Assembly (NCBI GenBank): GCA_038045705.1
Contig: JBBSXO010000006.1
Coordinates: 44,506 to 108,505 of the forward strand
Length of the DNA stretch: 64,000 nucleotides
DNA from: Nanobdellota archaeon
GTDB lineage: Archaea; Nanobdellota; Nanobdellia; Pacearchaeales; GW2011-AR1
Reading direction: 5' to 3'
Shown: piece after piece, positions 1 through 64,000 of the stretch
How the letters are laid out: each line of letters begins with the position of its first letter
Position numbering within the stretch: position 1 is the stretch's first letter
The notes under the pieces: generated by a model
The model's input: the letters and a program-made list of their open reading frames with translations, nothing else
Databases searched by the model: none
Told to the model about the DNA's origin: nothing
Made by a program: the position numbers and the translations under genes

Positions 1-36
1 TGATAATATACGAAAACGGCAAAAAGGTAAACTAAC

Positions 37-1221
37 ATGAATATCAAACATAAAGTTTTTTGGAAGAATCCAGGTTACAGAGGATATTCTAAATTAAATA
101 AAGATATTGAATGTGATTATCTTATAGTTGGTGGAGGAATATCAGGAGTTTCACTAGCTTATTTTCTTTCAACTTTGGGTGCAAAGAATGTAATCTTAAT
201 CGAAAAGGATATTCTGGGTTCTGGAGCAACTTCGCATTCGGCAGGAATGCTGACATTAAGAGGAGAATTAGATTTAACTCAGATATTTAATATCCTGGGT
301 AAGAAAAAAGGATCTGAATATTGGGAAGCTAATAAGCACGGTTTAGATATAGTACGAAATATTATCTCTAGAGAGGGTATGAATTGTGATTATGAACCAA
401 ATAATACTCTGTTTGGAAATATTAAAGGAGATTCAACTCATTCGTATTTGAGCAAAGAATATCTACTAGAAAAAGAACTAGATCAAAAAGCAACATTTTT
501 AATAGGAGAAGAAATCAAAAAAGAACTCAATACTCCTCTGTTCGATCAGGCAGTTCTTTCATATGACCATGGGATTTCAGTAAATCCAGTAAAACATGTT
601 CAAGAATTAGCAAGGGTAACAGCAAGAAAAGGAGTAAGATTTTTTGAAAAAACAAGACTAAACAGTTATACGAAAAATATCGCAACAGCGAATCACCATA
701 AAATAAAATTCAAAAAAATAATTCTTGCAATTGACAAAGATTTTAATCATCCTCATGTAAAAAACAGAAAATCCACTATAGTAATTACGAAACCTCTTAC
801 TGATAAAGAAATAGAAAACATAGGTATGAAAACAAGAAAATTTATTTGGGATACAGAAGATGAATACCACTATCTAAAACTAACCAAAGAAAATCGTATG
901 ATGATAGGTTTTGGAGATTTATTTGTAAAAAAAAGACATAAGAAATTATCTCCTCATACTCACCATCTACATAAGATAATATCTTTTACAAAGAGATTAT
1001 TCCCTCAGATTAATCTTAAACCTGAATATGCATGGTCTGGTATTTTCTCAACTAGCTCAAATTTACTTCCTGTGATTCATGAAAAAGAAAACAGGATTTC
1101 TGTATCAGGTGCAGGCTCACAAGTTGTATGTGTTCTAGCATCACATTACATAGCTCATAAGTTGATGGGTGGAAAATCACCTCTAGACAAAATACTTAAG
1201 AACACCTGGATAATAAAGTAA
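37..1221 (+). CDS. FAD-dependent oxidoreductase (DAO/glycine-oxidase-like family)
   Basis: N-terminal Rossmann dinucleotide motif DYLIVGGGISGVSLAYFL...IEKD, followed by GSGATSHSAGML. This is typical of PF01266-type flavoproteins. Confidence 0.6.
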   Translation: MNIKHKVFWKNPGYRGYSKLNKDIECDYLIVGGGISGVSLAYFLSTLGAKNVILIEKDILGSGATSHSAGMLTLRGELDLTQIFNILGKKKGSEYWEANKHGLDIVRNIISREGMNCDYEPNNTLFGNIKGDSTHSYLSKEYLLEKELDQKATFLIGEEIKKELNTPLFDQAVLSYDHGISVNPVKHVQELARVTARKGVRFFEKTRLNSYTKNIATANHHKIKFKKIILAIDKDFNHPHVKNRKSTIVITKPLTDKEIENIGMKTRKFIWDTEDEYHYLKLTKENRMMIGFGDLFVKKRHKKLSPHTHHLHKIISFTKRLFPQINLKPEYAWSGIFSTSSNLLPVIHEKENRISVSGAGSQVVCVLASHYIAHKLMGGKSPLDKILKNTWIIK

Positions 1222-1222
1222 T

Positions 1223-1651
1223 ATGGGCTTCATAAAAGCTGGATTTACGGGTGGATTTCTAGGAATAGTAATTAGTATAGCAGACATTTTTATAAACTCA
1301 AAAATTTTAGAAAAATTATCTTCTTTAGGAGTATATGTGGCAAGTTCATTTGGAAAGGTTTGCATAAACACAATCACAAATGAATGTACATTTTCTGAAA
1401 AATTTACCACAATTCTTGCAACAATTGTAGGCAACACAGTGGCTTATTTTATAGCATTTTCTCTAATAAGCTTAACAGTAAGCATAATTGCAATGTGGCT
1501 TACACCATCTAAAAAAGAACAACAAATAATAGTTCAACAACCCCAAATGATCCAAACTCCTCAAGTTCAAGAAGTAAAACAAACAGAACAAAAGATGGCA
1601 TTAGAAAAAAGACCTATAAAGAGAGCCAAAATATCAAAAAAGAGAAAATAA
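1223..1651 (+). CDS. small membrane protein, hypothetical
   Basis: ORF abuts the preceding gene. It has three hydrophobic segments and a Q/K-rich C-terminus. No recognisable motif. Confidence 0.3.
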   Translation: MGFIKAGFTGGFLGIVISIADIFINSKILEKLSSLGVYVASSFGKVCINTITNECTFSEKFTTILATIVGNTVAYFIAFSLISLTVSIIAMWLTPSKKEQQIIVQQPQMIQTPQVQEVKQTEQKMALEKRPIKRAKISKKRK

Positions 1652-1663
1652 ATAGTTTAAAAA

Positions 1664-2068
1664 CTAAATTTCTTCTTCATCTTCAGAATCGTCAGAATTG
1701 CTAGGTTCTACAAATTCAGATTCTTCATCTACGTCCAGTTCTAACTCTTTCAAAATAGCAATTATCTTATCTAATTTGACATTAATTTGTTTTAAGTCTT
1801 CAGAATTTCCAGGACTCGAAAAGTTACTTCTTCTATCTCCTTGTTTCTCAAAGCATTGACTACAAAGAACAGGTTTAGTTCCTGTTGGTTTGAATGGAAC
1901 TTGACAAGCCTTTCCGCAAGTACTGCAAGTAGCATCAAACATTTCAGTATTCCTTCTCTCAGGTCTTCTATCGCGATTAAATCCTCCGCCAAAGCCCCCG
2001 CCATTAAAGTCTCTACCACGAGGTCTTCCACCGAATCCACCACGATTTCCTCCATCAAATCTACCCAT
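1664..2068 (-). CDS. Gly/Arg-rich zinc-ribbon protein with acidic C-terminal tail (putative nucleic-acid binding)
   Basis: N-terminal RGG/GGF repeats, a CxxC...CxxC ribbon (CSTCGKAC...LCSQCF) and a D/E/S-rich tail. The overlapping antisense ORFs 1792-2058 and 1841-2140 are judged spurious. Confidence 0.4.
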   Translation of the reverse strand: MGRFDGGNRGGFGGRPRGRDFNGGGFGGGFNRDRRPERRNTEMFDATCSTCGKACQVPFKPTGTKPVLCSQCFEKQGDRRSNFSSPGNSEDLKQINVKLDKIIAILKELELDVDEESEFVEPSNSDDSEDEEEI

Positions 2069-2111
2069 GATAAAACGTTAAAATCTGGCTATTTAAATGT
2101 GTCTAAGAGAA

Positions 2112-2594
2112 TTAATTTTTTTTCAAATCGTCTTTTTTAACATTGAGCATGACATTTTCCCCTATCTCTCTAATACAGTTTGAGGGAATTGTTATTTCTT
2201 CCTTGAATAAGAAAGAAAGAATATTGGGTCTGACAATTAAACTTACAATTTGATTTTTATTTTCATAAAGTTCTATAGAAGAAACTCTTCCAATTATTCT
2301 TCCATCTTTATCAAAAACAACTTTACCTTTAACTTCATAAGAAACTCTTATTTTCAGAAAGACAGCATGTTCTGTTATTTTATTGATATAATTTCTGCCA
2401 ACAGTCAATCCTTTTCTCAAAAACCCTTTATCTACAGATATCCCTACGAATTCCAATTCATTAGGGTCTATAAGCACTTTTTCTATAACTCCGATAAATG
2501 TTCCATCGAAATCAATTACTTCTTTACCTAATAGATCCTCAGACGTTAGAGCTTTGCTCAAGTCTCTTCCAGAGATAGACTTTTGTGGCATCAT
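2112..2594 (-). CDS. PRC-barrel domain protein
   Basis: Two repeats of the PRC-barrel pattern LLGKEVIDFDGTFIGVIEKVLID / DKDGRIIGRVSSIEL, as seen in archaeal PRC-barrel proteins. Confidence 0.45.
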   Translation of the reverse strand: MMPQKSISGRDLSKALTSEDLLGKEVIDFDGTFIGVIEKVLIDPNELEFVGISVDKGFLRKGLTVGRNYINKITEHAVFLKIRVSYEVKGKVVFDKDGRIIGRVSSIELYENKNQIVSLIVRPNILSFLFKEEITIPSNCIREIGENVMLNVKKDDLKKN

Positions 2595-3039
2595 ATTTTC
2601 TTTTTACAGTAACAGAAGAAGCTATTTGCTTAATCTCAGATTCGGGAATAAGATATTTTCTCCACCAGCTTCGTATAATTAAACTTTCTATTTCATTAGT
2701 TGTTCCTTTTCGGTTTACTTGTGTAACTCTTCCTAAGACCATGCCATCTAAAGTAATTACTTTTTTTCCTTTTAGCAAAATACTAAGCTCTGTATTAAGT
2801 ATTACTGACTGCATTGAAAGTGTAGAAAAGTAAGCTCTTCCAATGTAAATTGGTTTTTCAAATTCTCTTTTAACAACTATCCCCTCCAATTCTAAGTTTT
2901 CAAAGTTAACTCTTACTTCAGAAATCATACCAACAATAACTCCGCCACTAGATAAAACTCTTTTACCTATTAACTTTCTTATATTTACAGTTTGATCTAA
3001 ATTCACTTCTTTTTTTGTTACGTATTGATAATCTACCAC
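2539..3039 (-). CDS. PRC-barrel domain protein (paralog of downstream gene)
   Basis: Tandem PRC-like units (LIGKRVLSSGGVIVGMISEVRV, LDGMVLGRVTQV). It overlaps the next gene by about 56 nt, so the downstream start may be mis-set. Confidence 0.45.
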   Translation of the reverse strand: MVDYQYVTKKEVNLDQTVNIRKLIGKRVLSSGGVIVGMISEVRVNFENLELEGIVVKREFEKPIYIGRAYFSTLSMQSVILNTELSILLKGKKVITLDGMVLGRVTQVNRKGTTNEIESLIIRSWWRKYLIPESEIKQIASSVTVKRKYDATKVYLWKRLEQSSNV

Positions 3040-3067
3040 TAATTTAGATAGTTCTGTAGTATAAATA

Positions 3068-3688
3068 CTATGCGGAAATTAAATAGAAAATAAGAATCAA
3101 TGTAATATATTTGCATATTTTACCTAATAACGTCAAGGTGAATAAACGTGCGAAATTGTATCTTGCAATTCCTAATGCAAAAGTCAACAGCGGTCCAGGA
3201 AATGGTAAAAAGTTAAAAAGAAATATGCCAACTGAACCGTATTTATTAACAAATCTTCTTCCCTCATAAACTTTCTTCTTAGATATAATATGCATTATTA
3301 ATGGGCTTATTTTTTTCCCAGCATAATAGTTCAGAACTTGAGAGATCATATATCCGATAGTAGAAAAAATTAGAGCAAGAAAGTAATTATTTCCTTTCAA
3401 TAATCCATAATAAAATATTATCTCATCAGGTGACGGAACAAAAAATATTCCACCTATTAGATGGGCTAGAAACAAACCCCAGAGTGTAACGTTTTTAATA
3501 TTATCTGTTAAAAAAAGTACCAAATTTTCAAAATAAGGAAGAGAGTATAATAATTGATAGAAAAATGTCGAAAAAAAGATGCTTATAATTAAAATTATAA
3601 GTAATATTATTATTGAAGAAATAAGTGTCCAGATTTTATGGGTATGTGAATTCTCCTGAATAAAGTTATAATCTGTCATATCTACCAT
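3068..3688 (-). CDS. DedA/SNARE-associated (TVP38/TMEM64) family membrane protein
   Basis: Polytopic membrane protein with the DedA-type segment FFVPSPDEIIFYYGLL...GYMISQVLNYYAGKK. Confidence 0.5.
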   Translation of the reverse strand: MVDMTDYNFIQENSHTHKIWTLISSIIILLIILIISIFFSTFFYQLLYSLPYFENLVLFLTDNIKNVTLWGLFLAHLIGGIFFVPSPDEIIFYYGLLKGNNYFLALIFSTIGYMISQVLNYYAGKKISPLIMHIISKKKVYEGRRFVNKYGSVGIFLFNFLPFPGPLLTFALGIARYNFARLFTLTLLGKICKYITLILIFYLISA

Positions 3689-3942
3689 AATATACTTTAG
3701 TTATTATATTCTTTCCTAAGAATTATATTCAAAGTTGCCCATTCTGGGTGAATTTTCTCATTGCCTGCTCAAGAACAACTTGAGGAGCAAATCCCTTTCT
3801 ACTGCATGCCTTCATAAATTCATCAAATGTATTTTGGTCAACCATAAAGTCAAGTTTTCTTTTCTTTGCTCCTGGTGGTGTTGCTGCCATACTAAATCTA
3901 GATATTATATGTTTATAAACATTCAGAATGATTTTTTGATTG

Positions 3943-4356
3943 TCAATTCTTCCAATTTTTATTTGGTTGCATCATCCCAACTCTGTTGCCTTCCGTATCA
4001 AAAAATGAAACATAAGTTCCGAATCCTGGTATTTCCATTGGTTCTCCTGATATTTCACCACCTGCAACTCTAATATTCTTAATAGCTTCTTTGTAATCAT
4101 CAACACCTATAACAACAGAAGGATAGTTTGAAGTAGCATCATCCGTCTTTTTGTAAAAACCCCCATTAATTGCTCCAGGCTTTTTAGGAAAAGAAGTCTC
4201 TTCATCGATTTCAGTTGTAGTTGCAAGTACATAGTTTCCCATTTCATCCCCAAGCATATTAGTTTTCCATCCAAATACTTTAGAATAGAATTCCATCATT
4301 CGATTCATATCTTTTGCAGGCATTTCAAAATGTACTACAGAGTTCATTTTAACCAT
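3943..4356 (-). CDS. VOC/glyoxalase-bleomycin resistance family protein (PhnB-like)
   Basis: About 137 aa with HFEMPAKDMNRMMEFYSKVFGW and a C-terminal FFDTEGNRVGM, typical of the paired beta-alpha-beta-beta-beta VOC fold. Confidence 0.6.
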   Translation of the reverse strand: MVKMNSVVHFEMPAKDMNRMMEFYSKVFGWKTNMLGDEMGNYVLATTTEIDEETSFPKKPGAINGGFYKKTDDATSNYPSVVIGVDDYKEAIKNIRVAGGEISGEPMEIPGFGTYVSFFDTEGNRVGMMQPNKNWKN

Positions 4357-4410
4357 ACGGCAAAATTACCCCTAAGCATTAATAAATTTATGCAGTCTAG
4401 TCATCTCAAT

Positions 4411-4866
4411 TTATCTAATTAATTTTTTAGGAAATTCCTTTGCTATACGCGGATTTTCTTTTTTGAATCTTTTTATTATCCTATCAAGAAAAGCAATTTG
4501 ACCAAATTTAATGTAGAAATAACCGACTAAAGAAGAGAATAAAGCTCCGATGTTATTCACAATTAAGTCTCCCATTGTATCAACTAATCCAGATTTTTGC
4601 ATATTCAGTCCAAAAAATTGATCCATTCCAAATTCGAATATTTCCCAAATTCCTCCAATAGCTGCAGCAAGGGAAAATGAGAAAATAGCAATACTACCTG
4701 GAGCAGCTACAATATTTCTGTTTCTGTAGAGGATTAAAAGAATAAGAAAGCCAACCAATCCTATAATAACTCCTGTAATGGTATGTAAACCAAGATCCCA
4801 CCACCAAAATGAAGAATAATATCCTCTAAGTTCTCCAAGAAAAATAGAACAGTAGATTAAGAGCAC
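4411..4866 (-). CDS. integral membrane protein, hypothetical (GTG start; may extend upstream)
   Basis: Four predicted TM helices. Upstream in-frame sequence stays hydrophobic, so the true start may be further 5'. Confidence 0.35.
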   Translation of the reverse strand: MLLIYCSIFLGELRGYYSSFWWWDLGLHTITGVIIGLVGFLILLILYRNRNIVAAPGSIAIFSFSLAAAIGGIWEIFEFGMDQFFGLNMQKSGLVDTMGDLIVNNIGALFSSLVGYFYIKFGQIAFLDRIIKRFKKENPRIAKEFPKKLIR

Positions 4867-5134
4867 GATGAATATCTCAAATTCTATTGGAATGTCTATC
4901 CTATAACGTCTTTCAATAAAAAAAGCAAAAAATGTTAATAAAAGTGCGAAAATAACAATTCCTAAAACGTGCCAGTTTTCAGATAGTATAGACCTATATA
5001 AAGCAAGTATTAAAGTAATTCTAACAAACCAAATAAAAAAGAAGTGAAACTTACTCCAAGATGGTCTAACTCCAGAAAATAAAACATTAAGAGAAATATA
5101 TGATCTTCAAAATACTGAAAAAGTCTTTTTTGAA

Positions 5135-5620
5135 TTGTTTAATTCAAATGAAGAAATTACTCATGAATTTATAATTAATGTTCATGATTCTCTTTTAGAA
5201 AATATCGATCCAAGAAAAGGTTATAGAACAACGGACGTAAGAGTCATAAGAAGTAACTTTGATGCTACTCCTGCACCTTATGTTAAAACAGATATGAATT
5301 TATTAGTAAAATGGTATGAAGATCATAAAAATAAGTTGCATCCATTAACTTTAGCTACAATTTTTCACCATAAGTTTGAGAAAATCCATCCATTTATGGA
5401 TGGAAATGGAAGAACTGGAAGAATGATATTAAGTTATATTTTATTAAAAAACAACTATCCAGCGCTGATAATCCGTAAAAAAACTAAGTCTCTTTATCTT
5501 AATGCATTAAAAAAGGCAGATAAAAGTGATTTAACAAAGTTTCCAATGGAAGATTATTCAGAGATAGTTCAGTTTAACGTGCAAGAAATGATTGATACTT
5601 ATTGGAATATCTTTCTTTAA
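5135..5620 (+). CDS. Fic/Doc family protein (short, possibly N-terminally truncated)
   Basis: Canonical Fic active-site motif HPFMDGNGRTGR. Only about 85 aa precede the motif and the ORF starts at TTG, suggesting truncation. Confidence 0.65.
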   Translation: MFNSNEEITHEFIINVHDSLLENIDPRKGYRTTDVRVIRSNFDATPAPYVKTDMNLLVKWYEDHKNKLHPLTLATIFHHKFEKIHPFMDGNGRTGRMILSYILLKNNYPALIIRKKTKSLYLNALKKADKSDLTKFPMEDYSEIVQFNVQEMIDTYWNIFL

Positions 5621-5677
5621 AGCTAAGAGATTTTAAGGATTGTCGAATGTGGATACAATAGTACTATGATGGTATAA

Positions 5678-5761
5678 CGCCCGGACCAGGAATCGAACCT
5701 GGGCATCGCTTGCGCGAAACAAGTTCTCCAAACTTGCGCAATTCCATTATGCGATCCGGGC
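5678..5761 (-). tRNA. tRNA-Ser (anticodon GGA)
   Basis: Hand-folded on the minus strand. Acceptor stem GCCCGGA/TCCGGGC with discriminator G. D stem CGC/GCG of 3 bp. Anticodon stem CAAGT/ACTTG with loop TTGGAGA. Long variable arm TCGC-GCAA-GCGA. T arm CCAGG-TTCGATT-CCTGG. Length 84 nt, no encoded CCA. Confidence 0.75.
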
Positions 5762-5812
5762 AATTAGATATTTCCTAGAATAAAAGAAGTCTTTTAAATA
5801 TTAGTAATAAAC

Positions 5813-6490
5813 TTATTTTCCGTTTCTGGTCTTGTACAATGGTTCGAAATTTTCTAGTATCTGTCTAGCTACTTCTTCCTGTGAAAGGTTAGCATTAATC
5901 TTTACAACTCTCCCAAGTAGTTTATTTGTAATTGAATCTAATTCTAAGGAATTAGCATATATTAATTCGTGACAAGCCACTACCTTTCTTATAAAATCTG
6001 GTTGTTCAAATATTTCTTTTGTCTGACATCTCTTTGCAATTCTTCTTATGGCCTCTTCAGCATCTAAATCAAGATAGTATGTAACATCTGGAGCTTCTAT
6101 CTCAGCTATTTCATGAGCCCTTATTAATTCATCCATTGGTTGATTTTGGGCAGACTGATATGCTAAAGTTGACATAGAGAATCTATCTCCTAAGACAACT
6201 CTTTGTTTTGCAACGTCAGGTTTTATTTCGTTATGATAATGAGGTTTTCTATCTTCTCCTACAAAAAGTTCAGTCATTCTTCTAGCATTAGTCATAGGAT
6301 CATCTTGTTTTTCAAGCATCCCTATTAATTCCCTGGCTTTATGAGTTGGTTCTCGTGTAAGAACAATATTTTGATATTTATTCCAGCCTCTTATAGCTTT
6401 TTCCACATGCCCAATGGCAGTTCCTTTTCCAGACCCATCAACACCTTCAAAAACTACAAATAAACCGACAACCATTTTATTTCCTTTCAT
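5813..6490 (-). CDS. tmk: thymidylate kinase (dTMP kinase)
   Basis: P-loop FVVFEGVDGSGKGT at the N-terminus and a DRF (DRY-like) motif. Co-oriented with folA and thyA. Confidence 0.8.
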   Translation of the reverse strand: MKGNKMVVGLFVVFEGVDGSGKGTAIGHVEKAIRGWNKYQNIVLTREPTHKARELIGMLEKQDDPMTNARRMTELFVGEDRKPHYHNEIKPDVAKQRVVLGDRFSMSTLAYQSAQNQPMDELIRAHEIAEIEAPDVTYYLDLDAEEAIRRIAKRCQTKEIFEQPDFIRKVVACHELIYANSLELDSITNKLLGRVVKINANLSQEEVARQILENFEPLYKTRNGK

Positions 6491-6980
6491 AAGTCACAAA
6501 TTCGTACTCTGCTCTATGACCTTCTGCAACTTTTTGCCAAACATTTAAGTCTATTTTTGGAAAGAAAGAATCTCCAGTATAGTTTCTGTGGATGTGAGTT
6601 ATTTCAAGCCTATCTGCAATCTCTATAGATGATCTATAAATTTCTTCACCACCAATTACATAAACTTCTCCATCTTCTCTAAATTTTCTAGCTTCTTCAA
6701 TGGCTGTCTCAAGATTAAGTCTATAAATCACATCTGATTTATCAGAATGGTTAAGAGTTCTACTCACCACTACATTTAATCTATTTTTTAGTGGAGTTCC
6801 AATAGATTCATAGGTTTTACGACCCATAATCACTCCATGATTAGCAGTTAATCTTACAAATCTCTCCATATCTTCTCTAATTCTCATGCTAAACTCAGGA
6901 TCATCTACCCATGGCATCTTTCCTTGGTAACCAATAACATTATCATTTGCAACAGCAGCAATTAGAATTATTTTTCCCAT
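6477..6980 (-). CDS. folA: dihydrofolate reductase
   Basis: MGKIILIAAVANDNVIGYQGKMPW N-terminus and a VIGGEEIY motif, both classic DHFR. Overlaps tmk by 14 nt and abuts thyA. Confidence 0.8.
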   Translation of the reverse strand: MGKIILIAAVANDNVIGYQGKMPWVDDPEFSMRIREDMERFVRLTANHGVIMGRKTYESIGTPLKNRLNVVVSRTLNHSDKSDVIYRLNLETAIEEARKFREDGEVYVIGGEEIYRSSIEIADRLEITHIHRNYTGDSFFPKIDLNVWQKVAEGHRAEYEFVTYERK

Positions 6981-8042
6981 TTAAACCGCCATCATTCTTT
7001 TTATTGTTGGATGAGGATTATAACTCTTTAATTCAAAATCATCTACAGTCAAATCTTCTAGTTTTTTTGGGGTGATTCTCAATACAGGAAGATTTTTTGG
7101 TTTTCTAGCAAGTTGTTCTATTATTCCCGTAACATGATCTAACCCTTGTTCAAGATTTTCTTCAACAGGTGCATTTTGCTCAATATGTTCTTTTATCTGG
7201 AGAAAGTCTTCTGCAGTGGAAGCACCTCTAACTCTTGTTTTAAGATCTCTTAAACTGTCATTATACCATTTTCCTCTTTCTCCCCTCCCACAATAGAAAT
7301 GAGCATCTCCAAAACTGTGTACAAATCTTCCTGCTTTGAGTCCTACTTGTTCAGCAATTATATGAGTTAATAAAGCATAACCAGCAATATTAAATGGAAC
7401 TCCTAGAAACATATCAGCAGATCTCTGATACATATTACAGTCTAACTTATCTCCAGCAACATTAAATTGAAAAATTGAATGGCATGGAGGTAAAGCCATA
7501 TTATCTACTTCAGCTACATTCCAAGCACTAACCATCAGCCTTCTAGAATTAGGAGATTTCCTTAAAGTTTCGGCAACTTTTCTAATTTGATCAATCTCAG
7601 CACCTTCAATAGTCTTCCATTTTCTCCATTGTTTCCCATAAACATCTCCTAATGTTCCATGTTTAATTGCAAATTCATCATCATCTATAACTTTAGAAAT
7701 AAAAGCAGTTTTTTCGTCAACCCATTGTTGAGTGTAAGGTCTAACCTCCTCCTGTCTGCCTTGACTTCTGAGATAATGATGAAAAGCATTATCGTCCCAT
7801 ATATGAACTTCATTCTTTAATAGTTTCCTGATATTTGTGTCTCCACTTAGAAACCATAATAGTTCATGTACCACATGTTTGAAAGGTATTTTTTTTGTAG
7901 TAGCTAGCGGAAATCCTTCTGACAAGTCATATTCGGTTTGTCCTCCAAATCTTGATAGGCTATCAACTCCCGTCCTGTTTGGTTTGTATACTGTATATTT
8001 ATCAAATAAAACTCTGACTGCATGAGAAAGATATTGATCCAT
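6981..8042 (-). CDS. thyA: thymidylate synthase (ThyA, methylene-THF dependent), with two insertions
   Basis: Catalytic segment LPPCHSIFQFNV, plus DLGPVYG-like and GDAHFY motifs and a C-terminal HP.IK...AV. At 353 aa it is about 90 aa longer than typical ThyA, from two inserts. Confidence 0.9.
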   Translation of the reverse strand: MDQYLSHAVRVLFDKYTVYKPNRTGVDSLSRFGGQTEYDLSEGFPLATTKKIPFKHVVHELLWFLSGDTNIRKLLKNEVHIWDDNAFHHYLRSQGRQEEVRPYTQQWVDEKTAFISKVIDDDEFAIKHGTLGDVYGKQWRKWKTIEGAEIDQIRKVAETLRKSPNSRRLMVSAWNVAEVDNMALPPCHSIFQFNVAGDKLDCNMYQRSADMFLGVPFNIAGYALLTHIIAEQVGLKAGRFVHSFGDAHFYCGRGERGKWYNDSLRDLKTRVRGASTAEDFLQIKEHIEQNAPVEENLEQGLDHVTGIIEQLARKPKNLPVLRITPKKLEDLTVDDFELKSYNPHPTIKRMMAV

Positions 8043-8096
8043 AGCTAAAAAAAGTTATTTTGTTTTTAATAGATATGTATTCTGAAAAGCATACAA

Positions 8097-8717
8097 TCAC
8101 AACTTACTCAAATAATCTTTAATAAACGGCCATGAAATACGAGTCCAAGATTCTACTTCATTATTTGAACTAGAGAATATCTCCTCAATCTCGTTTATCG
8201 AGTAAAATTTACCATGAGTCATATCTTCAATAGGTTTAACTTCGTGATCTGTTTCAGCCAAAGCTACAATGCCAAAATGCACTTCACCCACAGTATCGCT
8301 ATCATCATTAACAAATCCAACAATTTTAGGGATAGGATATTCTTTAATAAATACTTCTTCTTTTAATTCTCTAATCATTGCATCAAGTATGGGGTTATCA
8401 GAATTTTCTTCAGTTTTTTTATCAATATGTCCTCCGACACCACCAGAAAATTTGTCTCGTAATCTACCCTCATTACCCGTTTTTGATCTTTTATATAAAA
8501 AAATTTTTTTCTCAGATGGGTTTAATATCCATACATAAGGAATTGGTTGTTTTATCGAAGAATCATTCTCAAGTCCATGAGTTCTAATTAAATAATTATA
8601 ATTTTCAAGTATTATATCTAAATAATTTTTTTCATCAATAGGATTAAATCCTTGAAAGTCACTTTCTTTAAACAAAACATCTCTCTTAACAACCAGAATC
8701 TCATCACCCATTCCCAT
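8097..8717 (-). CDS. hypothetical protein with degenerate Nudix-like box
   Basis: GGHIDKKTEENSDNPILDAMIRELKEEV resembles the Nudix REUxEE core, but the spacing is non-canonical. Sits just downstream of the dTMP operon. Confidence 0.3.
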   Translation of the reverse strand: MGMGDEILVVKRDVLFKESDFQGFNPIDEKNYLDIILENYNYLIRTHGLENDSSIKQPIPYVWILNPSEKKIFLYKRSKTGNEGRLRDKFSGGVGGHIDKKTEENSDNPILDAMIRELKEEVFIKEYPIPKIVGFVNDDSDTVGEVHFGIVALAETDHEVKPIEDMTHGKFYSINEIEEIFSSSNNEVESWTRISWPFIKDYLSKL

Positions 8718-8749
8718 AAATCAAAATAATAAAATACCTATTTAAAGAT

Positions 8750-9790
8750 TTATATGAATTTTTTTCTAAAACGAGACATAACCCTTTTTTCAATACAAGA
8801 CTTCAATATCGCAGGAATCCAGCCAGTCATAATAAATTTTTTATATTCAATTACTCCAGAATTCTTTCCTAAAGATATTACCATCAGTCTTTTCTTGGAG
8901 ATATATTTCTGCATCTTTCTCCCATTCATATGAGCAAGTAAATTTTGAGCTACAACTTTACCATGTTTCTCTGCATTTTGAGCAGTCTTTTCTTCAACTA
9001 TGTTTGAGACATCACCAGCTACAAATATGTTTTCCATTTGTGGAATTTGCAAATACTCATTTACCTCTATTCCTTTAGGTGCAAATTTTGAAAAATCTCC
9101 TTGCATAAATCCAATATTTGGTTTTATACCTACTGTAAAAAAAGCCATATCGTAATGGTATTTTTTCCCAGATTCTCCAATTATTTCTTTTTTAGTTTTA
9201 TCAACTATTTTTTCATTAAAGTTCATTTCAACCCCTCTTTTTTCTAGAAATTTTCTGGCGTATTCGCTAGTCTTTTCATTGTTTCTTTCAAGTAGTTTTG
9301 GACCTGCACTAATAATAGAAATTTTTTTGTCATTATAGTGGGTTGCTAGCTCCGTAGCAAGTTCAACCCCTACCAGACCACCTCCAACGATCACAATCCT
9401 ATTAGATTTCTGTATTTTTTTATTAGCTTCAAGTAAGTGTTTAACTCTTGTAGCAAAGAAAGTATCTTCTTCTTTTATGGGATTATTATAATTGCTTCCA
9501 GAGGCTATAACTAGGTAATCATAATTTATTTTCTCATTACTAGCAAGTATAACTTTATTATCTTCAATCTTCTTAACATGACCAACAACAACCTTAGTAT
9601 TTGATAAATAATCTTTATGTTTTACATGTAATTTCTTATAATGTTCAGGTTCTACAAGCACACGCAATATACCAGGAGTATATTCAAAGTAATCTTCAGT
9701 GTCAATTAAAGTTAAATTGCATTTACCATTAAGTTTTTTAGCAACAGTTGTCCCAGCAAAACCACCACCAATAATCACAACCTTTTTCAT
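8750..9790 (-). CDS. NAD(P)H/FAD-dependent pyridine nucleotide-disulfide oxidoreductase (NDH-2 / SQR-like)
   Basis: N-terminal MKKVVIIGGGFAGTTVAKKL and a second Rossmann motif IVIVGGGLVGVELA. Length 346 aa. Confidence 0.65.
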   Translation of the reverse strand: MKKVVIIGGGFAGTTVAKKLNGKCNLTLIDTEDYFEYTPGILRVLVEPEHYKKLHVKHKDYLSNTKVVVGHVKKIEDNKVILASNEKINYDYLVIASGSNYNNPIKEEDTFFATRVKHLLEANKKIQKSNRIVIVGGGLVGVELATELATHYNDKKISIISAGPKLLERNNEKTSEYARKFLEKRGVEMNFNEKIVDKTKKEIIGESGKKYHYDMAFFTVGIKPNIGFMQGDFSKFAPKGIEVNEYLQIPQMENIFVAGDVSNIVEEKTAQNAEKHGKVVAQNLLAHMNGRKMQKYISKKRLMVISLGKNSGVIEYKKFIMTGWIPAILKSCIEKRVMSRFRKKFI

Positions 9791-9980
9791 ATAACTAATA
9801 AAAATCTCAGAATTATAAGGTTATTCTTTTAGAATGTTTAAGATAGTAATACTTCCTACCATCAACAATTTTAGTAATTATTTTCATAAATCTATTATAC
9901 CTACAAACTACTTAAATTTTGCTATTTTAGCAAAATGTGGGTATAAAGTCTCGCTTTATTTTTACATGCGTTAGCAAATA

Positions 9981-10445
9981 TCAATAATCATAATATCCTT
10001 CATCTTCAAAACCTTCATTCCCAAAGCCCCTAAGTTTACCCACCAAACCAGCAACTTGAACCCTTTCAATATGTTTTAGAGAATTGAAGACTGAAGCAAG
10101 ATTATCCCATCCATAAGTATCAGGAAGCTGTTTTTTAAGAAAAAGTAATCTCGCTTCAACCTCTTCTATTCCTGGAAATGGTGTTGTCGCTTGTGCCACA
10201 CAAAACCCCACAGAAAATCCCCAATTAGTGTTAATAGGGTATAGAATTAAATCAACATTTTTTCGCACAATTTTCAAAAGTCGTTCTGCCTCCCATTCAT
10301 TTATTTTTTTATCAGGGTGATAACAATCAAACTCTACTTTCCCAGTAAGACGAATATCATATTCCCTAACATAATGAAGACGTTTGTCAAGTCTTTCTAA
10401 AAATTTCAAATCAGACTCTGAAGCAACTTCCACATGACCAACCAT
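9981..10445 (-). CDS. hypothetical protein
   Basis: 154-aa ORF with an acidic, aromatic C-terminus. No motif I can name. Confidence 0.3.
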   Translation of the reverse strand: MVGHVEVASESDLKFLERLDKRLHYVREYDIRLTGKVEFDCYHPDKKINEWEAERLLKIVRKNVDLILYPINTNWGFSVGFCVAQATTPFPGIEEVEARLLFLKKQLPDTYGWDNLASVFNSLKHIERVQVAGLVGKLRGFGNEGFEDEGYYDY

Positions 10446-10509
10446 AAATAATAATTACATTTAGAATTTATAAGTATTATCTAGAAACAAAACATCTATT
10501 GATAATTTA

Positions 10510-10818
10510 TTATTCCTTAATATCTATCTTAATCTGAACACTTCTTGGAATCTTAAGCATCATTAATGGGCGTAAAACTCTGTCTTGAGCAGGCATGTCA
10601 ATAATTCTTTTATGAACTCTCATTTCAAATCTGTCAAAAGTAGCGGTTCCATTTCCACAGGGGGACTTTCTTGTAGTAACCTTCATGTGTCTTGTTGGTA
10701 GTGGAATAGGACCCCTCATATTAATACCAGATTTATCAGAAAGGTCTTTAATCATTCCAATAACTGAGTTCAACTGACCTATATCTATACTTGATAGTTT
10801 TATTCTTACTACGCCCAT
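10510..10818 (-). CDS. rps10: 30S ribosomal protein S10 (uS10), archaeal type
   Basis: VRIKLSSID...RGPIPLPTRHMKVTTRKSPCGNGTATFDRFEMRVHKRIIDM matches the S10 signature. The start is most likely the internal Met (MGVVRIKL), giving about 102 aa. The ORF-track start at 10866 is probably too long. Confidence 0.8.
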   Translation of the reverse strand: MGVVRIKLSSIDIGQLNSVIGMIKDLSDKSGINMRGPIPLPTRHMKVTTRKSPCGNGTATFDRFEMRVHKRIIDMPAQDRVLRPLMMLKIPRSVQIKIDIKE

Positions 10819-11040
10819 GTTGTCCCAAAGCAAAAAACGGTTCTTAAACCTTGCGGTAGATGACAAGTTTTAAGCTCGAGAATATCAGTTTTTGTTATCA
10901 AAAAATCGATGCGATTGGTACTAGATTTTTGGATGCATGAAAATTCTTTAAATAGAGAATTTTCTGCACAGAAGTTTGTTTGTAAAGACAAACTTCTTGT
11001 GCTCATGATGTTAAGAGACATCGAGACATAAAATTACGTT

Positions 11041-13725
11041 TCATTCAAATCTTTTCTGAACTAATATCCCTACTAAACTCAAGAGAAACACAATAAAAGT
11101 AGTTATTGCTATACGAGACCAGTCCATAAAAGAAAGAGGAATAGTATCAAATAAATTACCAAGGGGTGTATAGAGAACCATTAACTGTAATATAAATGAG
11201 GCAAATACAGCAAGAAACAACCAGAAATTACTAAATGTAGGGATATTAGCTTCTTTCCTAACAATGTAAACTCTTGCAAGTTCAAGAACAACAATAGAAG
11301 TAAACGCAATAGTTTGTGCATGGGCTATATCATTAAAGCTACTCAAACTCCAAGTAAATAATGCAAGAACTCCAGCAACAATCAAAGAAGAGGTATAAAA
11401 CATACTAAACAATCTACCTCTAGTTAATATTGGTTCATCTTTTTTTCTAGGTGCTTTTTCCATTGAGCCCTTAGGGTATGGGTCAACACTCAATGCTAAA
11501 GCAGGCAATCCATCAGTAACCAGATTTATCCATAATAACATTAAAGCAGTGAATGGTAGAGGCAACCCAAATATTATTGCTAGGACAACTATCATAACTT
11601 CAGCTAAATTAGAAGAAAGTAAGTATTTTACAAAAGAAATGATATTGGAATAAATTCCCCTTCCTTCCTCAACAGCTGAAACGATAGTTGAAAAATTATC
11701 ATCTATTAAGATCATATCACTCGCTTCTTTAGAAACATCTGTTCCCTTGATACCCATTGCAATTCCCAAATTTGCAGATTTCAAAGCAGGAGCATCATTT
11801 ACTCCATCTCCAGTCATAGCTACAATGGCTCCCGATTCTTGCAACAATTTAACAATTTCTAGTTTGTGGGCAGGTTCAACCCTAGCAAATATATTTGTTG
11901 TCTTTATTATTTGTCTCTTCTCTATACTGCCTAACTGTGCAAAATGAACTCCTTCAATACTTTCCACAGTTAAACCAATATCTTTAGCGATAGCACTAGC
12001 AGTATTAATATTGTCTCCAGTAATCATTATTACTCTAATTCCAGCATTTTTTGTCCTGACAATATAATCTTTAATCTCTGGTTTAGGAGGGTCGATCATT
12101 CCTTGAAGACCTACAAATATCAAATCGCTTTCAGACATTTTTTCTTTTTTTCTAGCTATTTTATAAGCAAAGCCTAAAACTCGTAAAGCACTAGAAGCGT
12201 ATAATTTATTTTTATCTAAAATTTCTTTACGTATTTTATCTGTAAATCTAACAATTCTATTATCTATAAAGATATAATTACATTTTTCTATAATCCTTTC
12301 AGGAGCACCTTTAGTACAAAATAAAAACTTACTCCCATCTTTGTGAAGAGTACTCATCATTTTTCTCGAAGCATCAAAAGGCAATTCATCTACTCTAACA
12401 AATTTTTCTCGAAGCTCTCTATAATTTAACCCAGCTTTAAGAGCACTAACAAGTAAAGCAGCCTCAGTAGGGTCCCCAGTAATAGTCACCTCTTGAGTTT
12501 TATGCAAAACAGCATTATTGCACAAAGCTCCAATCTTCAAGATAAGTGAATCTTTTTCAGTAAATGTTTTTCCGTTTAAAGATATCAAACCTTTATCAAA
12601 GTAACCTTCTCCAGATACAACATAATCTTTTTTATTTGTAAAAATATTTCTTACAGTCATTTCATTTTTAGTTAAAGTTCCAGTCTTATCACAGCATATT
12701 ACATTAGTCTCACCTAAAGTTTCGACAGAAGGCAATCTTCTAATCAATGAATTTTTTTTAAGAAGCCTTTTAACACCTATCGCAAGAGATATAGTAACAA
12801 CAGCAGGTAGACCTTCAGGAACAGCAGCAACAGCAAGGGCAATAGCCGTTAGTAACCATGTTCTAACGTGCTTTCCAAAGTTAGAATAATCTCCTGCTAG
12901 TAATTCATAGATTAAACCTTCACGAAAGAAACCAATCAAAAATATAAGTAGTGAAACAAAGATAACCCCAAGACCAACATATTTTCCAAATTTATCTAAT
13001 TTAATCTGCAGGGGGGTAGCTTCTTTTTTAACATCATTTAAAAGATGAGCTATTTTTCCTAACTCAGTTTTCATACCTGTAGAAGTTACAATGCAAAGAC
13101 CACGACCATTAGTTATTAAAGTCCCAGAAAAAATCATATTCTTTTGGTCATTAATTACAAGATTCCCAATGAGTGCATCAGAAAGTTTAGAACTAGGAGA
13201 AGATTCTCCAGTTAAAGAAGATTCTAAACAAGAGAGTGAGTGACTTTCAATAACGCGAGCATCAGCAGGAACTTTATCTCCCTCTTCAACAACAATTATA
13301 TCTCCTGGTACAATTTCTTTAGAATCTATCTCGCGAAGTTCTTTGTTTCTTATTACTCTAGCTTTAAGTGAAGACAATTTCTTTAAAGATTCAATAGACT
13401 TCTCAGCCCTATATTCTTGAACAAATCCAAAAGTAGCGTTTAAGAGTAAAATAGCAAATATTACTACAGAATCAATATACTCTTTAAGAAGAACTGAAAT
13501 AAGTAGGGCAAATATAAGTAAATAAATAATAAAACTTCTAAACTGTCTAAAGAATATAATTAAACCAGAAACAGAACTTTCTTTTTTTATTTCATTAAAC
13601 CCAAAATCCGTTAGTCTTTGTTTAGCTATAACCTCTGTCAACCCAGTTTTACTACTAGATCCAAATTGAGAAATTACCTTATTAATTTCTAAAGAATAAT
13701 ATCTATCACCCATTTTAACAAACAA
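11041..13725 (-). CDS. P-type cation-transporting ATPase (P2-type, Ca2+/SERCA-PMCA-like)
   Basis: Phosphorylation motif CDKTGTLT, hinge MTGDGVNDAPALK, a TGES actuator motif and about 10 TM helices. Length 894 aa. Confidence 0.85.
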   Translation of the reverse strand: MFVKMGDRYYSLEINKVISQFGSSSKTGLTEVIAKQRLTDFGFNEIKKESSVSGLIIFFRQFRSFIIYLLIFALLISVLLKEYIDSVVIFAILLLNATFGFVQEYRAEKSIESLKKLSSLKARVIRNKELREIDSKEIVPGDIIVVEEGDKVPADARVIESHSLSCLESSLTGESSPSSKLSDALIGNLVINDQKNMIFSGTLITNGRGLCIVTSTGMKTELGKIAHLLNDVKKEATPLQIKLDKFGKYVGLGVIFVSLLIFLIGFFREGLIYELLAGDYSNFGKHVRTWLLTAIALAVAAVPEGLPAVVTISLAIGVKRLLKKNSLIRRLPSVETLGETNVICCDKTGTLTKNEMTVRNIFTNKKDYVVSGEGYFDKGLISLNGKTFTEKDSLILKIGALCNNAVLHKTQEVTITGDPTEAALLVSALKAGLNYRELREKFVRVDELPFDASRKMMSTLHKDGSKFLFCTKGAPERIIEKCNYIFIDNRIVRFTDKIRKEILDKNKLYASSALRVLGFAYKIARKKEKMSESDLIFVGLQGMIDPPKPEIKDYIVRTKNAGIRVIMITGDNINTASAIAKDIGLTVESIEGVHFAQLGSIEKRQIIKTTNIFARVEPAHKLEIVKLLQESGAIVAMTGDGVNDAPALKSANLGIAMGIKGTDVSKEASDMILIDDNFSTIVSAVEEGRGIYSNIISFVKYLLSSNLAEVMIVVLAIIFGLPLPFTALMLLWINLVTDGLPALALSVDPYPKGSMEKAPRKKDEPILTRGRLFSMFYTSSLIVAGVLALFTWSLSSFNDIAHAQTIAFTSIVVLELARVYIVRKEANIPTFSNFWLFLAVFASFILQLMVLYTPLGNLFDTIPLSFMDWSRIAITTFIVFLLSLVGILVQKRFE

Positions 13726-13758
13726 ACATTATTAAGTATAAAAATCCCCCTAAAGTAA

Positions 13759-14178
13759 ATGGGTAATATGTTTAAAAAAGTGAAAGCTAAAACGGTGGAA
13801 GAATACATTAATTCGATCACGGGAGAAAGAAAAGAACAAATTGTTTTTTTACATAATCTAATAAAAAAGACAGTTCCAAGTCTAAAACCTCACTTCGCTT
13901 ACAACATGCTTGGGTATGGCTCTTTCAAATATAAAAGTAACAAGAAAGAAATGCTTAACTGGCCAGTAATTGCTTTAGCAAACCAAAAGAATTACATCTC
14001 ATTATACATATGTGCAACAAATAATGGAAAATATATAGCAGAAGAAAATAAATCAAAATTAGGAAAGGTCAGTGTAGGAAGAAGTTGTATTAGATTCAAA
14101 AAACTAGAAGACTTAAATCTAGAGACTCTAAAGAAAGTAATAAAACTAGCCTCAAAAAACCCAGGACTTCGAAACTAA
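13759..14178 (+). CDS. DUF1801 (YdhG-like) domain protein
   Basis: 139 aa. Arrangement resembles the YdhG/DUF1801 fold. Weak call. Confidence 0.35.
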   Translation: MGNMFKKVKAKTVEEYINSITGERKEQIVFLHNLIKKTVPSLKPHFAYNMLGYGSFKYKSNKKEMLNWPVIALANQKNYISLYICATNNGKYIAEENKSKLGKVSVGRSCIRFKKLEDLNLETLKKVIKLASKNPGLRN

Positions 14179-14219
14179 AATATACAAAAATTTATATACT
14201 ATAGATATTCTATAGAATT

Positions 14220-14465
14220 ATGCAAAACCAAATAAGCACAATCCAATTAAGAGATAAAGTAAAGCAAGCACTAGACAGATTAAAACAAAAGTCTAACGAA
14301 AGCTATGAAGAAGTAATAGTTAAGTTAATTGAAGAAAAAGAAAAAAAGGATATCAAAAAATTGCTTAAAGAACAGTGCATTGAAATGTATGATCTAGATA
14401 GAGAAATAGCAAAAGAATGGGAAGGCACTTTAATGGATGGTTTAGACAAAAATGAAAAATGGTAA
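14220..14465 (+). CDS. putative antitoxin (partner of MazF/PemK-like toxin)
   Basis: 81-aa charged helical protein immediately upstream of the toxin gene, overlapping it by 7 nt (start of toxin at 14459 lies before the antitoxin stop). This is the classic TA arrangement. Confidence 0.45.
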   Translation: MQNQISTIQLRDKVKQALDRLKQKSNESYEEVIVKLIEEKEKKDIKKLLKEQCIEMYDLDREIAKEWEGTLMDGLDKNEKW

Positions 14466-14806
14466 ATATTAAGAGGGGAGAAATTTTTTTAGCAAACTTA
14501 GAACCAGTTAAGGGAAGCGAGCAAGGAGGGATTAGACCAGTACTAGTGATTCAAAATGACATCTCAAATGAATATAGCCCCATAACAATAGTTGCTGCAC
14601 TTACATCTAAGATCAAAATTACAAAGTTTATAACAAATATATTTATTCCAAAAAGTCAGACAGGTTTAGATAAAGACTCAATAATATTGTTAAATCAAAT
14701 AAAAACAATAGATAAATCAAGAATAATAAAGAGAATAGGAACAGTAGATAATGAATTAATGAATAAAGTAGATAATGCTATAAAAATAAGTCTTGCTCTT
14801 GACTAA
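14459..14806 (+). CDS. MazF/PemK-family endoribonuclease toxin
   Basis: RGEIFLANLEPVKGSEQGGIRPVLVIQND...ITIVAALTS matches the PemK/MazF N-terminal signature. Length 115 aa. Confidence 0.7.
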   Translation: MVNIKRGEIFLANLEPVKGSEQGGIRPVLVIQNDISNEYSPITIVAALTSKIKITKFITNIFIPKSQTGLDKDSIILLNQIKTIDKSRIIKRIGTVDNELMNKVDNAIKISLALD

Positions 14807-14967
14807 TCAAAAAATTTCTTAGTCAGCAAAATTCACAGACATTCTTTGCATTTTTCTTATCTTCTTTCTTCCCTTTCTCTTTTTTGTCTTTTTTCATATC
14901 TTTCCCTTTTTTATTCTCTACCATATAAAATAAAGTCTTAACTAATATATAAATTTTATTAAACCGT

Positions 14968-14997
14968 AAAGTGAGCCCGGCTCCGCCGCGAAGCCGA
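14968..14997. other. isolated GC-rich hairpin (9-bp stem, 1 mismatch) in AT-rich intergenic DNA
   Basis: GAGCCCGGCTC-CGCCGCGAA-GCCGAGCTC followed by TCTTTCATCTC. It is the only GC-rich island in the 400-bp gene-free interval 14807-15214. Confidence 0.3.
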
Positions 14998-15214
14998 GCT
15001 CTTTCATCTCAGTTTAGGAGATGAATATAAGAAAAACCTTGTAATGGGTTTTTAACATGCAAAAGTCTTTCTAAATGGTTATTTAAGACTTTTGAATATC
15101 TAACCCAAACAAACTTAAAATTTAATACTAGTTGAAATCTTTAGATTGGAGTTAAGTTATTATCTTGGAGACTATCAACTGTAATCCCAAAACACTAGCA
15201 AACTCATCAGAGTT

Positions 15215-15520
15215 TTATGATTTTAAACGTATCTTTTCCGAAGAAGATGCCTTTTTAACCTTTATCCAATAACGAATCGCAAATATTAAAAAACCAAACC
15301 CAACCACAAAATAGATTAGATGCATTTTCATGCCAAGAAACATAAAACAAAAAGTAAAGATAGAAAGAGAGGTAGCTAAAAAGAAATCGCTATCTTTCTC
15401 AGATGTGAACTGCATCATTGGGTGAATATCAATAGATTTAAAATCGTTTCCATTCTTTAAACCAAGAGGCGATGGATAGTTTACTTTCACAAATAGGAAT
15501 AATTGTAGGCATAGCTGCAA
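15215..15520 (-). CDS. small membrane protein, hypothetical (overlaps start of antiporter gene; may be spurious)
   Basis: 101-aa ORF with two hydrophobic helices. Overlaps the divergently oriented antiporter start by 49 nt. Confidence 0.2.
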   Translation of the reverse strand: MQLCLQLFLFVKVNYPSPLGLKNGNDFKSIDIHPMMQFTSEKDSDFFLATSLSIFTFCFMFLGMKMHLIYFVVGFGFLIFAIRYWIKVKKASSSEKIRLKS

Positions 15521-17148
15521 TAATAGCTCTTCTTGGCAGAGTTATCAAACAACCATCAATAATAGCTTATCTAATTACAGGGGTTTTAGTAGGTCCTTTA
15601 GTCTTCAATTTAATAGATCCTACAATTCATTTACAGTCTCTAGCAAGTATAGGAATAACACTTTTACTTTTTATCATAGGAACAAGTTTAGATTTCAGAA
15701 TTTTAAAAAGCGTAGGAGGAGCGTCAATTATAGGGGGTATTTCAACAGTAGTAATTGTATGTTCAGTAATATTCTTGATAGCTCAATTTCTTAACTTTAG
15801 TTTAGTTCCAGCTTTATATATAGCCATAGCATTTTCTTTCTCAAGCGCAGTTGTGGTTGTAAAAATCCTATCCGATAAAAAAGAGATAGAAACATTGCAT
15901 GGACAGATAGCTTTGGGGATACTAATCGTAGAAAGTTTCATTGCAGCCTTAGCATTAATGATAATTCCAGTAATTTCAAACGATGGATTTTCAGGAATTT
16001 TGTCACAAATATCTAAATTTGTTTTAATGATTGCTCTAGTTGTTTTTGTTGGACATTTTATATTTTCAAAGATGTTAAGTTTTGCAGCTAAAAATCAAGA
16101 AGTTCTTTTCCTTGTAAGCATAGCATGGGCACTAGCTGTTGGAGCAATATTCGAAATTTTAGGTTTATCTACTGAAATAGGAGCTCTAATTGCTGGAATG
16201 GTAATTGCATCTTCAAGATATAATCTGGAAATAAAATCAAAAGTAAAAGGAATAAGAGACTTTTTCGTAATTCTATTCTTCGTATATTTTGGAGCACAGC
16301 TTTCAGCACCAATAACAACAGAGTTAGTAAAACAAGCAGTAATATTCTCAGTTTTTGTTTTAATTGGAAAACCAGTAATTGTAATGGCTCTAACAAGATC
16401 ATTTGGATTCAAGAAAAGAACAAACTTTATGATTGGAACTAGCTTAACACAAGTAAGTGAATTCTCTTTAATAGTGATCTTACTTGGTTATAGTTTAGGA
16501 CATATTTCCCAATCAGTATTTTCATTAACAATTCTAGTTACATTAGTTACAGTGTCTTTAAGCAGTTATGCGATTTATTTTTCAACTCCGATCTATGAAT
16601 CTATTTCCAGATTTCTAGGATTGTTTGATGGAAAAAAGAGAAACATAGGAAATAACAATAAAAAAGAAAAGTATGACATAATACTATTAGGATATAGCAG
16701 ATTAGGTTTTAATCTTGTCAAAGCTTTTGATCTTGCAAAGAAAAAATACTTAGTAGTGGATTATAATCCATTAACTATAATGAATCTTTCTAAAAGAGGG
16801 ATAAATTGTGTATATGGAGATGTTAACGACTCTGAGTTTCTAAAAGGAATAAACATCAAATCAGTTAAAATGATAGTCTCAACTATACCAGATTATTCTG
16901 CAAATCTAAACATAATAAAATCAATAAACTATAAAGAAACAACATTTATAGCAACATCAAATCAAATACATAACGCAATAGAATTATACAAAAACGGCGC
17001 AGACTATGTTATAATGCCACATTATCTAGGTGGAGATCACATAGCAAGTATGCTCATAAGGGACAGCTTTAATAAAAAGACATTAAAAGAAGAAGGCAAA
17101 AATCATATAAAACAAATTCAAGAGAGACTAAAAGATAATTCTATCTAA
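15472..17148 (+). CDS. monovalent cation:proton antiporter (CPA2/Kef-type) with C-terminal RCK/TrkA-N domain
   Basis: About 12 TM helices, then a Rossmann-like IILLGYSRLGFNLVKAFD...VVDYN RCK domain. Confidence 0.7.
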   Translation: MDSLLSQIGIIVGIAAIIALLGRVIKQPSIIAYLITGVLVGPLVFNLIDPTIHLQSLASIGITLLLFIIGTSLDFRILKSVGGASIIGGISTVVIVCSVIFLIAQFLNFSLVPALYIAIAFSFSSAVVVVKILSDKKEIETLHGQIALGILIVESFIAALALMIIPVISNDGFSGILSQISKFVLMIALVVFVGHFIFSKMLSFAAKNQEVLFLVSIAWALAVGAIFEILGLSTEIGALIAGMVIASSRYNLEIKSKVKGIRDFFVILFFVYFGAQLSAPITTELVKQAVIFSVFVLIGKPVIVMALTRSFGFKKRTNFMIGTSLTQVSEFSLIVILLGYSLGHISQSVFSLTILVTLVTVSLSSYAIYFSTPIYESISRFLGLFDGKKRNIGNNNKKEKYDIILLGYSRLGFNLVKAFDLAKKKYLVVDYNPLTIMNLSKRGINCVYGDVNDSEFLKGINIKSVKMIVSTIPDYSANLNIIKSINYKETTFIATSNQIHNAIELYKNGADYVIMPHYLGGDHIASMLIRDSFNKKTLKEEGKNHIKQIQERLKDNSI

Positions 17149-17759
17149 TCATCTATAATTATTCTCTTAAATAAGTCAAGGAATCTTAATACTATCTCAA
17201 GACCAACTATAAATAAAAGAACATATCCAACAAAAATCATAAGCTGAGATATATTTTCAATAGCCTCACCAAACCTCACAAAGTCAAGTAATTTATGGCT
17301 CAATAACGTTATAGCAAGTATTGTGAATGGTAAAAGTTTAGCTACTTCGGCAGATATTTCAGAATTATAATATGCAAGCAATCTAATTGAACCCACAACT
17401 GCAGCAGATAAAACCAGAATTTGTTCTAGAGAGTTTACTTCAGAGAATAAAATTAAAACAAGTGCAAACAGCATATACCAGAATAAGACTAAAAAAGGCA
17501 AAATTACAATATATTCAATAAAGTAAAGAATCCCTGCAAACACCTTATTTAGAGTAGGATGGTCAAAAGAGTTATACTGTCCCAAATTAAGAGAGATTAT
17601 ATCCTTTCTAGAAATCACTTTATGAACTTTCCATATGAATATGGAATAAATAAAGATCAGCAATGTGTAAACTGCCACATTAAAAATATTCTGATAAATC
17701 TCTGGAAGAGAACCAATATAATTAATTAAATTACTAAAATAGTCTAATCCAATCACCAT
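17145..17759 (-). CDS. integral membrane protein, hypothetical
   Basis: 204 aa, five predicted TM helices, no motif. Confidence 0.35.
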   Translation of the reverse strand: MVIGLDYFSNLINYIGSLPEIYQNIFNVAVYTLLIFIYSIFIWKVHKVISRKDIISLNLGQYNSFDHPTLNKVFAGILYFIEYIVILPFLVLFWYMLFALVLILFSEVNSLEQILVLSAAVVGSIRLLAYYNSEISAEVAKLLPFTILAITLLSHKLLDFVRFGEAIENISQLMIFVGYVLLFIVGLEIVLRFLDLFKRIIIDD

Positions 17760-17822
17760 TTAAACTTTAAGAATCAAGGATATTTAAAATGAGTCATACA
17801 AAAACCATAAATACATCAAAAA

Positions 17823-18692
17823 TTGAAAATACCTATGACTATTCAGATAATTCTCTTTTACAAATTTGTAAGTCTTAATAATCTGGAATCTCTCAAAAAA
17901 AGACATTTAAATTTCTGCAACAATCTAAGTCTAAAAGGAAAAGTCTTGTTAGCAAAAGAGGGCATAAATGGTTCTATTTCAGGGACAAAAGAACAGATAG
18001 AACTGTATATACACGAGTTAAGAAAAGACTCTAGATTTTCGGATATTGAATTTAAAATAGAAGAGGGTATTATCAACCCCTTTGATAAAATGTTAGTAAG
18101 AGTAAGAAAAGAAATAATCAGGTTAGGAGAGGAAATTGACCTTACAAAAGTAGGCAAATATATTTCACCACAAGAATTTCTTGAATCTTACAAAGACACA
18201 AATGTAGTAATAATTGATGCAAGAAATGAATATGAATCTAAAGTTGGAAAGTTTAAAGGAGCAATTATACCAAAAATTGAAACCTTTAGAGAATTTCCAG
18301 AATTTGTAAAAAATCTAAATATACCAAAAGATACAAAGATACTAACTTACTGCACAGGTGGAATTCGCTGCGAAAAAGCAAGTGCATACATGGTAAAAGA
18401 AGGTTTTACTAATGTAAGCCAATTACACGGAGGAATAATTAAATTCTGTCAAACTATTCCAAACACAGATGTCTGGGAAGGACAATGCTTTGTGTTTGAC
18501 AATCGTCTTTCATCTCCAATAGGACAAGATAAAAAACAAATCAATAACTGTATACATTGTAACACACAATCAGACCTTTATAGAAACTGCAAAATAAAAG
18601 TATGCAACAAACTCATATTTATTTGTAATAATTGCCGAAAAGACTTTCATGCTTGTTGTTCAGAAGATTGTATGAAGAAATTATTGAGGTAA
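17823..18692 (+). CDS. trhO: rhodanese-domain tRNA U34 hydroxylase TrhO (YceA/UPF0176 family) with Cys-rich C-terminal extension
   Basis: Active-site loop YCTGGIRCEKAS and the overall YceA layout. The C-terminus carries nine extra Cys (CIHCN...CKIKVCN...CNNCRKDFHACCSEDC). Confidence 0.7.
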   Translation: MKIPMTIQIILFYKFVSLNNLESLKKRHLNFCNNLSLKGKVLLAKEGINGSISGTKEQIELYIHELRKDSRFSDIEFKIEEGIINPFDKMLVRVRKEIIRLGEEIDLTKVGKYISPQEFLESYKDTNVVIIDARNEYESKVGKFKGAIIPKIETFREFPEFVKNLNIPKDTKILTYCTGGIRCEKASAYMVKEGFTNVSQLHGGIIKFCQTIPNTDVWEGQCFVFDNRLSSPIGQDKKQINNCIHCNTQSDLYRNCKIKVCNKLIFICNNCRKDFHACCSEDCMKKLLR

Positions 18693-18799
18693 ATCAGATT
18701 ATTAGGAGATGCTGGATTTATCGATATTGTTAAGTTTAGAGGAATAAGATTAAATTAAAGATGTTACAAAAGTTAAAAGATATAATTGGAAAGTGGTCT

Positions 18800-19219
18800 C
18801 TAGGTTAATTCTTGATAAACCATCCATTCAGCATAACCAGGAAATTCTCTTTGATATCCAGCTTGTGCAGGATTAATTGATGGCCAGTTTATCCAAGGAT
18901 TCATCCAACCATTAGAAGTCTTAAGTAACCAATGCCCTTCAGGATACTTTCTGCTTCTTCTAGAAAATGCTATTGTGCCTTCTCTTCCTAATATTGCTTT
19001 ATCCCTAGCTGGAGCTACTCTCTTAAAAGTATAATTTATTCCATTCTTATTAAGTGCTTTAACTAAGTCTAGACAAGAATAACCAGAAGTATAGGATTTT
19101 TCCAATCTTCCAGATAATTTTCTTGCTTCTTGGTATGTTATTCCTAGCTCAGAAGCAACACAAGCTAAGCCACATCCCATGCCTTCTTCTTGAGCCACTA
19201 GTCTATGTTTTCTCATCAA
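18800..19219 (-). CDS. C39-like papain-fold cysteine peptidase domain protein
   Basis: QEEGMGCGLACVASELG resembles the catalytic Cys region of peptidase C39 and C39-like families. Length 139 aa. Confidence 0.35.
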   Translation of the reverse strand: MMRKHRLVAQEEGMGCGLACVASELGITYQEARKLSGRLEKSYTSGYSCLDLVKALNKNGINYTFKRVAPARDKAILGREGTIAFSRRSRKYPEGHWLLKTSNGWMNPWINWPSINPAQAGYQREFPGYAEWMVYQELT

Positions 19220-19352
19220 AACAATCTAATAAACTGGCTTAAAAACCTGTCGATATTTTTTTAATTTTATATTCGATAAAATAATAATTAAACCTTTGAC
19301 AGTATCCTTTGTAAAACATTCATTCTAAAAATAAAAATTCATTCCCTTAAAA

Positions 19353-19658
19353 TCAAACACCATTATAGAATCTAGCAAAAACCCATCCCATTACATAAAA
19401 CATAACATAACTCTGTAACAATCCAATTAATATAGTCCAATCATAAAATGAAAAACCTATCGGATACTTAGCAATTATAAATGCAGTCTCAAAATTACTA
19501 AACCAAACAAACAACCCGTAAAATACGAGAACAACCATTGCCATCATTCCCATAGCATGACCTAAAGCATAAGGCTTTAAGTCACCAGTTTTCAAATGTT
19601 CAATGTGTTCTGAATGCACATGAGATTTAGAATGTTGATGCATCGACCCTCTTTTCAT
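19353..19658 (-). CDS. small membrane protein with His-rich N-terminus
   Basis: N-terminal MHQHSKSHVHSEHIEHL (7 His in 20 aa) then two TM helices. Possible metal-binding. Confidence 0.3.
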   Translation of the reverse strand: MKRGSMHQHSKSHVHSEHIEHLKTGDLKPYALGHAMGMMAMVVLVFYGLFVWFSNFETAFIIAKYPIGFSFYDWTILIGLLQSYVMFYVMGWVFARFYNGV

Positions 19659-19743
19659 AAACAGTATAAATGAGGATTATATTTAAATCTTACTTTAGCA
19701 AGATTTAATGTATTAATTTGATTTACATAGATATAAACTTTAT

Positions 19744-20352
19744 TTAGAAGTGTTCAGAATAATCATCTCTAAATAGGTTTTGATTTAAATAACGAACATC
19801 AATATTTCCCAAGTAATTATCTGCTTGATCAGCTACCTCGTTAAGTTTTGCGAATTCCTCTAAATCTTTAGGAATTTTATTATCAAAAATACCAAGTAAT
19901 CCAAAAAAACCAATCGTAAATATTGGTAATCCAGTAGATATTGCTACCATACCAGCACAAGTCTCACCACTACCTCCAAAAAATCCTCCTCCAAGCATAG
20001 ACATAGTTCCTACAGTTGCTAAGATTTTATCGGATAATTTGACTACCGGTCTTTTTCTTTCTCTATCATACGCTTCTCTAACTGTGGAATATTCAAGCTT
20101 TCTTGAGTTGAAATTTCTACCACTAGCAAAAGTGAGAACATCTAATAGTTTTTCAGGCACACTTCCTACTTTTTCAGGATCTTCAGGATCTAATTCCGAT
20201 AGAGGCATTTGTCTAGTCTCTTGGGTATAAGGAGGAAAAGGTCTTTTTATATCATAAAATGAAGGAATCACTACACGCGCTAATTTAGCCTCACCTCTTA
20301 GTGTCTTTTGATAGAGATGTTTGGCATTTGTTGTTATTGGTACTTTTGTCAT
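19744..20352 (-). CDS. hypothetical protein with C-terminal Gly-rich membrane segment
   Basis: 202-aa ORF. C-terminal MLGGGFFGGSGETCAGMVAISTGLPIFTIGFFGLLGIF is hydrophobic. Confidence 0.3.
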   Translation of the reverse strand: MTKVPITTNAKHLYQKTLRGEAKLARVVIPSFYDIKRPFPPYTQETRQMPLSELDPEDPEKVGSVPEKLLDVLTFASGRNFNSRKLEYSTVREAYDRERKRPVVKLSDKILATVGTMSMLGGGFFGGSGETCAGMVAISTGLPIFTIGFFGLLGIFDNKIPKDLEEFAKLNEVADQADNYLGNIDVRYLNQNLFRDDYSEHF

Positions 20353-20409
20353 AATTGAAACTCTAAATTTCTGTTTATAAACCTTTGTAATGTAACTACT
20401 AAAGAGTTA

Positions 20410-20820
20410 TCACTTAACAATCAGATTCCCTTTCATTCCGTTAGCTCTATGCTTTCCAACGCTACAATAATACTCAAATGTACCTTTTTTATCCGCAATA
20501 AACTCAACAAAAGTAGAATCATCTGTTTCTCTAACTTGTTTAGTTGTCGCATTAAACTCATCTACTACCCAATCATGAAAACCCTTAGTGCTTGTAAATT
20601 CAATTCTTACTTTATCTCCACGATTAACCTCTATATCTGGATTATCAACACCATCAATCATAAATTTAAAATTCTCTCCAGTAATTACAAATTTTTTAAC
20701 TTCAGAGTTGCCTTCTGAAATTACATTACCAGTTACTCCAGAGTTAGAATTAATCGCAAGAAAAATGATAAGAGACCCAAGTGCTATCAGAATAATCGAT
20801 GCAATTAGTAACTTTTTCAT
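20410..20820 (-). CDS. cupredoxin (type-1 blue copper protein, plastocyanin/halocyanin-like), membrane-anchored
   Basis: N-terminal signal/anchor. Type-1 Cu ligand pattern GFHDW ... YYCSVGKHRANGM (His, Cys-x4-His-x4-Met). Confidence 0.55.
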   Translation of the reverse strand: MKKLLIASIILIALGSLIIFLAINSNSGVTGNVISEGNSEVKKFVITGENFKFMIDGVDNPDIEVNRGDKVRIEFTSTKGFHDWVVDEFNATTKQVRETDDSTFVEFIADKKGTFEYYCSVGKHRANGMKGNLIVK

Positions 20821-21006
20821 ACTTTATGTTATAAGTCATGTTTTATAAATTTAAGTCTTTTAGAAAATATATAAAAATAGTTCAAATAAGTAAGACTTAA
20901 GCCCACAAATATCAATTCGCAATGTTTGAAGCTTGTCCTCTACAAGTGAAAGCCAATGAATATAAATTCACAAGGTTTAAAAACAAATTCCATGTCAAAG
21001 TTTTAA

Positions 21007-21078
21007 GCTCGTCTAGTATATCGGTTAGTACATGGCCCTGTCGCGGCCAAGAGCCGGGTTCGATTCCCGGGACGGGCG
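21007..21078 (+). tRNA. tRNA-Asp (anticodon GTC)
   Basis: Hand-folded. Acceptor GCTCGTC/GACGGGC with discriminator G. D stem GTAT/GTAC. Anticodon stem TGGCC/GGCCA with loop CTGTCGC. T arm CCGGG-TTCGATT-CCCGG. Length 72 nt. Confidence 0.8.
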
Positions 21079-21079
21079 T
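21067..21079 (+). repeat. attL core: 13-bp direct repeat CCGGGACGGGCGT (3' end of tRNA-Asp)
   Basis: Exact 13-mer repeated at 50735-50747. A GC-rich 13-mer in ~30% GC DNA is unlikely to recur by chance. Confidence 0.6.
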
Positions 21080-21161
21080 TACCCCATCTTGCGATTTTAA
21101 TGAGATGGAATATACAAGTTTTATACAAGCCGTTTAAAAAAATGGTTTGAGGTAAAACAAC

Positions 21162-22334
21162 GTGAAACTTGATCCGTATAAACATAAAGAAAGATACATA
21201 GCTTGGAAGAATAAAATAGGTTCGGTTATTCCAGATATTACTATTCAAAATTCCCAGATAATTTTACAATATCTAAACGATATGGAAAGGGGTTTAAATG
21301 TCTCCATATTAAGCCAAAAAGGTCCGAGAAGTTATATTCGCCTTAATTCTTTAAGAGAAAAAATTATAGGATATGCAAAAAAGTTTAATGAATTATATAA
21401 TTTAGAAACAATTACAGATATCTCTGAAGACCAGTTACTTAATTTCTTTGCAGATATGAGAGATGGAGTTATTAAAAGAAAAGATGGTAAGGAGTATCAA
21501 TCTGTGGATACTTCTGCGCGTATATTCAAAGCATTCTGGCATTGGCATCAAAAAGTAAGCAGAAAAAAAGGGATTGAGATAAAAGATATTACCTTAGATC
21601 TAGATACAAAAGCAAAGAAACCTGATTGGGTTTACCTTACTGAAAAAGAGGTCAGGGTATTATGCGATAATGCTAAACCAGACTACAAGGCACTTATAAT
21701 GTTTCTTTTTGATACTGGAATTAGATCTCCTACAGAACTAATGAATGTTAAATTATCTGATTTATTTAATGATTGTAAAGAAGTTAATATTCGCGAAGAA
21801 ACGAGTAAAACATTTGGGAGAAGAGTAAAATTAATGCTATGCTCCGATGCTATACGGGATTATATTGAAAGAAATGGGCTAAAAACCGATGATTATTTAT
21901 TTCCTATAACGCCTGCAAGAGTTAATGAATACTTGAAGAGACTTGCTAAAAGAATTTTTGGAGAAAAAATAACCCCTGCAGGTGCAAAATATTCTGAAAT
22001 TACAATGTATGATTTTAGGCACATAGCATGTTGCTATTGGTTACCACGATATAAGTCAGAATCAGCCCTCAAATATAGATTTGGATGGAGAGATAGTGAG
22101 AAAATCCATTATTATTCAGAATTATTGGGTATGAGTGATACTATCTCTGAAGAAGACATGCTTTTAGATGTTACAAAGACTGAGATTGAAAAGAGTCTAA
22201 AAAAATCAGATCAAGAAAAAGAAATACTAAGTGACAGAGTAAGATCGCTAGAAAAAGAAATATCTGAGATGAAGAAAATATCTTTAGAACTTATAAGAGT
22301 CTCAACACCTAAGAATCAATATTTACTATCTTGA
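21162..22334 (+). CDS. int: tyrosine recombinase / integrase (divergent)
   Basis: Box I DTGIRSPTELMNV (TGLRxxEL-like). Box II YDFRHIACCYWL (LRH). C-terminal ...KIHYYSELLG carries the candidate catalytic Tyr. Lies directly 3' of tRNA-Asp. About 65% identical to the paralog at 50910. Confidence 0.7.
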   Translation: MKLDPYKHKERYIAWKNKIGSVIPDITIQNSQIILQYLNDMERGLNVSILSQKGPRSYIRLNSLREKIIGYAKKFNELYNLETITDISEDQLLNFFADMRDGVIKRKDGKEYQSVDTSARIFKAFWHWHQKVSRKKGIEIKDITLDLDTKAKKPDWVYLTEKEVRVLCDNAKPDYKALIMFLFDTGIRSPTELMNVKLSDLFNDCKEVNIREETSKTFGRRVKLMLCSDAIRDYIERNGLKTDDYLFPITPARVNEYLKRLAKRIFGEKITPAGAKYSEITMYDFRHIACCYWLPRYKSESALKYRFGWRDSEKIHYYSELLGMSDTISEEDMLLDVTKTEIEKSLKKSDQEKEILSDRVRSLEKEISEMKKISLELIRVSTPKNQYLLS

Positions 22335-22536
22335 CTTTTTGTTTTGTATTAAGAATAGTATCAATTTTTTTATCCATTTCTAAAATAGTTAATTCTATTT
22401 TATTTAATTGAGGTATCTCTTTTATCTTCCTCCTACAAATTTCTGAGACAGATACTTTATTTTCTTCAGCAATTTTCTTCAATTTATCCAGCAAATCAGT
22501 TTCAAGGTATAAATGAAGTTGAGAATTCTTTTTCAT
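22309..22536 (-). CDS. ribbon-helix-helix (CopG/Arc-like) DNA-binding protein
   Basis: LHLYLETDLLDKLKKIAEENKVSVSEICRRKI fits the beta-strand plus two-helix RHH pattern. Length 75 aa. Confidence 0.4.
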   Translation of the reverse strand: MKKNSQLHLYLETDLLDKLKKIAEENKVSVSEICRRKIKEIPQLNKIELTILEMDKKIDTILNTKQKVKIVNIDS

Positions 22537-22604
22537 TAGAATGTTTATCTATCTTTTTCTTTTCAAGATAAGCAATGAGATATTTCATCTTTAGAATAAT
22601 CTCT

Positions 22605-23180
22605 TCAGTGGTTAGTTCTTCCTCTAGAGTCATTATTAAATTTCTTGGTCTCATTGCCCCAGCAGTCCCAACCGCTAAAAGTTTCTCTTGCAAATAATTC
22701 TATTCTAGGTAAATCTCCAAGTAATTCTACAATATTATTTCTTATTTGATCTGGTTTTCTACTATGCTCTCTTAATGGAGAAAGAACAACTTGTCTAACT
22801 CTATTAGATTTTCTGATTAATTTTCCTTTTAATCCTAATAAACATATTTCTGTATTTGCTCGAGTCCAATTACCAAGACCCATAAATGGAAGCCCATCAC
22901 GTTTATTGGTTTTAACCCAAGTAAATGCTACTGTAACATATCTAAAACCCCATTTCTTCAAAGTTTCAATACATTCAGATAAAATTGGGTAAGTTGCCCA
23001 TAAGAAAAGAGCACAGTTTTCATCAGTGATCTGTTGAATTGGGAATTTCTGAATATCTTTAATTGGAACACAAGGATACTTTTTTGTCGCATTTGTTGTA
23101 CTGTATTTCCAGGGAGGATCTGCATAGATAATATTGTATTTTTTATTAATATCTAACTTCCATAAAAAATCTTTTTTCAT
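22605..23180 (-). CDS. orphan N6-adenine DNA methyltransferase, MT-A70 family
   Basis: YNIIYADPPWKY catalytic DPPW motif. Length 191 aa. No cognate endonuclease adjacent. Confidence 0.7.
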   Translation of the reverse strand: MKKDFLWKLDINKKYNIIYADPPWKYSTTNATKKYPCVPIKDIQKFPIQQITDENCALFLWATYPILSECIETLKKWGFRYVTVAFTWVKTNKRDGLPFMGLGNWTRANTEICLLGLKGKLIRKSNRVRQVVLSPLREHSRKPDQIRNNIVELLGDLPRIELFARETFSGWDCWGNETKKFNNDSRGRTNH

Positions 23181-23238
23181 GAAAAGAATCTGTAAAAAGT
23201 CATTATAAAAAATCGGGGACTAACTGGGCGTCTATCTG

Positions 23239-23275
23239 GTCGACTACTTAGATGTCCATTTAGTCGACTAAATGG
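23239..23275. promoter_or_regulatory. operator-like palindrome in divergent promoter region: 20-bp perfect palindrome CCATTTAGTCGACTAAATGG plus upstream GTCGACTA half-site
   Basis: The perfect inverted repeat 23256-23275 is centred on GTCGAC. The half-site GTCGACTA also occurs at 23239-23246. Located between the divergent MTase gene (start 23180) and ORF 23283. Confidence 0.4.
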
Positions 23276-23282
23276 TCTCCGA

Positions 23283-23498
23283 TTGCCTATAAACAATTTA
23301 GATCACAGCACAGACATGAAATTTTGCATTGTATGCGAAGCTGAAACTAAAGAAAGAGAGTTTTGCGAAAATTGTTTGACTTTCATAAAATGGAAGTACG
23401 AAAATAATTTTGAGGAACAGTTAGAAAGATTTCGTAAGCTGAAAGCCTACCTCGAAGATTGGCGTAACCAATCAACTGAAAAGGAGGTGGAAGAATGA
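23283..23498 (+). CDS. small zinc-ribbon protein
   Basis: CIVCEAETKEREFCENC (CxxC...CxxC) in a 71-aa ORF. First gene of a + strand operon with 4-nt overlaps. Confidence 0.3.
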   Translation: MPINNLDHSTDMKFCIVCEAETKEREFCENCLTFIKWKYENNFEEQLERFRKLKAYLEDWRNQSTEKEVEE

Positions 23499-23824
23499 AG
23501 GTACAAAAACTTGTTAGCCTTTTACTTGTTGCATATATTTTTGCTTTGCAGATTGTTAGTGCTCAGTTTAATGGGACAATAACTCAGGAAGAACAGGAGA
23601 CATTTGATACTATACTTGAACCAGTATTAAAAATATACAATTTAGTAAAGTATTCTGCGACTTTTATTGCAGTAATAATGCTTGTATTTGCTGGTATAAG
23701 CTACATAACTAGTGGATCAAATCCTACAAAACGTGAAAGTTCCAAGAATACTATAATGTATGTGTTTATTGGACTTGCAATAATTTGGGCAGCACCTTGG
23801 TTTGTGCAGTTTATAGTTAACTGA
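23495..23824 (+). CDS. candidate conjugative pilin (VirB2/TrbC-like topology)
   Basis: Signal peptide (MKVQKLVSLLLVAYIFALQIVSA), then two hydrophobic helices separated by a short polar loop (GSNPTKRESSKN). Mature size about 85 aa, as in VirB2/TrbC. Confidence 0.3.
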   Translation: MKVQKLVSLLLVAYIFALQIVSAQFNGTITQEEQETFDTILEPVLKIYNLVKYSATFIAVIMLVFAGISYITSGSNPTKRESSKNTIMYVFIGLAIIWAAPWFVQFIVN

Positions 23825-23826
23825 TT

Positions 23827-24228
23827 ATGAAAACTAAATTAACTAAAGCAGTAGGTACTCTTGCAATAGTATTTATGATTCTATTTTTGCTGTTGCAAGA
23901 GGCAACTGCCTGCCCATCGCGTTTGAGATGCTCTAATTTTACTAATATGGATAAAAGAAATGATTGCAACTATATTTGGTCTCAAACATCAGGTGCTGAA
24001 AGACAAGAGGCAGTATGTATTTTATGGGACCAAGAGTATGGATTTCCTGGATACAACCATTCCGTTTATCCTAATGCGGAATCCAATTTTACGTTTTCTC
24101 ATAAAGAAATAGAAACAAGTAGATTTATTTTGTTTTTCAAAATAATTATATTTCTGTTATTTAATTATATCTTGTTTTCCATTCTAACTAAGACTTCATT
24201 CGTTAGAAGATGCCTTCCTGCGGGTTAG
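23827..24228 (+). CDS. secreted Cys-containing protein with C-terminal membrane anchor
   Basis: N-terminal TM/signal, six Cys in the ectodomain, C-terminal hydrophobic helix. Confidence 0.3.
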   Translation: MKTKLTKAVGTLAIVFMILFLLLQEATACPSRLRCSNFTNMDKRNDCNYIWSQTSGAERQEAVCILWDQEYGFPGYNHSVYPNAESNFTFSHKEIETSRFILFFKIIIFLLFNYILFSILTKTSFVRRCLPAG

Positions 24229-25019
24229 TTAATCTTGGAGCTTGTCTCCCAGAGATGTTTTTTAATTTTATTTTTAATTTAATTAATGCTCCTGTTCAAC
24301 CCTTCTTACAAGTAGTTCTTAATTTGCTCTCTGCAGAAGCTCATTTTTCTATCTTCCTTAGTTTATGGGTAATCATTGTTTATATGTTATCAATGTTTTA
24401 CGCATTGCTTATCGTTGGAGTGGGTTTTAGTTTCCTTATCTCTGGCTATGACTTTGAGAAAAGAGAACAGACAAAGGAATGGTTGAGAAACATAATAATT
24501 ATGATAATCTTAATCCAATCCTCATTCTTTATCTACGGGTTAATTATGGATTTAGCTTCCACGATGACTTCTGCAGTTTTAAGTATTGTAAGCCCTAATT
24601 TCTTCAGTTTACAAGTTAGTAGCAGTCTTGGTTTGGGTTTAGCAATAACTTTACTCTTTGTTTATGTAATTACTTTAATTGTTACCATAATTGTCTTAAC
24701 TCTAAGATATGCAATAGTTGCAATAGGAGTAGTTTTATTGCCTATTGGAATTTTCTTCTACTTTCTTTCACCGCTAAGATCTTTTGGTTCATTAATCTTA
24801 AACATATTAGGAATGGCTATATTTATCACATTTTTTGATGCACTTTTACTCATAGGATTTTCTTCATTAATGAATGTTGAAATATTTGATCAGTTTCAAA
24901 TTGTAATTTTAATAACTGCATTTTTGCTAATTGACATCTTAATGGTTGTTCTGTTATTTTTCGCAATAACTAAAGCTGCATTTGGAATTTATGATAAATT
25001 TAGCAGGTGGAAGAAATAA
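24210..25019 (+). CDS. polytopic membrane protein (VirB6/TrbL-like candidate)
   Basis: 269 aa with about 6-7 TM helices. Lies in an operon with the pilin-like gene and the VirB4-like ATPase. Confidence 0.3.
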   Translation: MPSCGLVNLGACLPEMFFNFIFNLINAPVQPFLQVVLNLLSAEAHFSIFLSLWVIIVYMLSMFYALLIVGVGFSFLISGYDFEKREQTKEWLRNIIIMIILIQSSFFIYGLIMDLASTMTSAVLSIVSPNFFSLQVSSSLGLGLAITLLFVYVITLIVTIIVLTLRYAIVAIGVVLLPIGIFFYFLSPLRSFGSLILNILGMAIFITFFDALLLIGFSSLMNVEIFDQFQIVILITAFLLIDILMVVLLFFAITKAAFGIYDKFSRWKK

Positions 25020-25777
25020 TGGCTTATGAAATACCTCAACAACTAGAATACAAAGAGAAAATAATGTTTGGGTTAAATTTTAAGCAATTAGCTTATCTTT
25101 TTATTTTTGCACCAATTCTATTTGTTATTTTTTTTAAGACTGCCTGGCATAATGCAATAAAGATATTTTTTATGTCAATTTTTGGAGGTTTAGCTATAGG
25201 GTTTATCTTTCTTGATTTAGATAAACATCTTCAAAATTGGTTTTACTGGTATAAATCAAAGAAGTTAGAGTTAGATCATAAATTAGCCTTATTCATACCA
25301 ATAAAAGAAGTAAAAGATAGTTTGGTTATAACTAGGGATAATAGGAAACTAGCAATTATCAAGATTACTCCTATTAATTTCTCAATTAAACATGAAGAGT
25401 CTAAGAATGCAATATCAATAGCATTTCAGAAATTTCTCAATGGTTTAGATTTTCCTATACAGATTATAATGAATACTGAACACCTTGATCTACGAGATTA
25501 TTTTGCAGAAGTTGAAAGAAAGATAAAAGACTCCAAACAATTTAGATATTTGTTTGAAGGTTACAAGAGACATCTAGAGTCAATAACTAAAGAAAAAGAT
25601 GTGATGAATAGGGTTTTTTATCTAGTTCTTACAGAAAGAACTGATATTAATATACAATTACAGATTTGTCAGACAAAATTATCTAATATTGGTTTAAAGA
25701 GTTTGAGACTAAAAGATAATGAATTAAAAGAATTGCTTAGAAGATTTTTCTTAGCAAGGAGAAATCATGCTAAGTAA
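25007..25777 (+). CDS. membrane protein with two N-terminal TM helices (VirB3/VirB8-like candidate)
   Basis: Two N-terminal TMs, then a soluble domain. Immediately upstream of, and overlapping, the VirB4-like ATPase gene. Confidence 0.3.
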   Translation: MEEIMAYEIPQQLEYKEKIMFGLNFKQLAYLFIFAPILFVIFFKTAWHNAIKIFFMSIFGGLAIGFIFLDLDKHLQNWFYWYKSKKLELDHKLALFIPIKEVKDSLVITRDNRKLAIIKITPINFSIKHEESKNAISIAFQKFLNGLDFPIQIIMNTEHLDLRDYFAEVERKIKDSKQFRYLFEGYKRHLESITKEKDVMNRVFYLVLTERTDINIQLQICQTKLSNIGLKSLRLKDNELKELLRRFFLARRNHAK

Positions 25778-28076
25778 AAAAGAAAGACCTAAAGAAAATA
25801 CGGAATTTTTACCTTTAAAGATAGAAAACACCCCCAGTTATCTTAAAATAACAGACGGAATAAAAGAACCAATCTTTAGTAGAACAATTTATGCTCATGG
25901 ATATCCTAGAAGTGTAGAAACTGGATTTTTGGACAAAATAATTAGCACAATGGGTAACTTTGATCTTTCTATGCACATTGAACCTTTTGATATAGAAACA
26001 ATGATGATCTTTCTAAACAAAGAACTTCAAAAACAAGGCTCTGACCTCTATACAGCTAAGGCAAAAAACATTCTTAGCCCGAGTCTTGAGATAAAGTACA
26101 AAGACACAAAAGCAGTCTTAGAAAATCTCCAAAAAGGTAAGGATAAATTGTTTAACGTAAGTCTTTACATAAATTGTAGAGCTAAATCTAAAGAAGATCT
26201 GGATCTTTTAACTAAATTAATACAAGCCGAACTTAACTCGCTACTGATAATCCCTAAAGTACCAAATTTTAGGATGGCTCAGGGTTTCCAGTCATCTTCT
26301 CCTTTAGCCATGAATAAACTTAAGCAAATAAGAAGTGTGCCTACTGAAGCATTATCTGCATTCTTTCCGTTTACTTCTTCATTTCTTCAAGCAGATAAAA
26401 CAGGAGTATGGTTAGGGCAAAATAAGAATAATATTCCCATAATAAAGGATATTTTCAATCTAAGTAACCCAAATGGTTTGTGTTTAGCTAGTTCGGGATC
26501 TGGTAAAAGCTATATGGCTAAACTCCTTATTTCACGTTATTTGCTTAATGGAACTAATGTAATGATAATTGACCCGCAAGGTGAGTACAAAGCTCTTGTA
26601 AAGCGATTTAATGGCCAATTAATCGATTTAAGCACGCACTCTGAGACAATAATTAATCCTTTAGATTTGATGGGTCATGACTATCCCGAAAAGCGTTTAG
26701 CTTTAATCGATTTGATGCATCTAATGCTTGGAGATCTTAGCGATCCACAAAAAGCTATTCTAGAAAAGGCAATAACAACATCTTATGAAGAAAGAGGAAT
26801 TTATATGAATAAAGTAGTTTCTTGGAGCAGAAAGCCTCCAATCATTGAAGATGTTCTAAATGTATTGAAGAAAGATGAAAAGAAAGCTACTCAAATAGAA
26901 AAGACTACAATAAGAAGCCTCATAAATCGTCTAGATGGTTATGTAAATGGAGTATTTTCTTTTCTTAATCAGGAAACTAAGATTAACTTTGATAATCAAT
27001 TTGTATGTTTTGATATAGGAAATCTGCCAAAACAAATCAAACCCCTAATGATGTTTATGGTTTTAGATTATATTTACATGAAAATGAAGAAAGACTTGAA
27101 TAGAAAACTCTTGGTTATCGATGAAGCTTGGGCACTTCTAAGGCAAACTCATGAAGCATCTTATGTATTTGAGATAGTAAAAACATGTCGTAAGTTCAAT
27201 CTAGCTTTATTTTTGATTAATCAAGAAGTTGAAGGTATGCTTGATTCAGAAGCGGGTAAATCTGTGTTAGCAAATAGTTCTTACACTCTCTTAATGCGTC
27301 AAAAGCCAGCCGTAATAAGAAATATTCAGAAAACATTTTTTCTAAGTGACTCAGAAGTCAACCATTTACTTACGGCTGGCGTGGGAGAAGGAATTTTGGT
27401 AATGGAGGATGATCATTCTGAAATAAAAATCATAGCTTCTCCTGAAGAACATAATATTATAACTACGAAGCCGGATGAGTTATTAACCAATCAAAAGAAA
27501 GTAAGTGAAAAAGAGCGTCTTCAGCTATTACAAGAACAATATGATTTACGGAAAGAAAAAAGAGACGAAAGACAAAAAATAGAAATAAAGATAGACAAAG
27601 ATGTAGGATGTGTTAAACTAAAAGACATATTAAAAGATGAAGTAAACTACCTCAAAAATTTAGGGTATAAGATTTACAGAAGTAAGAGCATCCTAAGCAA
27701 TAAAACAGAAAGTTATTTGATAGAACAAAAGAAAACAGAAAGCCCGCAACATATTTTTATGGTAAAAGATATTTCAGACTATTTGAAAAAGTTTACAGAT
27801 AAGGTTAGAATATATGAAACTGTGCAACCAGATATAGTTTTCGAGATAAATGAAAAGAAATATGCTATTGAAGTGGAAACAGGTAGTTTATTAAAATCAA
27901 ATAAAAAAGCATTGAAAGATAAAATAGAATTACTAAATAAAAAATATAAAGATAGATGGTTTTTTGTCGTAACTAATAGAAATATTGCATCAAAATATTC
28001 AGAATTAGGTAAAACTTATGATAAAAGATATATTAATACATTATTAAAACGCTTAATTGTAGAAAATAGCCAGTGA
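25767..28076 (+). CDS. VirB4/TrbE-like conjugative transfer ATPase with C-terminal PD-(D/E)xK nuclease-like extension
   Basis: Walker A LASSGSGKSY. Walker B LLVIDEAWALL about 205 aa later. VirB4-type LFLINQ...SYTLLMRQ motif. A C-terminal ~200 aa carries PDIVFEINEKKYAIEVETGS (D...ExE/K pattern). Confidence 0.55.
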   Translation: MLSKKERPKENTEFLPLKIENTPSYLKITDGIKEPIFSRTIYAHGYPRSVETGFLDKIISTMGNFDLSMHIEPFDIETMMIFLNKELQKQGSDLYTAKAKNILSPSLEIKYKDTKAVLENLQKGKDKLFNVSLYINCRAKSKEDLDLLTKLIQAELNSLLIIPKVPNFRMAQGFQSSSPLAMNKLKQIRSVPTEALSAFFPFTSSFLQADKTGVWLGQNKNNIPIIKDIFNLSNPNGLCLASSGSGKSYMAKLLISRYLLNGTNVMIIDPQGEYKALVKRFNGQLIDLSTHSETIINPLDLMGHDYPEKRLALIDLMHLMLGDLSDPQKAILEKAITTSYEERGIYMNKVVSWSRKPPIIEDVLNVLKKDEKKATQIEKTTIRSLINRLDGYVNGVFSFLNQETKINFDNQFVCFDIGNLPKQIKPLMMFMVLDYIYMKMKKDLNRKLLVIDEAWALLRQTHEASYVFEIVKTCRKFNLALFLINQEVEGMLDSEAGKSVLANSSYTLLMRQKPAVIRNIQKTFFLSDSEVNHLLTAGVGEGILVMEDDHSEIKIIASPEEHNIITTKPDELLTNQKKVSEKERLQLLQEQYDLRKEKRDERQKIEIKIDKDVGCVKLKDILKDEVNYLKNLGYKIYRSKSILSNKTESYLIEQKKTESPQHIFMVKDISDYLKKFTDKVRIYETVQPDIVFEINEKKYAIEVETGSLLKSNKKALKDKIELLNKKYKDRWFFVVTNRNIASKYSELGKTYDKRYINTLLKRLIVENSQ

Positions 28077-28191
28077 CTGCATTGAGTCACCTAGATTTTC
28101 ATGAAAAAGGAGCATTTTTTAGCATTTTGTCGACTATTATATTTTATTGCTCTCTAAAAAAGTCACTAAAAGAATTAGCCCTTTCTTTAGT

Positions 28192-29760
28192 TTAAATTAC
28201 AGTAAATTCAAAAGCATCAGAAATAGAAACTACATTACCATTAGAGTCTAAAGTAACAAATGATGTATAAAAGGTAGAATTGCTTAGAGAAGGAATATTA
28301 GGTATTGCTAAGGTAACTTTAGATTGATTGATTCTCAATCTTCCAATAGAATTATATAAACCAATACTTTGGGGATTAGTTAAAGATGTTTGTAATAAAG
28401 GGGTGTTGTCTAAAGGAGTTATTCTTCCATCAGGCAGTGTAACTCCTTGGGAAATATTTGTAGACATTCCTAAAACATAATTTGCTTTAAGGTCGTAAGA
28501 TTCCTGTAATAAGAAGTTAACGCTTGATCCAACTCTTGGACTTCCAAGCATAACAATATTAGAAGGATTAAGAGATCTCTGGTATTTTACTCTTGCAGTT
28601 CTATATTGACCTTCATGCCATACTATATGTATATTTCCTTGTCTATCTGAAGCAAATTTTGGCGAATAAATTTGTCCTGCTCCCATAATAGTTGGACCAA
28701 TAATAATATTTCCAAGAGAATCTAATTGGCTAAATACTCTGCCTTGTCCAAATATACCTATACGCCCAAGAGAGTTAACTACGATTCCATCATTTCCAAC
28801 ATTTGGTAAAACTAATTTCTTATTTATTAAAAATGTACCATTGCTGTTTATTTTAGATAAATAGATACCAGAAGCATTATTATAATCAGAATTCCAAGAA
28901 AAGATAACATTATTTTGTTTATCGATTGCAATTGCTGGATAATCAGAGCCACCCATACCAATATCTAATTGAGAACCATTTATTAGTACATTTCCGAACT
29001 GATCTATGTAAGAATACTTAACATGAGCAACCCTGCTAGTAGAATTAGCAACAAACTCTTCCATCCACATCAAATAAGAAAAACCATTATTATCTGTAGC
29101 TAGCTTAATAACTAAAGGTTCGAAAATGCCTGCATTATAGACAGAATATATTGGAACTAAAAGATTACCTTGATTGTCGAACTTTCCATAGTAAACATCA
29201 TGATCTCCGCGCCAAGCGACATTTATGTTTCCGAGATTATCAACAGATAACTGCGGGTCTCCAGTTCCACTTCCAGGCAATAAAACTCCATTTACTGCAA
29301 TAGTACCATTAGCATAAAGCCGTGTATATCTAGTACCATGAAGAGTACTTCCAATCAAATCATACATCCATACAATATGAATATTATCAAATTTATCCAC
29401 AGCAATTGAAGAGAAGAATCCATAAGTGCTATTAAAATTGGTTAATTGTTGGTTACTAATAATTGTATTTCCAAATTTATCTAATTTGGTATAAAATACT
29501 TCTCCGATGATATTTGACAATTTTTGCATCCAAATAATATGCACGTTCCCTTGAGAATCTGTAGCTATAGATGGGTCTGCTGCAGTTAAAGTCAAATTAA
29601 GTAGAGAAATTAGAGATTCATTACTCCAATGTATTTGGGGTTCAATAGCTGAAGCTGGGGAAAGCAGAGGATAAGATGTAAAAAATCCTATTGCAACTAA
29701 AATAAAAATTAATGCTACCAGATTCTTATTTTTCTTCATAAAACTCCAGAAATTAATCAT
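28192..29760 (-). CDS. secreted beta-propeller-like repeat protein
   Basis: Signal/anchor, then at least six roughly 45-50-aa repeats with core D-x-x-G-N-[IV]-H-[IV]-x-W (DSQGNVHIIW, DKFDNIHIVW, DNLGNINVAW, DKQNNVIFSW, DRQGNIHIVW). Confidence 0.4.
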   Translation of the reverse strand: MINFWSFMKKNKNLVALIFILVAIGFFTSYPLLSPASAIEPQIHWSNESLISLLNLTLTAADPSIATDSQGNVHIIWMQKLSNIIGEVFYTKLDKFGNTIISNQQLTNFNSTYGFFSSIAVDKFDNIHIVWMYDLIGSTLHGTRYTRLYANGTIAVNGVLLPGSGTGDPQLSVDNLGNINVAWRGDHDVYYGKFDNQGNLLVPIYSVYNAGIFEPLVIKLATDNNGFSYLMWMEEFVANSTSRVAHVKYSYIDQFGNVLINGSQLDIGMGGSDYPAIAIDKQNNVIFSWNSDYNNASGIYLSKINSNGTFLINKKLVLPNVGNDGIVVNSLGRIGIFGQGRVFSQLDSLGNIIIGPTIMGAGQIYSPKFASDRQGNIHIVWHEGQYRTARVKYQRSLNPSNIVMLGSPRVGSSVNFLLQESYDLKANYVLGMSTNISQGVTLPDGRITPLDNTPLLQTSLTNPQSIGLYNSIGRLRINQSKVTLAIPNIPSLSNSTFYTSFVTLDSNGNVVSISDAFEFTVI

Positions 29761-29778
29761 ATTTAAAGCCTATTATCT

Positions 29779-30150
29779 TCAAGGTATTGTATAAAATCCT
29801 CTACCGTCTACATCTAAATCGCCAAAGGGATCAGGGTGGAAAGCTATTGTTCTTGTTTCCATTTCTGTGTTAATATCATCTCTTATTGCTACATCTAAGT
29901 CTGTAATTCGATTGACCGTTCCTCTAAATTGTCTTTCACACTTTCCCGCTTCTAAAATTGCTATGTAATTAGTATACCCATCTTCTGAATATATTTTATA
30001 AGCATAATCAACATCAATTATTCCATTAGCTTGGCATCTTGGGTTTATAGTTATATTAGCGCTTGGTTGTGCTTGAACTGCAATTATTGTCACTCCTATA
30101 AATAATATCATTCCTAAAAAATATAGTATTTGATTTTTCATAATGGACAA
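29779..30150 (-). CDS. small secreted protein
   Basis: Signal peptide MSIMKNQILYFLGMILFIGVTIIAVQA. Length 123 aa. Confidence 0.3.
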   Translation of the reverse strand: MSIMKNQILYFLGMILFIGVTIIAVQAQPSANITINPRCQANGIIDVDYAYKIYSEDGYTNYIAILEAGKCERQFRGTVNRITDLDVAIRDDINTEMETRTIAFHPDPFGDLDVDGRGFYTIP

Positions 30151-31826
30151 ACTCCTGCCGTGTTATCTATCCAAGACAGACCCCCGTTGTTGCAATAGAC
30201 TAACGCTTGATTAGTAGTAGGAGTTTTATTTAAAGGTACCCATGCAGTTGAGTTCCAATAAATTACACTTCGATTCACTCTAGTCCATTGGCTTTCAACA
30301 GTTAGAGATTTATTTAAGCAATTTCCACCAGTTACACAAATATCTTTTGTATTGTTTAGTGGATTCCTCAATGCAATTTTATAACTATCTAAGTATGTAG
30401 AAGCTACATTATCTTGAGCATTTAATTCTAATGTTTGTTGCGCAACATTATTTGTGAATACCCAATTACCTGTAAAAGAAGCATTACCTAAAGATAGTTG
30501 AGAATTTGCAGTATCAGTAGGTAATATGTATAATCCGTTTGCTATTCCTCCTACATTAAGAGTTCCATTTCCACCAGTCATTTTTATCAGCGGAATTCCA
30601 AATATTGATACAAGCGTTGTTGTTACATCAAATGTAGTTGCAGAAAGTGCTACACCAGCTTGTGAATCATCTAATCTTAATTTTTTTCCAAATATTCTAT
30701 CTAAAACTGTTAAATCTTGTGTAGAGAAGTTTAATCCAACGTAAGAAGAAGCATTTACAACTCCGTTAACTATAACTGATCCATTAACATGAAATTTTTC
30801 CTGAGGGTTAACAGTTCCAATGCCAACTTTTCCATCGCTTTTCCATGACATTATTCCGTTTAATTGACTTCCACTACGATTGTTGGATACATCTAGTTTC
30901 AAAAGACCAACCCCAGGATGATTAACAAATGCATAAGTCAATGGATTAAGCTCATTTATAGCTCCAGACAATAGTAAAGTTGCAGCACCATCTGCTATCT
31001 GTGAACCAGTAAATCCAGTATGGCCTCCCATTATATTAAGAGTTCCCCTTCCATTAGTGCCGTTTCCAGCAATTAATATCTGAGAACGAATATCAGTTCC
31101 CTCGTTAGTTGTAACCTTTATGCCCCCAGTAGCATTTCCATTCCATATAGTTAATATATGATCTGGAGTTGTAAGACCAATTCCTATTTTTGAACCACTT
31201 TGAAAAATAGCAGAACTATTCAAACCAGTAGTAGAATTCCATCTAGAAATATATCCAGAAATCCCTTGACCAGTTAAAGTTCCCGTAGAAGGAAGATTTG
31301 TTAATTGTGATCCGTCACCAATAAAGTATGGAGAGGTAACTCTTTCGGAAAAGTATCCTGATTTAGCGCTAACATTGTTAGTAATATTTATGTTCTTTCT
31401 ATTCTCTGAGAAAAGAAGGTTGTCGCTTTCATTAATTGCCCAAATAATATTACCTTTTATTACTCTTATAACTAAATCTCCCGTCTGAGCAATGGAAGAG
31501 TAATGCCCTGCAGCTAAAGCAAGCCCTAAGTTAGCAAGAATGCTCGTCTCGTTCTTAAAACCAAGAGCAGGAGAATTTGATTGTGCTTGCGCACCAGCTA
31601 TTGTAAGACCCTCACCAGGTCTTTGAACATTTATGCTATGATAATTTGAAGTCATATTTTCAGCTGTGAAGTTTCCGTTGCGGAAAATAATATTTCCAGC
31701 AGAAACAGATGTAATGAAGAAAGACAGAATAAGAAGAGAAATAATAGATTTTAATCCATTCCCCTTCATATACGGAAGTGTCTTCTCATATTTATATATG
31801 TTGTGTTTAAAATATGACATTTTCAT
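30138..31826 (-). CDS. secreted G/N/T-rich fibre-like protein
   Basis: N-terminal TM anchor. Low-complexity Gly/Asn/Thr/Ser-rich beta-rich sequence of 562 aa. Confidence 0.35.
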   Translation of the reverse strand: MKMSYFKHNIYKYEKTLPYMKGNGLKSIISLLILSFFITSVSAGNIIFRNGNFTAENMTSNYHSINVQRPGEGLTIAGAQAQSNSPALGFKNETSILANLGLALAAGHYSSIAQTGDLVIRVIKGNIIWAINESDNLLFSENRKNINITNNVSAKSGYFSERVTSPYFIGDGSQLTNLPSTGTLTGQGISGYISRWNSTTGLNSSAIFQSGSKIGIGLTTPDHILTIWNGNATGGIKVTTNEGTDIRSQILIAGNGTNGRGTLNIMGGHTGFTGSQIADGAATLLLSGAINELNPLTYAFVNHPGVGLLKLDVSNNRSGSQLNGIMSWKSDGKVGIGTVNPQEKFHVNGSVIVNGVVNASSYVGLNFSTQDLTVLDRIFGKKLRLDDSQAGVALSATTFDVTTTLVSIFGIPLIKMTGGNGTLNVGGIANGLYILPTDTANSQLSLGNASFTGNWVFTNNVAQQTLELNAQDNVASTYLDSYKIALRNPLNNTKDICVTGGNCLNKSLTVESQWTRVNRSVIYWNSTAWVPLNKTPTTNQALVYCNNGGLSWIDNTAGVCPL

Positions 31827-34800
31827 ATAATCCTCCAGTTAAGCAAAGATTTCCGTTAAAGTCAATGTAACTCATATTGTATCCAGTTAAATTCTGTATG
31901 AGAAAAGAATCTCTTATAGGATTACATGAACTTATCATATCTGAACAGGTTCCAGATTCTAAGCACATATTACCAGTAGTGTCAATGTAAGCTGTAGAGC
32001 TATCTGTAGAATTTCCGATAACCAAAGAACCGTTAGGTGCAACGCAGTTGCTTGATATCGAACAAGTACCTTTAAGAGCAATATTGCCCCAGTCTCCTAA
32101 CCATGCAACATTTGATGCAGTTGAGTCTTGTATTAGAAATTTATTAGTGTCATTTCTCATTGGATTAAGAGTTACAGAATTAGAGGGAGAGTAATAAGCC
32201 GAGTAAGTATTGCTTCCATTAACATCTATCGATCTGCATGAGAAAATAACTGGGTATTCTGGAGCGATGGAATTAAAGTTCCAATTTAACGTTTGACTAG
32301 CCGTATGATTTCCTATACTATGGAATGCTAAATCATAAAATGCATTTATATTATAAGTGATATTATCATTTTCAGCATCGGTAGACCCAGAACAGTTGAG
32401 ATTCATGCTATAATAAAAAGTATTTGTTGAACATGCAGCACCATTACAAAGAAGAGAAGTTGGAGTAGTTGGAGGAGTATTGTAAGTGCAGTTAAGACTA
32501 CAACTTCCAGTACCAGCAACAACACCATTACACTGACTGTCTGCTGTACATCCAGTAGCAAAACTTGAAGATCTACAAACATTGTCTCCCCTATCTTCTC
32601 CACTAGCACTAGAAGAACATTTATCTGCAAAATAAGTTAGAGCACTAGCACAGGTTGTTATATTACTGCCTGAAGAAAGTCCATCACATAATGGTTGTGC
32701 ACAAGAACATCCAGTTTCTCCACATTCAAAGACTGAAGTTACATCCTGATAACCACATACACTACTACATTCTTCTTCATAATAAGAAATTCCAGAACAC
32801 AAATTCAAATCATCTCCTGTTTGTCGTTCATCACAACTAGATATTCCTAAAGTAGTAGAAAATTCGCAATAATTTGTTTCCTGACTGTCAAAATAGCCAT
32901 TATACGGACTAAAACACCAACCATCATCACTTAAACCAACACCATCATTATCACAAAAGTTTGATTGACATTGAGCACTAGAAGTGCAAGATTGCCCATT
33001 GGATAAATCAGAAACACAACTCCAAGTATTCCAGCTACCAGATTTATTACAAAATTGATTTGAAGCACAGTCACTATTACTATAGCAATTCAAAACATAA
33101 ATGTAAGGGTTATTTGTATATGAAGGGTTAAATGGATCAAAACCAGTGGTACACCAATAAGATGAAGTGTCATCGTAACCTATAATCTCTTCAAAGTGTG
33201 CTGTTGCAGGAGCATTAGTTACATTTATCACGCCCTGATTGCCCGATAGTGGATTTCCACCACAGCCACCAGAACCACAACTACTTGGATTAATATCATA
33301 ATAAACATCTTGAGCATCAACTGCTTTCCAACCAACTTTATAATTTCCTATAGTATAGGGGTCACTATTATCAACTACTTGTCCCCAAGAAATGTTATTT
33401 ACATTACTATACACATTTATAGCAACAGTTACATCACAATTTCCAAAACTATTAGTTGTACAATATTCATAACCTGGCTCCGTACATGTAGAATTTCCAC
33501 CACCAGCGCCACTACAAGAAGCATCATTAACACATCTTGTCTGCGCATTACAACCTGAAGGAGTACAAGTTCTTGTTTCTAATCTTTGACCCTCTCCACA
33601 TCCCCCTCCACCACAAGAACCAGAAACCCAGTTACTACATTGACAACTTGAACTAAGAACACTAACCCATATAGGATTTGTATAAGTTCTATAAGTTCCC
33701 CCAGATCCAATGCATTCAGCCCTAAAATATGTATCTCCAGGATTTGCAAGAGCTAGATTGGGCAAAGTAATGGGGCTTGAACTGCCACTGATATTAACGG
33801 GTCCATAATGAGTCAATTCAAGATTACTCCCAATTGTTGATTTGTAAACTCTAAGAGTACATGAATGATCTAAATCATAAGTTATCCTCATATTCAAAAT
33901 ATCATTGGTATTTGCACTAACTTCTCCACCCATTTGAGTCCATGTTGATTGAGAATTCTTTTTTGCTTCTATTATAACATATCCATTATTAGACACAACA
34001 TTCGTTCCAGCAGCTAAAGCAGATTGAATATTAGAATGGGTGATGGTGGAAGCTGGAACATAGTTATAATTTATGTCAGAAACATGTCCATGTTCATCGG
34101 TGCCCCCATATGCATAAACGCGCTCATCTTGTTGCAAGAGATTATACCATGCATTAAAATTATCAGCATCATCATCAAGGCTATCAGAAGTGAAATTTCC
34201 ATTCCAAATTTCAACCCCATCATATCCCGAAACAGAATATATTGATTCAAAATCAAGAAAAGTAGTGGTGCTGGATGAAGGATGAGGGTGATTAAGAATG
34301 GAGATACCACCTTGGCTAGCAATAGAATTAACTCCGCTTTGAGCAGATGGGCCCGAAGGGCAATGAACTGCAGAAGGTGTTTGAGATATCAAACTGCTTA
34401 GCCCATATCCTCCAATATGAGCCTCTCCTGGACCAGTTGAACCAGTATAACAACTAAAAAGATTTTCATTATCCCCAGAAATATCCTGAGTGCTTAATTC
34501 TTCTCCCATAAGACAAGTAAATGTACTATTTCGGGCATTCACACAATCATTTCTTACTGTACCAAACTCACCAGCATCAATACAATAACTGTGATCTGAA
34601 AATCCAAGATAATCTAGTCCTAAATTTGCAGCTTCATCTGCTAATTCTTGAACTTCATAACCTATCAAATGTCCTTCAAGACCTATGGGGAGGCAGTTAT
34701 CTGAATTTGTAAATGGATTGCTATCATATCCACCCACTGTGCTAAATCCAGTATGTTGATGTAGACTCCCTTTATAAAAATTAATTGCCAAACCATCCTC

Positions 34801-34857
34801 AGAAAACAAGATCACTGTAAGAATAATAAAAATAAAGACGACATAATTTATCTTCAT
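31807..34857 (-). CDS. secreted PHP-domain phosphoesterase fused to a ~700-aa Cys-rich extracellular region
   Basis: Signal peptide. PHP motifs SLHQHTGFS, LGFSDHS, GEELS and ILNHPHP in the first ~200 aa. Over 60 Cys in CxxC/CxC arrays thereafter. Length 1016 aa. Confidence 0.45.
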   Translation of the reverse strand: MKINYVVFIFIILTVILFSEDGLAINFYKGSLHQHTGFSTVGGYDSNPFTNSDNCLPIGLEGHLIGYEVQELADEAANLGLDYLGFSDHSYCIDAGEFGTVRNDCVNARNSTFTCLMGEELSTQDISGDNENLFSCYTGSTGPGEAHIGGYGLSSLISQTPSAVHCPSGPSAQSGVNSIASQGGISILNHPHPSSSTTTFLDFESIYSVSGYDGVEIWNGNFTSDSLDDDADNFNAWYNLLQQDERVYAYGGTDEHGHVSDINYNYVPASTITHSNIQSALAAGTNVVSNNGYVIIEAKKNSQSTWTQMGGEVSANTNDILNMRITYDLDHSCTLRVYKSTIGSNLELTHYGPVNISGSSSPITLPNLALANPGDTYFRAECIGSGGTYRTYTNPIWVSVLSSSCQCSNWVSGSCGGGGCGEGQRLETRTCTPSGCNAQTRCVNDASCSGAGGGNSTCTEPGYEYCTTNSFGNCDVTVAINVYSNVNNISWGQVVDNSDPYTIGNYKVGWKAVDAQDVYYDINPSSCGSGGCGGNPLSGNQGVINVTNAPATAHFEEIIGYDDTSSYWCTTGFDPFNPSYTNNPYIYVLNCYSNSDCASNQFCNKSGSWNTWSCVSDLSNGQSCTSSAQCQSNFCDNDGVGLSDDGWCFSPYNGYFDSQETNYCEFSTTLGISSCDERQTGDDLNLCSGISYYEEECSSVCGYQDVTSVFECGETGCSCAQPLCDGLSSGSNITTCASALTYFADKCSSSASGEDRGDNVCRSSSFATGCTADSQCNGVVAGTGSCSLNCTYNTPPTTPTSLLCNGAACSTNTFYYSMNLNCSGSTDAENDNITYNINAFYDLAFHSIGNHTASQTLNWNFNSIAPEYPVIFSCRSIDVNGSNTYSAYYSPSNSVTLNPMRNDTNKFLIQDSTASNVAWLGDWGNIALKGTCSISSNCVAPNGSLVIGNSTDSSTAYIDTTGNMCLESGTCSDMISSCNPIRDSFLIQNLTGYNMSYIDFNGNLCLTGGLYENVIF

Positions 34858-35303
34858 TTCCTATCCTCATAAATCTTCCAAATTAAGGCTAGCGCCGAAA
34901 AAATTAATAAAGAAATCCCTACAAAATAAGCCATCCTGAGATTAGAACTTGCTTCAAGCAAAAATCTCGAAAAATTGGAATTCAAAGCAACTCCTATGGG
35001 CCAAAATGAAGTAGCAATTACACTGATTAAAATAAGTTCTTTACTTTCATCTTTAGCTCTTTTTAATAAAATTAAGAGTATCCATGGAAGAATCAACCAA
35101 AATATCAAATTTACTATTAATACTTCTGGAATAATAATTAAAGATTCACCACCTCTAGTTCCAAAAACTGTTTGAGAAATTAGAGTTGCAATTAATCCTG
35201 GAATGAATGTCACTAAAATCACTAAATCGCTCTTTGAAAATAAAAATCCTGCTAAAATAAAAATAAATGCACAGCACAAAACCAGATAAATTTTATTCTT
35301 CAT
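34854..35303 (-). CDS. membrane protein, hypothetical
   Basis: 149 aa, four TM helices, co-transcribed with the surface proteins. Confidence 0.3.
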   Translation of the reverse strand: MKNKIYLVLCCAFIFILAGFLFSKSDLVILVTFIPGLIATLISQTVFGTRGGESLIIIPEVLIVNLIFWLILPWILLILLKRAKDESKELILISVIATSFWPIGVALNSNFSRFLLEASSNLRMAYFVGISLLIFSALALIWKIYEDRK

Positions 35304-35306
35304 TTA

Positions 35307-36977
35307 TCAAATAACCTCCATTATGTGTTCTGTAGAGATTTGACGTTCCTCTCCCAAGTAGTTGTAATCTAAAGTTATATTTATCCACTCATCATTTCCA
35401 ACAGTGAAATCCCCATAGAATATTTCCTCATATCTTATCCTTATTTTTTCCACATAAACGTTTAGGGTAGGTTCAGTAAGATTAAACTCAAATCCTTGTT
35501 CGATAGATAAATCTTTATTGAAGTAGAGACTTCCGTTTGAAATGTAGATGCTTAAATTTCCTAGCTCAATAACATCATTAAGGTAAATGCTATGGCTAAC
35601 AACAATAGTTCTATTATGATCAACATGATTAACAGTGTAACTGGATATATCATGCTCTAAGGACACATTAATACCAACTGCAATTGTTCTATTTTCACTC
35701 CAAGTTCCTTGAGAACTATTGTCGTAAGCCAAGAAAGAGTATGTATAGTTTCCTTCCGAGATGTTAGCTAAAACAAATGTCGTAAAATTAGTTGCTCCAG
35801 TTAAAATTACAGTTTCTTCTAATTGCCAACTACCTCCAGTATTAGAATATAAAGAGATATTGGTCAAAACATAATCATCTGTAACATTCGGAGTCAAAAA
35901 TAAATAACCATCCCCATCTAAATAGTTATCTTCTGGAGAGAGAGTAATATATCTTGGAGCAGTGTCTCCTTGTTCTGTAACCGTTAATAGGATCTCACTA
36001 TCACCTACACCATTATCAGAGTCATATACATAGAATGTAATATATTCTGAACCGTACCAGTTAGTTTCCGAAGTTAAGGTTACTATTCCAGAGGTTTCAT
36101 CTACTTCTGCAGATATGTGGTCTGAAGAACTAGCATTATAAGTTAGCTCATCGCTGTCAGAATCTGAAGAGTACTCACTAAGATTAACTACTTTCAATGA
36201 ATCTTCGCCCCAAGTTTGTGAAGACAGTTCAGAAAATACAGGAAGAGGATTTTGAACTGCTATAGTTCTATTTACCGTAGACCATGCAGAGTTAGGAGAA
36301 GAAGCAAAATCATAGCAGATAATATTCCATTTAAATGTAAGATCATTAGGGACATTATTTAACTCAAAAGTCTGTGAAATATTTTTAATAACAAAATAAT
36401 TAGTCTGATTCGCAGCCCAAGTTCCACTCATATTGGTATAAAGACTACAATTTACTATCCACCCATCGTCATCAACACTATAATTTAATTGTAATGTTCT
36501 ATCAGTTGAATTAAATCCATTGGACGGACCTTCAATGTTCACCACAGGGGGAGTGGTGTCATTGAACACGTCAAAAACTCTTGCTTCAGACTGGCTAATA
36601 TTTCCATCCGACCAAGAACAATTAACACTCCAACTATATTCATCATTTTGAAGATTATTTAGATAAAAATAATTTGTTGAGGAACTACTAATATTAATTT
36701 CAGTTTGATTTATTATACCATCAAAAATAAAGCTACAATTATCCATAGTATAAGAAGAATTAGTAATTATATAAGAAAATGCTACATTTCCATCAAATTC
36801 TACAGATCCATTTTCAGGAGTTTGAAGTTCAACAATATAACCATAACCACCACTAGTACCTTGAGCACTAACAAAAAAGAAAAACAAAAAGACTAATACT
36901 AATAAAATAGAAAAAGTGGAAAAAATCATAAAATATTGATTAATTATATTGAACCTTTTAAGATTTCCTTTCACCAT
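35307..36977 (-). CDS. secreted N/S/T-rich surface protein (probable Ig/fibronectin-like repeats)
   Basis: N-terminal TM/signal FSTFSILLVLVFLFFFFVSAQG. 556 aa with many NxS/T sequons. Confidence 0.35.
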   Translation of the reverse strand: MVKGNLKRFNIINQYFMIFSTFSILLVLVFLFFFFVSAQGTSGGYGYIVELQTPENGSVEFDGNVAFSYIITNSSYTMDNCSFIFDGIINQTEINISSSSTNYFYLNNLQNDEYSWSVNCSWSDGNISQSEARVFDVFNDTTPPVVNIEGPSNGFNSTDRTLQLNYSVDDDGWIVNCSLYTNMSGTWAANQTNYFVIKNISQTFELNNVPNDLTFKWNIICYDFASSPNSAWSTVNRTIAVQNPLPVFSELSSQTWGEDSLKVVNLSEYSSDSDSDELTYNASSSDHISAEVDETSGIVTLTSETNWYGSEYITFYVYDSDNGVGDSEILLTVTEQGDTAPRYITLSPEDNYLDGDGYLFLTPNVTDDYVLTNISLYSNTGGSWQLEETVILTGATNFTTFVLANISEGNYTYSFLAYDNSSQGTWSENRTIAVGINVSLEHDISSYTVNHVDHNRTIVVSHSIYLNDVIELGNLSIYISNGSLYFNKDLSIEQGFEFNLTEPTLNVYVEKIRIRYEEIFYGDFTVGNDEWINITLDYNYLGEERQISTEHIMEVI

Positions 36978-37472
36978 TTATTTTATGATTGAGAATTCTG
37001 CCGAAGAAATAGAATCTGCATCAGCAGTTATACCCTTCAACTCAACTGTAATATCCTCCTTACCATCTTTATCTAGATCTATCTCATAAGTATTTCCTTC
37101 ATCTAAAATGAAAGAAAGAGCTATTTGCTCATCGTCAACATAATTGTTTAGACCATCTTCTAAGTCTAAAATTATGAAAGTTGGACCTTCTTTTCTCACT
37201 CCTTTATACTGAAGCCCATACCAATTACCATTAAATTCAAACTTTAACCTTCCAGGCTTCATATTGAAAGAATTGTCCTGTCCCAAAATAATCTCTGAAA
37301 CTGGAACGGCTGCACCACCAAACCCGGAATTAGATAATTCAGGCATAACAGCAACAATATCTAGTTCTTCACCTGAAGAGTTTACTGAATTCAGAAAGAT
37401 AAATATAACCAAGAAAAAGAGAAGACTGAAAAAAAGTACAAATGACTTAATTTTCATAAAACTCACTAGCAA
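36978..37472 (-). CDS. small secreted protein
   Basis: Signal peptide, 164 aa, first gene of the minus-strand surface-protein cluster. Confidence 0.3.
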   Translation of the reverse strand: MLVSFMKIKSFVLFFSLLFFLVIFIFLNSVNSSGEELDIVAVMPELSNSGFGGAAVPVSEIILGQDNSFNMKPGRLKFEFNGNWYGLQYKGVRKEGPTFIILDLEDGLNNYVDDEQIALSFILDEGNTYEIDLDKDGKEDITVELKGITADADSISSAEFSIIK

Positions 37473-37561
37473 AACCGCTTTATATATTTACCTAGAAATT
37501 TTTCTCTTTAGAATTAGAGCATTCTATGAATATATAAAAGATGCCGAATTATTCTAATTAG

Positions 37562-38485
37562 ATGAACTTAAGTAAATATCTCTTAATGCTATTTTTAGTA
37601 AGCATTATTTCAATTCTAGTTCTTACATTAAAGCAATCACCCATCATTCAAGAGTATGCAGATTCACCATTTTGTGGAAATAATATATGCGAAAGAAATG
37701 AAGAAATATACTGCCTTGATTGTAACTTAAGTTGTAAATCTGAATTATGTAACTCAAAAATTAACGTCTTATGTGATAATTGCAGTGTTGAAAGCGAGTT
37801 AATTCAGGAATTGTTTGATCATCAAATTATAATATATAATTGCCTTTCAAATTATTATGGTTATAACCCTTCTAGATTGGTTTACCACACTGTAAAGAAT
37901 GCTGATGAAACAGGAGAAGTATGTAATGGGGATGATGGGTGTTATGTTGGAGGAGGAAATTTTGGAGAGAAAGAAGGAATAATCCAAGAACAGATACCTG
38001 GATTGGTGAATTTTGGGAACTTCAGGGTAAAAAATAAAGAAGATGTAGGTTTTGAAGTTCATGAATTATCTCACGCATTTACTTATTATGGACTTGGAAG
38101 AATACCTTCATGGTTAAACGAAGGAATTGCCATTTACTCAGAAAGCAAATTAAGTTGCGATAGTGAGATTAGAGAAGATGAAATTATAGAAATCTACGAG
38201 TTATATAATAATCAAACTATTACAATACCAGCTAATGAATATGAAAGAACAAAAAATAGCCCTCATGTAGTTGGATCAAGATATTTAGGTTATCTTGAGG
38301 ATGTATATGGATGTGATAAAGAGTGTGTTTCTAAAATAATTCACTCATTATATTCATATAGACAAAACCATACTAAGTATGACTTAAGAAAGCAAGTAAT
38401 AACTAATAAAATAATAAAGGAAAAGTCAGAAGAAGTAATTGGTAGAGATTTAACTAAAATATTTGACATATTGGAAATAAATTGA
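37562..38485 (+). CDS. secreted zinc metalloprotease (HExxH; Peptidase_MA_2-like) with N-terminal Cys-rich module
   Basis: Signal/anchor. Cys-rich CGNNICERNEEIYCLDCNLSCKSELCNS...CDNCS. Then VHELSHAFTYYG...WLNEGIAIY (HExxH plus a downstream NEG/Glu). Confidence 0.5.
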   Translation: MNLSKYLLMLFLVSIISILVLTLKQSPIIQEYADSPFCGNNICERNEEIYCLDCNLSCKSELCNSKINVLCDNCSVESELIQELFDHQIIIYNCLSNYYGYNPSRLVYHTVKNADETGEVCNGDDGCYVGGGNFGEKEGIIQEQIPGLVNFGNFRVKNKEDVGFEVHELSHAFTYYGLGRIPSWLNEGIAIYSESKLSCDSEIREDEIIEIYELYNNQTITIPANEYERTKNSPHVVGSRYLGYLEDVYGCDKECVSKIIHSLYSYRQNHTKYDLRKQVITNKIIKEKSEEVIGRDLTKIFDILEIN

Positions 38486-38535
38486 TGATTTTGTTTTTTA
38501 GCAAGGTTTATAACTCAAAATAAGCGACCCTTATT

Positions 38536-38982
38536 ATGAAAATTAAAGTATTATTCTATATCTCTTTATTAGTGATAGCTTCTTTATTTTTGATCCAGAA
38601 TAGCTCAGCTAGCCCAGTGCCTAACGCTATTATGCCAGATTTAGTATTTACAAATATAACTTATAAGATCTCTTTTATTAATACAACTAATTCTGTAACC
38701 TATTGGGATGTAAGAGTTATAGGGACATTAACAAATAACGGGTCAATCTTCGCTACTTCTTCTACTAGCTCGAGTGGATTATCAAGAGTTGGAAGCACTT
38801 CTGGCTACGGGCAAGCTATTCCAACGCCTTCAATAATGCCTAGGGTAAGCACAAAAGTTAGATGGAATTTTGTAGGATATACTGGGCAATATTCTATGTG
38901 GTTTCATGCAGATGTTTTTAACAATGTAACTGAATTTGATGAAACTAATAATTTTATTGGCACAATTATAACTCTCCCTTAA
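38536..38982 (+). CDS. small secreted protein
   Basis: Signal peptide MKIKVLFYISLLVIASLFLIQNSSA. Length 148 aa. Confidence 0.3.
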   Translation: MKIKVLFYISLLVIASLFLIQNSSASPVPNAIMPDLVFTNITYKISFINTTNSVTYWDVRVIGTLTNNGSIFATSSTSSSGLSRVGSTSGYGQAIPTPSIMPRVSTKVRWNFVGYTGQYSMWFHADVFNNVTEFDETNNFIGTIITLP

Positions 38983-39505
38983 TAAATTTTGATGAATTCA
39001 TCATATTTTGTGCAGCTTTCAAGAAAGTTAAATCTCTATCTCTAATAAATTTACCTTCAACTTTAGTAGGCTTATCATTTTCAAAAGTTTCAATAGCTTC
39101 ATCTAAAGTCATCCAAACTAACTCAAACTCTTCAATCATTTCTTTCTCAGTAAATTGAGGTTTTCCTTTAGATAAAATCTTTCCAATATAACAATAAGAT
39201 ATCTGTTTCATATCAAAACCCCATTTGAAATTTTTATCAGAACGATATTCTACAATCTTACCAACTTCAGATTTTATCTCCATTTTAGCTCCGACTTCCT
39301 CAAGAGCCTCTCTTAGCAAAGCATTCTCTTTTGTTTCCCCTTCATCTATGCCTCCGCCTGGAAGCTTATGAAAATTTCCGCTTGCAACAAACAATATTGG
39401 AACTAAACCATTTTCATCAAAAAGAACAGCTCTTGAAGCCTCACGAAGTTTAATATTAGAATTCTCTTTAAAATCAGGATCTTTAAACTCTTTAAGAAGT
39501 CTCAT
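38966..39505 (-). CDS. NUDIX hydrolase
   Basis: Canonical Nudix box GGGIDEGETKENALLREALEEVGA (Gx5Ex7REUxEExGU). Confidence 0.7.
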   Translation of the reverse strand: MRLLKEFKDPDFKENSNIKLREASRAVLFDENGLVPILFVASGNFHKLPGGGIDEGETKENALLREALEEVGAKMEIKSEVGKIVEYRSDKNFKWGFDMKQISYCYIGKILSKGKPQFTEKEMIEEFELVWMTLDEAIETFENDKPTKVEGKFIRDRDLTFLKAAQNMMNSSKFIKGEL

Positions 39506-40305
39506 TTCAAATTTCCATATTTAGATAACAAATTACCTAGCTGTTCTTTTCTTTGACTAAGCCCAGCATATTTTTTCTCCTTAAAATAATGGCAATAATA
39601 AATATCCTGTAATAACCAGTTTAAGAAGATAAAATCTTGGTATTTTTCATCCCAAAATTGAGTTGAAGATATAGAAGAGTATCCTTTCCTAAACTGTTTT
39701 TGTTCTTTAGGTTTCTTAAACCACTTAAAGAATGCCTTACCAATAGCAAAAAGCTTTGGTCTTTCAGCAATACTATCTATATCTACAAGATAAACATTAC
39801 CATTTCTTAATCTAAGATTGCTACCATGAAGATCGTTTGCATCTAAAGTAAAAATGGGTTTTGTCTTCTTCAATAAAAACTGATATATTTTTTCTACTCT
39901 TTCAATTTCTTCTTTAGGCAAGAGTTTAGCCTTTCTTACTTCATTCAAATTCTTCTCAAATCTTCGCGTAACGCTGCCATTAACTTTTATTTTATTGATA
40001 TAAGCACAAATTTTACCAACCCGATAAATTACTGATTTTGACTCTTTCTTAATAAGGTCTCTTCCTTCAATATATTCATAAAGAACATCTTTTCCAACTC
40101 TTCCTAAAAATTTAGGTAAAAAGCCGTACTTTTCAAGTTTATGAGATATTTCTTCGAAATATTTAGCTCTTTTAAGAGTCTTATATTTTCTTAAAACATA
40201 TTTTCTTCCTTCGTAAGTAAGTAAATGAACTTCACCGCTCCAACCCTCTCCACCATCATCAGAAGTTAAAACAGATATTTTACCATTTTTTAATATATTT
40301 TTCAC
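39502..40305 (-). CDS. APH/choline-kinase-like (protein-kinase-like fold) small-molecule kinase
   Basis: Lys strand YVLRKYK, hinge YEYIEG, catalytic loop DLHGSNLRL (DLHxGN) and Mg site YLVDIDS. Confidence 0.5.
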   Translation of the reverse strand: MKNILKNGKISVLTSDDGGEGWSGEVHLLTYEGRKYVLRKYKTLKRAKYFEEISHKLEKYGFLPKFLGRVGKDVLYEYIEGRDLIKKESKSVIYRVGKICAYINKIKVNGSVTRRFEKNLNEVRKAKLLPKEEIERVEKIYQFLLKKTKPIFTLDANDLHGSNLRLRNGNVYLVDIDSIAERPKLFAIGKAFFKWFKKPKEQKQFRKGYSSISSTQFWDEKYQDFIFLNWLLQDIYYCHYFKEKKYAGLSQRKEQLGNLLSKYGNLK

Positions 40306-40898
40306 TTTAAATCTCCTAAGTGTTCATTATAATGTAATTTACTAATAAATAACTTTTTGTTCTTATCTAACTCTACAACAGTCACAGAAGCGTTAGGGCT
40401 ACCTTTCTCAATAATCTCAGAATTATCTTTATTTTTAACCAACAGCATTTTTAACAAAGAAACTTTTGTTCCACCATGAGTCATAATTAAAACTGTTTTG
40501 TCTTTCCATTTTTTACTATTCTCTGTTAAAAATGTCTCTGCCCTTTTATCAACATCTTCAGGAGTTTCTCCGCCAGGAGGAGCTTTGTTAGGATTATTCT
40601 TCCCCCATTCCTTTAACTCACCAGTAGGTTTACCTTCAAAAATACCCTTACCTCTTTCTCTCAAAAGATGAGAGTAATTAGCTTCCATTTTAATTATCTT
40701 TAATAATGGAGCAATAGATTCTCTACATCTTCCCAAATCTGAACAATAAACTAAATCTATTTTTTCATTTTTCAAATAATTAGCTAATTTTTCGACTTGC
40801 TTTAATCCAATCTCACTAAGTTTACCTTGATTTTGACCTTGAGTTATTCCTTCTTTATTTTCAACGGTTTCACCATGTCTTACAATAATTAATCTCAT
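40302..40898 (-). CDS. histidine phosphatase (phosphoglycerate-mutase-like) family protein
   Basis: N-terminal MRLIIVRHGETVEN (RHGE motif) and a later MTHGG. Confidence 0.7.
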   Translation of the reverse strand: MRLIIVRHGETVENKEGITQGQNQGKLSEIGLKQVEKLANYLKNEKIDLVYCSDLGRCRESIAPLLKIIKMEANYSHLLRERGKGIFEGKPTGELKEWGKNNPNKAPPGGETPEDVDKRAETFLTENSKKWKDKTVLIMTHGGTKVSLLKMLLVKNKDNSEIIEKGSPNASVTVVELDKNKKLFISKLHYNEHLGDLK

Positions 40899-41824
40899 TT
40901 TTCAGCCTCTAACCTTCTCTCTTTTTCCACGTTTAACATGGCTATATGGTTACCTATTGGAGTTAATGTTCTAAGCATCATAAGAAAATAATGGATTATT
41001 ATAGGATCTTCTTTTTTAATAAGCTCAAGGTTACTTTCAAAGTTTCCTTTTCTTGACTCAAAAAATTTCTGTACATTGTCCTTTTGATCATTAACTACCG
41101 CATTGTAAAGTTCTTGATAATGATCTCTTACTTCCTTAAGGAGTCTTAATTCAGACTCACTTAATTTTGGCTTCTTTTGAGCATTTAGATGATCATAAGA
41201 ATAATTGATAAGAAGAGAGATTTCAATAATTGCATTAAAAAAGTCGTAAGCATACTTTGAGTTTACTGAATCAAATATTTCTCTTTTGTTTATCAATCTC
41301 TTTGATAAATTACACAGCCTGCATAAAGTAGTGTGGAGTTCTTTTATCTCATAACTCATTTCAAAATTGCCTTTTTCACCTTCTTCTAACAAATAGTCTA
41401 ACTTTGAAAGCAAAATCCACATTATCTTTCTTACAATTTGGCCATACTCTGAATCATCTGTATGTACCATACACTTAAGTCTACATACATTATTATCACT
41501 CTTTACTAATTCAAGACCAGTTAATAATCTAAGATCTTCTCTGATTTGAGGCAATTGTTTAGGTGAAGTATATTTTATATTGATTTCATCAAATCCAGAA
41601 GTGTATAGGTGGCGGATAATTCTTCCAATATACCATTCACCTCCGTTTTCTAAAGGAATTGTTACTGGCTCAAAAGATTTGTCTTGTATTGATATAACAA
41701 GCTTTCCACGTGAAGGTTCTACATTAACTAATTGTCCTTGTTTGAGATTATTATTTTTTACCCAGTTAGATGGAAGCGAGACAGTGAGAGTACCTTCTCC
41801 GTGCTTTACAACTTTTCTCTTCAT
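40895..41824 (-). CDS. AbrB/SpoVT-N-terminal domain regulator with PhoU-like helical C-terminal region
   Basis: N-terminal swapped-hairpin KVVKHGEGTLTVSLPSNWVKNNNLKQGQLVNVE. The remainder is helical and PhoU-like. Divergent from the radical SAM gene. Confidence 0.4.
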   Translation of the reverse strand: MKRKVVKHGEGTLTVSLPSNWVKNNNLKQGQLVNVEPSRGKLVISIQDKSFEPVTIPLENGGEWYIGRIIRHLYTSGFDEINIKYTSPKQLPQIREDLRLLTGLELVKSDNNVCRLKCMVHTDDSEYGQIVRKIMWILLSKLDYLLEEGEKGNFEMSYEIKELHTTLCRLCNLSKRLINKREIFDSVNSKYAYDFFNAIIEISLLINYSYDHLNAQKKPKLSESELRLLKEVRDHYQELYNAVVNDQKDNVQKFFESRKGNFESNLELIKKEDPIIIHYFLMMLRTLTPIGNHIAMLNVEKERRLEAEK

Positions 41825-41849
41825 AGTTCGAGAAATATAAGTTCTTTAT

Positions 41850-41905
41850 TTAAATTTATGGTTATGTACACATATTTATACAATGTGTGTTTATACACAC
41901 AATAA
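41850..41905. promoter_or_regulatory. divergent promoter region with three TTTATACA repeats and TGTACACA palindrome
   Basis: atgtacacatatttatacaatgtgtgtttatacacacaataagtatata lies between the divergently transcribed regulator (40895-41824) and radical SAM gene (41936). Candidate BRE/TATA plus operator sites. Confidence 0.3.
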
Positions 41906-41935
41906 GTATATAATAAAACCTCAGATATATGAGTT

Positions 41936-42919
41936 ATGACTCAAACAATAGAGAATGTATTGGGAAGATTCCCTTTACGCGTTTCTATTACAGATAATTG
42001 TAATCTATCTTGTGTTTTCTGTTCAAATGAAGGTTTAGGAGCAGAACGTAACCAAGTTTCAATGCAACCAGAAGATTTTCGATATTTAGCAACCACATTA
42101 AGAGCTCATGGACTAAATCATATTTCTCTTTCGGGCGGAGACCCAACTGCTCATCCTGCTGCACGAGAAATGGTTGAAATTGCTAATGAATCAGAAATTC
42201 CTCAAAGATTCTACCATACCAATGGAATACTTCTTGGAAGAGATGGACTAGCAGATGCTCTTGAACAATTTAGTAAAATTGGAGTTTCACTACATACAAC
42301 TGATTCCGCAAGATATAGCCAAATAACTGGGGGGAGACCAGCACATTATGATAAAGTAATGGCTGGATTAAAATCTCTAGGGGAAAAAGGATTGGGACAA
42401 AAAGTAGAGGTAAAACACGTTACTGTAAAAGGAATGAATGATGACTCTGAATCTTTGAGTGGTACTCTAGATTTATGCGCACAGTACGGTTTCAAATTTA
42501 AATTTCTAAATTTTGAAGCAATTCATGCTGGACAGGTTGGTTTAGTGCAGAATGCAGAAGTAATTAGACAAAGAGTTAGAGATTTAGGAGCGGTTCATCT
42601 TCCTGACCAAGGAGGAGTTTTCAGAGGACAGGATTCTTACTTACCAATTCAATGGTTTAGTTACAAAGGAACTAAAGGCGTTGTTATAGATGTTGGTTGC
42701 GGAAGACCTGAGGTTTGCAGAAGCTGTCATGATTCTAATGAAATATATGTAACTCCCAAGCTCAGCATAAAGCCTTGCAAAATGAGCAGTCATGAAATTT
42801 CTCTTAAAGAAGCAATTGATCGTAGAGATGAAGGAGCACTTATAAGTTCAATAATGGAATCAAGAGCATTCTTACGCACACAACCAGGATTAGGTAAAAC
42901 CTATTGGGAGCAAAGATGA
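41936..42919 (+). CDS. radical SAM enzyme, MoaA-like (GTP 3',8-cyclase family)
   Basis: LRVSITDNCNLSCVFC (CxxxCxxC) aligns with MoaA LRISVTDRCNLRCxYC. Also LSGGDPT, TNG and a C-terminal CRSC...PC second-cluster-like motif. Visibly GC-richer than surrounding DNA. Confidence 0.65.
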   Translation: MTQTIENVLGRFPLRVSITDNCNLSCVFCSNEGLGAERNQVSMQPEDFRYLATTLRAHGLNHISLSGGDPTAHPAAREMVEIANESEIPQRFYHTNGILLGRDGLADALEQFSKIGVSLHTTDSARYSQITGGRPAHYDKVMAGLKSLGEKGLGQKVEVKHVTVKGMNDDSESLSGTLDLCAQYGFKFKFLNFEAIHAGQVGLVQNAEVIRQRVRDLGAVHLPDQGGVFRGQDSYLPIQWFSYKGTKGVVIDVGCGRPEVCRSCHDSNEIYVTPKLSIKPCKMSSHEISLKEAIDRRDEGALISSIMESRAFLRTQPGLGKTYWEQR

Positions 42920-43593
42920 ATAAAAAATTAGTAATGTTATATACAAAGTTCCCTGAAATTGGAAAATCAAAAACAAGAATAGCAAGAGAAAGCTCAGAAT
43001 TATTCGCGTATATTGTAAGTCTTTGCACACTTAAGGATACTATAAACAAAGTGAGCAATTCAAAAAGTTATGATTTTATTGCAGTAGTTAATAGTAAAGA
43101 AGAGTCTCAATTGTTCAGAGAGAAACTTGGAATTAATGTTTATGTTTTAAATGAATCTTTATTACAAAGCGACCAAAGTCAAAGATTTTCATTTCTATTT
43201 TCCAATTTTAAGAAAAGCTATGAAAAAATAATTTTAATCCCAAGTGATGTTCCCTCAATCGCCGAATCTAGCCTAATTAACGCATTTAATATTTTGGAAA
43301 ATAATGATTATGTATTTGGCCCAGAATACAATGGAGGAGTATACCTTATCGGAATGAATAAAAATCCAGACAATATTTTTGATAGAGTTAGATGGAGTAC
43401 TGAAAATTCTTTTAAAGATTTAGTAAATAATAGTAAAAACAAAAGTTATCTGTTAAAATTAAAGGGTGATCTCAATAAATTACAAGACTTAAATTTATTT
43501 AAAGAAGACATAGAAAAAAGATCCCCATTACTCTATGAGTTTCTTGCTAATAATTTCTACAAAGGGGTCAAAATTAATTATGCTTACAATTGA
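42904..43593 (+). CDS. DUF2064/TIGR04282 family (MobA/CofC-like nucleotidyltransferase fold)
   Basis: N-terminal LYTKFPEIGKSKTRIA (cf. AKxPxxGxVKTRL) and GPEYNGGVYLIGM (cf. GPAxDGGYYLLG). Confidence 0.5.
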   Translation: MGAKMNKKLVMLYTKFPEIGKSKTRIARESSELFAYIVSLCTLKDTINKVSNSKSYDFIAVVNSKEESQLFREKLGINVYVLNESLLQSDQSQRFSFLFSNFKKSYEKIILIPSDVPSIAESSLINAFNILENNDYVFGPEYNGGVYLIGMNKNPDNIFDRVRWSTENSFKDLVNNSKNKSYLLKLKGDLNKLQDLNLFKEDIEKRSPLLYEFLANNFYKGVKINYAYN

Positions 43594-44209
43594 ACTATTT
43601 GGTATTTCAAGAACAGGTAAAACTTCTACTTTGAGAAACCTTGCTTCACATTTCGAAGCAAATGGAGAAAGATGCGAAATTATTGGAAGAGCCCCAATAG
43701 ATTTCAAAAGTTGTAGAGATCTTGAAGACTTTCATCAAAAAATGCTATTATACTTAGAACAAAGAATTCCAGAGGCTCAAGAAAGAAAACCACATTATCT
43801 GTTGATGGACAGAGGACCTTATGATAGGCAAGTTATGCTAGAAGCAGACCATCAAGACGGAAAAGTAGGAGATCAAGTTTATAGAGATGCAACCCAAAGA
43901 CTGCTTAGTTTAGAACCAAAAATTGATATTCCTTTAATTTTTCTTGTAGATCCTACAACTTCTCTAGCTAGAATTGGTTCACAAAGAGACGAAGGCCTAG
44001 ACTATTCTCATATGTGTGTTGGGCTTAACACGAGAGACAATGTTGCTGAATTAGGTAGATTATTTGATCAGTATTCTGCTTTACAAAGGGCAAAGAAAGG
44101 CATTATAAGCGTTTATACTGGCGGAAGTGCAACAGATACATTACAATCAGCCTTAAGGGTAATAGCATCGACAAAAGTTAAAAACAATGGAGAACATACA
44201 CAATCATGA
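43583..44209 (+). CDS. P-loop deoxynucleoside/nucleotide kinase-like protein
   Basis: Walker A GISRTGKTS and LLMDRGPYDR (DR motif of the dNK/TMPK fold). The start is probably the Met at MLTIELFG rather than the ORF-track start at 43535. Confidence 0.5.
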   Translation, partial: LTIELFGISRTGKTSTLRNLASHFEANGERCEIIGRAPIDFKSCRDLEDFHQKMLLYLEQRIPEAQERKPHYLLMDRGPYDRQVMLEADHQDGKVGDQVYRDATQRLLSLEPKIDIPLIFLVDPTTSLARIGSQRDEGLDYSHMCVGLNTRDNVAELGRLFDQYSALQRAKKGIISVYTGGSATDTLQSALRVIASTKVKNNGEHTQS

Positions 44210-44718
44210 AAGAAATAGAGATTAAACTAAAATACAGCGATGAAAATGCGCTAAGAAAGAAAATAAAAAGTATTGGAAAACACACAGAGACCTATGAGAT
44301 TGTTGATTGTTATTATGGAAGAGATGGCGAAAACATGAAGACTGCTGAAAAATTGCTAAGGATAAGAACAAAGAAAGGAGTATCTGAGCTTACATTTAAA
44401 GGTAAAAAAGAGACAGAAGGAAATGTCTGGGAAAGAGTTGAGATAAATGTTCCAATTGGGGATTCTGAGAAGATGGAACTTGTTCTAAAAAACCTTGGAC
44501 TAAAAAGAATTCTAAAAAATCGAACAATTAGAGAATACTGGAACATTAATGGAACAGAATTAGGAATTATGAAAATTAAAGAACCAGCAGAAGTTGATTT
44601 TGTAGAGATCGAAGGTAAAACTAAAGAAGATGTTGAAAGAGTTACTGGCTTGTTTAAAGGAATTTTAGAGCCTATTGGTAAAGACCATTTCAAAAAATTA
44701 GATGAGGCTAACAAATAA
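44206..44718 (+). CDS. CYTH-domain (triphosphate tunnel metalloenzyme) protein
   Basis: N-terminal EIEIKLK (ExExK), RIRTKK, ERVEINV and EIEGKTKE glutamate pairs characteristic of CYTH/CyaB-ThTPase. Confidence 0.65.
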   Translation: MKEIEIKLKYSDENALRKKIKSIGKHTETYEIVDCYYGRDGENMKTAEKLLRIRTKKGVSELTFKGKKETEGNVWERVEINVPIGDSEKMELVLKNLGLKRILKNRTIREYWNINGTELGIMKIKEPAEVDFVEIEGKTKEDVERVTGLFKGILEPIGKDHFKKLDEANK

Positions 44719-45290
44719 TGTTGCCAGAGATATTTATCATAAGGCATCCAGAAACAATCAATAATAAAGAAAAGATCATTGAAGATCCTATGGGAGGAGA
44801 TTTATCTGAATATGGTAAATCTCAGATACCTGATGCAGTTAAGAGTTTATTATCTTTAGAAATTTCTAAAGTATACTCTAGCGATTCTGCACGATGTAAA
44901 GAACTTGCTGAAGCATTTTCTAATGAATCTGAGATAGATATCCATTATGATCCTATGCTTCGCGAAGTCAATAGTGGAGATTGGATCGGCATGAAAAAAA
45001 TAGAAGTTAAAAAGCTTATAGCACAGAATAAAAGACCAAGAAATGGAGAAAATTTAGATCAATTAATGCAAAGAGCTAAAGTTGTCCTTAACAAATTAAT
45101 TCAAGAAAAAGGTAGAATATTATTAATCACTCATGGTTGTCTAAGTAAAATGATTATAGGTGCAACAATGAATATGGGTGCTTATGAAGCAGATGAAAAA
45201 GTAAGCATAAAAAATTGTCAGATAATAAAATTGGATTTCAAAAATATAGGGTCAAAACAGATTCCACTTATTCAAAACAGAAAAAATTAG
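44718..45290 (+). CDS. histidine phosphatase family protein (second copy in cluster)
   Basis: N-terminal IFIIRHPETINN (RHxE) and a late LITHG. Overlaps the CYTH stop codon. Confidence 0.55.
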   Translation: MLPEIFIIRHPETINNKEKIIEDPMGGDLSEYGKSQIPDAVKSLLSLEISKVYSSDSARCKELAEAFSNESEIDIHYDPMLREVNSGDWIGMKKIEVKKLIAQNKRPRNGENLDQLMQRAKVVLNKLIQEKGRILLITHGCLSKMIIGATMNMGAYEADEKVSIKNCQIIKLDFKNIGSKQIPLIQNRKN

Positions 45291-45313
45291 AGGTATAGTG
45301 ATTGGATTAATTA

Positions 45314-45628
45314 ATGAGGAACACACTACAAAAAGAGAAAAGTAAAGAAAATCTTTTATCTGAGATGCTCTCATATCTCGAACCAAAGGAAACTATCCAA
45401 ATTAATGGGAAACTTTCTTATAAGGAAAGTTTAGGTTCTTGGAATGTAATTCAATTGCAAAAAGAGATTATTGATTTATTTCCTCAACTTAGAGAGAAAA
45501 GAAGTAATTTTGGTTATACTATGTTCTATAATCGCTCGTTTAAGGAATCGAGAAAAATAATTGATGAGCTAGAAAAAAACGGGGTTGTTCCTATTTTTCT
45601 GTTGTTAGGTAAGGTAAAAGAAAGATAG
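45314..45628 (+). CDS. conserved small protein, copy 1 (paralog at 61145-61459)
   Basis: 104 aa, about 80% identical to the inverted copy 16 kb away (LSYLEPKETI.I.GKLSYKE.LGSWNVIQLQKEIID.FPQLREKR..FGYTMFYNRS.KES.KI..ELEK.GVVPIFLLLGK). Confidence 0.4.
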   Translation: MRNTLQKEKSKENLLSEMLSYLEPKETIQINGKLSYKESLGSWNVIQLQKEIIDLFPQLREKRSNFGYTMFYNRSFKESRKIIDELEKNGVVPIFLLLGKVKER

Positions 45629-45675
45629 TAAACTAGAATCTGAAGTTTTTTATATCATCGATATCTAGAGATTTT

Positions 45676-46644
45676 ATGAAAAAAGAACCAATCTCAAAGA
45701 GACAGCATTATGTTAATCAAGCTTACTTAAAAAATTTTAGAATAGAAAGTACGGAAGATAGTTTATTTATGTATGATAAAGAGAAAATGTCTATTGCTAG
45801 GGTAAAAACTGCAAATGTAGCCAGCGAGAATTTCTTTTATGATAGGACAGAAGAGCGCATTATAGAGAAGACTTTAGCAGAATTTGAAGGTAAATGTAAT
45901 GTTATCTTAAAAAAGGTCATCGAAAAGGAAGATTTAGACCAATTAATTAGTGAAGAAAAGGAGCTTTTAGCGACGTTTTTAGCAGTTCAATTTTTAAGAT
46001 CAAAAGAATTAAGAATTGATTATAAACAGATTGCAGAGGCTGTTTTAGAAAGGGTTGCTGAGAAAATAGTTCCAGATTTTAAGAAAGGAGATATTAAAGT
46101 CGTAGAAGATTCTTTATCTGGACTTCATGTACATACGATTTTTAAAGAATCTGGACATTTTGCAAAATTATTTCTTGATAAATCATGGAAATTATGTATC
46201 AATAATTCCTCTATTCCTTTTTGGACTTCCGATAATCCTTGTGCAATACATAACGATCTTGAGCCAGAACCATTCAAAAGCAATCTAGGAATTGAATGTA
46301 AGGGCTTTCAGTTGCATTTTCCATTATCTTCAAGGTTACTCTTAATAATTATTGACAAAAACATTAAGGTAATTGATTTAAGTAATGCAAAAGAAATAAA
46401 ATATCCAAAAAAGAGAAGTTTTTACAGGAATATAGATAAGAAACTAGACGTTCCTTTATTTACTTTAATGCCTCCAAAGGAATTTGTTGGAGGGGACAGA
46501 GTTACTTTTGAGAATAATTTGCAGGTAATATCTGCGACAAGATTTATCTTTTCTTCAAATGAAGATTTTTCTCTTGCTGACAAATATTTAAAAGAACAAC
46601 CGATACATAGAAATGCAAATAGAGGAAGATTTAAAGTAATGTAA
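45676..46644 (+). CDS. DUF4238 family protein
   Basis: N-terminal KRQHYVNQAYLKNF matches the DUF4238 signature (H-x-h-P/N-Q-x-Y-L-K-x-F). Confidence 0.45.
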   Translation: MKKEPISKRQHYVNQAYLKNFRIESTEDSLFMYDKEKMSIARVKTANVASENFFYDRTEERIIEKTLAEFEGKCNVILKKVIEKEDLDQLISEEKELLATFLAVQFLRSKELRIDYKQIAEAVLERVAEKIVPDFKKGDIKVVEDSLSGLHVHTIFKESGHFAKLFLDKSWKLCINNSSIPFWTSDNPCAIHNDLEPEPFKSNLGIECKGFQLHFPLSSRLLLIIIDKNIKVIDLSNAKEIKYPKKRSFYRNIDKKLDVPLFTLMPPKEFVGGDRVTFENNLQVISATRFIFSSNEDFSLADKYLKEQPIHRNANRGRFKVM

Positions 46645-46700
46645 TTGACTATCAATTTAATATCTAAAATTTTAAAATCTCCTAATGATTTCGGAGAATT

Positions 46701-47270
46701 ATGAAAAAAGAATGCGTTGAACATTACAATAAGATTAAGATAAGTAATATCAGCATACTTAGTTCTAACAAAAAGTTAAGCGACTATGAGAGAAATTTAA
46801 AACTAGAATATGCCCGAGAAGAGCAATACGAGTCTGACTCATTTAATCTTAAACTTGCAGATAGTAGATGTAACTTGGGTGGTTGGCGTCTCTGGTTTAT
46901 GTGTCAAGGGTGCGAAAAGAAAGTTGGAACCCTATTCTACAAATATGACCCTCAAAATCTAAGATGTAGAAACTGTTTAAATCTTACTTATGAGGCAAGA
47001 CAGAATAAAAGAAAAGAGGCATTTCATCTTATTGGTAATGCAATAAGGCTTAAACAAAAATATGATTTAATAGGAGAAAGGCTGTTAAGGAAAGGAATAC
47101 ATGCAAAGACTCGCCTCAGACTTTGGTCAGAAAAAACAATATTAGGGGAAGAACTAATAGAAGTTCTAGCCTTACAAAAAGAAGTCTTATCCAATAATTC
47201 TGTTAAATATGGAAAAAGAATGCAAGAACTAATAGAAAATAAAAAATTAGATTTTACAACAAGACCATAA
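46701..47270 (+). CDS. zinc-ribbon protein, hypothetical
   Basis: CQGCEKKVGTLFYKYDPQNLRCRNC in a 189-aa basic protein. Confidence 0.3.
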   Translation: MKKECVEHYNKIKISNISILSSNKKLSDYERNLKLEYAREEQYESDSFNLKLADSRCNLGGWRLWFMCQGCEKKVGTLFYKYDPQNLRCRNCLNLTYEARQNKRKEAFHLIGNAIRLKQKYDLIGERLLRKGIHAKTRLRLWSEKTILGEELIEVLALQKEVLSNNSVKYGKRMQELIENKKLDFTTRP

Positions 47271-47499
47271 TTACAATTTTCTATTACCTTCTTTATCTAA
47301 AATTATTCTTTCCTTTTACATATTTTATAAGAACTAAGAAAATTCCTAAAATAACAGACACTACTCCTGAAGAAGAGTTGCTTAGTGGAAATGAAGGATA
47401 AAGAGCCTTTGCAATTAATAGAGCCATGTAGATTACCACTGCTGAAACAAAGAAGACTCTAAAAGCTCCTATAATATCCCCTACAACATTATCAGACCA

Positions 47500-48096
47500 G
47501 TGTTTAGCCATAGAAATTATGATTATCCTAAATATTTAAATTCTTTCAACCTTTATAAAAATATGGGAAATAGAGAGTATCAAGTATGGGATAAAAAAGG
47601 AGAAGGAGAAGAGTCTTGGATGCAATTTAGAAGATTTGCAGTATCTTATAGAAAGGCTTTTCAAACATGTATTAAAAAAGAAGTTGAAGATGCATCAAAC
47701 GGCTTAATATTTGATGATGAAGATATTTTTCCATCTTTGTTATTATTCAATCATTATGTAGAACTCTCTTTGAAAGCCTTACTTGAAAAATCTGGAAGCA
47801 ACTTTAAAAGTCATATTTTAAAAGATTTATTAGAAGAGGTTGAAAAGAACTATCCTGACTTTAAACTCAGCAACTTACCAAGAAAATTAATAACTGATAT
47901 TGATTTAATTAACCCAGCTAGACCTTTATTAGACCACGAAGGTTTTAGGTATCCTTTAGATAATAAAAGAAATAAGATCTGGGTTACTGAAAGAAATAAT
48001 CATGCTTTTATTGTTCTTGGTGGAGTTCATACTTCTTCAATAAATCTAATAAATGAGATAGAAGCTTACTTTAAAGATAAGATAATAAAAGCTTAG
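47500..48096 (+). CDS. hypothetical protein
   Basis: 198-aa ORF, no motif. Confidence 0.25.
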   Translation: MFSHRNYDYPKYLNSFNLYKNMGNREYQVWDKKGEGEESWMQFRRFAVSYRKAFQTCIKKEVEDASNGLIFDDEDIFPSLLLFNHYVELSLKALLEKSGSNFKSHILKDLLEEVEKNYPDFKLSNLPRKLITDIDLINPARPLLDHEGFRYPLDNKRNKIWVTERNNHAFIVLGGVHTSSINLINEIEAYFKDKIIKA

Positions 48097-48113
48097 TATT
48101 CTAATAATTTAAT

Positions 48114-48542
48114 ATGACTACAAAAAACACAATCCGTAATTCAGATAGATCAAAGTTAAATAAACATAAGAAGACCATTTTAGAGCATTATTTATCTAGC
48201 TTTAATTCAGAACATTTTTGCAATAGGTGTAAGAAAGTCTTGCCCTTGCCAGAACTTGAGATACATCATCTTAGCTATGAAACTGAAAGTTATCGCTATG
48301 GAGAAATAGTTTGCAGACCTTGTCATGAGGCTACCGAAAAAGGTATTATTTCTTCTTTTCATGAGCAAAAAAACACAGGTATTCAGAATGTCTTTGTATT
48401 TCAGAAATATTTATCTGGAATGGCAATTATCTCTAGATTAGAAGACGGAAGAATCTTGCAGAGGATGAGATTAAGACTTAGAGCTGGGGAAGAAGTAAAA
48501 CCATTAGTTTTAATGGGGATTTTTACAGATAGAAAGATATAA
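48114..48542 (+). CDS. HNH endonuclease domain protein
   Basis: CNRCKKVLP...EIHHLSYETESYRYGEIVCRPCHEA (Cys4 plus HH...N/H pattern of the HNH fold). Confidence 0.5.
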   Translation: MTTKNTIRNSDRSKLNKHKKTILEHYLSSFNSEHFCNRCKKVLPLPELEIHHLSYETESYRYGEIVCRPCHEATEKGIISSFHEQKNTGIQNVFVFQKYLSGMAIISRLEDGRILQRMRLRLRAGEEVKPLVLMGIFTDRKI

Positions 48543-48566
48543 ATTAGGTTTCTTGATAGAGTTTTC

Positions 48567-48872
48567 ATGGAAATTGTTAAACAAATATTGGCAACAGTTC
48601 TATTTTTAGCAATGGCTTATGTTGCCTTTGATGTAAGCTTATTATTTTTTATTTTCTTCATTTTAGGTGGAATATATTCTCTGATATTTCATGATGCTTG
48701 GGAAAGACCAGGGGTTCCAATTTTATGGTTTGCTGGAGGGCTTATTTGTAGAGTAGCTTTATCAGGAATATTGCTTCCAATCTTGAAATATGAAAATTTA
48801 ATAGATCTAGTTATAGGATTATTTGCTTTCGGAGTAGTTTATTTAATAGGTCACAGAGTTAGGAATGGATGA
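48567..48872 (+). CDS. small membrane protein
   Basis: 101 aa, three TM helices. Confidence 0.3.
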   Translation: MEIVKQILATVLFLAMAYVAFDVSLLFFIFFILGGIYSLIFHDAWERPGVPILWFAGGLICRVALSGILLPILKYENLIDLVIGLFAFGVVYLIGHRVRNG

Positions 48873-49457
48873 ATGATGCCTAAAACCTTTGAAAAACAAC
48901 AACTAACAATAAATTGGATTTTAGTAGGCATAGCTATAATTGGACTATATTTCACACACCTTCAAATTAATATAAATGATCAAAATACTAAGTTATATGA
49001 ACAGACTGTAAGACCAAATATAAAAATAAGTTCTTACAATCTTGACAGTAACCTTGAGGTTTATTATCGGAATAGAATTTCTGCTATAAATCTAGATAAT
49101 TCTTCTGGTACGGTTCTTAATTTTTTCATTACCAATATCGGAAAAATTGATGCTAAATGGGTTTCCATTATGATAAATAATTCATGGGCATCAAATATCC
49201 GTTTAAATTTTGATAACATATCTTCAGGAGAAACCGAATTTGGACAGATAATCATGACTACAAGAGAGTGCCAAGATTGGAACATATTTGGAAAATCTGA
49301 AGGAAAAAGTTTAGATTCTTGCAAAGCAAGTGAGAATAATATAAGTTTAGGAAAGGAAAATATAGAACTTAAAATAGAATGTATAAATTGCGACCCTCCA
49401 ACCCAATATCAAGATTTAGAAGTTTGCTTTGAAAGTATTAATAACAATATTTGCTAA
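48873..49457 (+). CDS. membrane-anchored secreted protein, hypothetical
   Basis: N-terminal TM, Asn-rich ectodomain with six Cys. Confidence 0.3.
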   Translation: MMPKTFEKQQLTINWILVGIAIIGLYFTHLQININDQNTKLYEQTVRPNIKISSYNLDSNLEVYYRNRISAINLDNSSGTVLNFFITNIGKIDAKWVSIMINNSWASNIRLNFDNISSGETEFGQIIMTTRECQDWNIFGKSEGKSLDSCKASENNISLGKENIELKIECINCDPPTQYQDLEVCFESINNNIC

Positions 49458-49568
49458 AATCAAAGGATTAGGTTTATACAAGTCGTTTAAAAAATATCAA
49501 AAATGCCACAAAACTAATAAATAAAATGAATGGACAAGACTTAATTACATCTAAATGTTAGAGAAAAT

Positions 49569-50600
49569 ATGCCTCAGAAAACTATGATCTATGAAATAAA
49601 AGAAATGAAACAACAAGAAAATAATAAATCTGTTAGTCATAAGTATAGACTTATAGGTGTAATTATAGGGGCAATTATTAGTGCTATATTTTTAGTTTCC
49701 ATCCTAATGAGTAATCCATTTAGTATCCAAAATCTTATGTTTGGAGCAATACCTTTTATTATTTGGATAATCTTAGGATTATATATTGGGCACTCTATAG
49801 AAAGAAAACATTATAGGACTTTGATGGTTTTCTCAATATTTTTTATTATTCCAATCATACTTAATCTTGCTGGTCCAGTAAATGAATTTATTTATCCTGA
49901 AAGCACTTTTAGTGAGAAGATTACTATAAGATTTGATTCTGTTAACTCAGACAATAAATCCTATGTTAATTATGATAATCCCCTTTTGGATAGTACTGCT
50001 GTTTGGAATTCAGTTTATAATGCAACAGTAATTAAAGATGGCTATGTCGATGGGGTTGGTGATAAAAAATACTTCTTAACCAAAGGTACTAAAATAACTC
50101 TAGAAAAGGGTGATGGAAATATTAGTAAAATTTATAATAATTACATTAAAACAGGCGTAGAGCCAAAATTGGCAGAGAATTATATCCAACAAAGCTATGG
50201 GAGTCGTACACCACCAATAATTGGAGAAAATTATGAAGTGATACTGTTTAGTGGGGATGGCAAATCATTTTCCTTCCAACATTATGTGGATGATAAAGGT
50301 CTAACTCTATCACAAGAGTATGGTAAAAAAACAGCCTTGTCTAATGGCTTATTTTCTCTTGTTATTCTATCAACTCCAATTTATGTTTTTACTTACGGCT
50401 TTTTTATATGGTATATGTTTTTAATAATGACTTATGGTTTAGGACTAATCTTTATTATTTTGGGGTTATTTATCACAAATTGGGCATCTAAAGATCACGT
50501 GGGAAATATAAGAAGAATTGATTTCTTAATAATTTTCTTACAATATCTAACTTGTTTGGGAACGATTATTACTTTAACGGGCATATTACCAACTTGGTAA
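49569..50600 (+). CDS. membrane protein, hypothetical
   Basis: N-terminal 3 TM and C-terminal 3 TM flanking a soluble domain. Last gene before the attR repeat. Confidence 0.3.
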   Translation: MPQKTMIYEIKEMKQQENNKSVSHKYRLIGVIIGAIISAIFLVSILMSNPFSIQNLMFGAIPFIIWIILGLYIGHSIERKHYRTLMVFSIFFIIPIILNLAGPVNEFIYPESTFSEKITIRFDSVNSDNKSYVNYDNPLLDSTAVWNSVYNATVIKDGYVDGVGDKKYFLTKGTKITLEKGDGNISKIYNNYIKTGVEPKLAENYIQQSYGSRTPPIIGENYEVILFSGDGKSFSFQHYVDDKGLTLSQEYGKKTALSNGLFSLVILSTPIYVFTYGFFIWYMFLIMTYGLGLIFIILGLFITNWASKDHVGNIRRIDFLIIFLQYLTCLGTIITLTGILPTW

Positions 50601-50734
50601 GACAGAGGCGACTTCTGACTTTTCTAATCAATCACTTTCATCTAGACAAAACTTATAAACTCTGCAAGTCTTTAGAATGTTGTATAAAACTTGTACATAA
50701 AACATTCCACTCTAATCGCAAAACGGGGAGTATG

Positions 50735-50747
50735 CCGGGACGGGCGT
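50735..50747 (+). repeat. attR core: 13-bp direct repeat CCGGGACGGGCGT
   Basis: Identical to tRNA-Asp positions 21067-21079. An imperfect inverted copy ACGCCCTGCCCGGGC lies at 50823-50837. Confidence 0.55.
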
Positions 50748-50909
50748 AAGCCTATTGTGGCATTTTCTAGAGACTGTAAAAACTATTTTGCGAGAGTCCC
50801 AGCAAAATACCAAGATGGTGGTACGCCCTGCCCGGGCTGAATCCCATTCTGGTATTTTCAAGAAACTCACAAGATAGCTCATTAGGTAGCAGTCGCTTTT
50901 TTAAGCGAT

Positions 50910-52082
50910 TTGATACGGAAGAGCATGAAAATAGACCCATACAACCACGAAGAAAAATACAAAGCTTGGAGAGAAAGAGTTACCAATGGTATTCCCGATA
51001 TTTCCAAACAAAATTCTGATTTAATACTGACTTATCTGAAAGATATGGAACTAGGAATAAATATTGGAAATGGTAGCACTAAAGGTGCTAGAGGCTATAA
51101 CAGATTAAATTCCTTAAGGGATAAACTATGTTTCTTCTCAAAACAATTTAAGTCGCATTTTGATATAGATAATATAACAACCATTTCTGAAGACCAGTTA
51201 GTTGGTTTCTTTGCAAAAATGACTTCAGGTGATATCAAACGTATAGATGGAAAAACTTACACATCAGTAGATACCTATTCCAAAATCTTTAGAGCATTTT
51301 GGCATTGGTGGCAAAAAGTAAATCGTAAAAAAGGAGTCGATATTAAGGATATAACTACAGACTTAGATACGAGACAAAAAAAGCCAAAATGGGTATACAT
51401 GACTGAAGAAGAAGTCAAGAAATTAACAGAAAACGCTCGTTTCGATTATAAGGTGCTAATCTATTTCTTGTTTGATTCTGGAATCAGATCTCCTACGGAG
51501 TTAGTTAATGTAAAAGTTTCAGATTTATTCAATAACTATAAAGAAATGAACATTAGAGAGGAAGCAAGTAAAACATTTGGTAGAAGAATAAAGCTTATGA
51601 TCTGTTCAGATCTTATAAAGGAATACATAAAATCTAAGAAACTTACTCCAGAGGATCAGTTATTTGATATACATCATGCTACTGTTAATCGTTACCTTAA
51701 ACGCTTAGCAACAAGAGTCTTTGGAGAAAGAGAAAGTCCTGCTGGTGAGAAATATTCAAACCTTACCATGTATGACTTTAGGCATATCTCATGCTGTTAT
51801 TGGCTTCCACGTTACAAATCTGAAAGTGCATTAAAGTATCGCTTTGGCTGGAAAGAATCAGATAAGATCCACTATTATTCTGAATTGTTAGGTATGAGCG
51901 ACACAATAGCGGAAGATGACATGCTTATAGATGTTACAAAAACCGAGATTGAGAAAGAACTGGAGAGATCTAAGAAGGAAAAAGAAATACTTCAAGAAAA
52001 GATGCAGACAATGGAATTACAGATGGTGAAGATAATGGAATTAGTAAAACAATTAACAGTGAATGCTATTCCTCAGACATGA
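50910..52082 (+). CDS. int: tyrosine recombinase / integrase (paralog of 21162-22334)
   Basis: Same boxes as the first integrase (DSGIRSPTELVNV, YDFRHISCCYWL, KIHYYSELLG). About 65% identical to it. Confidence 0.7.
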   Translation: MIRKSMKIDPYNHEEKYKAWRERVTNGIPDISKQNSDLILTYLKDMELGINIGNGSTKGARGYNRLNSLRDKLCFFSKQFKSHFDIDNITTISEDQLVGFFAKMTSGDIKRIDGKTYTSVDTYSKIFRAFWHWWQKVNRKKGVDIKDITTDLDTRQKKPKWVYMTEEEVKKLTENARFDYKVLIYFLFDSGIRSPTELVNVKVSDLFNNYKEMNIREEASKTFGRRIKLMICSDLIKEYIKSKKLTPEDQLFDIHHATVNRYLKRLATRVFGERESPAGEKYSNLTMYDFRHISCCYWLPRYKSESALKYRFGWKESDKIHYYSELLGMSDTIAEDDMLIDVTKTEIEKELERSKKEKEILQEKMQTMELQMVKIMELVKQLTVNAIPQT

Positions 52083-52316
52083 TTGTTTCTAATTAGATTG
52101 AAAAAATTAATAGTTTTTACTTTAATTTCTGCTTTGCTTTTTTTATTGCTTTATCTAGATGTTTTTCTGCTTTTGTAATAGCCTTTTTAGCTTTCTCAAG
52201 TTTTTTAATGTGCATTCTTATTTTAGCAATCTCTTTTTTATCCATTGAATTAGATGGTTTGTTTGTTTAAATAGCTTAACCCTAAAGAATATACCAACCA
52301 ACTTCGATGATTTGAA

Positions 52317-53813
52317 TTAAGAAACCTTATCTTTTAGTTCAAGTAATCCTTTCTTAATTTCATCAACTAAACCCAATGTTTCTTGAAGTATCTCTTTACT
52401 AGGTCTATAAACAATATTTTCTTCTTCATATTTCTTATATTTTGAGATACTTAAGTCAAATTCATTCTCTTTTATCTCGCTAATTGGAACAAAGAAATGT
52501 TTCTTCTTTCGATCTTCATTTGACTGTTCTTTTCTTTTTTTAAAACTCTCAATAATATTTGGAATATCATTTTTATCTGGCTGTTTGGTTCTTTTATCAT
52601 CTAAACTATATCCATCATATTCCATATCATAAAACCATACTCTCTGAGTTGGTTCTCCCTTTGTGAAGAATAAGACTGCAGTAGAAACCCCAGCATATGG
52701 CTTGAATACTCCTGAAGGCATTGAAATAACTGCATCTAACCTGCATTTCTCAAGAAGAAGATTTCTTACATCTTTATGGGACTTGGAATTACCAAATAAA
52801 ACTCCGTCTGGAACTATTACGGCACATCTTCCTCCATTAGCTAGAGAATTATACATTAATTCTAAGAATAGGAGCTCGGTTTTCTTTGTTTTTATTCTGA
52901 AATTATCACTCATTTCAGATTCATCAATAGACCCCTTAAATGGAGGATTTGCTAAAATTAAGTCGTAAGTGTTATCTTCATTGTATCTTTTTGATAATGT
53001 ATTAATTTGTTGTAGATTTGGTCTTGATATACCGTGCATCATTAAGTTCATTAAAGCTATTCTGACCATAGTTTGGTCTATATCATACCCATAAATTGAT
53101 TCTTCATCTAAAAGCTGTTTTTGTTTAGCGTTTAATTTATCCCCTTTGAAATTGTATTCATTTCCTTCTTCATCTTTTTTGATTAAATCTTTAGAGGTAT
53201 TTTGTCTAAGAATATGTTCATAAGCATTAACAAGAAATCCAGCAGTTCCACATGCAGGATCTAAGATTCTATCTCCATATTCAGGGTTTCCCAATTCAAT
53301 CATCATTTTGATTATATGTCTTGGAGTCCTAAACTGACCATTTTTTCCAGCTGTTTGAAGCTCTGATAAAAGAAATTCGTATATATCCCCTTGAGTATCT
53401 GTATTTTGTTCTTTGATATGCATATCATTAATTATCCTTACTGCCTCAATCAATAAAGAGGCAGTGGGTATCTCAAAGTTAGCATTTCGCATATACTTGG
53501 AGTAGTAAGAATCTCCTTTGTCAAGATTTCTTAAAAATGGAAATACTTTATCTCTCACATGGTCACTAATCTTATCTGCTGAATAGTTTGACCACTGAGA
53601 CCATTTGCAGTCTTCATGTCCTTTAAACATGGATTGATGTGGTTCGCCTGTAAGTGTTCCTTCTTGTTGTTTTCGTATGTCTTCATCTTCTAAACGCCTC
53701 ATAAAAATAAGATAGGATATTTGTTCGATTGCTTGGAGAGGATTGCTAATGCCTCCGCTCCAAAACTTATCCCATAATTTCTGGACTTTTGATTTTAGTT
53801 CATTGTGTAACAT
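52317..53813 (-). CDS. hsdM: Type I restriction-modification system methyltransferase subunit
   Basis: HsdM N-domain, motif I DPACGTAGFL and motif IV LANPPF. Confidence 0.8.
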   Translation of the reverse strand: MLHNELKSKVQKLWDKFWSGGISNPLQAIEQISYLIFMRRLEDEDIRKQQEGTLTGEPHQSMFKGHEDCKWSQWSNYSADKISDHVRDKVFPFLRNLDKGDSYYSKYMRNANFEIPTASLLIEAVRIINDMHIKEQNTDTQGDIYEFLLSELQTAGKNGQFRTPRHIIKMMIELGNPEYGDRILDPACGTAGFLVNAYEHILRQNTSKDLIKKDEEGNEYNFKGDKLNAKQKQLLDEESIYGYDIDQTMVRIALMNLMMHGISRPNLQQINTLSKRYNEDNTYDLILANPPFKGSIDESEMSDNFRIKTKKTELLFLELMYNSLANGGRCAVIVPDGVLFGNSKSHKDVRNLLLEKCRLDAVISMPSGVFKPYAGVSTAVLFFTKGEPTQRVWFYDMEYDGYSLDDKRTKQPDKNDIPNIIESFKKRKEQSNEDRKKKHFFVPISEIKENEFDLSISKYKKYEEENIVYRPSKEILQETLGLVDEIKKGLLELKDKVS

Positions 53814-54669
53814 TTGATTTATCCACCTCTTTTAAGAAAGTCTTTTCTATATTTAACTTGATTTCGTTGAAAGTTTTTATCAATACGGGAATTGCTTTTA
53901 CAATTGGAAGATTTTCATTATAATCAAAAAAGTTTAAATTAGAATCTTTGGTGTAAGGATAGCGCGGTGTATTGAAGTGTAAAAATGTTATAAGACTCAA
54001 ATAATGCAGTTTAAAACTAATCATCATGTCAATTACATATTCTTCTAATTTATAACTCTCTATGGAAGCCCTTACGTCTGAATCTCTAATTCTAAATGTC
54101 GTTATTCTAAATAACATATGCTTAATAAAACTAATAAAACTTTTTTCATGCACCCTTTCATTTAAGTTTTTCATAGTCTCTTCTGATTTAAGATTCTTCT
54201 CTGAATTTTTTAAGAATTCAAGAATAAAATTTATATGTGATTCTGATATATTTCTTAATTCATCTTCAGTTTTTTCTAGAGTTTCCAATCCCTTTTTTGA
54301 AACTTCCAAATCAATTTTAACATCATTAATAATATTGCTTACCTCTGTTATATCATTTATATCTTCTTCTTTAATTTCTTTCTTTAGTTTATCTAGAATA
54401 AATGAGTGTTTATAGGCTTCATGGGGGTCTATTCTCCCAATAAATATATAGTAACTCTTAGTTAGCTTCTCAAAAGCTTGTTGCAAGTGATATGCTGAAC
54501 CTGCATAATGCTTTAAATCATATAGTATTTTACATATCTCAATATCATTAGTAGCAATAGTAAGCCACTTTTTAGTAAACTCCATATTTTTTATTGAAGA
54601 CTGTACTCTTTCATCGCTCTTTCTTAGTATTTTTTCCATTAATAATGGGTCAACTTGATATTTTTTCAT
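53800..54669 (-). CDS. hypothetical protein embedded between hsdS and hsdM (helical; possible HEPN-like)
   Basis: 289 aa, all-helical composition. Overlaps both neighbours by 4-14 nt, so it is translationally coupled within the R-M operon. Confidence 0.3.
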   Translation of the reverse strand: MKKYQVDPLLMEKILRKSDERVQSSIKNMEFTKKWLTIATNDIEICKILYDLKHYAGSAYHLQQAFEKLTKSYYIFIGRIDPHEAYKHSFILDKLKKEIKEEDINDITEVSNIINDVKIDLEVSKKGLETLEKTEDELRNISESHINFILEFLKNSEKNLKSEETMKNLNERVHEKSFISFIKHMLFRITTFRIRDSDVRASIESYKLEEYVIDMMISFKLHYLSLITFLHFNTPRYPYTKDSNLNFFDYNENLPIVKAIPVLIKTFNEIKLNIEKTFLKEVDKSNVTQ

Positions 54670-55820
54670 TTTATCAGTTCTCCCCTAAATGCTTTTTGCA
54701 TGAGCGAATCAAATATTTGATTAAGCATTTTGTTTTTTTCTTTCTGTTTTTCTTTTAATCTTTCAACATGTTCAATAATAGAAGAAAATTTTCGTTGAAT
54801 ATTAATTGGAGGCAAACTAAAACTTAAATTTTCTATTATACTCATATTTAGTCCTGGCATAATTGCCCCTCTCATTCGAATATTCAACTGATGTAGCACT
54901 CCAGGGTCAGAATATATTAAATAAGAAATATAGAATGGATCAGCAATATCATTATTTAAAGTAATTGCGACTAAATGTTTTGTGTTGATTGCTAAAGGAA
55001 TGTTTTCTGGAACAACCACCGATCTTCCTACAGTACCCATAATTGTTACCAGCACATCTTTTGGGTGAACTGTATATCTTTTTAGTTTTTCATACTTCTC
55101 TTTAGTAATGTATCTTCTTTCGTCCCAAGAAAAATAATTATTAACAACATTATCAATCCCTAAAACTGCAATACCTTTACTAACAAACTCGGAGTGCAAT
55201 AAGTCGCTACCGAATGGTCCTGTTCTAATACTTCCTTTAGGCTTAGCTAAGACTTCTTTTAGCTTAACTTTTGACCATCTAGAATAATTCAAACTACCTT
55301 TACTAAGAAGCTCGTAAAAAACGCTTTTGAGGTATTCATCAAACAATTCAAGAACCCCTTTCCCATTAATGCTGGCCTTCTCAGATTTTTTTAATAAATT
55401 AATAATTTCTTGCTGAACCCGTATATTAATTGGATAAATAAATTTTATTTTTTCAATATAACTTTTAGATATGTGCTTTAGTCCTGCGCCTTTGAAACCC
55501 CTCTCTAAAATATGCATTTTTGATTTAAGATAATAATAAATATACTCTGTTAAGACTTTGTCTTTTATACTAACGACAAAACAATCGTTAGAAGCTGAGA
55601 ACCTTTCATTGCAGTAATGAACTCCAGCCTGGCCTCCGCTTGAAAAGATTAAATGTTCCCCATCAAAATCAAATTCATTGATTTTCTTACTTTGAACATT
55701 ACTTGAAGTAAAAAACTTATATTTTCCATCTTCTAAACCTTCTCCGGCTTTCCTTCCTGTTCTACTTTGAAAAGAAAGTATTACTCCTAACTCAATTTCT
55801 TGCCAATTAGTATTTTTCAT
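54666..55820 (-). CDS. hsdS: Type I restriction-modification system specificity subunit
   Basis: Two target-recognition-domain halves and a conserved C-terminal LPPINIQRKFSSIIEHVERLKEKQKE...LMQKAFRGEL. Confidence 0.7.
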   Translation of the reverse strand: MKNTNWQEIELGVILSFQSRTGRKAGEGLEDGKYKFFTSSNVQSKKINEFDFDGEHLIFSSGGQAGVHYCNERFSASNDCFVVSIKDKVLTEYIYYYLKSKMHILERGFKGAGLKHISKSYIEKIKFIYPINIRVQQEIINLLKKSEKASINGKGVLELFDEYLKSVFYELLSKGSLNYSRWSKVKLKEVLAKPKGSIRTGPFGSDLLHSEFVSKGIAVLGIDNVVNNYFSWDERRYITKEKYEKLKRYTVHPKDVLVTIMGTVGRSVVVPENIPLAINTKHLVAITLNNDIADPFYISYLIYSDPGVLHQLNIRMRGAIMPGLNMSIIENLSFSLPPINIQRKFSSIIEHVERLKEKQKEKNKMLNQIFDSLMQKAFRGELIK

Positions 55821-56404
55821 TTAAAGCTTTTTATTACCTCATTATTAATATAAACTAAGTTATTAATTAATATGAAATAGCGTTGAAGAACAACTATAAA
55901 TTCATTTTTTAGCGATAGATAAAGAGATGTTTTTTCTATACTGTCATGAATTTCCTTCTGTCCTTCCGTTCTATGAGAAAACTTTCCATAAAGAAATATT
56001 TCCAATATTTCTCTATTTGTATAATTCTTAATATTTATGCTGTAATTAGTCGAGACTTTTAGAAATTTATCTATATCAGACATTTCTTTTCCAAACATTT
56101 TTCTTTCTTTATCACATACAATAGTTGATTGATAGAAGAGATTTAACTTTTCAACCTTGAGAGAATCGTTCTTTTGTATAAACTTTCTAAGATCATTGCA
56201 AAACGCTTTAATAGACTCGTCATCTGGCCCTCTTAGCTCAGTTCTAAGTAATTTATCTAATGCATTCCATTTTATTGTTACTCCCGATCCATTTAATTTA
56301 TCTTTAAAGCTTAAATCAAATATTTCTTGAGCTTCTTTATTGAACTCTATAAATTTGGCGATTATTTCATCTTTTGTTTTAACTGGCTTTGTCATATTAC
56401 TCAC
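55817..56404 (-). CDS. hypothetical protein embedded in Type I R-M operon
   Basis: 195 aa, no motif. 4-nt overlaps with its neighbours. Confidence 0.3.
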   Translation of the reverse strand: MSNMTKPVKTKDEIIAKFIEFNKEAQEIFDLSFKDKLNGSGVTIKWNALDKLLRTELRGPDDESIKAFCNDLRKFIQKNDSLKVEKLNLFYQSTIVCDKERKMFGKEMSDIDKFLKVSTNYSINIKNYTNREILEIFLYGKFSHRTEGQKEIHDSIEKTSLYLSLKNEFIVVLQRYFILINNLVYINNEVIKSFK

Positions 56405-57383
56405 CCTTCGCTTTTAGTTTAACATATAAAGGAAATATTTTCTTTTCCTTTTTTATGAATAGAATAACTTCTTGAAGTATCTGTTTGTTCTGCTTTTTTG
56501 CTATTTTTTGATACTCTTCTATGAAGTATTTTGGTAGGGAAAAGAAACCCCAGTTTTGAGATCTTAAATTTAGACTTCTCTTCAGAGTTACTTGATTCTC
56601 ATTCTTTACATAAATAACTTCTTTTTGTTTCATTGTTGGATTTATTTTTACTTTTCCTTTAGTAAGAAAGTGAATTGGCCACAGATTGTCAAGTATTCCA
56701 AAATAAGAATTTATTGGTTTTATAAGCTTCTTTAGTTTCTCCATTGCAGTTTTATAATTATCTTTAGTAACGTTTGATGGTAGTTTATCAAAGTCGTCTA
56801 AGGTCTTTATATTCCAAACCTGTTGCTTCGTCAATTCTTTATAATTTATTTCCTTGGTTAAAGAGTTCATTCTTTTTCTTAAGTCCTCAATTATCTGAAA
56901 ATTTTCGTAAGAAACAAAATATATTCCGTGTGACCACATTAATGCTTGAGCGTTTTTTGCAAAGCCTGATGTCGAATAGAAAACTGGGATATAACTATAT
57001 CTTTTCTCATCAAATATCTGAGAGTATTTGGTTCTTGATCTGCTTTTTGTGTTAATCCTTGAATATTGGGATATATCGATGAAAGCTCCTAAAAACTCCC
57101 TTACTTGCTTTATCTGGATTGGTGTTGAATAATTCTTGGCCTCTCCAACCAAAAGGAAAGGGTATGAAAATGGAAGAGTTATCGGAAACTCTCCTATGAA
57201 GTCAGGATCATAAGTTCCACCCCTCCCATGAAGTCTCTTTTTTGTTTTTGATTGTGTCATTTGACCAACTTGGGCATTTAAATCAAAGCCTGCCTGCTCT
57301 ATCCAGTCTCTGAGAATAAACTCAAACAATTTACCTCTTACCGCATTCTGTTTGTAAGTAATTTGAGGATTACGCCTTACCAT
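56397..57383 (-). CDS. PD-(D/E)xK restriction-endonuclease-like protein embedded in R-M operon
   Basis: DPDFIGE...FLLVGEAKNY (D ... E-x-K) typical of the Mrr-cat/PD-(D/E)xK fold. Length 328 aa. Confidence 0.35.
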   Translation of the reverse strand: MVRRNPQITYKQNAVRGKLFEFILRDWIEQAGFDLNAQVGQMTQSKTKKRLHGRGGTYDPDFIGEFPITLPFSYPFLLVGEAKNYSTPIQIKQVREFLGAFIDISQYSRINTKSRSRTKYSQIFDEKRYSYIPVFYSTSGFAKNAQALMWSHGIYFVSYENFQIIEDLRKRMNSLTKEINYKELTKQQVWNIKTLDDFDKLPSNVTKDNYKTAMEKLKKLIKPINSYFGILDNLWPIHFLTKGKVKINPTMKQKEVIYVKNENQVTLKRSLNLRSQNWGFFSLPKYFIEEYQKIAKKQNKQILQEVILFIKKEKKIFPLYVKLKAKGE

Positions 57384-58026
57384 CTTTAACCTCCAAAACT
57401 AGAATTGAATCGGTGTCTAGGTACTTGATCTTGTTAACACTTCTTATAGTAATATCAACTTTGCCAATTTCTTTTGCAGGCTTAATTAGTATATCTAGCG
57501 TTCCATTGCCAAAGAGTTCTCTTTCCCAGATAATCGCATTCTTGCCGATTATTATTATTTTATTGTCTAAAACTTTCTCAGGAACAATAATTATTCTATT
57601 TCCGTAATCCAAGCGAGGTACTCTTTCCTCATAATCAATTCTGCGCATTAATTTTGTAAACACTTCAACATAAAACTTGTTAGAAAGAAGGATATAAGAA
57701 TTATTAGATTCAATATATTTTGGAAATTCTGTAATGTCCTCTTTAACTTCAATTTTTTTAATTTGTTTATTATCAATTATTGTCTGGATAAGAAAATCTC
57801 TCTCACCCATAGCAACCATCATACCTGCACTAGGCAATGACGGATGAAAACTAGGATCAATAAAAATATCATCTTCTATTACCGGTCTTATTCCTATTTG
57901 AATGAAAGAACCGTCTGTCTTTTCAGTTGTCCTCACTGTTGCAATATCTTCGATGACCAGGCTTCGACTATAATCTTCAGTTGTCAACCTGATAAATTCT
58001 GCTATTTTTTCCTGATTATAAATCAT
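57370..58026 (-). CDS. hypothetical protein embedded in R-M operon
   Basis: 218 aa, no motif. Overlaps its neighbours. Confidence 0.3.
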   Translation of the reverse strand: MIYNQEKIAEFIRLTTEDYSRSLVIEDIATVRTTEKTDGSFIQIGIRPVIEDDIFIDPSFHPSLPSAGMMVAMGERDFLIQTIIDNKQIKKIEVKEDITEFPKYIESNNSYILLSNKFYVEVFTKLMRRIDYEERVPRLDYGNRIIIVPEKVLDNKIIIIGKNAIIWERELFGNGTLDILIKPAKEIGKVDITIRSVNKIKYLDTDSILVLEVKDGKA

Positions 58027-58271
58027 TCTTTCACCTCAAAATTCCATTGCTTTTGCTTTATGTTGACTCTTTCGTATTCGCTTTCTATTCCTTTCTTTTG
58101 TTTTGTAAGAGGGTTACCTACTATTTCCTGCTGAACCAGCTCCCTTAGTTTTTGGTGAATGCTTTTGTTCTCGGCTTCACATATCTTCATAATATTAGCA
58201 AATTCAGAGCGGTAGAGCTTAGTTGAAACTACTCTTCTACCTTCACCTCTTGTAATGGAGTCATTTGACAT
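58023..58271 (-). CDS. small DNA-binding protein (RHH-like) downstream of hsdR
   Basis: 82 aa. VVSTKLYRSEFANIMKICEAENKSIHQKLRELV fits a beta-strand plus helix-helix pattern. Confidence 0.3.
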   Translation of the reverse strand: MSNDSITRGEGRRVVSTKLYRSEFANIMKICEAENKSIHQKLRELVQQEIVGNPLTKQKKGIESEYERVNIKQKQWNFEVKE

Positions 58272-58355
58272 GCTAATAATCTGATACCTAACTATTTAAA
58301 TTTTACGATAAATCGGTAGACCGATTTTCTAGATATAATATGAGTTATACCTCAA

Positions 58356-61100
58356 TTATCGCCATTTGAGTTTATTACATTTTTCAACGATTTTCTCCAG
58401 TTGCTCTCGGCTAAACTTGTCCAAAGGTCTCTCTTCAGTAAGAGGATGTTTTGCAAGGTCTTTGAGGGTTATGTGTTTTGTACGGACAAAAACCTCTCTT
58501 AGAAGCCTTAGGAACTTTATTTGGTCTGAGTTATAATGTTGGTTTCTGTCTAAAATATATTTATCAAACTCATTCTTTATCATCTGCTCTGGGTCAGGCA
58601 AGTCTCGTATCCCAATTACTTGACGAATAAATAAAATAAAGTCAATCTTTATGATATTCTGGATATTTTCTATTGTCCATGCTGGGTTAAGGCTAGAAAG
58701 CTTCTTTTCTATTTCTAGAATTTCCTGCGCCGTTACTCCTTCCCCATTCCTTATTTTTTTAATGAGATGATCGTGCTCAATAAACTCTGTCAAATCTTTA
58801 TTCTCTTTTATTTCATGTTTCAACTGTTCAACTTTAAGCACTACATCAGGGGCGTCTACTCGCAACATTTTCTTTCGTTCTGAATCATAGTAAATCATAA
58901 GGGGAGATATCTCGCGTATAAGAAAATCAACATCCTCAAAGCTTAAGTCTTCCCAAAAAGTCTCTTGCATGACCCTCTTCATATCATTGCTCTTTGCTTG
59001 AATAACTTCAAGTCCTTTTTCCCATACATTTTGGACTCGTTCTTCAACAAATTCACGAATATTCCAGATTTTGTCTTTGTTATTATCTTGAATTGCTCTA
59101 AATAGTTTTACGCATTGCGAAACAAAGGCATAAACTTTTGAGTTTTCAGATTGAGAATACATCAGAAGCGGAGCAATATCATTTCTTAACTCTTTGATAT
59201 GATCTTTAAGATCGAATCTTTCCGAGACTACCTTTCTTATTATTGGTAACTTTTCTATAACTGCTGGAGATTCCATATCTATTAACCTTACAGTATCGCG
59301 TATTTCTTTTTCTATAATCTTTACTTGCTTCTGCTCTAGTTTCTTTTCAAGAAGATCAACTTGTTCTAGGAAAATTCTTGTTTTTGAGTCTATGACATCT
59401 GCTTTATTTTTAGTTCTGTCAAGTTGGTGAAATACTACATTGGAATGGTCTCCAAATTTAAAGTCTAAAATCAAAAAACTTTCTTTAATGGCTTGCCCAT
59501 CTTTTGAGGGTAACCAATCTTTATGTTTACACGCTTCTAAGTTTCTCGTTCCTCTTCCCAACATCTGCCAAAATCTTATGGGTGAAAAGACTGGTTTAAC
59601 AAATACTAGGTTGCAAATTTCTGGAATGTCTACTCCTGTATCTAGAACTCCAACAGATAAAACTATTCTTGGTTCAGAATCTTTTTCAAATCGCTTCACT
59701 TCATCCATATATCTCGTCCTATCTGAAGTTATCACTCTGACCTCTTTTGCAAGAGTAGGATAGAGCCTATCAAAAATAGTCTTTAATGACTCCGCATGTT
59801 TAACACTTGCACAGAAAAATATTGTTTTGCATGGTTGCCCGTCATCAGACTTATAACATCTATCAATAAACTCATTAATAATTAGTTCGTTTGTTTTAGC
59901 ATCAGTAAAATATTTTTCAAATCTCCCTCCTGGTAGCTCTATTTTTTCTGGGTCTTCTTCTTGTTCTTTTAAGATTTGTTTTAATTCTTTGGTTAATTTT
60001 GAACCTTCTATACCTAAGGATAAAACTCTAGTCTCTATTATATCTGCTACATATGGGGCAAGAACTCCTTCATTAACTGCGGTATCATAATCATATTTTA
60101 CCGTAGGTTTCTTATCTTCACAGTCAAATAGTTTGAACGTGTCTCGACTATCTTCTTTTGAAGGGGTAGCAGTAAGACCTAACCTGATACAATCAAAATA
60201 ACTAAAGAGAATATTGTTCGAATCATAAAAAGACCTATGTGCTTCATCAAATACAATTAAGTCAAAGAAACCTACGCCAAATTTCTCGTACATTGGTCTT
60301 TTCTTTTTATTATCGCTATTGGTCAAAGTTTGCACTGTGGAAACGTAGAGTCTCGCGCTGTCTGAGAATCCTTCAAAGTTTAATTCACACACTGGCTCAT
60401 TAAAAAAACTTTTGAACCCTTTCTCTTTGGCTTGATTTGCAAGTGAAATTCTATCAACTACAAATAAAACATTTTGAACATGGTCTGATTTTATCAAAGC
60501 ATCAATTACTGCCATAGCCACTCTTGTTTTACCAGTTCCTGTTGCCATATTAACTAGAGCAGAACGATGATTTTTTGAAAAGTGCTCTAAAATCTGCTTA
60601 ACTATCTCAACATTTCTTGGGCGGTCAACTATTTTAGTATTAATTTTAACTTTTACTGGGTCTTTTTCATGTTCATATAAATGTTGTCTTCTTTGAAGAT
60701 CTTTTTGAGTAAACGGTAAAAGAACTTTTCTTTTACATTCCTTTTGGTCTACGAAGTACCACGAATCCCCATTAGTAAGAAATATTGCTATCTTTTTACC
60801 AGTCTGTTTTTCAATGTCTTTTTGATATGATCTCGCTTGGATCTCACCTTTTTCAATACTAACAGACGTCTTCTTAGCTTCAATTACTGCTAGAGGAGAA
60901 TAATCTTCATCTAATAGTAAGTAGTCTATGAATTTATCAACTCCCCTCTCAATATTACTTTTGTCATTTGTATATTCTTTAGTCTTAAAATTAGACTTCA
61001 CACAGTTAACTTCTTCTTTTATGTATTCTTTTACCCAACCAGTTCTTTTCAAGAGTGGGTCTATCTTTTCTTTTCTAGTTTCTGCTTCTGATAATTGCAT
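58356..61100 (-). CDS. hsdR: Type I restriction enzyme endonuclease/helicase subunit
   Basis: N-terminal TRKEKIDPLLKRTGW and PD-(D/E)xK (DYLLLDEDYSPLAVIEAKK). Helicase motif I MATGTGKT and motif II VFDEAHRS. Length 914 aa. Confidence 0.75.
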   Translation of the reverse strand: MQLSEAETRKEKIDPLLKRTGWVKEYIKEEVNCVKSNFKTKEYTNDKSNIERGVDKFIDYLLLDEDYSPLAVIEAKKTSVSIEKGEIQARSYQKDIEKQTGKKIAIFLTNGDSWYFVDQKECKRKVLLPFTQKDLQRRQHLYEHEKDPVKVKINTKIVDRPRNVEIVKQILEHFSKNHRSALVNMATGTGKTRVAMAVIDALIKSDHVQNVLFVVDRISLANQAKEKGFKSFFNEPVCELNFEGFSDSARLYVSTVQTLTNSDNKKKRPMYEKFGVGFFDLIVFDEAHRSFYDSNNILFSYFDCIRLGLTATPSKEDSRDTFKLFDCEDKKPTVKYDYDTAVNEGVLAPYVADIIETRVLSLGIEGSKLTKELKQILKEQEEDPEKIELPGGRFEKYFTDAKTNELIINEFIDRCYKSDDGQPCKTIFFCASVKHAESLKTIFDRLYPTLAKEVRVITSDRTRYMDEVKRFEKDSEPRIVLSVGVLDTGVDIPEICNLVFVKPVFSPIRFWQMLGRGTRNLEACKHKDWLPSKDGQAIKESFLILDFKFGDHSNVVFHQLDRTKNKADVIDSKTRIFLEQVDLLEKKLEQKQVKIIEKEIRDTVRLIDMESPAVIEKLPIIRKVVSERFDLKDHIKELRNDIAPLLMYSQSENSKVYAFVSQCVKLFRAIQDNNKDKIWNIREFVEERVQNVWEKGLEVIQAKSNDMKRVMQETFWEDLSFEDVDFLIREISPLMIYYDSERKKMLRVDAPDVVLKVEQLKHEIKENKDLTEFIEHDHLIKKIRNGEGVTAQEILEIEKKLSSLNPAWTIENIQNIIKIDFILFIRQVIGIRDLPDPEQMIKNEFDKYILDRNQHYNSDQIKFLRLLREVFVRTKHITLKDLAKHPLTEERPLDKFSREQLEKIVEKCNKLKWR

Positions 61101-61144
61101 AAACTTATTAACAAACCATTATATAAAAAACTATCAGCAAGAAC

Positions 61145-61459
61145 TTAAGAATCCGAATTATCCTTTATCTTTCCCAACAACAGAAAAATGGGCACAACAC
61201 CTCTCTTTTCTAACTCTTCCATTATTTTCTTAGATTCCTTTGAAGAACGGTTGTAAAACATAGTGTAGCCAAAGCTACCTCTTTTTTCTCTTAATTGAGG
61301 GAATATATCTATAATTTCTTTTTGTAATTGAATAACATTCCAAGACCCTAGACCTTCCTTATAAGAAAGTTTACCACTTATTTTGATTGTTTCTTTTGGT
61401 TCTAAATAGGATAAATTTTCAGGCAACAGTTCTTTTGAGTCTGATAATATCCTTTTCAT
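61145..61459 (-). CDS. conserved small protein, copy 2 (paralog of 45314-45628)
   Basis: 104 aa, about 80% identical to copy 1, in inverted orientation. Confidence 0.4.
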   Translation of the reverse strand: MKRILSDSKELLPENLSYLEPKETIKISGKLSYKEGLGSWNVIQLQKEIIDIFPQLREKRGSFGYTMFYNRSSKESKKIMEELEKRGVVPIFLLLGKIKDNSDS

Positions 61460-61514
61460 AAACAGACTAACCCTTTAGTTTATATTAAGGCTGGCTTCAC
61501 GAATTCATCAAAAA

Positions 61515-61922
61515 CTATTTCTTAAGAATTTTGGCTAGTTTTTCTTTGAATTCTTGCACGTCCTTAAAATCAAAAGTTTCATCAGCCATGCCTTTAAGCA
61601 TAAACCCTCTTCCGTCTGGACCTGATGCTACAATGACTTTCTTACCTAATCCTTTCATCATCCCACTTTCTATTAACAAACCTTCTCCCTTTTCCTGAGT
61701 TTCTATTATTGAGATAATCGCATCACACTTTTTCATTTGTTCAAATGCCTTTTTCATTATTTCTTTAGGTTCCATTCCCCCTGGCTTCCACTGTTGCATA
61801 TCTCTTACAAAAATAAATGTTTTATGTCCTAAATCTTCAATAACTTTAGAAACCTCTTCTAAGCGTTTCTTTAAGATTGTGAAATCTACTCCGCTCAACT
61901 TATAGGCTATGTATATTTTCAT
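61515..61922 (-). CDS. nucleoside 2-deoxyribosyltransferase-like (flavodoxin-like fold) protein
   Basis: 135 aa. Hydrophobic MKIYIAYKLSG N-terminus, DAIISI...EKGEGLLIESGMMKGLGKKVIV. The pattern resembles the PF05014/PF15891 nucleoside N-glycosidase/transferase family. Confidence 0.4.
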   Translation of the reverse strand: MKIYIAYKLSGVDFTILKKRLEEVSKVIEDLGHKTFIFVRDMQQWKPGGMEPKEIMKKAFEQMKKCDAIISIIETQEKGEGLLIESGMMKGLGKKVIVASGPDGRGFMLKGMADETFDFKDVQEFKEKLAKILKK

Positions 61923-63175
61923 TTTATTGCTCCTCTTCTTTGAAGATTGAACTGTTCATATGCTTTTCGGACGTAATCATCCAGTTCTTCCATAGGCATT
62001 CCATTCAGAGAATGGATATTCATAACATGATATTTAACATGTTCTCCACCTGTCTTAAATTGATGATATGTATCTAAGGTTTCTGGAGTAAATCCTTTTG
62101 TTAACATATCTGAATATAATCTAGTGCCAGGAAATGCTCTAACTACCATGAATCTTGCATCAGAAGCTTCAAGATCTAAGGCAAATCTTATTGTATCTTC
62201 TATTTCATCTTTTGTTTCAGTAGGATATCCAATAGTAAAGAATCCCTTGCTTTCAATTCCTAATTCTCTACATTTTCTAAAAACTGCTTTAGTATGCTCT
62301 GTGTCTTGGCTTTTTCCTATATACTTTAGTATACGAGGAGTTGCAGACTCTACTCCAAATGCTAGCTTGTAGCACCCTGCTGCTTTCATTTCTTCAAGTA
62401 ACTTTTCATCTAAGTTATCTGTTCTGCATAAAGCTCTCCAACCTACTCTAACTTCTCTTCTTGCAAGACCATCTGCAAGCTCTCTTACTCTATCTTTAGA
62501 ATAATTAAACAAATCATCAATAAAGTGTATTCTTCTTACTCCGCTTTGTTGTAGGGCTTCAATTTCATCAATAACGTTTTCCACAGATCTTGCCCTCATT
62601 TTTCTTCCGTTAATTGTTGGAACAGAACAATAAGCACAACTAAACTTGCATCCTCTAGCAGTACTCATAGAAGCTTCTTTTCCATACTTTGTGGGATAGG
62701 GATCATTTGAGAATAAACTTCTGTCTACAAATGGAAGACTATCAAGATCATGTGCAACTCCTCCGTGAACTATCCCCCTTGGAGCGTTTCTAAGTATACT
62801 AGGTAAAACATCTTCGGCTTCTCCAGTAACTATGGTATAATCTCCTCTAATTCTTTCAGGTTGTAATGTAGCTTGAGGTCCTCCAACTAATTTAACTGGA
62901 GCTTCAATTTGATCTATTATTCCAAGAGATAATTGATGATTTGTTGAGAAGACATTGATACCTACTCTTTTTGGATTCATTGCAGAAACTCTTTCGACTA
63001 TTTCTGCTGGGCTAAGTTTTTCAGCTTCTGCGTCAACTATTGTTGAGTCATAACCCAATCTTCTAGCAATTGTAGCTAAATAACCTAAACCTATTGGAGC
63101 AGTTGTGAAATAATAAGGTTTATTCTCTCTTTCATATTCTTGTAATGGACTGTTAATTAATACTAAATCTGTCAT
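61919..63175 (-). CDS. B12-binding-domain radical SAM enzyme (class B-like)
   Basis: N-terminal B12-binding-like domain (LVLINSP...APIGLGYLATIARRLGYDSTIVDAE), then ARGCKFSCAYCSVP (CxxxCxxC). Confidence 0.7.
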   Translation of the reverse strand: MTDLVLINSPLQEYERENKPYYFTTAPIGLGYLATIARRLGYDSTIVDAEAEKLSPAEIVERVSAMNPKRVGINVFSTNHQLSLGIIDQIEAPVKLVGGPQATLQPERIRGDYTIVTGEAEDVLPSILRNAPRGIVHGGVAHDLDSLPFVDRSLFSNDPYPTKYGKEASMSTARGCKFSCAYCSVPTINGRKMRARSVENVIDEIEALQQSGVRRIHFIDDLFNYSKDRVRELADGLARREVRVGWRALCRTDNLDEKLLEEMKAAGCYKLAFGVESATPRILKYIGKSQDTEHTKAVFRKCRELGIESKGFFTIGYPTETKDEIEDTIRFALDLEASDARFMVVRAFPGTRLYSDMLTKGFTPETLDTYHQFKTGGEHVKYHVMNIHSLNGMPMEELDDYVRKAYEQFNLQRRGAIK

Positions 63176-63763
63176 TTAATCTCCCATTAACTCCAAATTT
63201 ATTACAATATTATCTACTGTTCTCTTAGGTTTCTTTCCTTCATTTAACAGACCTTTATTTTTTAGATGAGTCAAATAGGTTGAAACTGTGCTTAATTTTA
63301 TGCCACTTTTATTAGCAATATCAAGACTTGTATTTTCCCCATCGCATAATTTTAATATTTGTAGTTTGATTTTATTAAGTGGTTTAATCTGTTTACTAAA
63401 TTCTTCATGTCTTGAGACAAACATACTTTTCTTCTGATTCTTTATCTCTATTTTTGTTGCAAGATCGTTAATCCTATCGAAATAAGAATAAAATTCATTC
63501 GCTAAAAATTCTATGAACTGCTTATAATTTAATTTCTCATTTAACTCAATTTTACTATTGACTTTAGAGAGTACTTCTACTAAATCTTCAATTTCTTTTC
63601 TTTCTGGTAACTTTCCACCATAGTTTGAATCTATTATCTGCTTAATTGTTTCAACAGACATACCCATAGAAGGAATAATCTTTTGTTTTTGATGCATGAT
63701 TACAGGAACATTTGTAACAAATAAAGGAGCAGGTGGAGAATAGAATGAATTTAATTTAAGCAC
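63176..63763 (-). CDS. winged-helix transcriptional regulator
   Basis: C-terminal LCDGENTSLDIANKSGIKLSTVSTYLTHLKNKGLL HTH. The preceding region is helical. Confidence 0.4.
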   Translation of the reverse strand: MLKLNSFYSPPAPLFVTNVPVIMHQKQKIIPSMGMSVETIKQIIDSNYGGKLPERKEIEDLVEVLSKVNSKIELNEKLNYKQFIEFLANEFYSYFDRINDLATKIEIKNQKKSMFVSRHEEFSKQIKPLNKIKLQILKLCDGENTSLDIANKSGIKLSTVSTYLTHLKNKGLLNEGKKPKRTVDNIVINLELMGD

Positions 63764-64000
63764 GTGATCTATATCTCTTTTGAAAACCTTGAACCTTTCA
63801 GAAGTAAGATAATGTGTTGGCTGACTATTGCATATCTCTGGAGCTATTTCTTGTAAGTAAATAGAGATTAGATAGTCAATAATAATATAATTTAATTTTG
63901 AAAGGCTTATTTCCCCAAATGGGGTATAATTAATAGAGAAACCCTTACTAATTTGTTCTAAATTGATTAAAGATAAAATCTTTTGATAAATCTTAGAAGT

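What the first reader, a model, noticed from the sequence alone, without database searches (positions are those of the whole stretch)
28192..37472. Cluster of six consecutive secreted surface proteins, including a PHP-phosphoesterase/Cys-rich giant
All are minus-strand with overlapping stops and starts, and all have N-terminal signal or anchor sequences. The set comprises a 522-aa protein with six or more D-x-x-G-N-[IV]-H-[IV]-x-W propeller-like repeats, a 562-aa G/N/T-rich fibre-like protein, a 556-aa N/S/T-rich protein, and a 1016-aa secreted protein. The 1016-aa protein has an N-terminal PHP-type metal-dependent phosphoesterase domain (HQHTGFS, FSDHS, NHPHP) fused to a ~700-aa region with more than 60 Cys. 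A secreted PHP domain on a Cys-rich stalk is unusual. Candidate roles are host or partner-cell attachment, degradation of extracellular nucleic acids or phosphoesters, or an adhesin of the transfer apparatus.
Basis: partly seen in the sequence, partly recalled or inferred. Interest (0 to 1): 0.6.

Follow-up and report, generated by a model that had tools for sequence, protein, structure and literature searches.

The report
DPANN surface-protein operon beside minimal T4SS
A tiny symbiotic-type archaeon (Nanoarchaeota/DPANN) carries a seven-gene operon for exported surface proteins, including a real metal-dependent PHP phosphoesterase on a cysteine-rich stalk and a seven-bladed propeller, next to a stripped-down type IV secretion system; it is most likely cell-contact equipment with swappable 'heads'.

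Summary

The organism is a DPANN archaeon (Nanoarchaeota; Woese-/Pacearchaeota relatives). Related contigs share an operon grammar: small multi-TM protein, 'head' protein with a conserved 115-aa C-terminal module, fibre, ~120-aa protein, ~520-aa propeller. The head varies: PHP plus Cys-rich region, PHP plus beta-helix, CARDB, or another type.

In about half of the independent lineages the operon converges on a minimal type IV secretion module (VirB2 pilin, VirB6-like, VirB3-like, VirB4) with no relaxase or coupling protein found. I read it as a modular host- or partner-contact surface apparatus. It probably works with that secretion system, and the PHP head is probably an extracellular phosphodiesterase. 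Substrate and the T4SS link are inferred. Verdict: new variant of a known kind, moderate interest.

The parts
36978..37472 (-). First gene of the operon: 164-aa exported protein (TTG start), function unknown
   Evidence: ORF. N-terminal hydrophobic segment. Homologues at 35% identity in L005/L006/L013 and 52% in L035, in the same position ahead of the 556-aa homologue.
35307..36977 (-). 556-aa exported protein with Ig/cadherin-like (Big_9) domains, rich in glycosylation sequons. It is the most constant neighbour of the PHP protein.
   Evidence: Pfam Big_9 1.5e-4 and Cadherin_5 1.8e-4, both just below cut-off; NCBIfam tandem-95 repeat 1.6e-6. 30 N-x-S/T sequons, z=6.8 against shuffles. Co-occurs with the PHP protein in L002-4, L005/6/13, L007/8, L010/15, L012, L014, L016, L019 and L035.
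34854..35303 (-). 149-aa polytopic membrane protein (about 4 TM). Its stop overlaps the start of the PHP gene by 4 nt.
   Evidence: Hydrophobicity scan. 59% identical homologue in L035. Positional analogues of 104-196 aa precede the head gene in L002, L005, L007, L012, L028 and L031. In P0006 a multi-TM N-terminus is fused in frame to the PHP protein.
31807..34857 (-). 1016-aa 'head' protein: signal peptide, PHP phosphoesterase, Ig-like sandwich, Cys-rich region, Ig/FN3-like domain, conserved C-terminal module
34003..34782 (-). PHP barrel, residues ~26-285. Invariant H33, H35, D88, H89, E120, H147, H190, D254, H256; D45 nearly invariant.
33652..34002 (-). Ig-like beta-sandwich packed after the PHP barrel, residues ~286-402. 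Ends in the invariant Y-x-R...C...R-x-x-x-N-P-x-W motif.
32458..33651 (-). Cys-rich region, residues ~403-800 (39 Cys). No family assignment. Shared with P0001-P0003 and P0007-P0009 and replaced by a beta-helix in L002/L010.
   Evidence: Cys positions. Segment-wise Pfam scan gives only a sub-threshold Dickkopf_N hit, 1.9e-4 at 22.1 bits against a cut-off of 25. Homologue architectures.
31810..32175 (-). Conserved C-terminal module, residues ~895-1016: three ~35-aa repeats 'F-x-I-x-N...V-A-x-I-D-x-x-G-N-L-x-L-x-G' with 6 Cys. It is shared by heads of unrelated type.
   Evidence: 65% identity to the C-terminus of the PHP-less 755-aa protein of L027, 43% over 304 aa to the 572-aa CARDB protein of L028, 79% to L030 and 55% to L002. 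Alignment A4. Fold unresolved: hhalign against the propeller gives probability 0.2, and there are only weak NHL/WD/lectin-like PDB hits at E~0.05.
30138..31826 (-). 562-aa G/N/T-rich fibre-like protein with a long basic N-terminus plus a TM segment (possible signal anchor). The ends are conserved and the middle is variable.
   Evidence: Composition and TM segment. 21 sequons, z=3.7. Residues 1-51 are 51-65% identical in L028, L030 and L031. Residues 473-562 are 45% identical in L002 and 40% in L028, with no match for the middle. Weak Chlorovirus glycoprotein repeat hit (F-x-G-D-G-S-x-L-T-N-L) at 167-185.
29779..30150 (-). 123-aa exported protein (TTG start), function unknown, conserved partner of the propeller gene
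   Evidence: 54% identity in L002, 62% in L028/L034 and 54% in L030, always directly upstream of the propeller gene.
28192..29760 (-). 522-aa exported seven-bladed beta-propeller (residues ~59-396) plus C-terminal beta-sandwich (~400-522). Last gene of the operon.
25767..28076 (+). VirB4-like ATPase, 769 aa, convergent with the operon (115-nt spacer). It has a ~130-aa C-terminal extension.
   Evidence: Pfam P-loop_TraG 1e-24, DUF87, AAA_10. NCBIfam CD1110-family VirB4 at 293 bits, below the equivalog cut-off of 325. 55-77% identical orthologues in the same convergent position in L002-4, L010, L014, L027 and L028/L034.
23283..25777 (+). Rest of the minimal T4SS module: 71-aa Cys4 protein (23283-23498), TrbC/VirB2 pilin of 109 aa (23495-23824), 133-aa protein (23827-24228), 269-aa polytopic VirB6/TrbL-like protein (24210-25019), 256-aa PrgI/VirB3-like protein (25007-25777)
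   Evidence: Pfam T4SS_pilin 5.4e-13, TrbC 2.3e-8, PrgI 4.4e-6. Orthologues in L002 carry TraC-like and TrbL_3 (weak) marks. 58-85% identity to L002 and L027.
37562..38982 (+). Divergently transcribed exported proteins: 307-aa Cys-rich peptidase-MA-like protein (HExxH) and 148-aa CARDB protein. They travel with the 5' half of the operon.
   Evidence: Pfam Peptidase_MA_2 2.6e-5 (below cut-off) and CARDB 8.1e-5. Peptidase homologue at 48% identity in L005/6/13 and 64% in L035, in the same divergent position. CARDB homologue at 48% in L035.

Best explanation
**What it is.** The region is a seven-gene operon for exported and membrane proteins of a DPANN archaeon (Nanoarchaeota in the broad sense; relatives are labelled Woese- or Pacearchaeota). 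It builds a modular cell-surface contact apparatus.

**Conserved scaffold**
- A small polytopic membrane protein (149 aa).
- The 115-aa C-terminal module of the 'head' protein.
- The two ends of a fibre-like protein (562 aa).
- A 123-aa protein.
- A seven-bladed propeller (522 aa), which is probably the ligand- or glycan-binding part.

**Exchangeable head.** The N-terminal part of the head protein differs between lineages. Here it is a signal peptide, a catalytically intact PHP (CehA/McbA-type) trinuclear-metal phosphoesterase, an Ig-like domain and a ~400-aa disulfide-rich stalk. A cadherin/Big_9-type glycoprotein (556 aa) and a 164-aa protein accompany it.

**Proposed mechanism (inferred).** The apparatus holds the cell against a host or partner surface. 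The PHP head hydrolyses a phosphodiester there. Most likely the substrate is extracellular or interface nucleic acid; less likely it is a phosphodiester-linked envelope polymer or lipid head group. The apparatus cooperates with the adjacent relaxase-less VirB2/VirB3/VirB4/VirB6 secretion module, which moves macromolecules across that contact.

**Shown:** gene content, folds, conserved ligand motifs, operon grammar, head swapping, and recurrent adjacency to the T4SS.
**Inferred:** export, complex formation, substrate, and cooperation with the T4SS.
For: **Taxon.** Homologues come from Pace-, Woese- and Nanoarchaeota MAGs, and the 522-aa protein is 100% identical to a Nanoarchaeota protein.

**PHP head**
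- NCBIfam NF038032 scores above its cut-off.
- HxH, DH, E, H, H and DxH are invariant in 12 homologues at 29-55% identity.

**Export.** N-terminal signal-like segments, sequon enrichment and a low-basic composition.

**Operon grammar and head swapping**
- L002/L010: PHP plus beta-helix.
- L027: a 755-aa head without PHP.
- L028/L034 and L031: CARDB heads.
- All of these carry the same C-terminal module (43-79% identity) and are followed by fibre N-terminus, ~120-aa and ~520-aa homologues.

**T4SS adjacency.** The propeller gene converges on VirB4 in the window, L002-4/L010, L014, L027 and L028/L034. VirB4 identity is 55-77% and the surface proteins are only 35-64% identical.

**Minimal T4SS.** Pilin, PrgI-like and VirB4 pass Pfam cut-offs. 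No relaxase or coupling protein was found among the ORFs scanned in the window.

**Precedents in the literature**
- Nanohaloarchaeal giant adhesin proteins tied to VirB4 ATPases (PMC10266531).
- Relaxase-less, pilin-bearing T4SS in Patescibacteria (PMC12102498).
- A Patescibacterium with putative T4SS pili at the host interface that feeds on host RNA (bioRxiv 10.64898/2026.06.21.733656).
Against: **The T4SS link is not obligatory.**
- The same operon grammar sits among housekeeping genes in L031/L032 (tRNA-intron endonuclease, MgtE, LeuRS).
- Propeller homologues lack a VirB4 neighbour in L029, L033 and L035.
- PHP-head proteins occur without secretion genes within reach in L001, L007, L009 and L016.
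- Adjacency in five lineages could be inherited synteny rather than function.
- The two gene sets are convergent, so they are not co-transcribed.

**Nothing fixes the substrate.** The nearest characterised relatives of the domain include a carbamate hydrolase family name (CehA/McbA), an oxidative decarboxylase (PsfC, from my own recollection of the literature), nucleases and phosphatases.

**Other gaps**
- No signal-peptide predictor was available.
- No membrane anchor or sorting signal was found at any C-terminus, so retention on the cell is assumed.
- No host is known.
Confidence: 0.6

Rival explanations
1. The operon is a generic DPANN envelope, S-layer or attachment operon with no functional tie to the T4SS. 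It builds part of the cell coat or a substrate- or host-binding layer, and its position next to VirB4 in some genomes is inherited synteny.
For: The operon grammar occurs without a T4SS in L031/L032. Propeller homologues occur without VirB4 in L029, L033 and L035. The PHP+556 pair occurs without a T4SS in L001, L007 and L016. The orientation is convergent, so the two sets are not co-transcribed.
Against: Convergent adjacency with a spacer of about 100-330 nt is kept in five lineages whose VirB4 proteins have diverged to 55% identity and whose surface proteins have been partly replaced. Such retention is unusual in small, rearranging genomes. Literature precedent links DPANN giant adhesins with VirB4 (PMC10266531).
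Confidence: 0.3
2. The PHP protein is a nutrient-scavenging exoenzyme. It is a secreted or surface nuclease or phosphatase that degrades environmental DNA, RNA or organophosphates to feed an auxotrophic cell. The Cys-rich part serves only as a stabilising stalk, and the rest of the operon is incidental.
For: The PHP ligand set is intact. Structural neighbours include RNase AM, EndoQ and the PolIII/PolX PHP exonuclease domains. The protein has a signal peptide and conserved Cys pairs. DPANN generally lack nucleotide synthesis (general knowledge; see also bioRxiv 10.64898/2026.06.21.733656).
Against: In the same operon slot the PHP domain is replaced by non-enzymatic CARDB or other heads that keep the same C-terminal module. 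This argues that the slot's common role is display or binding rather than one catalytic activity. The PHP protein is almost always paired with an Ig/cadherin-like glycoprotein. No transporter for the products is encoded nearby.
Confidence: 0.3
3. The whole 21-39 kb stretch is an integrated conjugative element, and the surface proteins are its mating-pair adhesins, as PrgA/PrgB/PrgC are for pCF10.
For: tRNA-Asp (21007-21078) is followed directly by a tyrosine integrase (21162-22334) and an MT-A70 methylase, then the T4SS genes. A DNA methylase flanks the pilin side in L002, L010, L027 and L028 too. VirB4 is closest to monoderm conjugation families.
Against: No repeat of the tRNA 3' end or other att-like direct repeat was found in the window. 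No relaxase and no VirD4-type coupling protein were found. There is no composition break. No relatives were found in IMG/VR. No integrase was seen in the flanks of L002, L027 or L028. No PrgB-type domains were detected.
Confidence: 0.12

Closest known systems
PHP-superfamily metallohydrolases of the CehA/McbA type (NCBIfam NF038032); structures TM0559 (2anu) and the two-domain PHP protein 3e38
   Different: Here the domain is exported and carries conserved Cys pairs. It is the N-terminal head of a 1016-aa surface protein with a 400-aa Cys-rich region and a C-terminal docking-type module. No substrate is known either for it or for its closest structural neighbours.
Surface adhesins encoded with monoderm conjugation systems (PrgA/PrgB/PrgC of Enterococcus pCF10, MPF-FATA class)
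   Same: Large exported Ig-domain proteins are encoded next to a VirB3/VirB4/VirB6-type apparatus, and the apparatus components are related to the PrgI and CD1110-family VirB4 proteins.
   Different: There is no sequence relation to PrgB. The genes form a separate convergent operon. A VirB2 pilin is present, which monoderm bacterial systems lack (PMC12102498). No relaxase or coupling protein was found. The organism is an archaeon without murein.
Nanohaloarchaeal giant 'SPEARE' proteins with a VirB4/TraG ATPase domain (PMC10266531)
   Same: Both are DPANN. Both have giant exported Ig-rich proteins genetically tied to VirB4-type ATPases, proposed to mediate host contact and transfer.
   Different: In SPEARE the adhesin and the ATPase are one polypeptide of thousands of residues. 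Here they are separate genes, the adhesins are 500-1000 aa, and the set includes a PHP enzyme, a propeller and a VirB2 pilin.
Relaxase-less chromosomal T4SS of Patescibacteria (PMC12102498) and the archaeal Ced/Ted DNA-import systems (PMC9905601)
   Same: All have a minimal VirB2 + VirB6 + VirB4 set, are chromosomal and lack a relaxase. All occur in monoderm, often epibiotic, ultrasmall cells or in archaea.
   Different: The Patescibacteria survey detected no adhesins next to the T4SS. Ced and Ted have no comparable surface-protein operon. The DPANN module here also carries a PrgI/VirB3-like protein and a VirB4 with a C-terminal extension.

Membership tests
PHP superfamily / CehA-McbA metallohydrolase domain (NF038032) | Score at or above the curated NCBIfam cut-off over the full model | tested here: met
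   84.7 bits against a cut-off of 80; residues 27-398 match model positions 2-314 of 315. Pfam itself gives no hit.
PHP superfamily / CehA-McbA metallohydrolase domain (NF038032) | Distorted (beta/alpha)7 PHP barrel fold | tested here: met
PHP superfamily / CehA-McbA metallohydrolase domain (NF038032) | Conserved metal-ligand motifs HxH, (D)H, E, H, H, DxH | tested here: met
   H33, H35, D88, H89, E120, H147, H190, D254 and H256 are invariant in 12 homologues at 29-55% identity, and D45 is nearly invariant. The DH, E, H and DxH motifs align with those of 3e0f in a weak HMM alignment.
PHP superfamily / CehA-McbA metallohydrolase domain (NF038032) | Ligands converge on a tri-metal site in 3D, and the domain has hydrolytic activity | not testable with these tools
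Seven-bladed beta-propeller (522-aa protein) | Seven four-stranded blades closing a ring | tested here: met
Type IV secretion system (MPF-FATA-like minimal set) in the neighbouring genes | VirB4 ATPase | tested here: met
   Pfam P-loop_TraG at 87.4 bits (cut-off 25.8), DUF87 and AAA_10. NCBIfam CD1110-type VirB4 at 293 bits is below the equivalog cut-off of 325, so this is family-level membership only.
Type IV secretion system (MPF-FATA-like minimal set) in the neighbouring genes | VirB2 pilin, VirB3/PrgI-like protein and VirB6-like channel | tested here: met
   T4SS_pilin at 49.3 bits (cut-off 26.6), TrbC at 34.6 (27.9) and PrgI at 27.6 (27). VirB6 is only inferred, from polytopic topology and a weak TrbL_3 mark on the 73% identical L002 orthologue.
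Type IV secretion system (MPF-FATA-like minimal set) in the neighbouring genes | Relaxase and VirD4-type coupling protein (needed for conjugation) | tested here: not met
   Neither was found among the window ORFs scanned with Pfam. Only the larger ORFs were scanned.
T4SS-associated adhesin (PrgB-like) | Homology to PrgB/aggregation-substance domains, encoded in the T4SS operon | tested here: not met
Integrative conjugative element | Integrase at a tRNA with flanking att direct repeats | tested here: inconclusive
   tRNA-Asp plus integrase are present. No second copy of the tRNA 3' end and no convincing direct repeat were found within the window.
Nanohaloarchaeal SPEARE-type giant protein | Extracellular Ig array, TM segment and VirB4/TraG ATPase in one polypeptide | tested here: not met
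   VirB4 is a separate 769-aa protein with no extracellular part. The surface proteins have no ATPase domain.

The most novel reading that the evidence does not exclude
The conserved scaffold is the host-contact end of a DPANN T4SS-derived macromolecule-transfer machine. The scaffold comprises the small membrane protein, the C-terminal module of the head, the fibre, the 123-aa protein and the seven-bladed propeller. Its exchangeable heads set host range, much as phage receptor-binding proteins do. The PHP head is an interface nuclease or phosphodiesterase that opens the host envelope, or processes host nucleic acid for uptake through the VirB2/VirB6/VirB4 conduit. This would be an archaeal counterpart of the RNA-feeding, T4SS-pilus-bearing Patescibacteria.
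Probability: 0.2. Interest if true: 0.8.

Novelty: new variant of a known kind. Interest (0 to 1): 0.55.

Why it matters
How Woese-, Pace- and Nanoarchaeota attach to and draw on their partners is essentially unknown, and almost none of them are cultured.

This locus offers a concrete candidate for the contact machinery:
- a recurrent five-gene scaffold with swappable heads;
- repeated placement against a relaxase-less VirB2/3/4/6 system;
- an apparently active extracellular PHP phosphoesterase as one of the heads.

It yields hypotheses that can be tested without cultivation:
- recombinant PHP domain activity;
- pull-downs between the C-terminal module and the propeller, fibre or 123-aa proteins;
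- co-occurrence statistics across genomes;
- head type against predicted host.

If the T4SS link holds, the pairing of giant adhesins with VirB4 would extend from Nanohaloarchaeota to the much larger freshwater and groundwater DPANN lineages. If it does not hold, the result is still a well-defined modular surface-protein family in which a known enzyme domain has been recruited for display.

Tried and rejected
- **Pfam on the whole 1016-aa protein and on six segments of it.** Nothing above threshold. The TSP1-like look of residues 403-450 (C-x-C-x-x-W...C-G...R...C) is not supported, and the Dickkopf_N hit is sub-threshold.
- **PDB sequence search with the single protein.** Only chance nanobody hits.
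- **Is the C-terminal module a set of propeller blades related to the 522-aa protein?** hhalign probability 0.2, rejected. The PDB profile search gave only E~0.05 hits to NHL, WD and lectin repeats, so the fold is unresolved.
- **att site for an integrated element.** No second copy of the tRNA-Asp 3' end and only short chance-like direct repeats.
- **Phage or virus origin.** PHROGs gave one weak hit of unknown function for the fibre. No relatives of VirB4 or of the PHP domain were found in IMG/VR.
- **Defence system.** PADLOC found nothing for the surface proteins.
- **PD-(D/E)xK nuclease in the VirB4 C-terminal extension (my guess from 'PDIVFE...EVETG').** No support from Pfam or PDB.
- **Sequence similarity between the 149-aa membrane protein and the fused N-terminus of P0006.** None; the relation is positional only.
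- **Literature.** No paper combines DPANN with a PHP domain or Woesearchaeota with type IV secretion and conjugation.

Full report
**1. What is in the sequence**

The window is AT-rich (29-36% GC) with no composition break at the region.

*Gene layout.* Between 28192 and 37472 the minus strand carries seven ORFs, not six:
- 164 aa (36978-37472)
- 556 aa (35307-36977)
- 149 aa (34854-35303)
- 1016 aa (31807-34857)
- 562 aa (30138-31826)
- 123 aa (29779-30150)
- 522 aa (28192-29760)

The junctions are overlaps of 4, 20 and 13 nt, one abutting pair, and gaps of 3 and 18 nt. That is the layout of a single operon.

*Export signals.* Six products begin with one hydrophobic segment followed by an A-x-A-like site. 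The 149-aa product is a roughly four-pass membrane protein. No signal-peptide predictor was available, so export is a heuristic call. Three observations support it:
- N-x-S/T sequons exceed composition-matched shuffles in the 556-aa protein (30 sequons, z=6.8) and the 562-aa protein (21 sequons, z=3.7).
- All the large products are poor in Lys+Arg (2.7-6.6%) compared with cytoplasmic proteins of the window (12-17%).
- The PHP domain carries conserved Cys positions, which would be unusual in a cytoplasmic enzyme.

**2. The organism**

Homologues of the 1016-aa protein come from Candidatus Pacearchaeota, Woesearchaeota and Nanoarchaeota MAGs. The 522-aa protein is 100% identical to a protein labelled Nanoarchaeota archaeon on a 117-kb contig.

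The rest of the window is ordinary chromosome. It carries thymidylate synthase, a P-type ATPase, a Na/H exchanger, radical-SAM enzymes and a type I restriction system.

**3. The PHP claim**

Pfam gives nothing for the 1016-aa protein. NCBIfam places residues 27-398 in the CehA/McbA metallohydrolase domain family, NF038032, at 84.7 bits against a cut-off of 80.

*Conserved residues.* I aligned the domain from 12 homologues at 29-55% identity. H33, H35, D88, H89, E120, H147, H190, D254 and H256 are invariant, and D45 is nearly so. This is the HxH / DH / E / H / H / DxH pattern of the PHP superfamily; the definition of that pattern rests on my knowledge of the family.

*Structure model.* An AlphaFold2 model of residues 23-402 is confident (pLDDT 85.2, pTM 0.87).
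- Foldseek ranks 3o0f and the RNase AM PHP domain first.
- A weak profile alignment to 3e0f lines up the DH, E, H and DxH motifs.
- Residues ~286-402 form an Ig-like sandwich.

I could not measure ligand distances in the model.

*How common is it?* The domain is not rare. A profile search of 1.84 billion cluster representatives finds 3119 proteins at E<=1e-3 and 716 at E<=1e-10, mostly as one module in proteins of 400-3400 aa.

**4. The rest of the 1016-aa protein**

- Residues ~403-800 are Cys-rich and match no family.
- Residues ~801-894 are an Ig/FN3-like unit that recurs in homologues and resembles parts of the 556-aa protein.
- Residues ~895-1016 are three ~35-aa repeats with six Cys.

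This last module is the informative part. It recurs at 43-79% identity at the C-terminus of proteins whose N-terminal parts are quite different:
- PHP plus beta-helix in L002/L010;
- a 755-aa protein without PHP in L027;
- CARDB proteins in L028/L034 and L031.

Its fold is unresolved.

**5. The propeller**

**6. Surroundings**

*Downstream.* Convergent with the operon and 115 nt away lies a VirB4-type ATPase. It is preceded on the plus strand by:
- a 71-aa Cys4 protein;
- a TrbC/VirB2 pilin (PF18895, 5e-13);
- a 133-aa protein;
- a 269-aa polytopic VirB6/TrbL-like protein;
- a PrgI/VirB3-like protein.

Further left are an MT-A70 methylase, a tyrosine integrase and tRNA-Asp. No att-like repeat was found. 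No relaxase or VirD4 was detected among the ORFs scanned.

*Upstream.* Transcribed divergently are a Cys-rich peptidase-MA-like protein and a CARDB protein, both with signal-like N-termini.

**7. Comparative evidence**

*A conserved operon grammar.* Related contigs share this order: small multi-TM protein, head protein ending in the C-terminal module, fibre-like protein with conserved N-terminal 51 residues and C-terminal ~90 residues but a variable middle, ~120-aa protein, ~520-aa propeller. It is seen in:
- the window;
- L002/L003/L004 (one of them a 674-kb contig);
- L010;
- L027;
- L028/L034;
- L030;
- L031/L032.

L014 is a shorter variant in which the head is followed directly by the propeller.

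*Conservation pattern.* Against L002 and its close relatives, the secretion-system proteins are 58-79% identical to the window's. The surface proteins are 35-54% identical, or partly replaced. That pattern is expected for proteins facing a variable partner.

*Adjacency to VirB4.* The propeller gene converges on VirB4 in the window, L002-4/L010, L014, L027 and L028/L034. Across these, VirB4 identity falls to 55%, and in L028 it is fused to its PrgI-like partner. There is no such neighbour in L029, L031/32, L033 or L035.

*The PHP head and the 556-aa partner.* These two nearly always travel together. They also occur with no secretion genes within reach in L001, L007 and L016.

*Assessment.* The link to the secretion system is recurrent, in about half of the independent lineages, but it is not obligatory.

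**8. Interpretation**

What the data show is a modular surface-protein operon of DPANN archaea. It has a conserved scaffold and interchangeable heads, and one of the heads is an intact PHP phosphoesterase.

What I infer:
- The proteins form a surface complex that binds a host or partner cell.
- The propeller and the Ig/cadherin-like proteins are the binding parts.
- The PHP head cleaves a phosphodiester at that interface. I favour nucleic acid as the substrate, because the characterised structural neighbours are mostly nucleases or nucleotide phosphatases and DPANN cells need external nucleotides. This is not tested.
- The apparatus works with the neighbouring relaxase-less VirB2/3/4/6 system.

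Precedents exist in the literature:
- Nanohaloarchaeal giant adhesins carry or neighbour VirB4 ATPases (PMC10266531).
- Patescibacteria have a chromosomal, pilin-bearing, relaxase-less T4SS (PMC12102498). One cultured member shows T4SS-like pili at the host interface and feeds on host RNA (bioRxiv 10.64898/2026.06.21.733656).
- Ced and Ted are domesticated archaeal T4SS for DNA import (PMC9905601).

**9. Rivals**

- A generic envelope or attachment operon with only inherited synteny to the T4SS (probability 0.3).
- A nutrient-scavenging exoenzyme reading of the PHP protein (0.3; this overlaps the main reading on chemistry but not on context).
- An integrative conjugative element with mating adhesins (0.12). 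It is weakened by the lack of att repeats, relaxase, coupling protein and viral or mobile relatives.

**10. Novelty and score**

The enzyme domain, the propeller fold and the T4SS parts are all known kinds. In the searchable literature I found no description of the following:
- the operon grammar;
- the shared C-terminal module under different heads;
- its recurrent placement against a minimal T4SS in Woese-, Pace- and Nanoarchaeota.

I rate it a new variant of a known kind, interest 0.55.

Noticed in passing
window 27570-28076 (+), C-terminal ~130-170 residues of the VirB4 homologue: The VirB4 ATPase has a C-terminal extension beyond the ATPase core, conserved in L002, L010 and L027 (the alignment runs to residue 764). 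It contains a 'PDIVFE...EVETG...K' stretch that looks to me like a PD-(D/E)xK nuclease motif. Neither Pfam nor PDB searches support that.
   Followed up: partly
window 21007-23180: tRNA-Asp is followed at once by a tyrosine integrase (21162-22334) and an MT-A70 DNA methylase (22605-23180, minus strand), just before the T4SS genes. No att-like repeat was found in the window. A DNA methylase also flanks the pilin side of the T4SS in L002, L010, L027 and L028.
   Followed up: partly
window 23283-23498 (+) and 23827-24228 (+): Two small conserved genes of unknown role sit inside the T4SS module. One is a 71-aa protein with a CxxC...CxxC pattern directly upstream of the pilin gene (58-79% identical in L002 and L027). 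The other is a 133-aa protein with a Cys-rich exported part and a C-terminal TM segment, between the pilin and VirB6-like genes (64-66% identical).
   Followed up: no
window 33508-33651 (-), residues 403-450 of the 1016-aa protein: A ~45-residue Cys-rich unit lies directly after the PHP+Ig unit: 'C-x-C-x-x-W-x-x-G-S-C-x-x-G-x-C-G-x-x-x-R-x-x-x-R-x-C-x-P-x-x-C'. It is conserved in most homologues whatever follows it. It resembles a thrombospondin type-1 repeat by eye, but no Pfam hit supports this.
   Followed up: partly
L010 1490-5041 (protein P0006): In this relative, the multi-TM protein that normally precedes the head gene is fused in frame to the PHP protein (1183 aa). This hints that the small membrane protein and the head act together, unless it is a gene-calling artefact. 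The fused part has no sequence similarity to the window's 149-aa protein.
   Followed up: partly
window 52317-61100 (-): A type I restriction-modification system: HsdM 52317-53813, HsdS 54666-55820, HsdR 58356-61100. A HEPN-domain protein (53800-54669) lies between M and S, with several unassigned ORFs.
   Followed up: no
window 45676-46644 (+); L011 6619-7701: A DUF4238 protein (PADLOC 'DUF4238-Pers' 1.9e-7) lies about 8 kb from the operon. Another DUF4238 gene lies about 2 kb from a distant PHP-head homologue (P0015) in L011. This may be coincidence.
   Followed up: no
L035 4850-14805: The closest relatives of the 5' half of the operon are in a contig where the propeller gene lies upstream of the peptidase gene, not at the operon's 3' end. 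Identities are 164 aa 52%, 556 aa 67%, 149 aa 59%, PHP 61%, peptidase-MA 64% and CARDB 48%. This shows that the two halves of the operon can be rearranged.
   Followed up: no

Follow-up and report, generated by a model that had tools for sequence, protein, structure and literature searches.

Among described radical SAM enzymes, the nucleotide-using MoaA and viperin families come closest to the enzyme at the centre of the gene cluster analysed here, and for viperins a linkage to NMP kinases has been documented (bioRxiv 10.1101/2023.09.13.557418). Radical SAM enzymes also occur together with nucleotidyltransferases of the kind encoded in this cluster in the F420 pathway, where CofG and CofH are accompanied by CofC, and in arsenosugar-type clusters, where ArsS is paired with a DUF2064/TIGR04282 transferase. 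The latter clusters also include a phosphoesterase, according to the TIGRFAMs description. Counterparts are described as well for a protein of related clusters, namely the secondary-channel factors of the Gre/DksA type, and for the mobile carrier, namely tRNA-gene integrative elements with T4SS-like genes.

Gene content of the locus

The window, the whole stretch of 64,000 nucleotides that was analysed, comes from a Nanobdellota archaeon, and all 10 ORFs that a previous sequence-only reading had proposed on two divergent arms were found again at the same coordinates. Alignment of homologues shifts two start codons, those of the DUF2064 gene (to 42916) and of the P-loop kinase gene (to 43580), and both arms are tightly coupled operons with gene overlaps of 1-14 nt. 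Eight domain calls passed their HMM thresholds, including all of those made earlier for the Nudix hydrolase, the two histidine phosphatases, the radical SAM enzyme, the DUF2064 protein and the CYTH protein. The minus-strand arm consists of an AbrB/PhoU-like regulator (40895..41824), a histidine phosphatase (40302..40898; Pfam His_Phos_1, 134 bits), a putative protein-kinase-like or APH-like kinase of 267 amino acids (39502..40305) and, as its final gene, a Nudix hydrolase (38966..39505; Pfam NUDIX, 56.8 bits, complete Nudix box). The plus-strand arm encodes a MoaA-fold radical SAM enzyme, rSAM (41936..42919; Pfam Radical_SAM, 78 bits), a DUF2064 protein of MobA/CofC-like nucleotidyltransferase fold (42916..43593; Pfam DUF2064, 58 bits), whose start overlaps the rSAM stop codon, a P-loop kinase (43580..44209), a CYTH/triphosphate-tunnel metalloenzyme (44206..44718; Pfam CYTH, 60.8 bits, with EIEIK as ExExK motif), a second histidine phosphatase with an RHP variant of the RHG motif (44718..45290; Pfam His_Phos_1, 104 bits) and a 104-aa protein (45314..45628).

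In the divergently transcribed regulator, a DNA-binding N-terminus of the AbrB/SpoVT type is accompanied by a small alpha/beta domain and a PhoU-like bundle of six helices. Its earlier assignment was supported by a MazE/AbrB Pfam N-terminus in 10 of 10 homologues and by the predicted structure (AF2 model, pLDDT 87; top 13 Foldseek PDB matches all PhoU), in which alone the PhoU-like part is detected. The regulator is 86-88% identical in the related loci L004 and L007 and is found in all single-rSAM loci. In the control region between the arms (41825..41935), alignment with six related loci reveals invariant TATA-like boxes at about 41848-41856 and 41906-41913, in both cases some 26-27 nt away from a start codon, so placed that the mRNAs of both arms may be leaderless. 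Between the boxes lie two copies of TTTATACA (41875-41882 and 41890-41897), which are kept in close relatives, as well as the palindromes TGTACA and TGTGTGTTTATACACACA. The repeats previously taken for a promoter are real, but, because they are flanked by the two TATA-like boxes, they look, together with the palindromes, like a candidate operator and not like the promoter itself.

The radical SAM enzyme is distinct from MoaA

The rSAM carries a C22-x3-C26-x2-C29 motif and four invariant C-terminal cysteines (C255, C261, C264 and C281), and it is a two-cluster, MoaA-fold enzyme of a distinct small family. With MoaA it shares the overall fold (Foldseek TM 0.73), the N-terminal CX3CX2C, a C-terminal auxiliary-cluster domain, an equivalent of R17 and several phosphate-side lysines, and the triphosphate-side residues of MoaA are partly retained (R15, K160 and K189). 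However, MoaA has three C-terminal cysteines and a different cysteine spacing, and in the alignment its guanine-binding residues R266 and R268 (CNRxR) are replaced by an invariant SNEI(Y/F) in the rSAM family. Neither the Mob_synth_C Pfam domain, which is present in all true MoaA matches, nor a C-terminal Gly-Gly tail was found in rSAM, which scored 106 bits against a MoaA cutoff of 284 and failed all three MoaA NCBIfam cutoffs. Identity to MoaA is 19-28%, and the rSAM family does not group within MoaA, from which it is separated by a gap of about 200 bits. A classical MoaA identity was rejected on the score, the missing Mob_synth_C domain, the missing guanine-binding arginines and the missing Gly-Gly. 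Genes for molybdenum-cofactor (Moco) synthesis, including MoaC, MoaD and MoaE, were absent from the neighbourhoods of about 40 loci, and the earlier view that classical Moco synthesis is unlikely here is upheld by this absence and by the distance from the MoaA cutoff. Some sources annotate rSAM homologues as cyclic pyranopterin phosphate synthase.

When PDB sequences were searched by profile, MoaA (65.6 bits) was followed by viperins (about 46 bits), and in Foldseek MoaA was followed by SuiB, viperin-like enzymes, BlsE and AbmM. PADLOC pVip models match rSAM at E 4e-13, whereas the viperin model was failed (37.5 bits, cutoff 180). Sequence and structural models thus place rSAM in the nucleotide-using MoaA/viperin neighbourhood. 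Among 1.84 billion cluster representatives, 27 belong to the rSAM family, all from DPANN archaea and CPR bacteria, and no member was found in virus collections.

Conservation of the cassette and its partner enzymes

The genes keep their order in about 26 species, all of them ultra-small archaea or bacteria, with protein identities of 38-96%, which is more than chance would give, and this co-location bears out the proposal of one functional, nonfortuitous cluster. What is observed is a real, conserved and mobile cassette of nucleotide-handling genes around an unusual radical SAM enzyme; the nucleotide-centred chemistry proposed for it is likewise supported, and no literature on the cassette was found. 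In all loci long enough to show it, the rSAM gene is followed by the DUF2064 gene, and usually also by genes for an NMP-type kinase and a CYTH protein. Fusion of DUF2064 to Nudix is frequent, and fused proteins of 396-407 aa in loci L012-L017, where two paralogous rSAMs are paired, tie the two proteins to each other. The Nudix hydrolase of the window is 66-73% identical to the copies in L004 and L007, and its gene is a conserved accessory of the system. All Pfam matches of the P-loop kinase are below threshold (AAA_28, 21 bits), while its motifs IEfFGxSRAGKTtQ and DRGxxDR would recall those of thymidylate kinases and deoxynucleoside kinases. This kinase is kept in 17 archaeal-type loci, and in bacterial-type loci a different P-loop kinase has the same role, one of which weakly matches thymidylate/dTMP-kinase models. 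The histidine phosphatase at 44718-45290 is shared with the closest relatives, with 64-68% identity to the L004 and L007 proteins and 40% to that of L008.

The remaining three genes stand apart. The APH-like kinase carries a DLHGSN...VDID motif and matches Pfam APH below threshold (15 bits, E 0.021), with no NCBIfam or PDB match; its ORF is real, and the proposed APH/choline-kinase identity is weakly supported. It is absent from L004, L007 and L018, as is, at that position, the first histidine phosphatase, a paralogue of the second. Both had been counted as part of the cluster; missing in the closest relatives, they (39502-40898) are a window-specific insertion outside the conserved cassette. 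The 104-aa protein, which has no family match, is highly conserved, as noticed before, but related mobile elements without the cassette encode it as well, at the same junction of regulator and cargo, and it is not cassette-specific.

A Gre-like factor in related cassettes

More than half of the related cassettes carry a divergent GreA-like factor, which was missed in the sequence-only reading and which, as the most informative partner, suggests that RNA polymerase is the target. A GreA_GreB C-terminal domain that passes the Pfam threshold is present in the Gre-like factors of at least 16 cassette loci, five of them archaeal, and six of the seven closest Gre-like proteins from metagenomes sit inside a cassette. 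Like Gre/DksA-type factors, these proteins have two domains (a coiled coil and the GreA_GreB C-terminal domain) and acidic tip residues, but the tip reads ETWHD(N/E), TIGR01462 scores are 29-59 bits against a cutoff of 139, and the protein is encoded even in archaea. To our knowledge, archaea lack Gre factors, and we know of no partner for bacterial-type Gre factors in archaeal RNA polymerase. The quartet of rSAM, CYTH, kinase and Gre-like genes is found again with viperin-like or other MoaA-like enzymes as the rSAM: in at least eight further loci, CYTH and a Gre-like factor accompany a MoaA/viperin-like rSAM, and in several of these a P-loop kinase is present too. In the sister cassette L065, a viperin-like rSAM (NF038283, 85.5 bits) is embedded in the same scaffold of AbrB regulator, CYTH-like protein and Gre.

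A tRNA-Asp integrative element carries the cassette

On the plus strand, a tRNA-Asp(GTC) gene (21007..21079; ARAGORN, Rfam) ends in the left copy of a 13-nt att repeat, CCGGGACGGGCGT (21067-21079; the last 12 nt of the tRNA and the next base), and the right copy lies in direct orientation at 50735..50747. The repeat has no further copy in the window and an expectation of 0 from 100 shuffles, and it bounds an element of about 29.7 kb (21067-50747). Next to the tRNA gene, a tyrosine integrase (21162..22334, plus strand; Pfam Phage_integrase, E 2.1e-09) is encoded, 62% identical to a second integrase-like ORF (50910-52082) that, like a type I restriction-modification system, lies beyond the right att copy. 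A T4SS-like module (23827..28076, plus strand; Pfam PrgI, P-loop_TraG, DUF87 and AAA_10) comprises two small proteins, a PrgI/TraC-like protein and a VirB4/TraG-type ATPase; the ATPase is 75-77% and the smaller proteins are 38-78% identical to modules of L007, L018 and L047. The tRNA, integrase, repeats and T4SS-like genes substantiate the suggestion that a mobile element carries the pathway. As cargo of this element, the cassette adjoins DUF4238, HEPN and restriction-modification genes. The integrase beside tRNA-Asp, the repeat of the tRNA 3' end, the VirB4/TraC/TrbC-like genes and the variable cargo including restriction-modification systems are as in described tRNA-gene integrative elements, whereas the host here belongs to the DPANN archaea, a relaxase was not identified, and transfer and excision of the element are putative. 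In DPANN archaea the cassette is found on mobile elements beside restriction-modification genes; in CPR bacteria its flanks are mostly housekeeping and not defence genes.

Possible functions of the cassette

Our tentative preference is that the core (41936-45290), the Nudix gene and the regulator would form one dedicated, horizontally mobile operon that builds and turns over a radical-SAM-modified nucleotide. That this pathway is viperin-like and aimed at transcription is a reading that we regard as possible, if somewhat short of probable. Substrate, order of steps, target and biological role would, as we infer them, be as follows. The NMP-type kinase would feed a nucleotide toward the triphosphate, and rSAM, or two paralogous rSAMs in relatives, would alter the probably phosphorylated nucleotide by 5'-deoxyadenosyl-radical chemistry. 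DUF2064, CYTH, Nudix and phosphatase would act on the product by conversion, conjugation or degradation and hold its pool within limits, and the AbrB-PhoU-like repressor would govern both arms through the shared operator. Since most related cassettes have a GreA-like transcript-cleavage factor and sister cassettes have viperin-like rSAMs, the product may act at the active site or secondary channel of RNA polymerase, perhaps by chain termination or miscoding in the way of viperin systems, while the Gre-like factor would rescue the owner's own polymerase. With viperins the cassette shares an rSAM of the same neighbourhood, a putative NMP (thymidylate/CMPK2-type) kinase and an accessory, mobile distribution; it differs in the viperin score, the auxiliary-cluster domain and the Gre-like linkage, and an antiviral role is putative. 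Since viperin systems work without DUF2064, CYTH, Nudix and phosphatases, the product here may have a greater complexity or be of another kind. The element with its DUF4238, HEPN and restriction-modification neighbours fits a conflict role, antiviral or inter-organism. Of the functions proposed earlier, the evidence as a whole favours, without proving it, an antiviral analogue over a signal or a hypermodification. Running against the viperin-like reading are the failed viperin cutoff, the housekeeping flanks in CPR, the lack of a Gre-like gene in this window, the finding that the ETWHDNAP-type Gre-like genes of metagenomes mostly stand alone, and the lack of any match of cassette proteins to known defence families beyond weak pVip similarity.

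The DUF2064 protein, which matches CofC (25.8 bits, over the Pfam threshold of 22) and TIGR04282 (97 bits, under the cutoff of 134), brings in a reading that we consider unlikely: biosynthesis of a cofactor or small metabolite by F420 or molybdopterin-dinucleotide logic, as ordinary physiology of ultra-small symbionts. The rSAM(s) would build a head group, the kinase would phosphorylate an acceptor, the CofC/MobA-like DUF2064 would activate it as an NDP derivative, and Nudix, CYTH and phosphatases would trim intermediates. The paired rSAMs of relatives recall CofG/CofH, and the PhoU-like sensor domain of the regulator and the CPR flanks would agree. However, the rSAMs are MoaA-like and not CofG/H, the CofC equivalog is at 26.8 against 105, no CofD, CofE, MoaC, MoaD or MoaE-type partner occurs at any cassette locus, and the rSAM family is unusually rare and patchy for a cofactor; nor would such a pathway have a role for the recurrent Gre-like partner or account for mobile elements beside restriction-modification genes. 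From the ArsS clusters the cassette differs in rSAM score (37.6 bits, ArsS cutoff 300), in the sub-cutoff TIGR04282 match and in lacking arsenic genes, selenium genes and a GT2 transferase.

The CYTH protein falls just short of the cyaB (class IV adenylate cyclase) model (56.1 bits, cutoff 57.95), and with the many turnover enzymes, the linked Gre-like factor and the PhoU-like regulator this agrees with a nucleotide second messenger or alarmone, to which we give a rather small chance. Here rSAM and kinase would make an unusual nucleotide, CYTH would be cyclase or off-switch, Nudix and phosphatases would degrade the signal, and the Gre-like protein would be a receptor that, in the manner of DksA and ppGpp, passes it on to RNA polymerase. 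Against this, the nearest solved structure, SaTTM, is a triphosphatase without cyclase activity (PMC8233210), and the cassette has no sensor or effector domains and, in this window, no Gre-like gene. As a further point against, we know of no radical SAM enzyme that makes a second messenger.

The TTM fold is shared with Cet1-type RNA triphosphatases (PMC8233210), and RNA 5'-end remodelling that resembles capping and decapping is conceivable but improbable. CYTH would then be the RNA triphosphatase, DUF2064 would place an NMP, possibly modified by rSAM, on the 5' phosphate, Nudix, fused to this transferase in relatives, would decap, and the Gre-like factor would tie these steps to the polymerase during transcription. 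Sister cassettes do encode class I methyltransferases, one of which weakly matches mRNA guanine-N7 methyltransferase (E 0.004), but the match is generic, DUF2064 lacks a capping-enzyme fold, the L076 sister-cassette kinase is a thymidylate kinase by Pfam (50 bits) and not a polynucleotide kinase, and no RNA-binding domain is present. Hypermodification of DNA or RNA bases in nucleic acid of the cell or the element would suit the nucleotide-centred enzymes, the mobile location and the nearby DNA methylases, yet with no glycosylase, transglycosylase, polymerase or other nucleic-acid-binding component and no family member in virus collections it is very improbable. Ordinary Moco synthesis, with rSAM as MoaA among unrelated neighbours, draws on MoaA as top-scoring named family and best structural match and on the synthase labels of some homologues, but it is already largely refuted by the scores, residues and missing genes described above and by the strictly conserved neighbours.

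Base composition

The plus-strand block 41936-44209 had been described as more GC-rich than its surroundings, and this holds for the rSAM gene (GC 0.377, z = 2.2, second among 67 ORFs) and the P-loop kinase gene (0.359). As the DUF2064 gene between them is at 0.271 (z = -1.7), there is no continuous GC-rich block. The GC3 of the rSAM and kinase genes is 0.186, under the window mean of 0.223, and their excess lies wholly in codon positions 1 and 2; the shift is an effect of amino-acid composition, uninformative on foreign origin. The part of the window at 31-35 kb is just as GC-rich.

Genes and control region of the cassette

All ten open reading frames (ORFs) that a sequence-only reading had named in this region were found in the window. 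The minus arm encodes a Nudix hydrolase (38966-39505; NUDIX PF00293, 56.8 bits), in which the Nudix box GX5EX7REUXEEXGU is represented by GGGIDEGETKENALLREALEEVGA, a 267-aa product (39502-40305), a first histidine phosphatase (40302-40898; Pfam His_Phos_1) and a regulator of 309 aa. The 267-aa ORF, labelled earlier as an APH-like kinase, contains a catalytic-loop-like DLHGSN and a VDID motif and reaches 15 bits with Pfam APH, for which the threshold is 23.2 (E 0.021). The divergent plus arm starts with a radical SAM enzyme (rSAM; 41936-42919; Radical_SAM PF04055, 78 bits), followed by a DUF2064 protein (42904-43593 as first called), a P-loop protein, a CYTH protein (44206-44718; Pfam CYTH PF01928, 60.8 bits), a second histidine phosphatase (44718-45290; Pfam His_Phos_1) and a 104-aa protein (45314-45628) for which domain and family comparison gave no match. 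The operon from rSAM to the second phosphatase (41936-45290), the Nudix gene and the divergent regulator are referred to as the cassette.

The DUF2064 protein scores 58 with Pfam DUF2064 (threshold 25.8) and also exceeds the threshold for CofC; with TIGR04282 it scores 97.4 against a cutoff of 134. The ExExK signature of the CYTH protein is EIEIK (residues 3-7), its score with the class IV adenylate cyclase (CyaB) model TIGR00318 is 56.1 against a cutoff of 57.95, and SaTTM, the nearest homologue of known structure, has triphosphatase but no cyclase activity (PMC8233210). All Pfam matches of the P-loop protein are sub-threshold; its conserved motifs IEfFGxSRAGKTtQ and DRGxxDR resemble those of thymidylate and deoxynucleoside kinases. 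Searches of the PDB with single sequences of the regulator, the kinase and the 267-aa ORF gave no match, and an Rfam scan yielded two tRNAs only and no riboswitch. Alignment with homologues shifts the start of the DUF2064 gene to 42916 and that of the kinase gene to 43580, and with these corrected starts all junctions of both arms overlap by 1-14 nt, except for a gap of 23 nt in front of the 104-aa gene.

A GC-rich block had been described at 41936-44209. The rSAM and kinase genes, with GC contents of 0.377 and 0.359, are indeed among the richest of the 67 ORFs in the window, whereas the DUF2064 gene between them is among the poorest (0.271), and GC at third codon positions (GC3) is not raised in the rSAM and kinase genes (0.186 each, window mean 0.223). 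Their GC excess is confined to the first two codon positions and therefore reflects Gly/Ala/Arg-rich proteins, not foreign DNA; the GC-poor DUF2064 gene and the GC3 values led us to reject the shift as a mark of foreign origin. The element carrying the cassette equals its flanks in GC and GC3.

The description of the regulator as AbrB/PhoU-like was upheld, because an AbrB/MazE N-terminus was recognized by sequence in 10 of 10 homologues and because the C-terminal six-helix bundle of its AlphaFold model (26 homologues, pLDDT 87) had PhoU structures as all of its best 13 matches in the PDB, with TM scores of up to 0.67. By sequence, PhoU was detected in one of the 10 homologues only (E 0.08). 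The intergenic region between the two arms comprises 111 nt and holds the two TTTATACA copies reported earlier. In an alignment with six related loci, two TATA-like boxes proved invariant, one (TATTTAAAT) near 41848-41856 and the other (GTATATAA) near 41906-41913; each is located 26-27 nt from a start codon, a spacing from which we infer archaeal promoters and leaderless mRNAs for both arms. Between the boxes lie the TTTATACA copies and two palindromes, which are kept among close relatives only, a pattern that would be expected for the operator of a co-evolving AbrB regulator. A scan for sigma-70 promoters and terminators yielded nothing usable, the sequence being archaeal and AT-rich.

The radical SAM enzyme belongs to a MoaA-like family of its own

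The rSAM enzyme contains the invariant motif CX3CX2C (C22-x3-C26-x2-C29). With the MoaA equivalog models TIGR02666, TIGR02668 and NF001199 it scores 106.1, 99.7 and 92.2, where the cutoffs are 284, 325 and 231, respectively. The C-terminal domain Mob_synth_C (PF06463), present in nine of nine true MoaA matches, is absent from the window enzyme and from all 25 family members. The GTP-binding arginines of MoaA that were considered are R17, R266 and R268 (S. aureus numbering), which are mutated in PDB entry 2FB2. An alignment with true MoaAs shows that the enzyme retains the equivalent of R17 (R15) and several lysines but not R71 and N124, and that it has an invariant SNEI(Y/F) in place of CNRxR, the motif containing R266 and R268. 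Instead of the three-cysteine motif CX2CX13C of MoaA, four invariant cysteines at shifted positions are found in the C-terminal part (C255-x5-C261-x2-C264-x16-C281), and these may provide a fully ligated auxiliary cluster. The C-terminus ends in YWEQR and lacks the Gly-Gly of MoaA. Genes for MoaC, MoaD, MoaE, MogA or MoeA were found neither within about 8-10 kb at the loci with Pfam gene calls nor among the scanned ORFs of the window. The model scores, the missing Mob_synth_C domain and the alignment, with its lost R266/R268 and Gly-Gly, led us to reject a classical MoaA, and the earlier judgement that classical Moco synthesis is unlikely agrees with these data.

Among 5.8 billion protein clusters the family consists of 25 members at 277 bits or more (31-100% identity), and after a gap true MoaA follows with no more than 81 bits; when 1.84 billion cluster representatives were searched with a profile, 27 proteins were detected at E <= 1e-30. 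When the sequence profile was compared with solved structures, S. aureus MoaA came first (65.6 bits) and viperins next (about 46 bits). For the predicted structure (pLDDT 88.7) MoaA was the best match (TM 0.73), with SuiB, viperin-like enzymes, BlsE, DesII and AbmM ranking after it. The viperin models (NF038283/TIGR04278) give 37.5 bits with a cutoff of 180, and the PADLOC pVip models match residues 17-184 only, with 47 bits. Characterized members of the clade to which the rSAM enzyme belongs act on nucleotides, MoaA on GTP, viperin on CTP or UTP, and AbmM and BlsE on nucleoside substrates. The nearest rSAM relative outside the family, the intermediate P0206 (about 166 bits), is encoded next to a ResIII/DEAD helicase (locus L063, 8001-10484); this context is unrelated, so that P0206 was rejected as a cassette relative, and together with the helicase it may form a separate system.

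The gene neighborhood is conserved in DPANN archaea and CPR bacteria

Genes were called on the contigs of homologues, one genome per GTDB species was scanned, and each locus was scored against the window proteins. The rSAM family occurs in 26 species genomes, all from DPANN archaea (Woese-, Pace- and Nanoarchaeota) or CPR/Patescibacteria, and in these the cassette genes are co-located in strict order. A few TPA records of the family are labelled Gammaproteobacteria, a label that we doubt. Type A, the DPANN form found in the window, combines an AbrB-PhoU regulator with divergent genes for rSAM, DUF2064, P-loop kinase, CYTH, an optional histidine phosphatase and then the 104-aa or a Gre-like protein, and a gene for Nudix, Metallophos or another phosphoesterase lies beside the regulator. 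Type B, found in CPR and some DPANN, consists of a Gre-like protein, a second, paralogous rSAM (about 400 aa), rSAM, a DUF2064::Nudix fusion, kinase and CYTH, and at some loci also includes a PHP phosphoesterase and a DGLHR-motif protein of 134 aa. Given the fusion and the strict order of the genes, clustering by chance is excluded, and a fortuitous assembly was rejected in view of the neighborhoods conserved across loci. The 267-aa ORF and the first histidine phosphatase are missing in the nearest relatives L004, L007 and L018, the last with an rSAM identity of 96%, and represent a local insertion.

The conserved DGLHR-motif protein (134-148 aa), which looks ParB/sulfiredoxin-like from its sequence, adjoins the cassette in a CPR bacterium (L012, 11143-11547) and in a Pacearchaeote (L007, 5002-5448), with a phmmer E of 1.7e-28. 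The P-loop kinase, with its weak thymidylate-kinase/dNK likeness from sub-threshold Pfam matches and motifs, is present in the operon at most loci, and when profiles of archaeal and bacterial cassette kinases were compared, the P-loop alone matched. A single "TMPK-like" group was rejected as heterogeneous: in the CPR loci L016 (10277-11044), L037 and L042 the kinase position is occupied by a protein of 255-270 aa with no P-loop or Pfam match and a conserved C-terminal VVIDVDWPDQY.

A Gre-like factor recurs in the cassettes and in sister loci

In at least 16 distinct cassette loci, five of them archaeal, a Gre-like protein of 155-275 aa is encoded; its N-terminus is a coiled coil, and its C-terminal domain matches GreA_GreB with a score exceeding the Pfam threshold. 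Its tip, as read from the alignment, is (S/G)x(D/E)xWHD(N/E), compared with GDLSENAEY in canonical factors. No Gre-like ORF was found in the whole 64-kb window, where the 104-aa gene holds this position. JGI metagenomes were scanned with the archaeal Gre-like proteins, an earlier Gre alignment being too divergent; six of the seven closest matches lie inside a cassette, and more distant Gre-like proteins of the cassette type are mostly solitary. At least eight loci join a MoaA/viperin-like rSAM (300-410 aa), CYTH and a Gre-like factor, and several of these add a P-loop kinase and a class I methyltransferase; the kinase of L076 passes the Pfam thymidylate-kinase threshold. From the cassette and these sister loci it follows that rSAM, CYTH, NMP kinase and Gre-like factor form a recurrent unit. 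Locus L065 (1405-7486; contig GC 0.32), one of the six matches inside a cassette, encodes an AbrB regulator, a BpsA-like aminopropyltransferase, a viperin-like rSAM (NF038283, 85.5 bits), a methyltransferase, a 213-aa protein of no assigned family, a CYTH-like and a Gre-like protein, and so has the AbrB/CYTH-like/Gre scaffold of the cassette.

A possible pathway to a modified nucleotide

According to their domain families, the cassette enzymes all handle nucleotides or phosphoanhydrides. Viperins and pVips are frequently linked to an NMP kinase (bioRxiv 10.1101/2023.09.13.557418), and likewise the cassette has a putative kinase in its operon at most loci. Gre factors are described as using the secondary channel to gain access to the active site of RNA polymerase and as cleaving backtracked RNA (PMC3132773). 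In the most coherent model, the cassette would encode a viperin-like pathway making a modified nucleotide aimed at transcription, a reading to which we give somewhat less than an even chance. The hydrolases would then limit self-harm from the modified nucleotide, and the Gre-like factor would rescue the owner's own RNA polymerase. Among the rival readings, a cofactor or metabolite pathway is regarded as unlikely, and formation of an alarmone-type signal, for which the Gre-like factor would be the receptor, as quite unlikely. Capping-like remodelling of RNA 5' ends is improbable, and hypermodification of nucleic acids is very improbable. Plain Moco synthesis, to which the MoaA-like fold would point and against which the missing MoaA features argue, is hardly credible.

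Literature searches (DUF2064/radical SAM, MoaA-like/anti-phage, DPANN/Patescibacteria, radical SAM defence, viperin/pVip with GreA or CYTH) retrieved nothing on the cassette, and no PADLOC or NCBIfam model covers the gene combination. It is of a known kind, a radical SAM nucleotide-modifying cassette, and its parts DUF2064::Nudix, CYTH and Gre-like factor are without a described counterpart. If a polymerase-directed nucleotide is made, viperin-type chemistry would extend to a MoaA-fold enzyme with two clusters and a multi-step tailoring pathway, DUF2064 would obtain a function, and the Gre-type factor would be the first with an archaeal role and the first to act as a system-specific immunity or co-factor protein. 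New nucleotide analogues are of practical interest as antivirals and polymerase probes.

The cassette is cargo of an integrated element

Downstream of a tRNA-Asp gene (21007-21078) lie genes for an integrase, an MT-A70 methylase and a T4SS-like module. A 13-nt repeat, consisting of the last 12 nt of the tRNA and the next base, has one exact further copy (50735-50747), where none is expected in shuffled sequence; this copy came from a k-mer search, and a repeat search detected no long att repeat. The right copy immediately precedes another integrase-like ORF, which shares 62% identity with the first and is followed by a type I restriction-modification system. From the integrase beside the tRNA and the flanking repeat it is concluded that the cassette lies inside an integrated element of about 29.7 kb, in keeping with its proposed location on a mobile element. 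Compared with the modules that adjoin the cassette in L007 and L018, and with that of L047, identity is 38-78% for the T4SS-like proteins and 75-77% for the VirB4 ATPase. L047 has the same backbone with an HTH regulator, a 104-aa homologue and a restriction-modification system but no cassette, from which it follows that the cassette is variable cargo and the 104-aa protein a junction gene of this element family.

The cassette clearly illustrates how gene cassettes are exchanged between archaea and bacteria. Few other candidates for conflict or signalling systems are specific to DPANN and CPR, organisms of mostly unknown biology. It is possible, though doubtful, that both groups share an as yet undescribed class of RNA-polymerase-directed systems in which a MoaA/viperin-clade rSAM and its helpers would produce a toxic or regulatory nucleotide analogue, a dedicated and highly divergent Gre-like cleavage factor, present even in archaea, would protect or tune the producer's polymerase, and integrative elements would carry the cassette across both domains.

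Archaeal cassettes are often flanked by restriction-modification genes or methylases and in one case by a short pAgo and a TIR protein, whereas CPR cassettes are flanked for the most part by housekeeping genes. The former case is L007 (Pacearchaeota; 14582-16990), where a Piwi-domain pAgo (511 aa) and an adjacent TIR protein, a SPARTA-like pair, lie 3 kb downstream of the cassette. Carriage by viruses was rejected: no family member was found in IMG/VR, GenBank phages and PLSDB plasmids contained MoaA-level matches only (30% identity or less), and PADLOC defence families gave weak pVip and PDC matches only for the cassette.

The 104-aa protein is more strongly conserved than the enzymes (90% versus 71% in L004). 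Its homologues in loci without the cassette (L045-L048) belong to elements with a T4SS and always lie between a divergent regulator, which directly precedes them, and restriction-modification or methylase genes carried as cargo. In the window, the MT-A70 family methyltransferase adjoining the integrase is encoded at 22605-23180. The roughly 10.9 kb between the VirB4 gene and the cassette (28192-38982) encode large predicted secreted or surface proteins of up to 1016 aa, rich in N-x-S/T sequons, two of which have homologues in L045; in L018 and L007 no more than about 0.3-2 kb separates the T4SS module from the cassette. Immediately after the cassette, still inside the element (45676-48096), follow genes for a DUF4238 protein (136 bits) and a protein with a HEPN domain, which may be defence cargo. 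The second integrase-like ORF opens what looks like a second, tandem integrated element (50910-61100), which contains the type I restriction-modification genes hsdM (52317-53813), hsdS (54666-55820) and hsdR (58356-61100), with a HEPN-domain gene (53800-54669) inserted between hsdM and hsdS.

Follow-up and report, generated by a model that had tools for sequence, protein, structure and literature searches.

A small orphan gene, probably of the element core, at the border of exchangeable cargo in tandem integrative elements of a DPANN archaeon

Recombination directionality factors (RDFs), the Xis proteins or excisionases of elements with an integrase, are small, basic and diverse in sequence, and are usually encoded next to int. 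The C proteins of restriction-modification (R-M) systems are Xre-type HTH proteins of approximately 80-100 aa, encoded just upstream of the restriction gene, and the small partners of radical SAM enzymes comprise RiPP precursors, PqqD-like recognition proteins and the MoaD/ThiS sulfur carriers. As for gene order, the available parts of two published reports describe, for P2-like phages and P4-like satellites, defence hotspots flanked by conserved core genes (PMC9122126) and, for Pseudomonas aeruginosa, core defence hotspots (PMC10250203). The locus presented here is like these hotspots, as far as those parts describe them, in that near-identical backbones carry different defence cargo between two conserved flank genes. 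In our case the flanks are a small gene on the one side, and an integrase gene or a PDDEXK_1 gene on the other. A literature search, incomplete in its coverage, retrieved no description of the small-protein family, of DPANN integrative elements of VirB4 type with such a layout, or of a gene cluster combining radical SAM, DUF2064, CYTH and His-phosphatase genes.

The whole stretch of DNA analysed, referred to as the window, comprises 64 kb and holds two copies of the small gene. The best explanation, to which we assign a probability of about 0.58, is that the small gene is a core gene of an integrative element, located at the border of a bay for defence cargo, and that it encodes an orphan protein, which we infer to be a non-enzymatic factor. 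Loci outside the window are designated with L numbers, and the two elements within it are E1 and E2.

Two related elements in tandem at tRNA-Asp

The window comprises two related integrative elements, which stand in tandem at the tRNA-Asp gene of a DPANN archaeon (Woesearchaeota/Pacearchaeota/Nanoarchaeota group). The integration target is tRNA-Asp(GTC) at 21007-21078 on the forward strand, and the last 12 nt of this tRNA, CCGGGACGGGCG (21067-21078), are the att core. A second copy of CCGGGACGGGCG at 50735-50746 on the same strand marks the junction of E1 and E2; the 12-mer was found twice only in the window, with 0 occurrences expected by chance. The tyrosine integrase gene of E1 (21162-22334, forward; Pfam Phage_integrase) adjoins tRNA-Asp. 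Its counterpart in E2 (50910-52082, forward) encodes a protein 62% identical to the E1 integrase, and 98.7, 76, and 74% identical to the integrases of L002, L026, and L001, respectively. Homology with L002, a locus from a Nanoarchaeota MAG, joins position 50735 straight to 21098 and runs into tRNA-Asp (21098-20961) and the chromosomal flank. The L002 genome has an E2-like element alone, with E1 precisely missing. Since L002 joins these two positions, E1 is delimited as approximately 21079-50746, with E2 starting at approximately 50747. The original prediction had spoken of two tandem elements, and this is borne out by the two integrases, the 3' end of tRNA-Asp repeated at 21067 and 50735, and the lack of E1 in L002. 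A module with a VirB2/TrbC-type pilin, a PrgI-like protein and a VirB4/TraG-type ATPase is located at 23495-28076. When all ORFs of the window were compared against each other, the integrase and the small protein were the only gene families common to E1 and E2. A search against Rfam returned two tRNAs and nothing else.

Copy 1 of the small basic protein gene, taken from the ORF and its translation, is located at 45314-45628 on the forward strand (104 aa, pI 9.5), and copy 2 at 61145-61459 on the reverse strand (104 aa, pI 9.3). They are core genes of E1 and E2, respectively, as in a whole family of DPANN elements that integrate at tRNA genes, and each of the tandem elements carries a copy of its own. 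The gap between the copies is 15.5 kb. By BLASTP, 78 of 94 aligned residues are identical (83%, E 3e-55), so the pair, predicted as approximately 80% identical proteins encoded on opposite strands 16 kb apart, is as it was described. The two proteins differ in the first 17 residues or so and at the last few.

Cargo replacement at the 3' end of the small gene

The E1 cargo bay, from copy 1 to the att repeat (45676-50600, forward), contains a DUF4238 gene and further ORFs of 189, 198 (HEPN-like), 142, 101, 194, and 343 aa; the distance from copy 1 to att is 5 kb. The E2 bay, from copy 2 to the integrase (52317-61100, reverse), contains a Type I R-M system together with one HEPN gene and four further ORFs that are unknown. 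Within it hsdR (58356-61100) follows directly after copy 2, and hsdS (54666-55820) and hsdM (52317-53813) lie further on, all on the reverse strand.

Comparison with close relatives located the ends of both bays. L002 matches E2 at 92.8% nucleotide identity from 62767 to 61158, a segment spanning the B12 radical SAM, nucleoside 2-deoxyribosyltransferase-like (NDT) and small genes, and the homology stops at 61158, 11 nt short of the copy-2 stop codon. It resumes from 52273 to 50735 at 97.7% identity, a segment that begins 190 nt past the stop of the integrase gene and ends with the att core. The cargo enclosed by the two matching segments measures 6.8 kb in L002 and 8.9 kb in the window and is unrelated, and that of L002 includes an N6_N4 methyltransferase (MTase) with an AlwI-type restriction enzyme, a PDDEXK_1 gene and others. 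In the same manner, L023 from a Woesearchaeota MAG matches E1 from 40895 to 45624 at 92% nucleotide identity, ending 2 nt before the copy-1 stop; past this break an hsdR-first Type I R-M system replaces the DUF4238 gene and the six further ORFs of the window. With a break at the 3' end of either copy, cargo replacement thus has a reproducible, fixed inner border there.

The contexts of the small gene were sorted into 19 distinct architectures. The genes downstream were highly variable and mostly related to defence. Type I, II or III R-M systems or MTases followed in approximately 10 of the 19 architectures, and AbiE and HEPN-MNT in two. The R-M and MTase cargo comprised Type I systems in two gene orders, Type II systems (an N6_N4 MTase with an AlwI-type enzyme, or of MvaI/BcnI type), a Type III-like MTase with a helicase, and a Dam MTase with a MORC-like ATPase. 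Other cargo consisted of a C5 MTase followed by a Piwi and TIR pair (pAgo-TIR), AbiEi/AbiEii, HEPN-MNT, HEPN, DUF4238, and unannotated genes. Among otherwise near-identical elements the bay exchanges R-M, toxin-antitoxin, pAgo-TIR and other genes, mostly of defence type, with several of the ORFs unannotated.

On the far side, the cargo was followed in eight architectures (L001, L002, L004, L017, L018, L026, L038, and E2) by a tyrosine integrase of the kind present in the window. Related integrases stood beside the small gene in L001, L002, L004, L008, L017, L018, L026, and L038, and the distance from the small gene to the downstream integrase was 0-9 kb in eight architectures. In four loci a tRNA gene (Ser, Asp, Tyr, and Ser, respectively) lay just past the integrase. 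L038 had no cargo at all, and here the small gene and the integrase gene were adjacent and convergent, 5 nt apart. In seven loci the R-M cargo was closed on its far side by a PDDEXK_1 gene of approximately 215 aa (60-89% identical), which is absent from the window. From its border at the small gene the bay extends as far as integrase and att, or as far as a PDDEXK_1 gene, and the order in a circularised element is always accessory modules, small gene, variable cargo, and integrase/att.

Exchange of cargo would occur by homologous recombination, with the flanking homology presumably supplied by the small gene together with the integrase or PDDEXK gene. The small gene of L025 is a mosaic. Its 5' half belongs to the copy-1 lineage at 30 of 33 informative sites, and its 3' half to the copy-2 lineage at 23 of 36, with a max-chi2 of 22 and a permutation p of 0.0002; sliding identities were also examined. 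This mosaic shows that recombination occurs inside the small gene, be it among copies residing in one genome or from one element to another.

A short motif, AGTTTTTTATA, composed of a T-run and a TATA-like box, follows both copies, at 45644-45654 on the forward strand (22-24 nt upstream of the first cargo ATG at 45676) and at 61122-61132 on the reverse strand (approximately 23 nt upstream of the hsdR start at 61100). The exact 11-mer has these two occurrences only in the 64-kb window. The motif, or a variant differing in one base, was found in the downstream intergenic region of six architectures, and in five of the six (L013, L023, and L025 among them) it was positioned approximately 22-24 nt before the downstream ATG. 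In L025 it lies 92 nt from the small-gene stop and the spacing to the downstream ATG is kept, while in L008 it is farther from the called start, with a spacing that fits an in-frame upstream ATG. Similar boxes, RRnTTTWWATA, occur approximately 24 nt before the start codons of many genes in the window. The motif was for a time considered as an element specific for the locus, which was rejected, since it matches the ordinary TATA-type box of the genome and tracks the downstream ATG, not the stop codon of the small gene. Judged by general knowledge of archaeal transcription signals, it is probably an archaeal TATA-type promoter of a nearly leaderless cargo transcript, and the T6 run in it might in addition serve as a terminator for the transcript coming from upstream. 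The cargo would then be read from a promoter of its own just past the small gene. A sigma-70/terminator scan, which does not apply to an archaeon, gave nothing.

Upstream radical SAM modules and alternative explanations

Each copy is the last gene of a radical SAM operon. The module upstream of copy 1 (41936-45290, forward; Pfam) consists of genes for a MoaA/viperin-like radical SAM protein (41936-42919), DUF2064 (42904-43593), a P-loop kinase-like protein (43535-44209), CYTH (44206-44718), and His_Phos_1 (44718-45290). The first of these proteins resembles MoaA (106 bits) and, weakly, viperin, with a PADLOC pVip score of 47 bits. The DUF2064 protein resembles TIGR04282, and the NCBIfam matches of the upstream-module proteins all lie under the curated cut-offs. 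Copy 1 starts 23 nt after His_Phos_1, and a small gene of this type may be co-transcribed with the His_Phos_1 operon. The module upstream of copy 2 (61515-63763, reverse; Pfam, PADLOC and NCBIfam) consists of genes for a Csa3/CasR-like wHTH protein (63176-63763; PADLOC CasR/CARF-type HTH), a B12-binding radical SAM enzyme (61919-63175; PADLOC PDC-M51A, 1e-19), and the NDT-like protein (61515-61922; Nuc_deoxyrib_tr). The terminal position of both copies in nucleotide-enzyme/radical SAM operons, and the annotation of their neighbours, agree with what had been read from the sequence originally. As a separate observation, a 309-aa gene diverges from the copy-1 operon and is related to a 303-aa gene of L019. 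A direct comparison showed no relation between the 309-aa gene and the 313-aa HTH gene that diverges from the small gene elsewhere.

Among the 19 architectures, 11 have a radical SAM module upstream, belonging to two module families, and eight have none. The MoaA-like/CYTH module was found in E1 and, likewise conserved beside the small gene, in L001, L023, L024, and L025. L038 carries a reduced and distant form of it, with a radical SAM protein 20% identical over 274 aa (E 8e-8) and a weakly CYTH-like gene of 219 aa. The B12 radical SAM/NDT module was found in E2, is conserved with the small gene in L002, L012, L026, and L031/32, and is also assigned to L003, where the contig includes no more of it than an NDT-homologous fragment. 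The loci free of radical SAM genes have instead a divergent 313-aa double-HTH gene (L004-7, L008-11, L033, and L035), a divergent 64-aa gene (L013), a thymidylate synthase block (L016/17), a 108-aa gene (L018), an AbrB-like 303-aa gene and a 111-aa gene (L019-22), MazEF (L037), or housekeeping genes (L039). In spite of this the small protein is conserved there, with P0016, for example, present on 12 contigs and P0021 on 14. In a neighbour-joining tree based on the 89-column core, the small proteins did not group by upstream module, and op1-type and B12-type sequences were interleaved. Indeed, L013, which has no radical SAM gene, and L026, which has the B12 type, were sisters with 100% bootstrap support. 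The upstream radical SAM modules are thereby shown to be exchangeable accessory modules, and they are not the reason why the small gene is there.

The main rival to the reading of the small gene as a border gene is that its product works as a partner dedicated to the radical SAM nucleotide modules, by product-binding, immunity, activation or as a carrier, with the adjacency to R-M genes being secondary. The gene order speaks for it to some extent. In 11 of the 19 architectures, which is commoner than chance would give, a radical SAM operon ends with the small gene in the same orientation, and this is so with two unrelated families (MoaA-like/CYTH and B12/NDT). The link to a MoaA-like radical SAM gene and a CYTH-like gene recurs in a member only about 50% identical, with a gap of 3 nt, and the breaks between close relatives never part the small gene from the module. 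In these respects it is like the known small radical SAM partners, being a short ORF that ends radical SAM operons. Against this stand the eight architectures in which the protein is kept without a radical SAM gene, and the fully supported pairing of L013 with L026. In the B12-type loci, moreover, a box comparable to that of the cargo promoter, TTAATATAAA, is located approximately 24 nt before the small-gene ATG, so that the small gene in these loci is probably an independent transcription unit. The protein lacks Cys and a C-terminal Gly-Gly, and its core is neither Cys-rich nor variable, which argues against a RiPP precursor and against a carrier of MoaD/ThiS type, and unlike PqqD it has no match to that Pfam family. 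One family member bears the JGI label "radical SAM enzyme YgiQ", and the possibility that the small protein is a radical SAM fragment was rejected by hhalign against the neighbouring B12 radical SAM protein, which gave a probability of 0.1. We consider a dedicated partnership unlikely, albeit worth keeping in mind, and the small gene is probably no dedicated helper of the adjacent radical SAM enzymes. The proposal that it encodes a carrier, substrate or immunity partner of these enzymes was not upheld, given the eight architectures, the L013/L026 sisters and the lack of hallmark residues.

In a more far-reaching version, the small protein would be a dedicated subunit that antiviral radical SAM modules for nucleotide modification in DPANN archaea have in common, across two or more unrelated classes. 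As a subunit the protein might bind the product or confer self-immunity, and the members lacking radical SAM genes would have been left behind, or would act with modules located at other places in the genome. In a separate reading, the conserved junction directly after the stop codon of the small gene would be a capture site for defence cassettes. We regard these readings as improbable.

More doubtful still is a function as controller of the downstream R-M or defence genes, i.e., as a functional analogue of C proteins that would time restriction after entry into a new cell. The protein is small and basic, an R-M or DNA methyltransferase gene lies within three genes downstream in approximately 10 of the 19 architectures, mostly co-oriented, and the promoter-like motif between the small gene and the first cargo gene is conserved in six. 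Like the genes of C proteins, the small gene is in some loci directly upstream of, and co-oriented with, R-M genes on mobile DNA. Unlike C proteins, its product has neither an HTH signature of HTH_3 type nor any Pfam match, the gene is also found where R-M genes are lacking, and R-M genes, where present, have a promoter-like element of their own in front of them. Cargo other than R-M follows copy 1 and the small genes of L018, L026, L031, and L039, and there is no cargo in L038. The motif resembles the ordinary promoter consensus of the genome, and the conservation of the small protein exceeds that of the integrase (83 vs. 62%), which would be unexpected for a regulator of ever-changing cargo.

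The divergence of the two copies bears on how they arose. Their similarity at the DNA level forms an inverted repeat of 274 nt (45348-45621 vs. 61161-61434) with 78% identity; the 400-nt flanks could not be aligned except for the short motif after the stop codon. When eight orthologous loci were aligned with 150-nt flanks, the similarity collapsed at either end of the ORF. For copy 1 against copy 2 the Nei-Gojobori estimates were dN 0.16, dS 1.73, and dN/dS 0.094, and other pairs of small genes gave dN/dS of 0.02-0.13. Either copy is closer to orthologues from other genomes than to the second copy of the window: the copy-1 protein is 98% identical to that of L023 and 90% to that of L025 (dN/dS 0.04-0.09), and copy 2 is nearly identical to P0007 from L002 (dN 0.008). 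The copies are genuine protein-coding genes, long diverged and under strong purifying selection, and the dS and dN/dS values exclude a recent segmental duplication. Such a duplication, or decaying and functionless recombination remnants, might be suggested by two inverted copies within 16 kb of mobile DNA, and can practically be dismissed, as it is already refuted by DNA similarity limited to the ORF core, by the dS, and by two intact ORFs with closer orthologues elsewhere. The flank alignment, which the original prediction had put forward as the check for a duplicated segment, thus gave no support to one. Of the further suggestion that the copies are recombination remnants linking the elements, the remnants must be given up, the genes being intact and under purifying selection, while the idea of a conserved junction at which flanking modules are swapped stands.

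The small-protein family and comparison with known systems

The close subfamily of the small protein consists of 22 clusters with 65-99% identity, and those with a name are from Pacearchaeota, Nanoarchaeota, and Woesearchaeota MAGs. A profile search against 1.8 billion representatives, clustered at 50% identity, extended the family to 165 clusters with E<=1e-3, and the stricter limit of E<=1e-10 was reached by 64 clusters; all labelled members belong to DPANN archaea. Almost all are of 60-130 aa with a core of approximately 85 residues, and pI values lie in a range from 9.2 to 10.0. The broad consensus is L.P...GK..Y.E...AWN.IRLKKEIL..FPQLK.K...F.Y.M...EL...K...P.LL., and its conserved positions are aromatic, aliphatic and basic, with a uniform conservation over the core. 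No conserved Cys, His or Asp was present in the family alignment, and the C-terminus reads LLLGKVKE with a variable tail, and not Gly-Gly. Both copies and 111 family members were without a match in Pfam at E<0.1 and without a significant match in PHROGs. PADLOC gave no meaningful match, PDC-M05B being hit by 4 of the 111 members with a best E of 3e-5. Searches of sequence profiles against the PDB returned noise only, fold searches returned no match, and no winged-helix or Xis-type DNA-binding fold was detected for the small protein. Relatives were absent from IMG/VR viral contigs, PLSDB plasmids, and INPHARED phages. We also considered a relation to the RusA Holliday-junction resolvase and rejected it: a C-terminal segment of RusA occurs solely in the chimeric member P0043, where it follows residue 64 as a fusion, and the family profile against E. 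coli RusA gave a probability of 0.06.

An AF2 model based on 22 sequences was poor (pLDDT 58), and that based on 111 sequences reached pLDDT 79 and pTM 0.61. The latter has three short helices and long, confident, unpaired extended segments without an intramolecular sheet, which would be compatible with an obligate oligomer. The conservation pattern, the basic charge, the lack of catalytic residues and the oligomer-suggesting model point to a non-enzymatic binding protein. With low confidence we suggest an oligomeric nucleic-acid-binding factor of regulatory or architectural type, similar to an RDF or to a controller of cargo.

The resemblance to RDFs lies in size, charge and location, and is a resemblance, not membership. 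The small protein has a core of 85-105 aa and a pI of 9.2-10, and it is present in every element copy with a tyrosine integrase; in the cargo-free L038 its gene adjoins int, and elsewhere only the cargo separates it from int/att. Unlike RDFs, it has no detectable winged-helix or Xis-type domain, its gene is convergent with int instead of adjacent and co-directional, and its conservation exceeds that of the integrase. By those defining features of sequence or fold that were tested, the small protein belongs to none of the C proteins, Xis/RDFs, RiPP precursors, MoaD/ThiS, and RusA.

Mobile elements and immunity are poorly charted in DPANN archaea. For the mining of defence genes in this group, the small-protein core of about 85 residues, combined with the integrase of the element or with PDDEXK_1, offers a landmark that delimits a cargo bay. 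The bay has already yielded Type I-III R-M systems, AbiE, HEPN-MNT, pAgo-TIR and several unannotated candidate systems, and the other side of the small gene exposes two uncharacterised radical SAM nucleotide modules. The window in addition documents the tandem accretion of integrative elements bearing VirB4 and pilin genes at an archaeal tRNA gene. A role for the conserved orphan family, be it in the control of excision, in the control of cargo or as a radical SAM partner, would add a part to the biology of archaeal mobile elements.

Genes that border a cargo bay are already known elsewhere, and what is new here is an orphan core gene in this position on a mobile element. Two differences set the locus apart from the hotspots of P2-like phages, P4-like satellites and Pseudomonas, as far as the available parts of the reports describe these. 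Firstly, it belongs to an archaeal (DPANN) element which integrates at tRNA genes, carries a VirB4/pilin module and has an orphan gene as one flank. Secondly, the small gene is adjoined, opposite to the cargo, by a second exchangeable slot, which the radical SAM modules occupy.

Integrative elements at tRNA genes

Two integrative elements lie in tandem at the tRNA-Asp gene; together with that gene the first covers 21007-50746, and the second begins at 50747. Two copies of CCGGGACGGGCG, one at 21067 and the other at 50735, bound the first element, E1 (~29.7 kb), and in the related genome represented by locus L002 precisely this element is missing. The second element, E2, extends past the window end. 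No element is inserted in the tRNA-Ser(GGA) gene of the window (5677-5762); its orthologue in L026 is the insertion site of an E2-like element, and the integrases of this element and E2 share 76% identity.

Within E1, a conjugation or DNA-transfer-like module of this DPANN archaeon was found at 23495-28076, comprising a TrbC/VirB2-type pilin, a PrgI-like protein and a VirB4/TraG-type ATPase. This module also precedes the gene for the 104-aa protein, hereafter the small gene, in L001, L008, L023 and L035. On the minus strand of E1, very large ORFs reaching 1016 aa make up a 9-kb block (28192-37472), and one of them has Ig-like and cadherin-like domains; the products may be element-borne surface or adhesion proteins. 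The related elements L001 and L023 are without this block.

Contents of the cargo bays

The variable stretch beyond the 3' end of the small gene, the cargo bay, holds in E2 an interrupted Type I R-M operon (52317-61100). A HEPN-domain gene (53800-54669) splits the operon between hsdS and hsdM, and four unannotated ORFs (55817-58271) separate hsdR from hsdS. In the Pacearchaeota element L001, the cargo bay contains a short pAgo/TIR pair (13209-16110), a Piwi-domain protein of 511 aa adjoining a TIR-domain protein of 457 aa, with the small gene on one side and an integrase next to tRNA-Ser on the other. At the side opposite to the small gene, R-M cargo ends with a PDDEXK_1 nuclease-like gene of ~215 aa in L001, L002, L003, L008-11, L025, L033 and L035 (e.g., L008 14266-14919). 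This gene, split in L001, shows 60-89% identity among loci, and no homologue of it was found in the window.

Unusual copies of the small gene

The small gene of L025 (8001-8315) is a mosaic, its 5' half resembling copy 1 of the window and its 3' half copy 2 (permutation p 0.0002), which is evidence that the gene has undergone internal recombination or gene conversion. The L024/L029 contig of 1.7 kb carries the CYTH, His_Phos_1 and small-gene end of the copy-1 module at 73% nucleotide identity to the window; the bin in which it was deposited bears the name of a CPR bacterium, Candidatus Staskawiczbacteria, which probably reflects mis-binning, the alternative being cross-domain transfer. In L037, the chimeric ORF P0043 (1062-1514), adjoining a MazE/PemK pair, starts with 64 residues of the small-protein family and continues as a RusA-type resolvase, of which it has the C-terminal half. 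Kinship of the family to RusA was rejected, since the family itself has no RusA similarity and the RusA part is a fusion in P0043.

Enzyme modules beside the two copies

Next to copy 1, a dense cluster of nucleotide-handling genes (38966-45290) is arranged in two divergent sets, with every family match below curated cut-offs. One strand encodes NUDIX, a 267-aa ORF, His_Phos_1 and an AbrB/MazE-like protein of 309 aa, and the divergent set a MoaA/viperin-like radical SAM protein, DUF2064, a kinase, CYTH and another His_Phos_1; the two His_Phos_1 proteins share 32% identity. The cluster is a candidate nucleotide-analogue pathway, for which no match was found in the literature. Beside copy 2, at 61515-63763, a Csa3/CasR-like wHTH gene comes first, together with a B12-binding radical SAM gene and a nucleoside 2-deoxyribosyltransferase-like gene, and this trio is kept in L002, L012, L026 and L031/32. 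Its B12-binding radical SAM protein matches the PADLOC candidate PDC-M51A at 1e-19.
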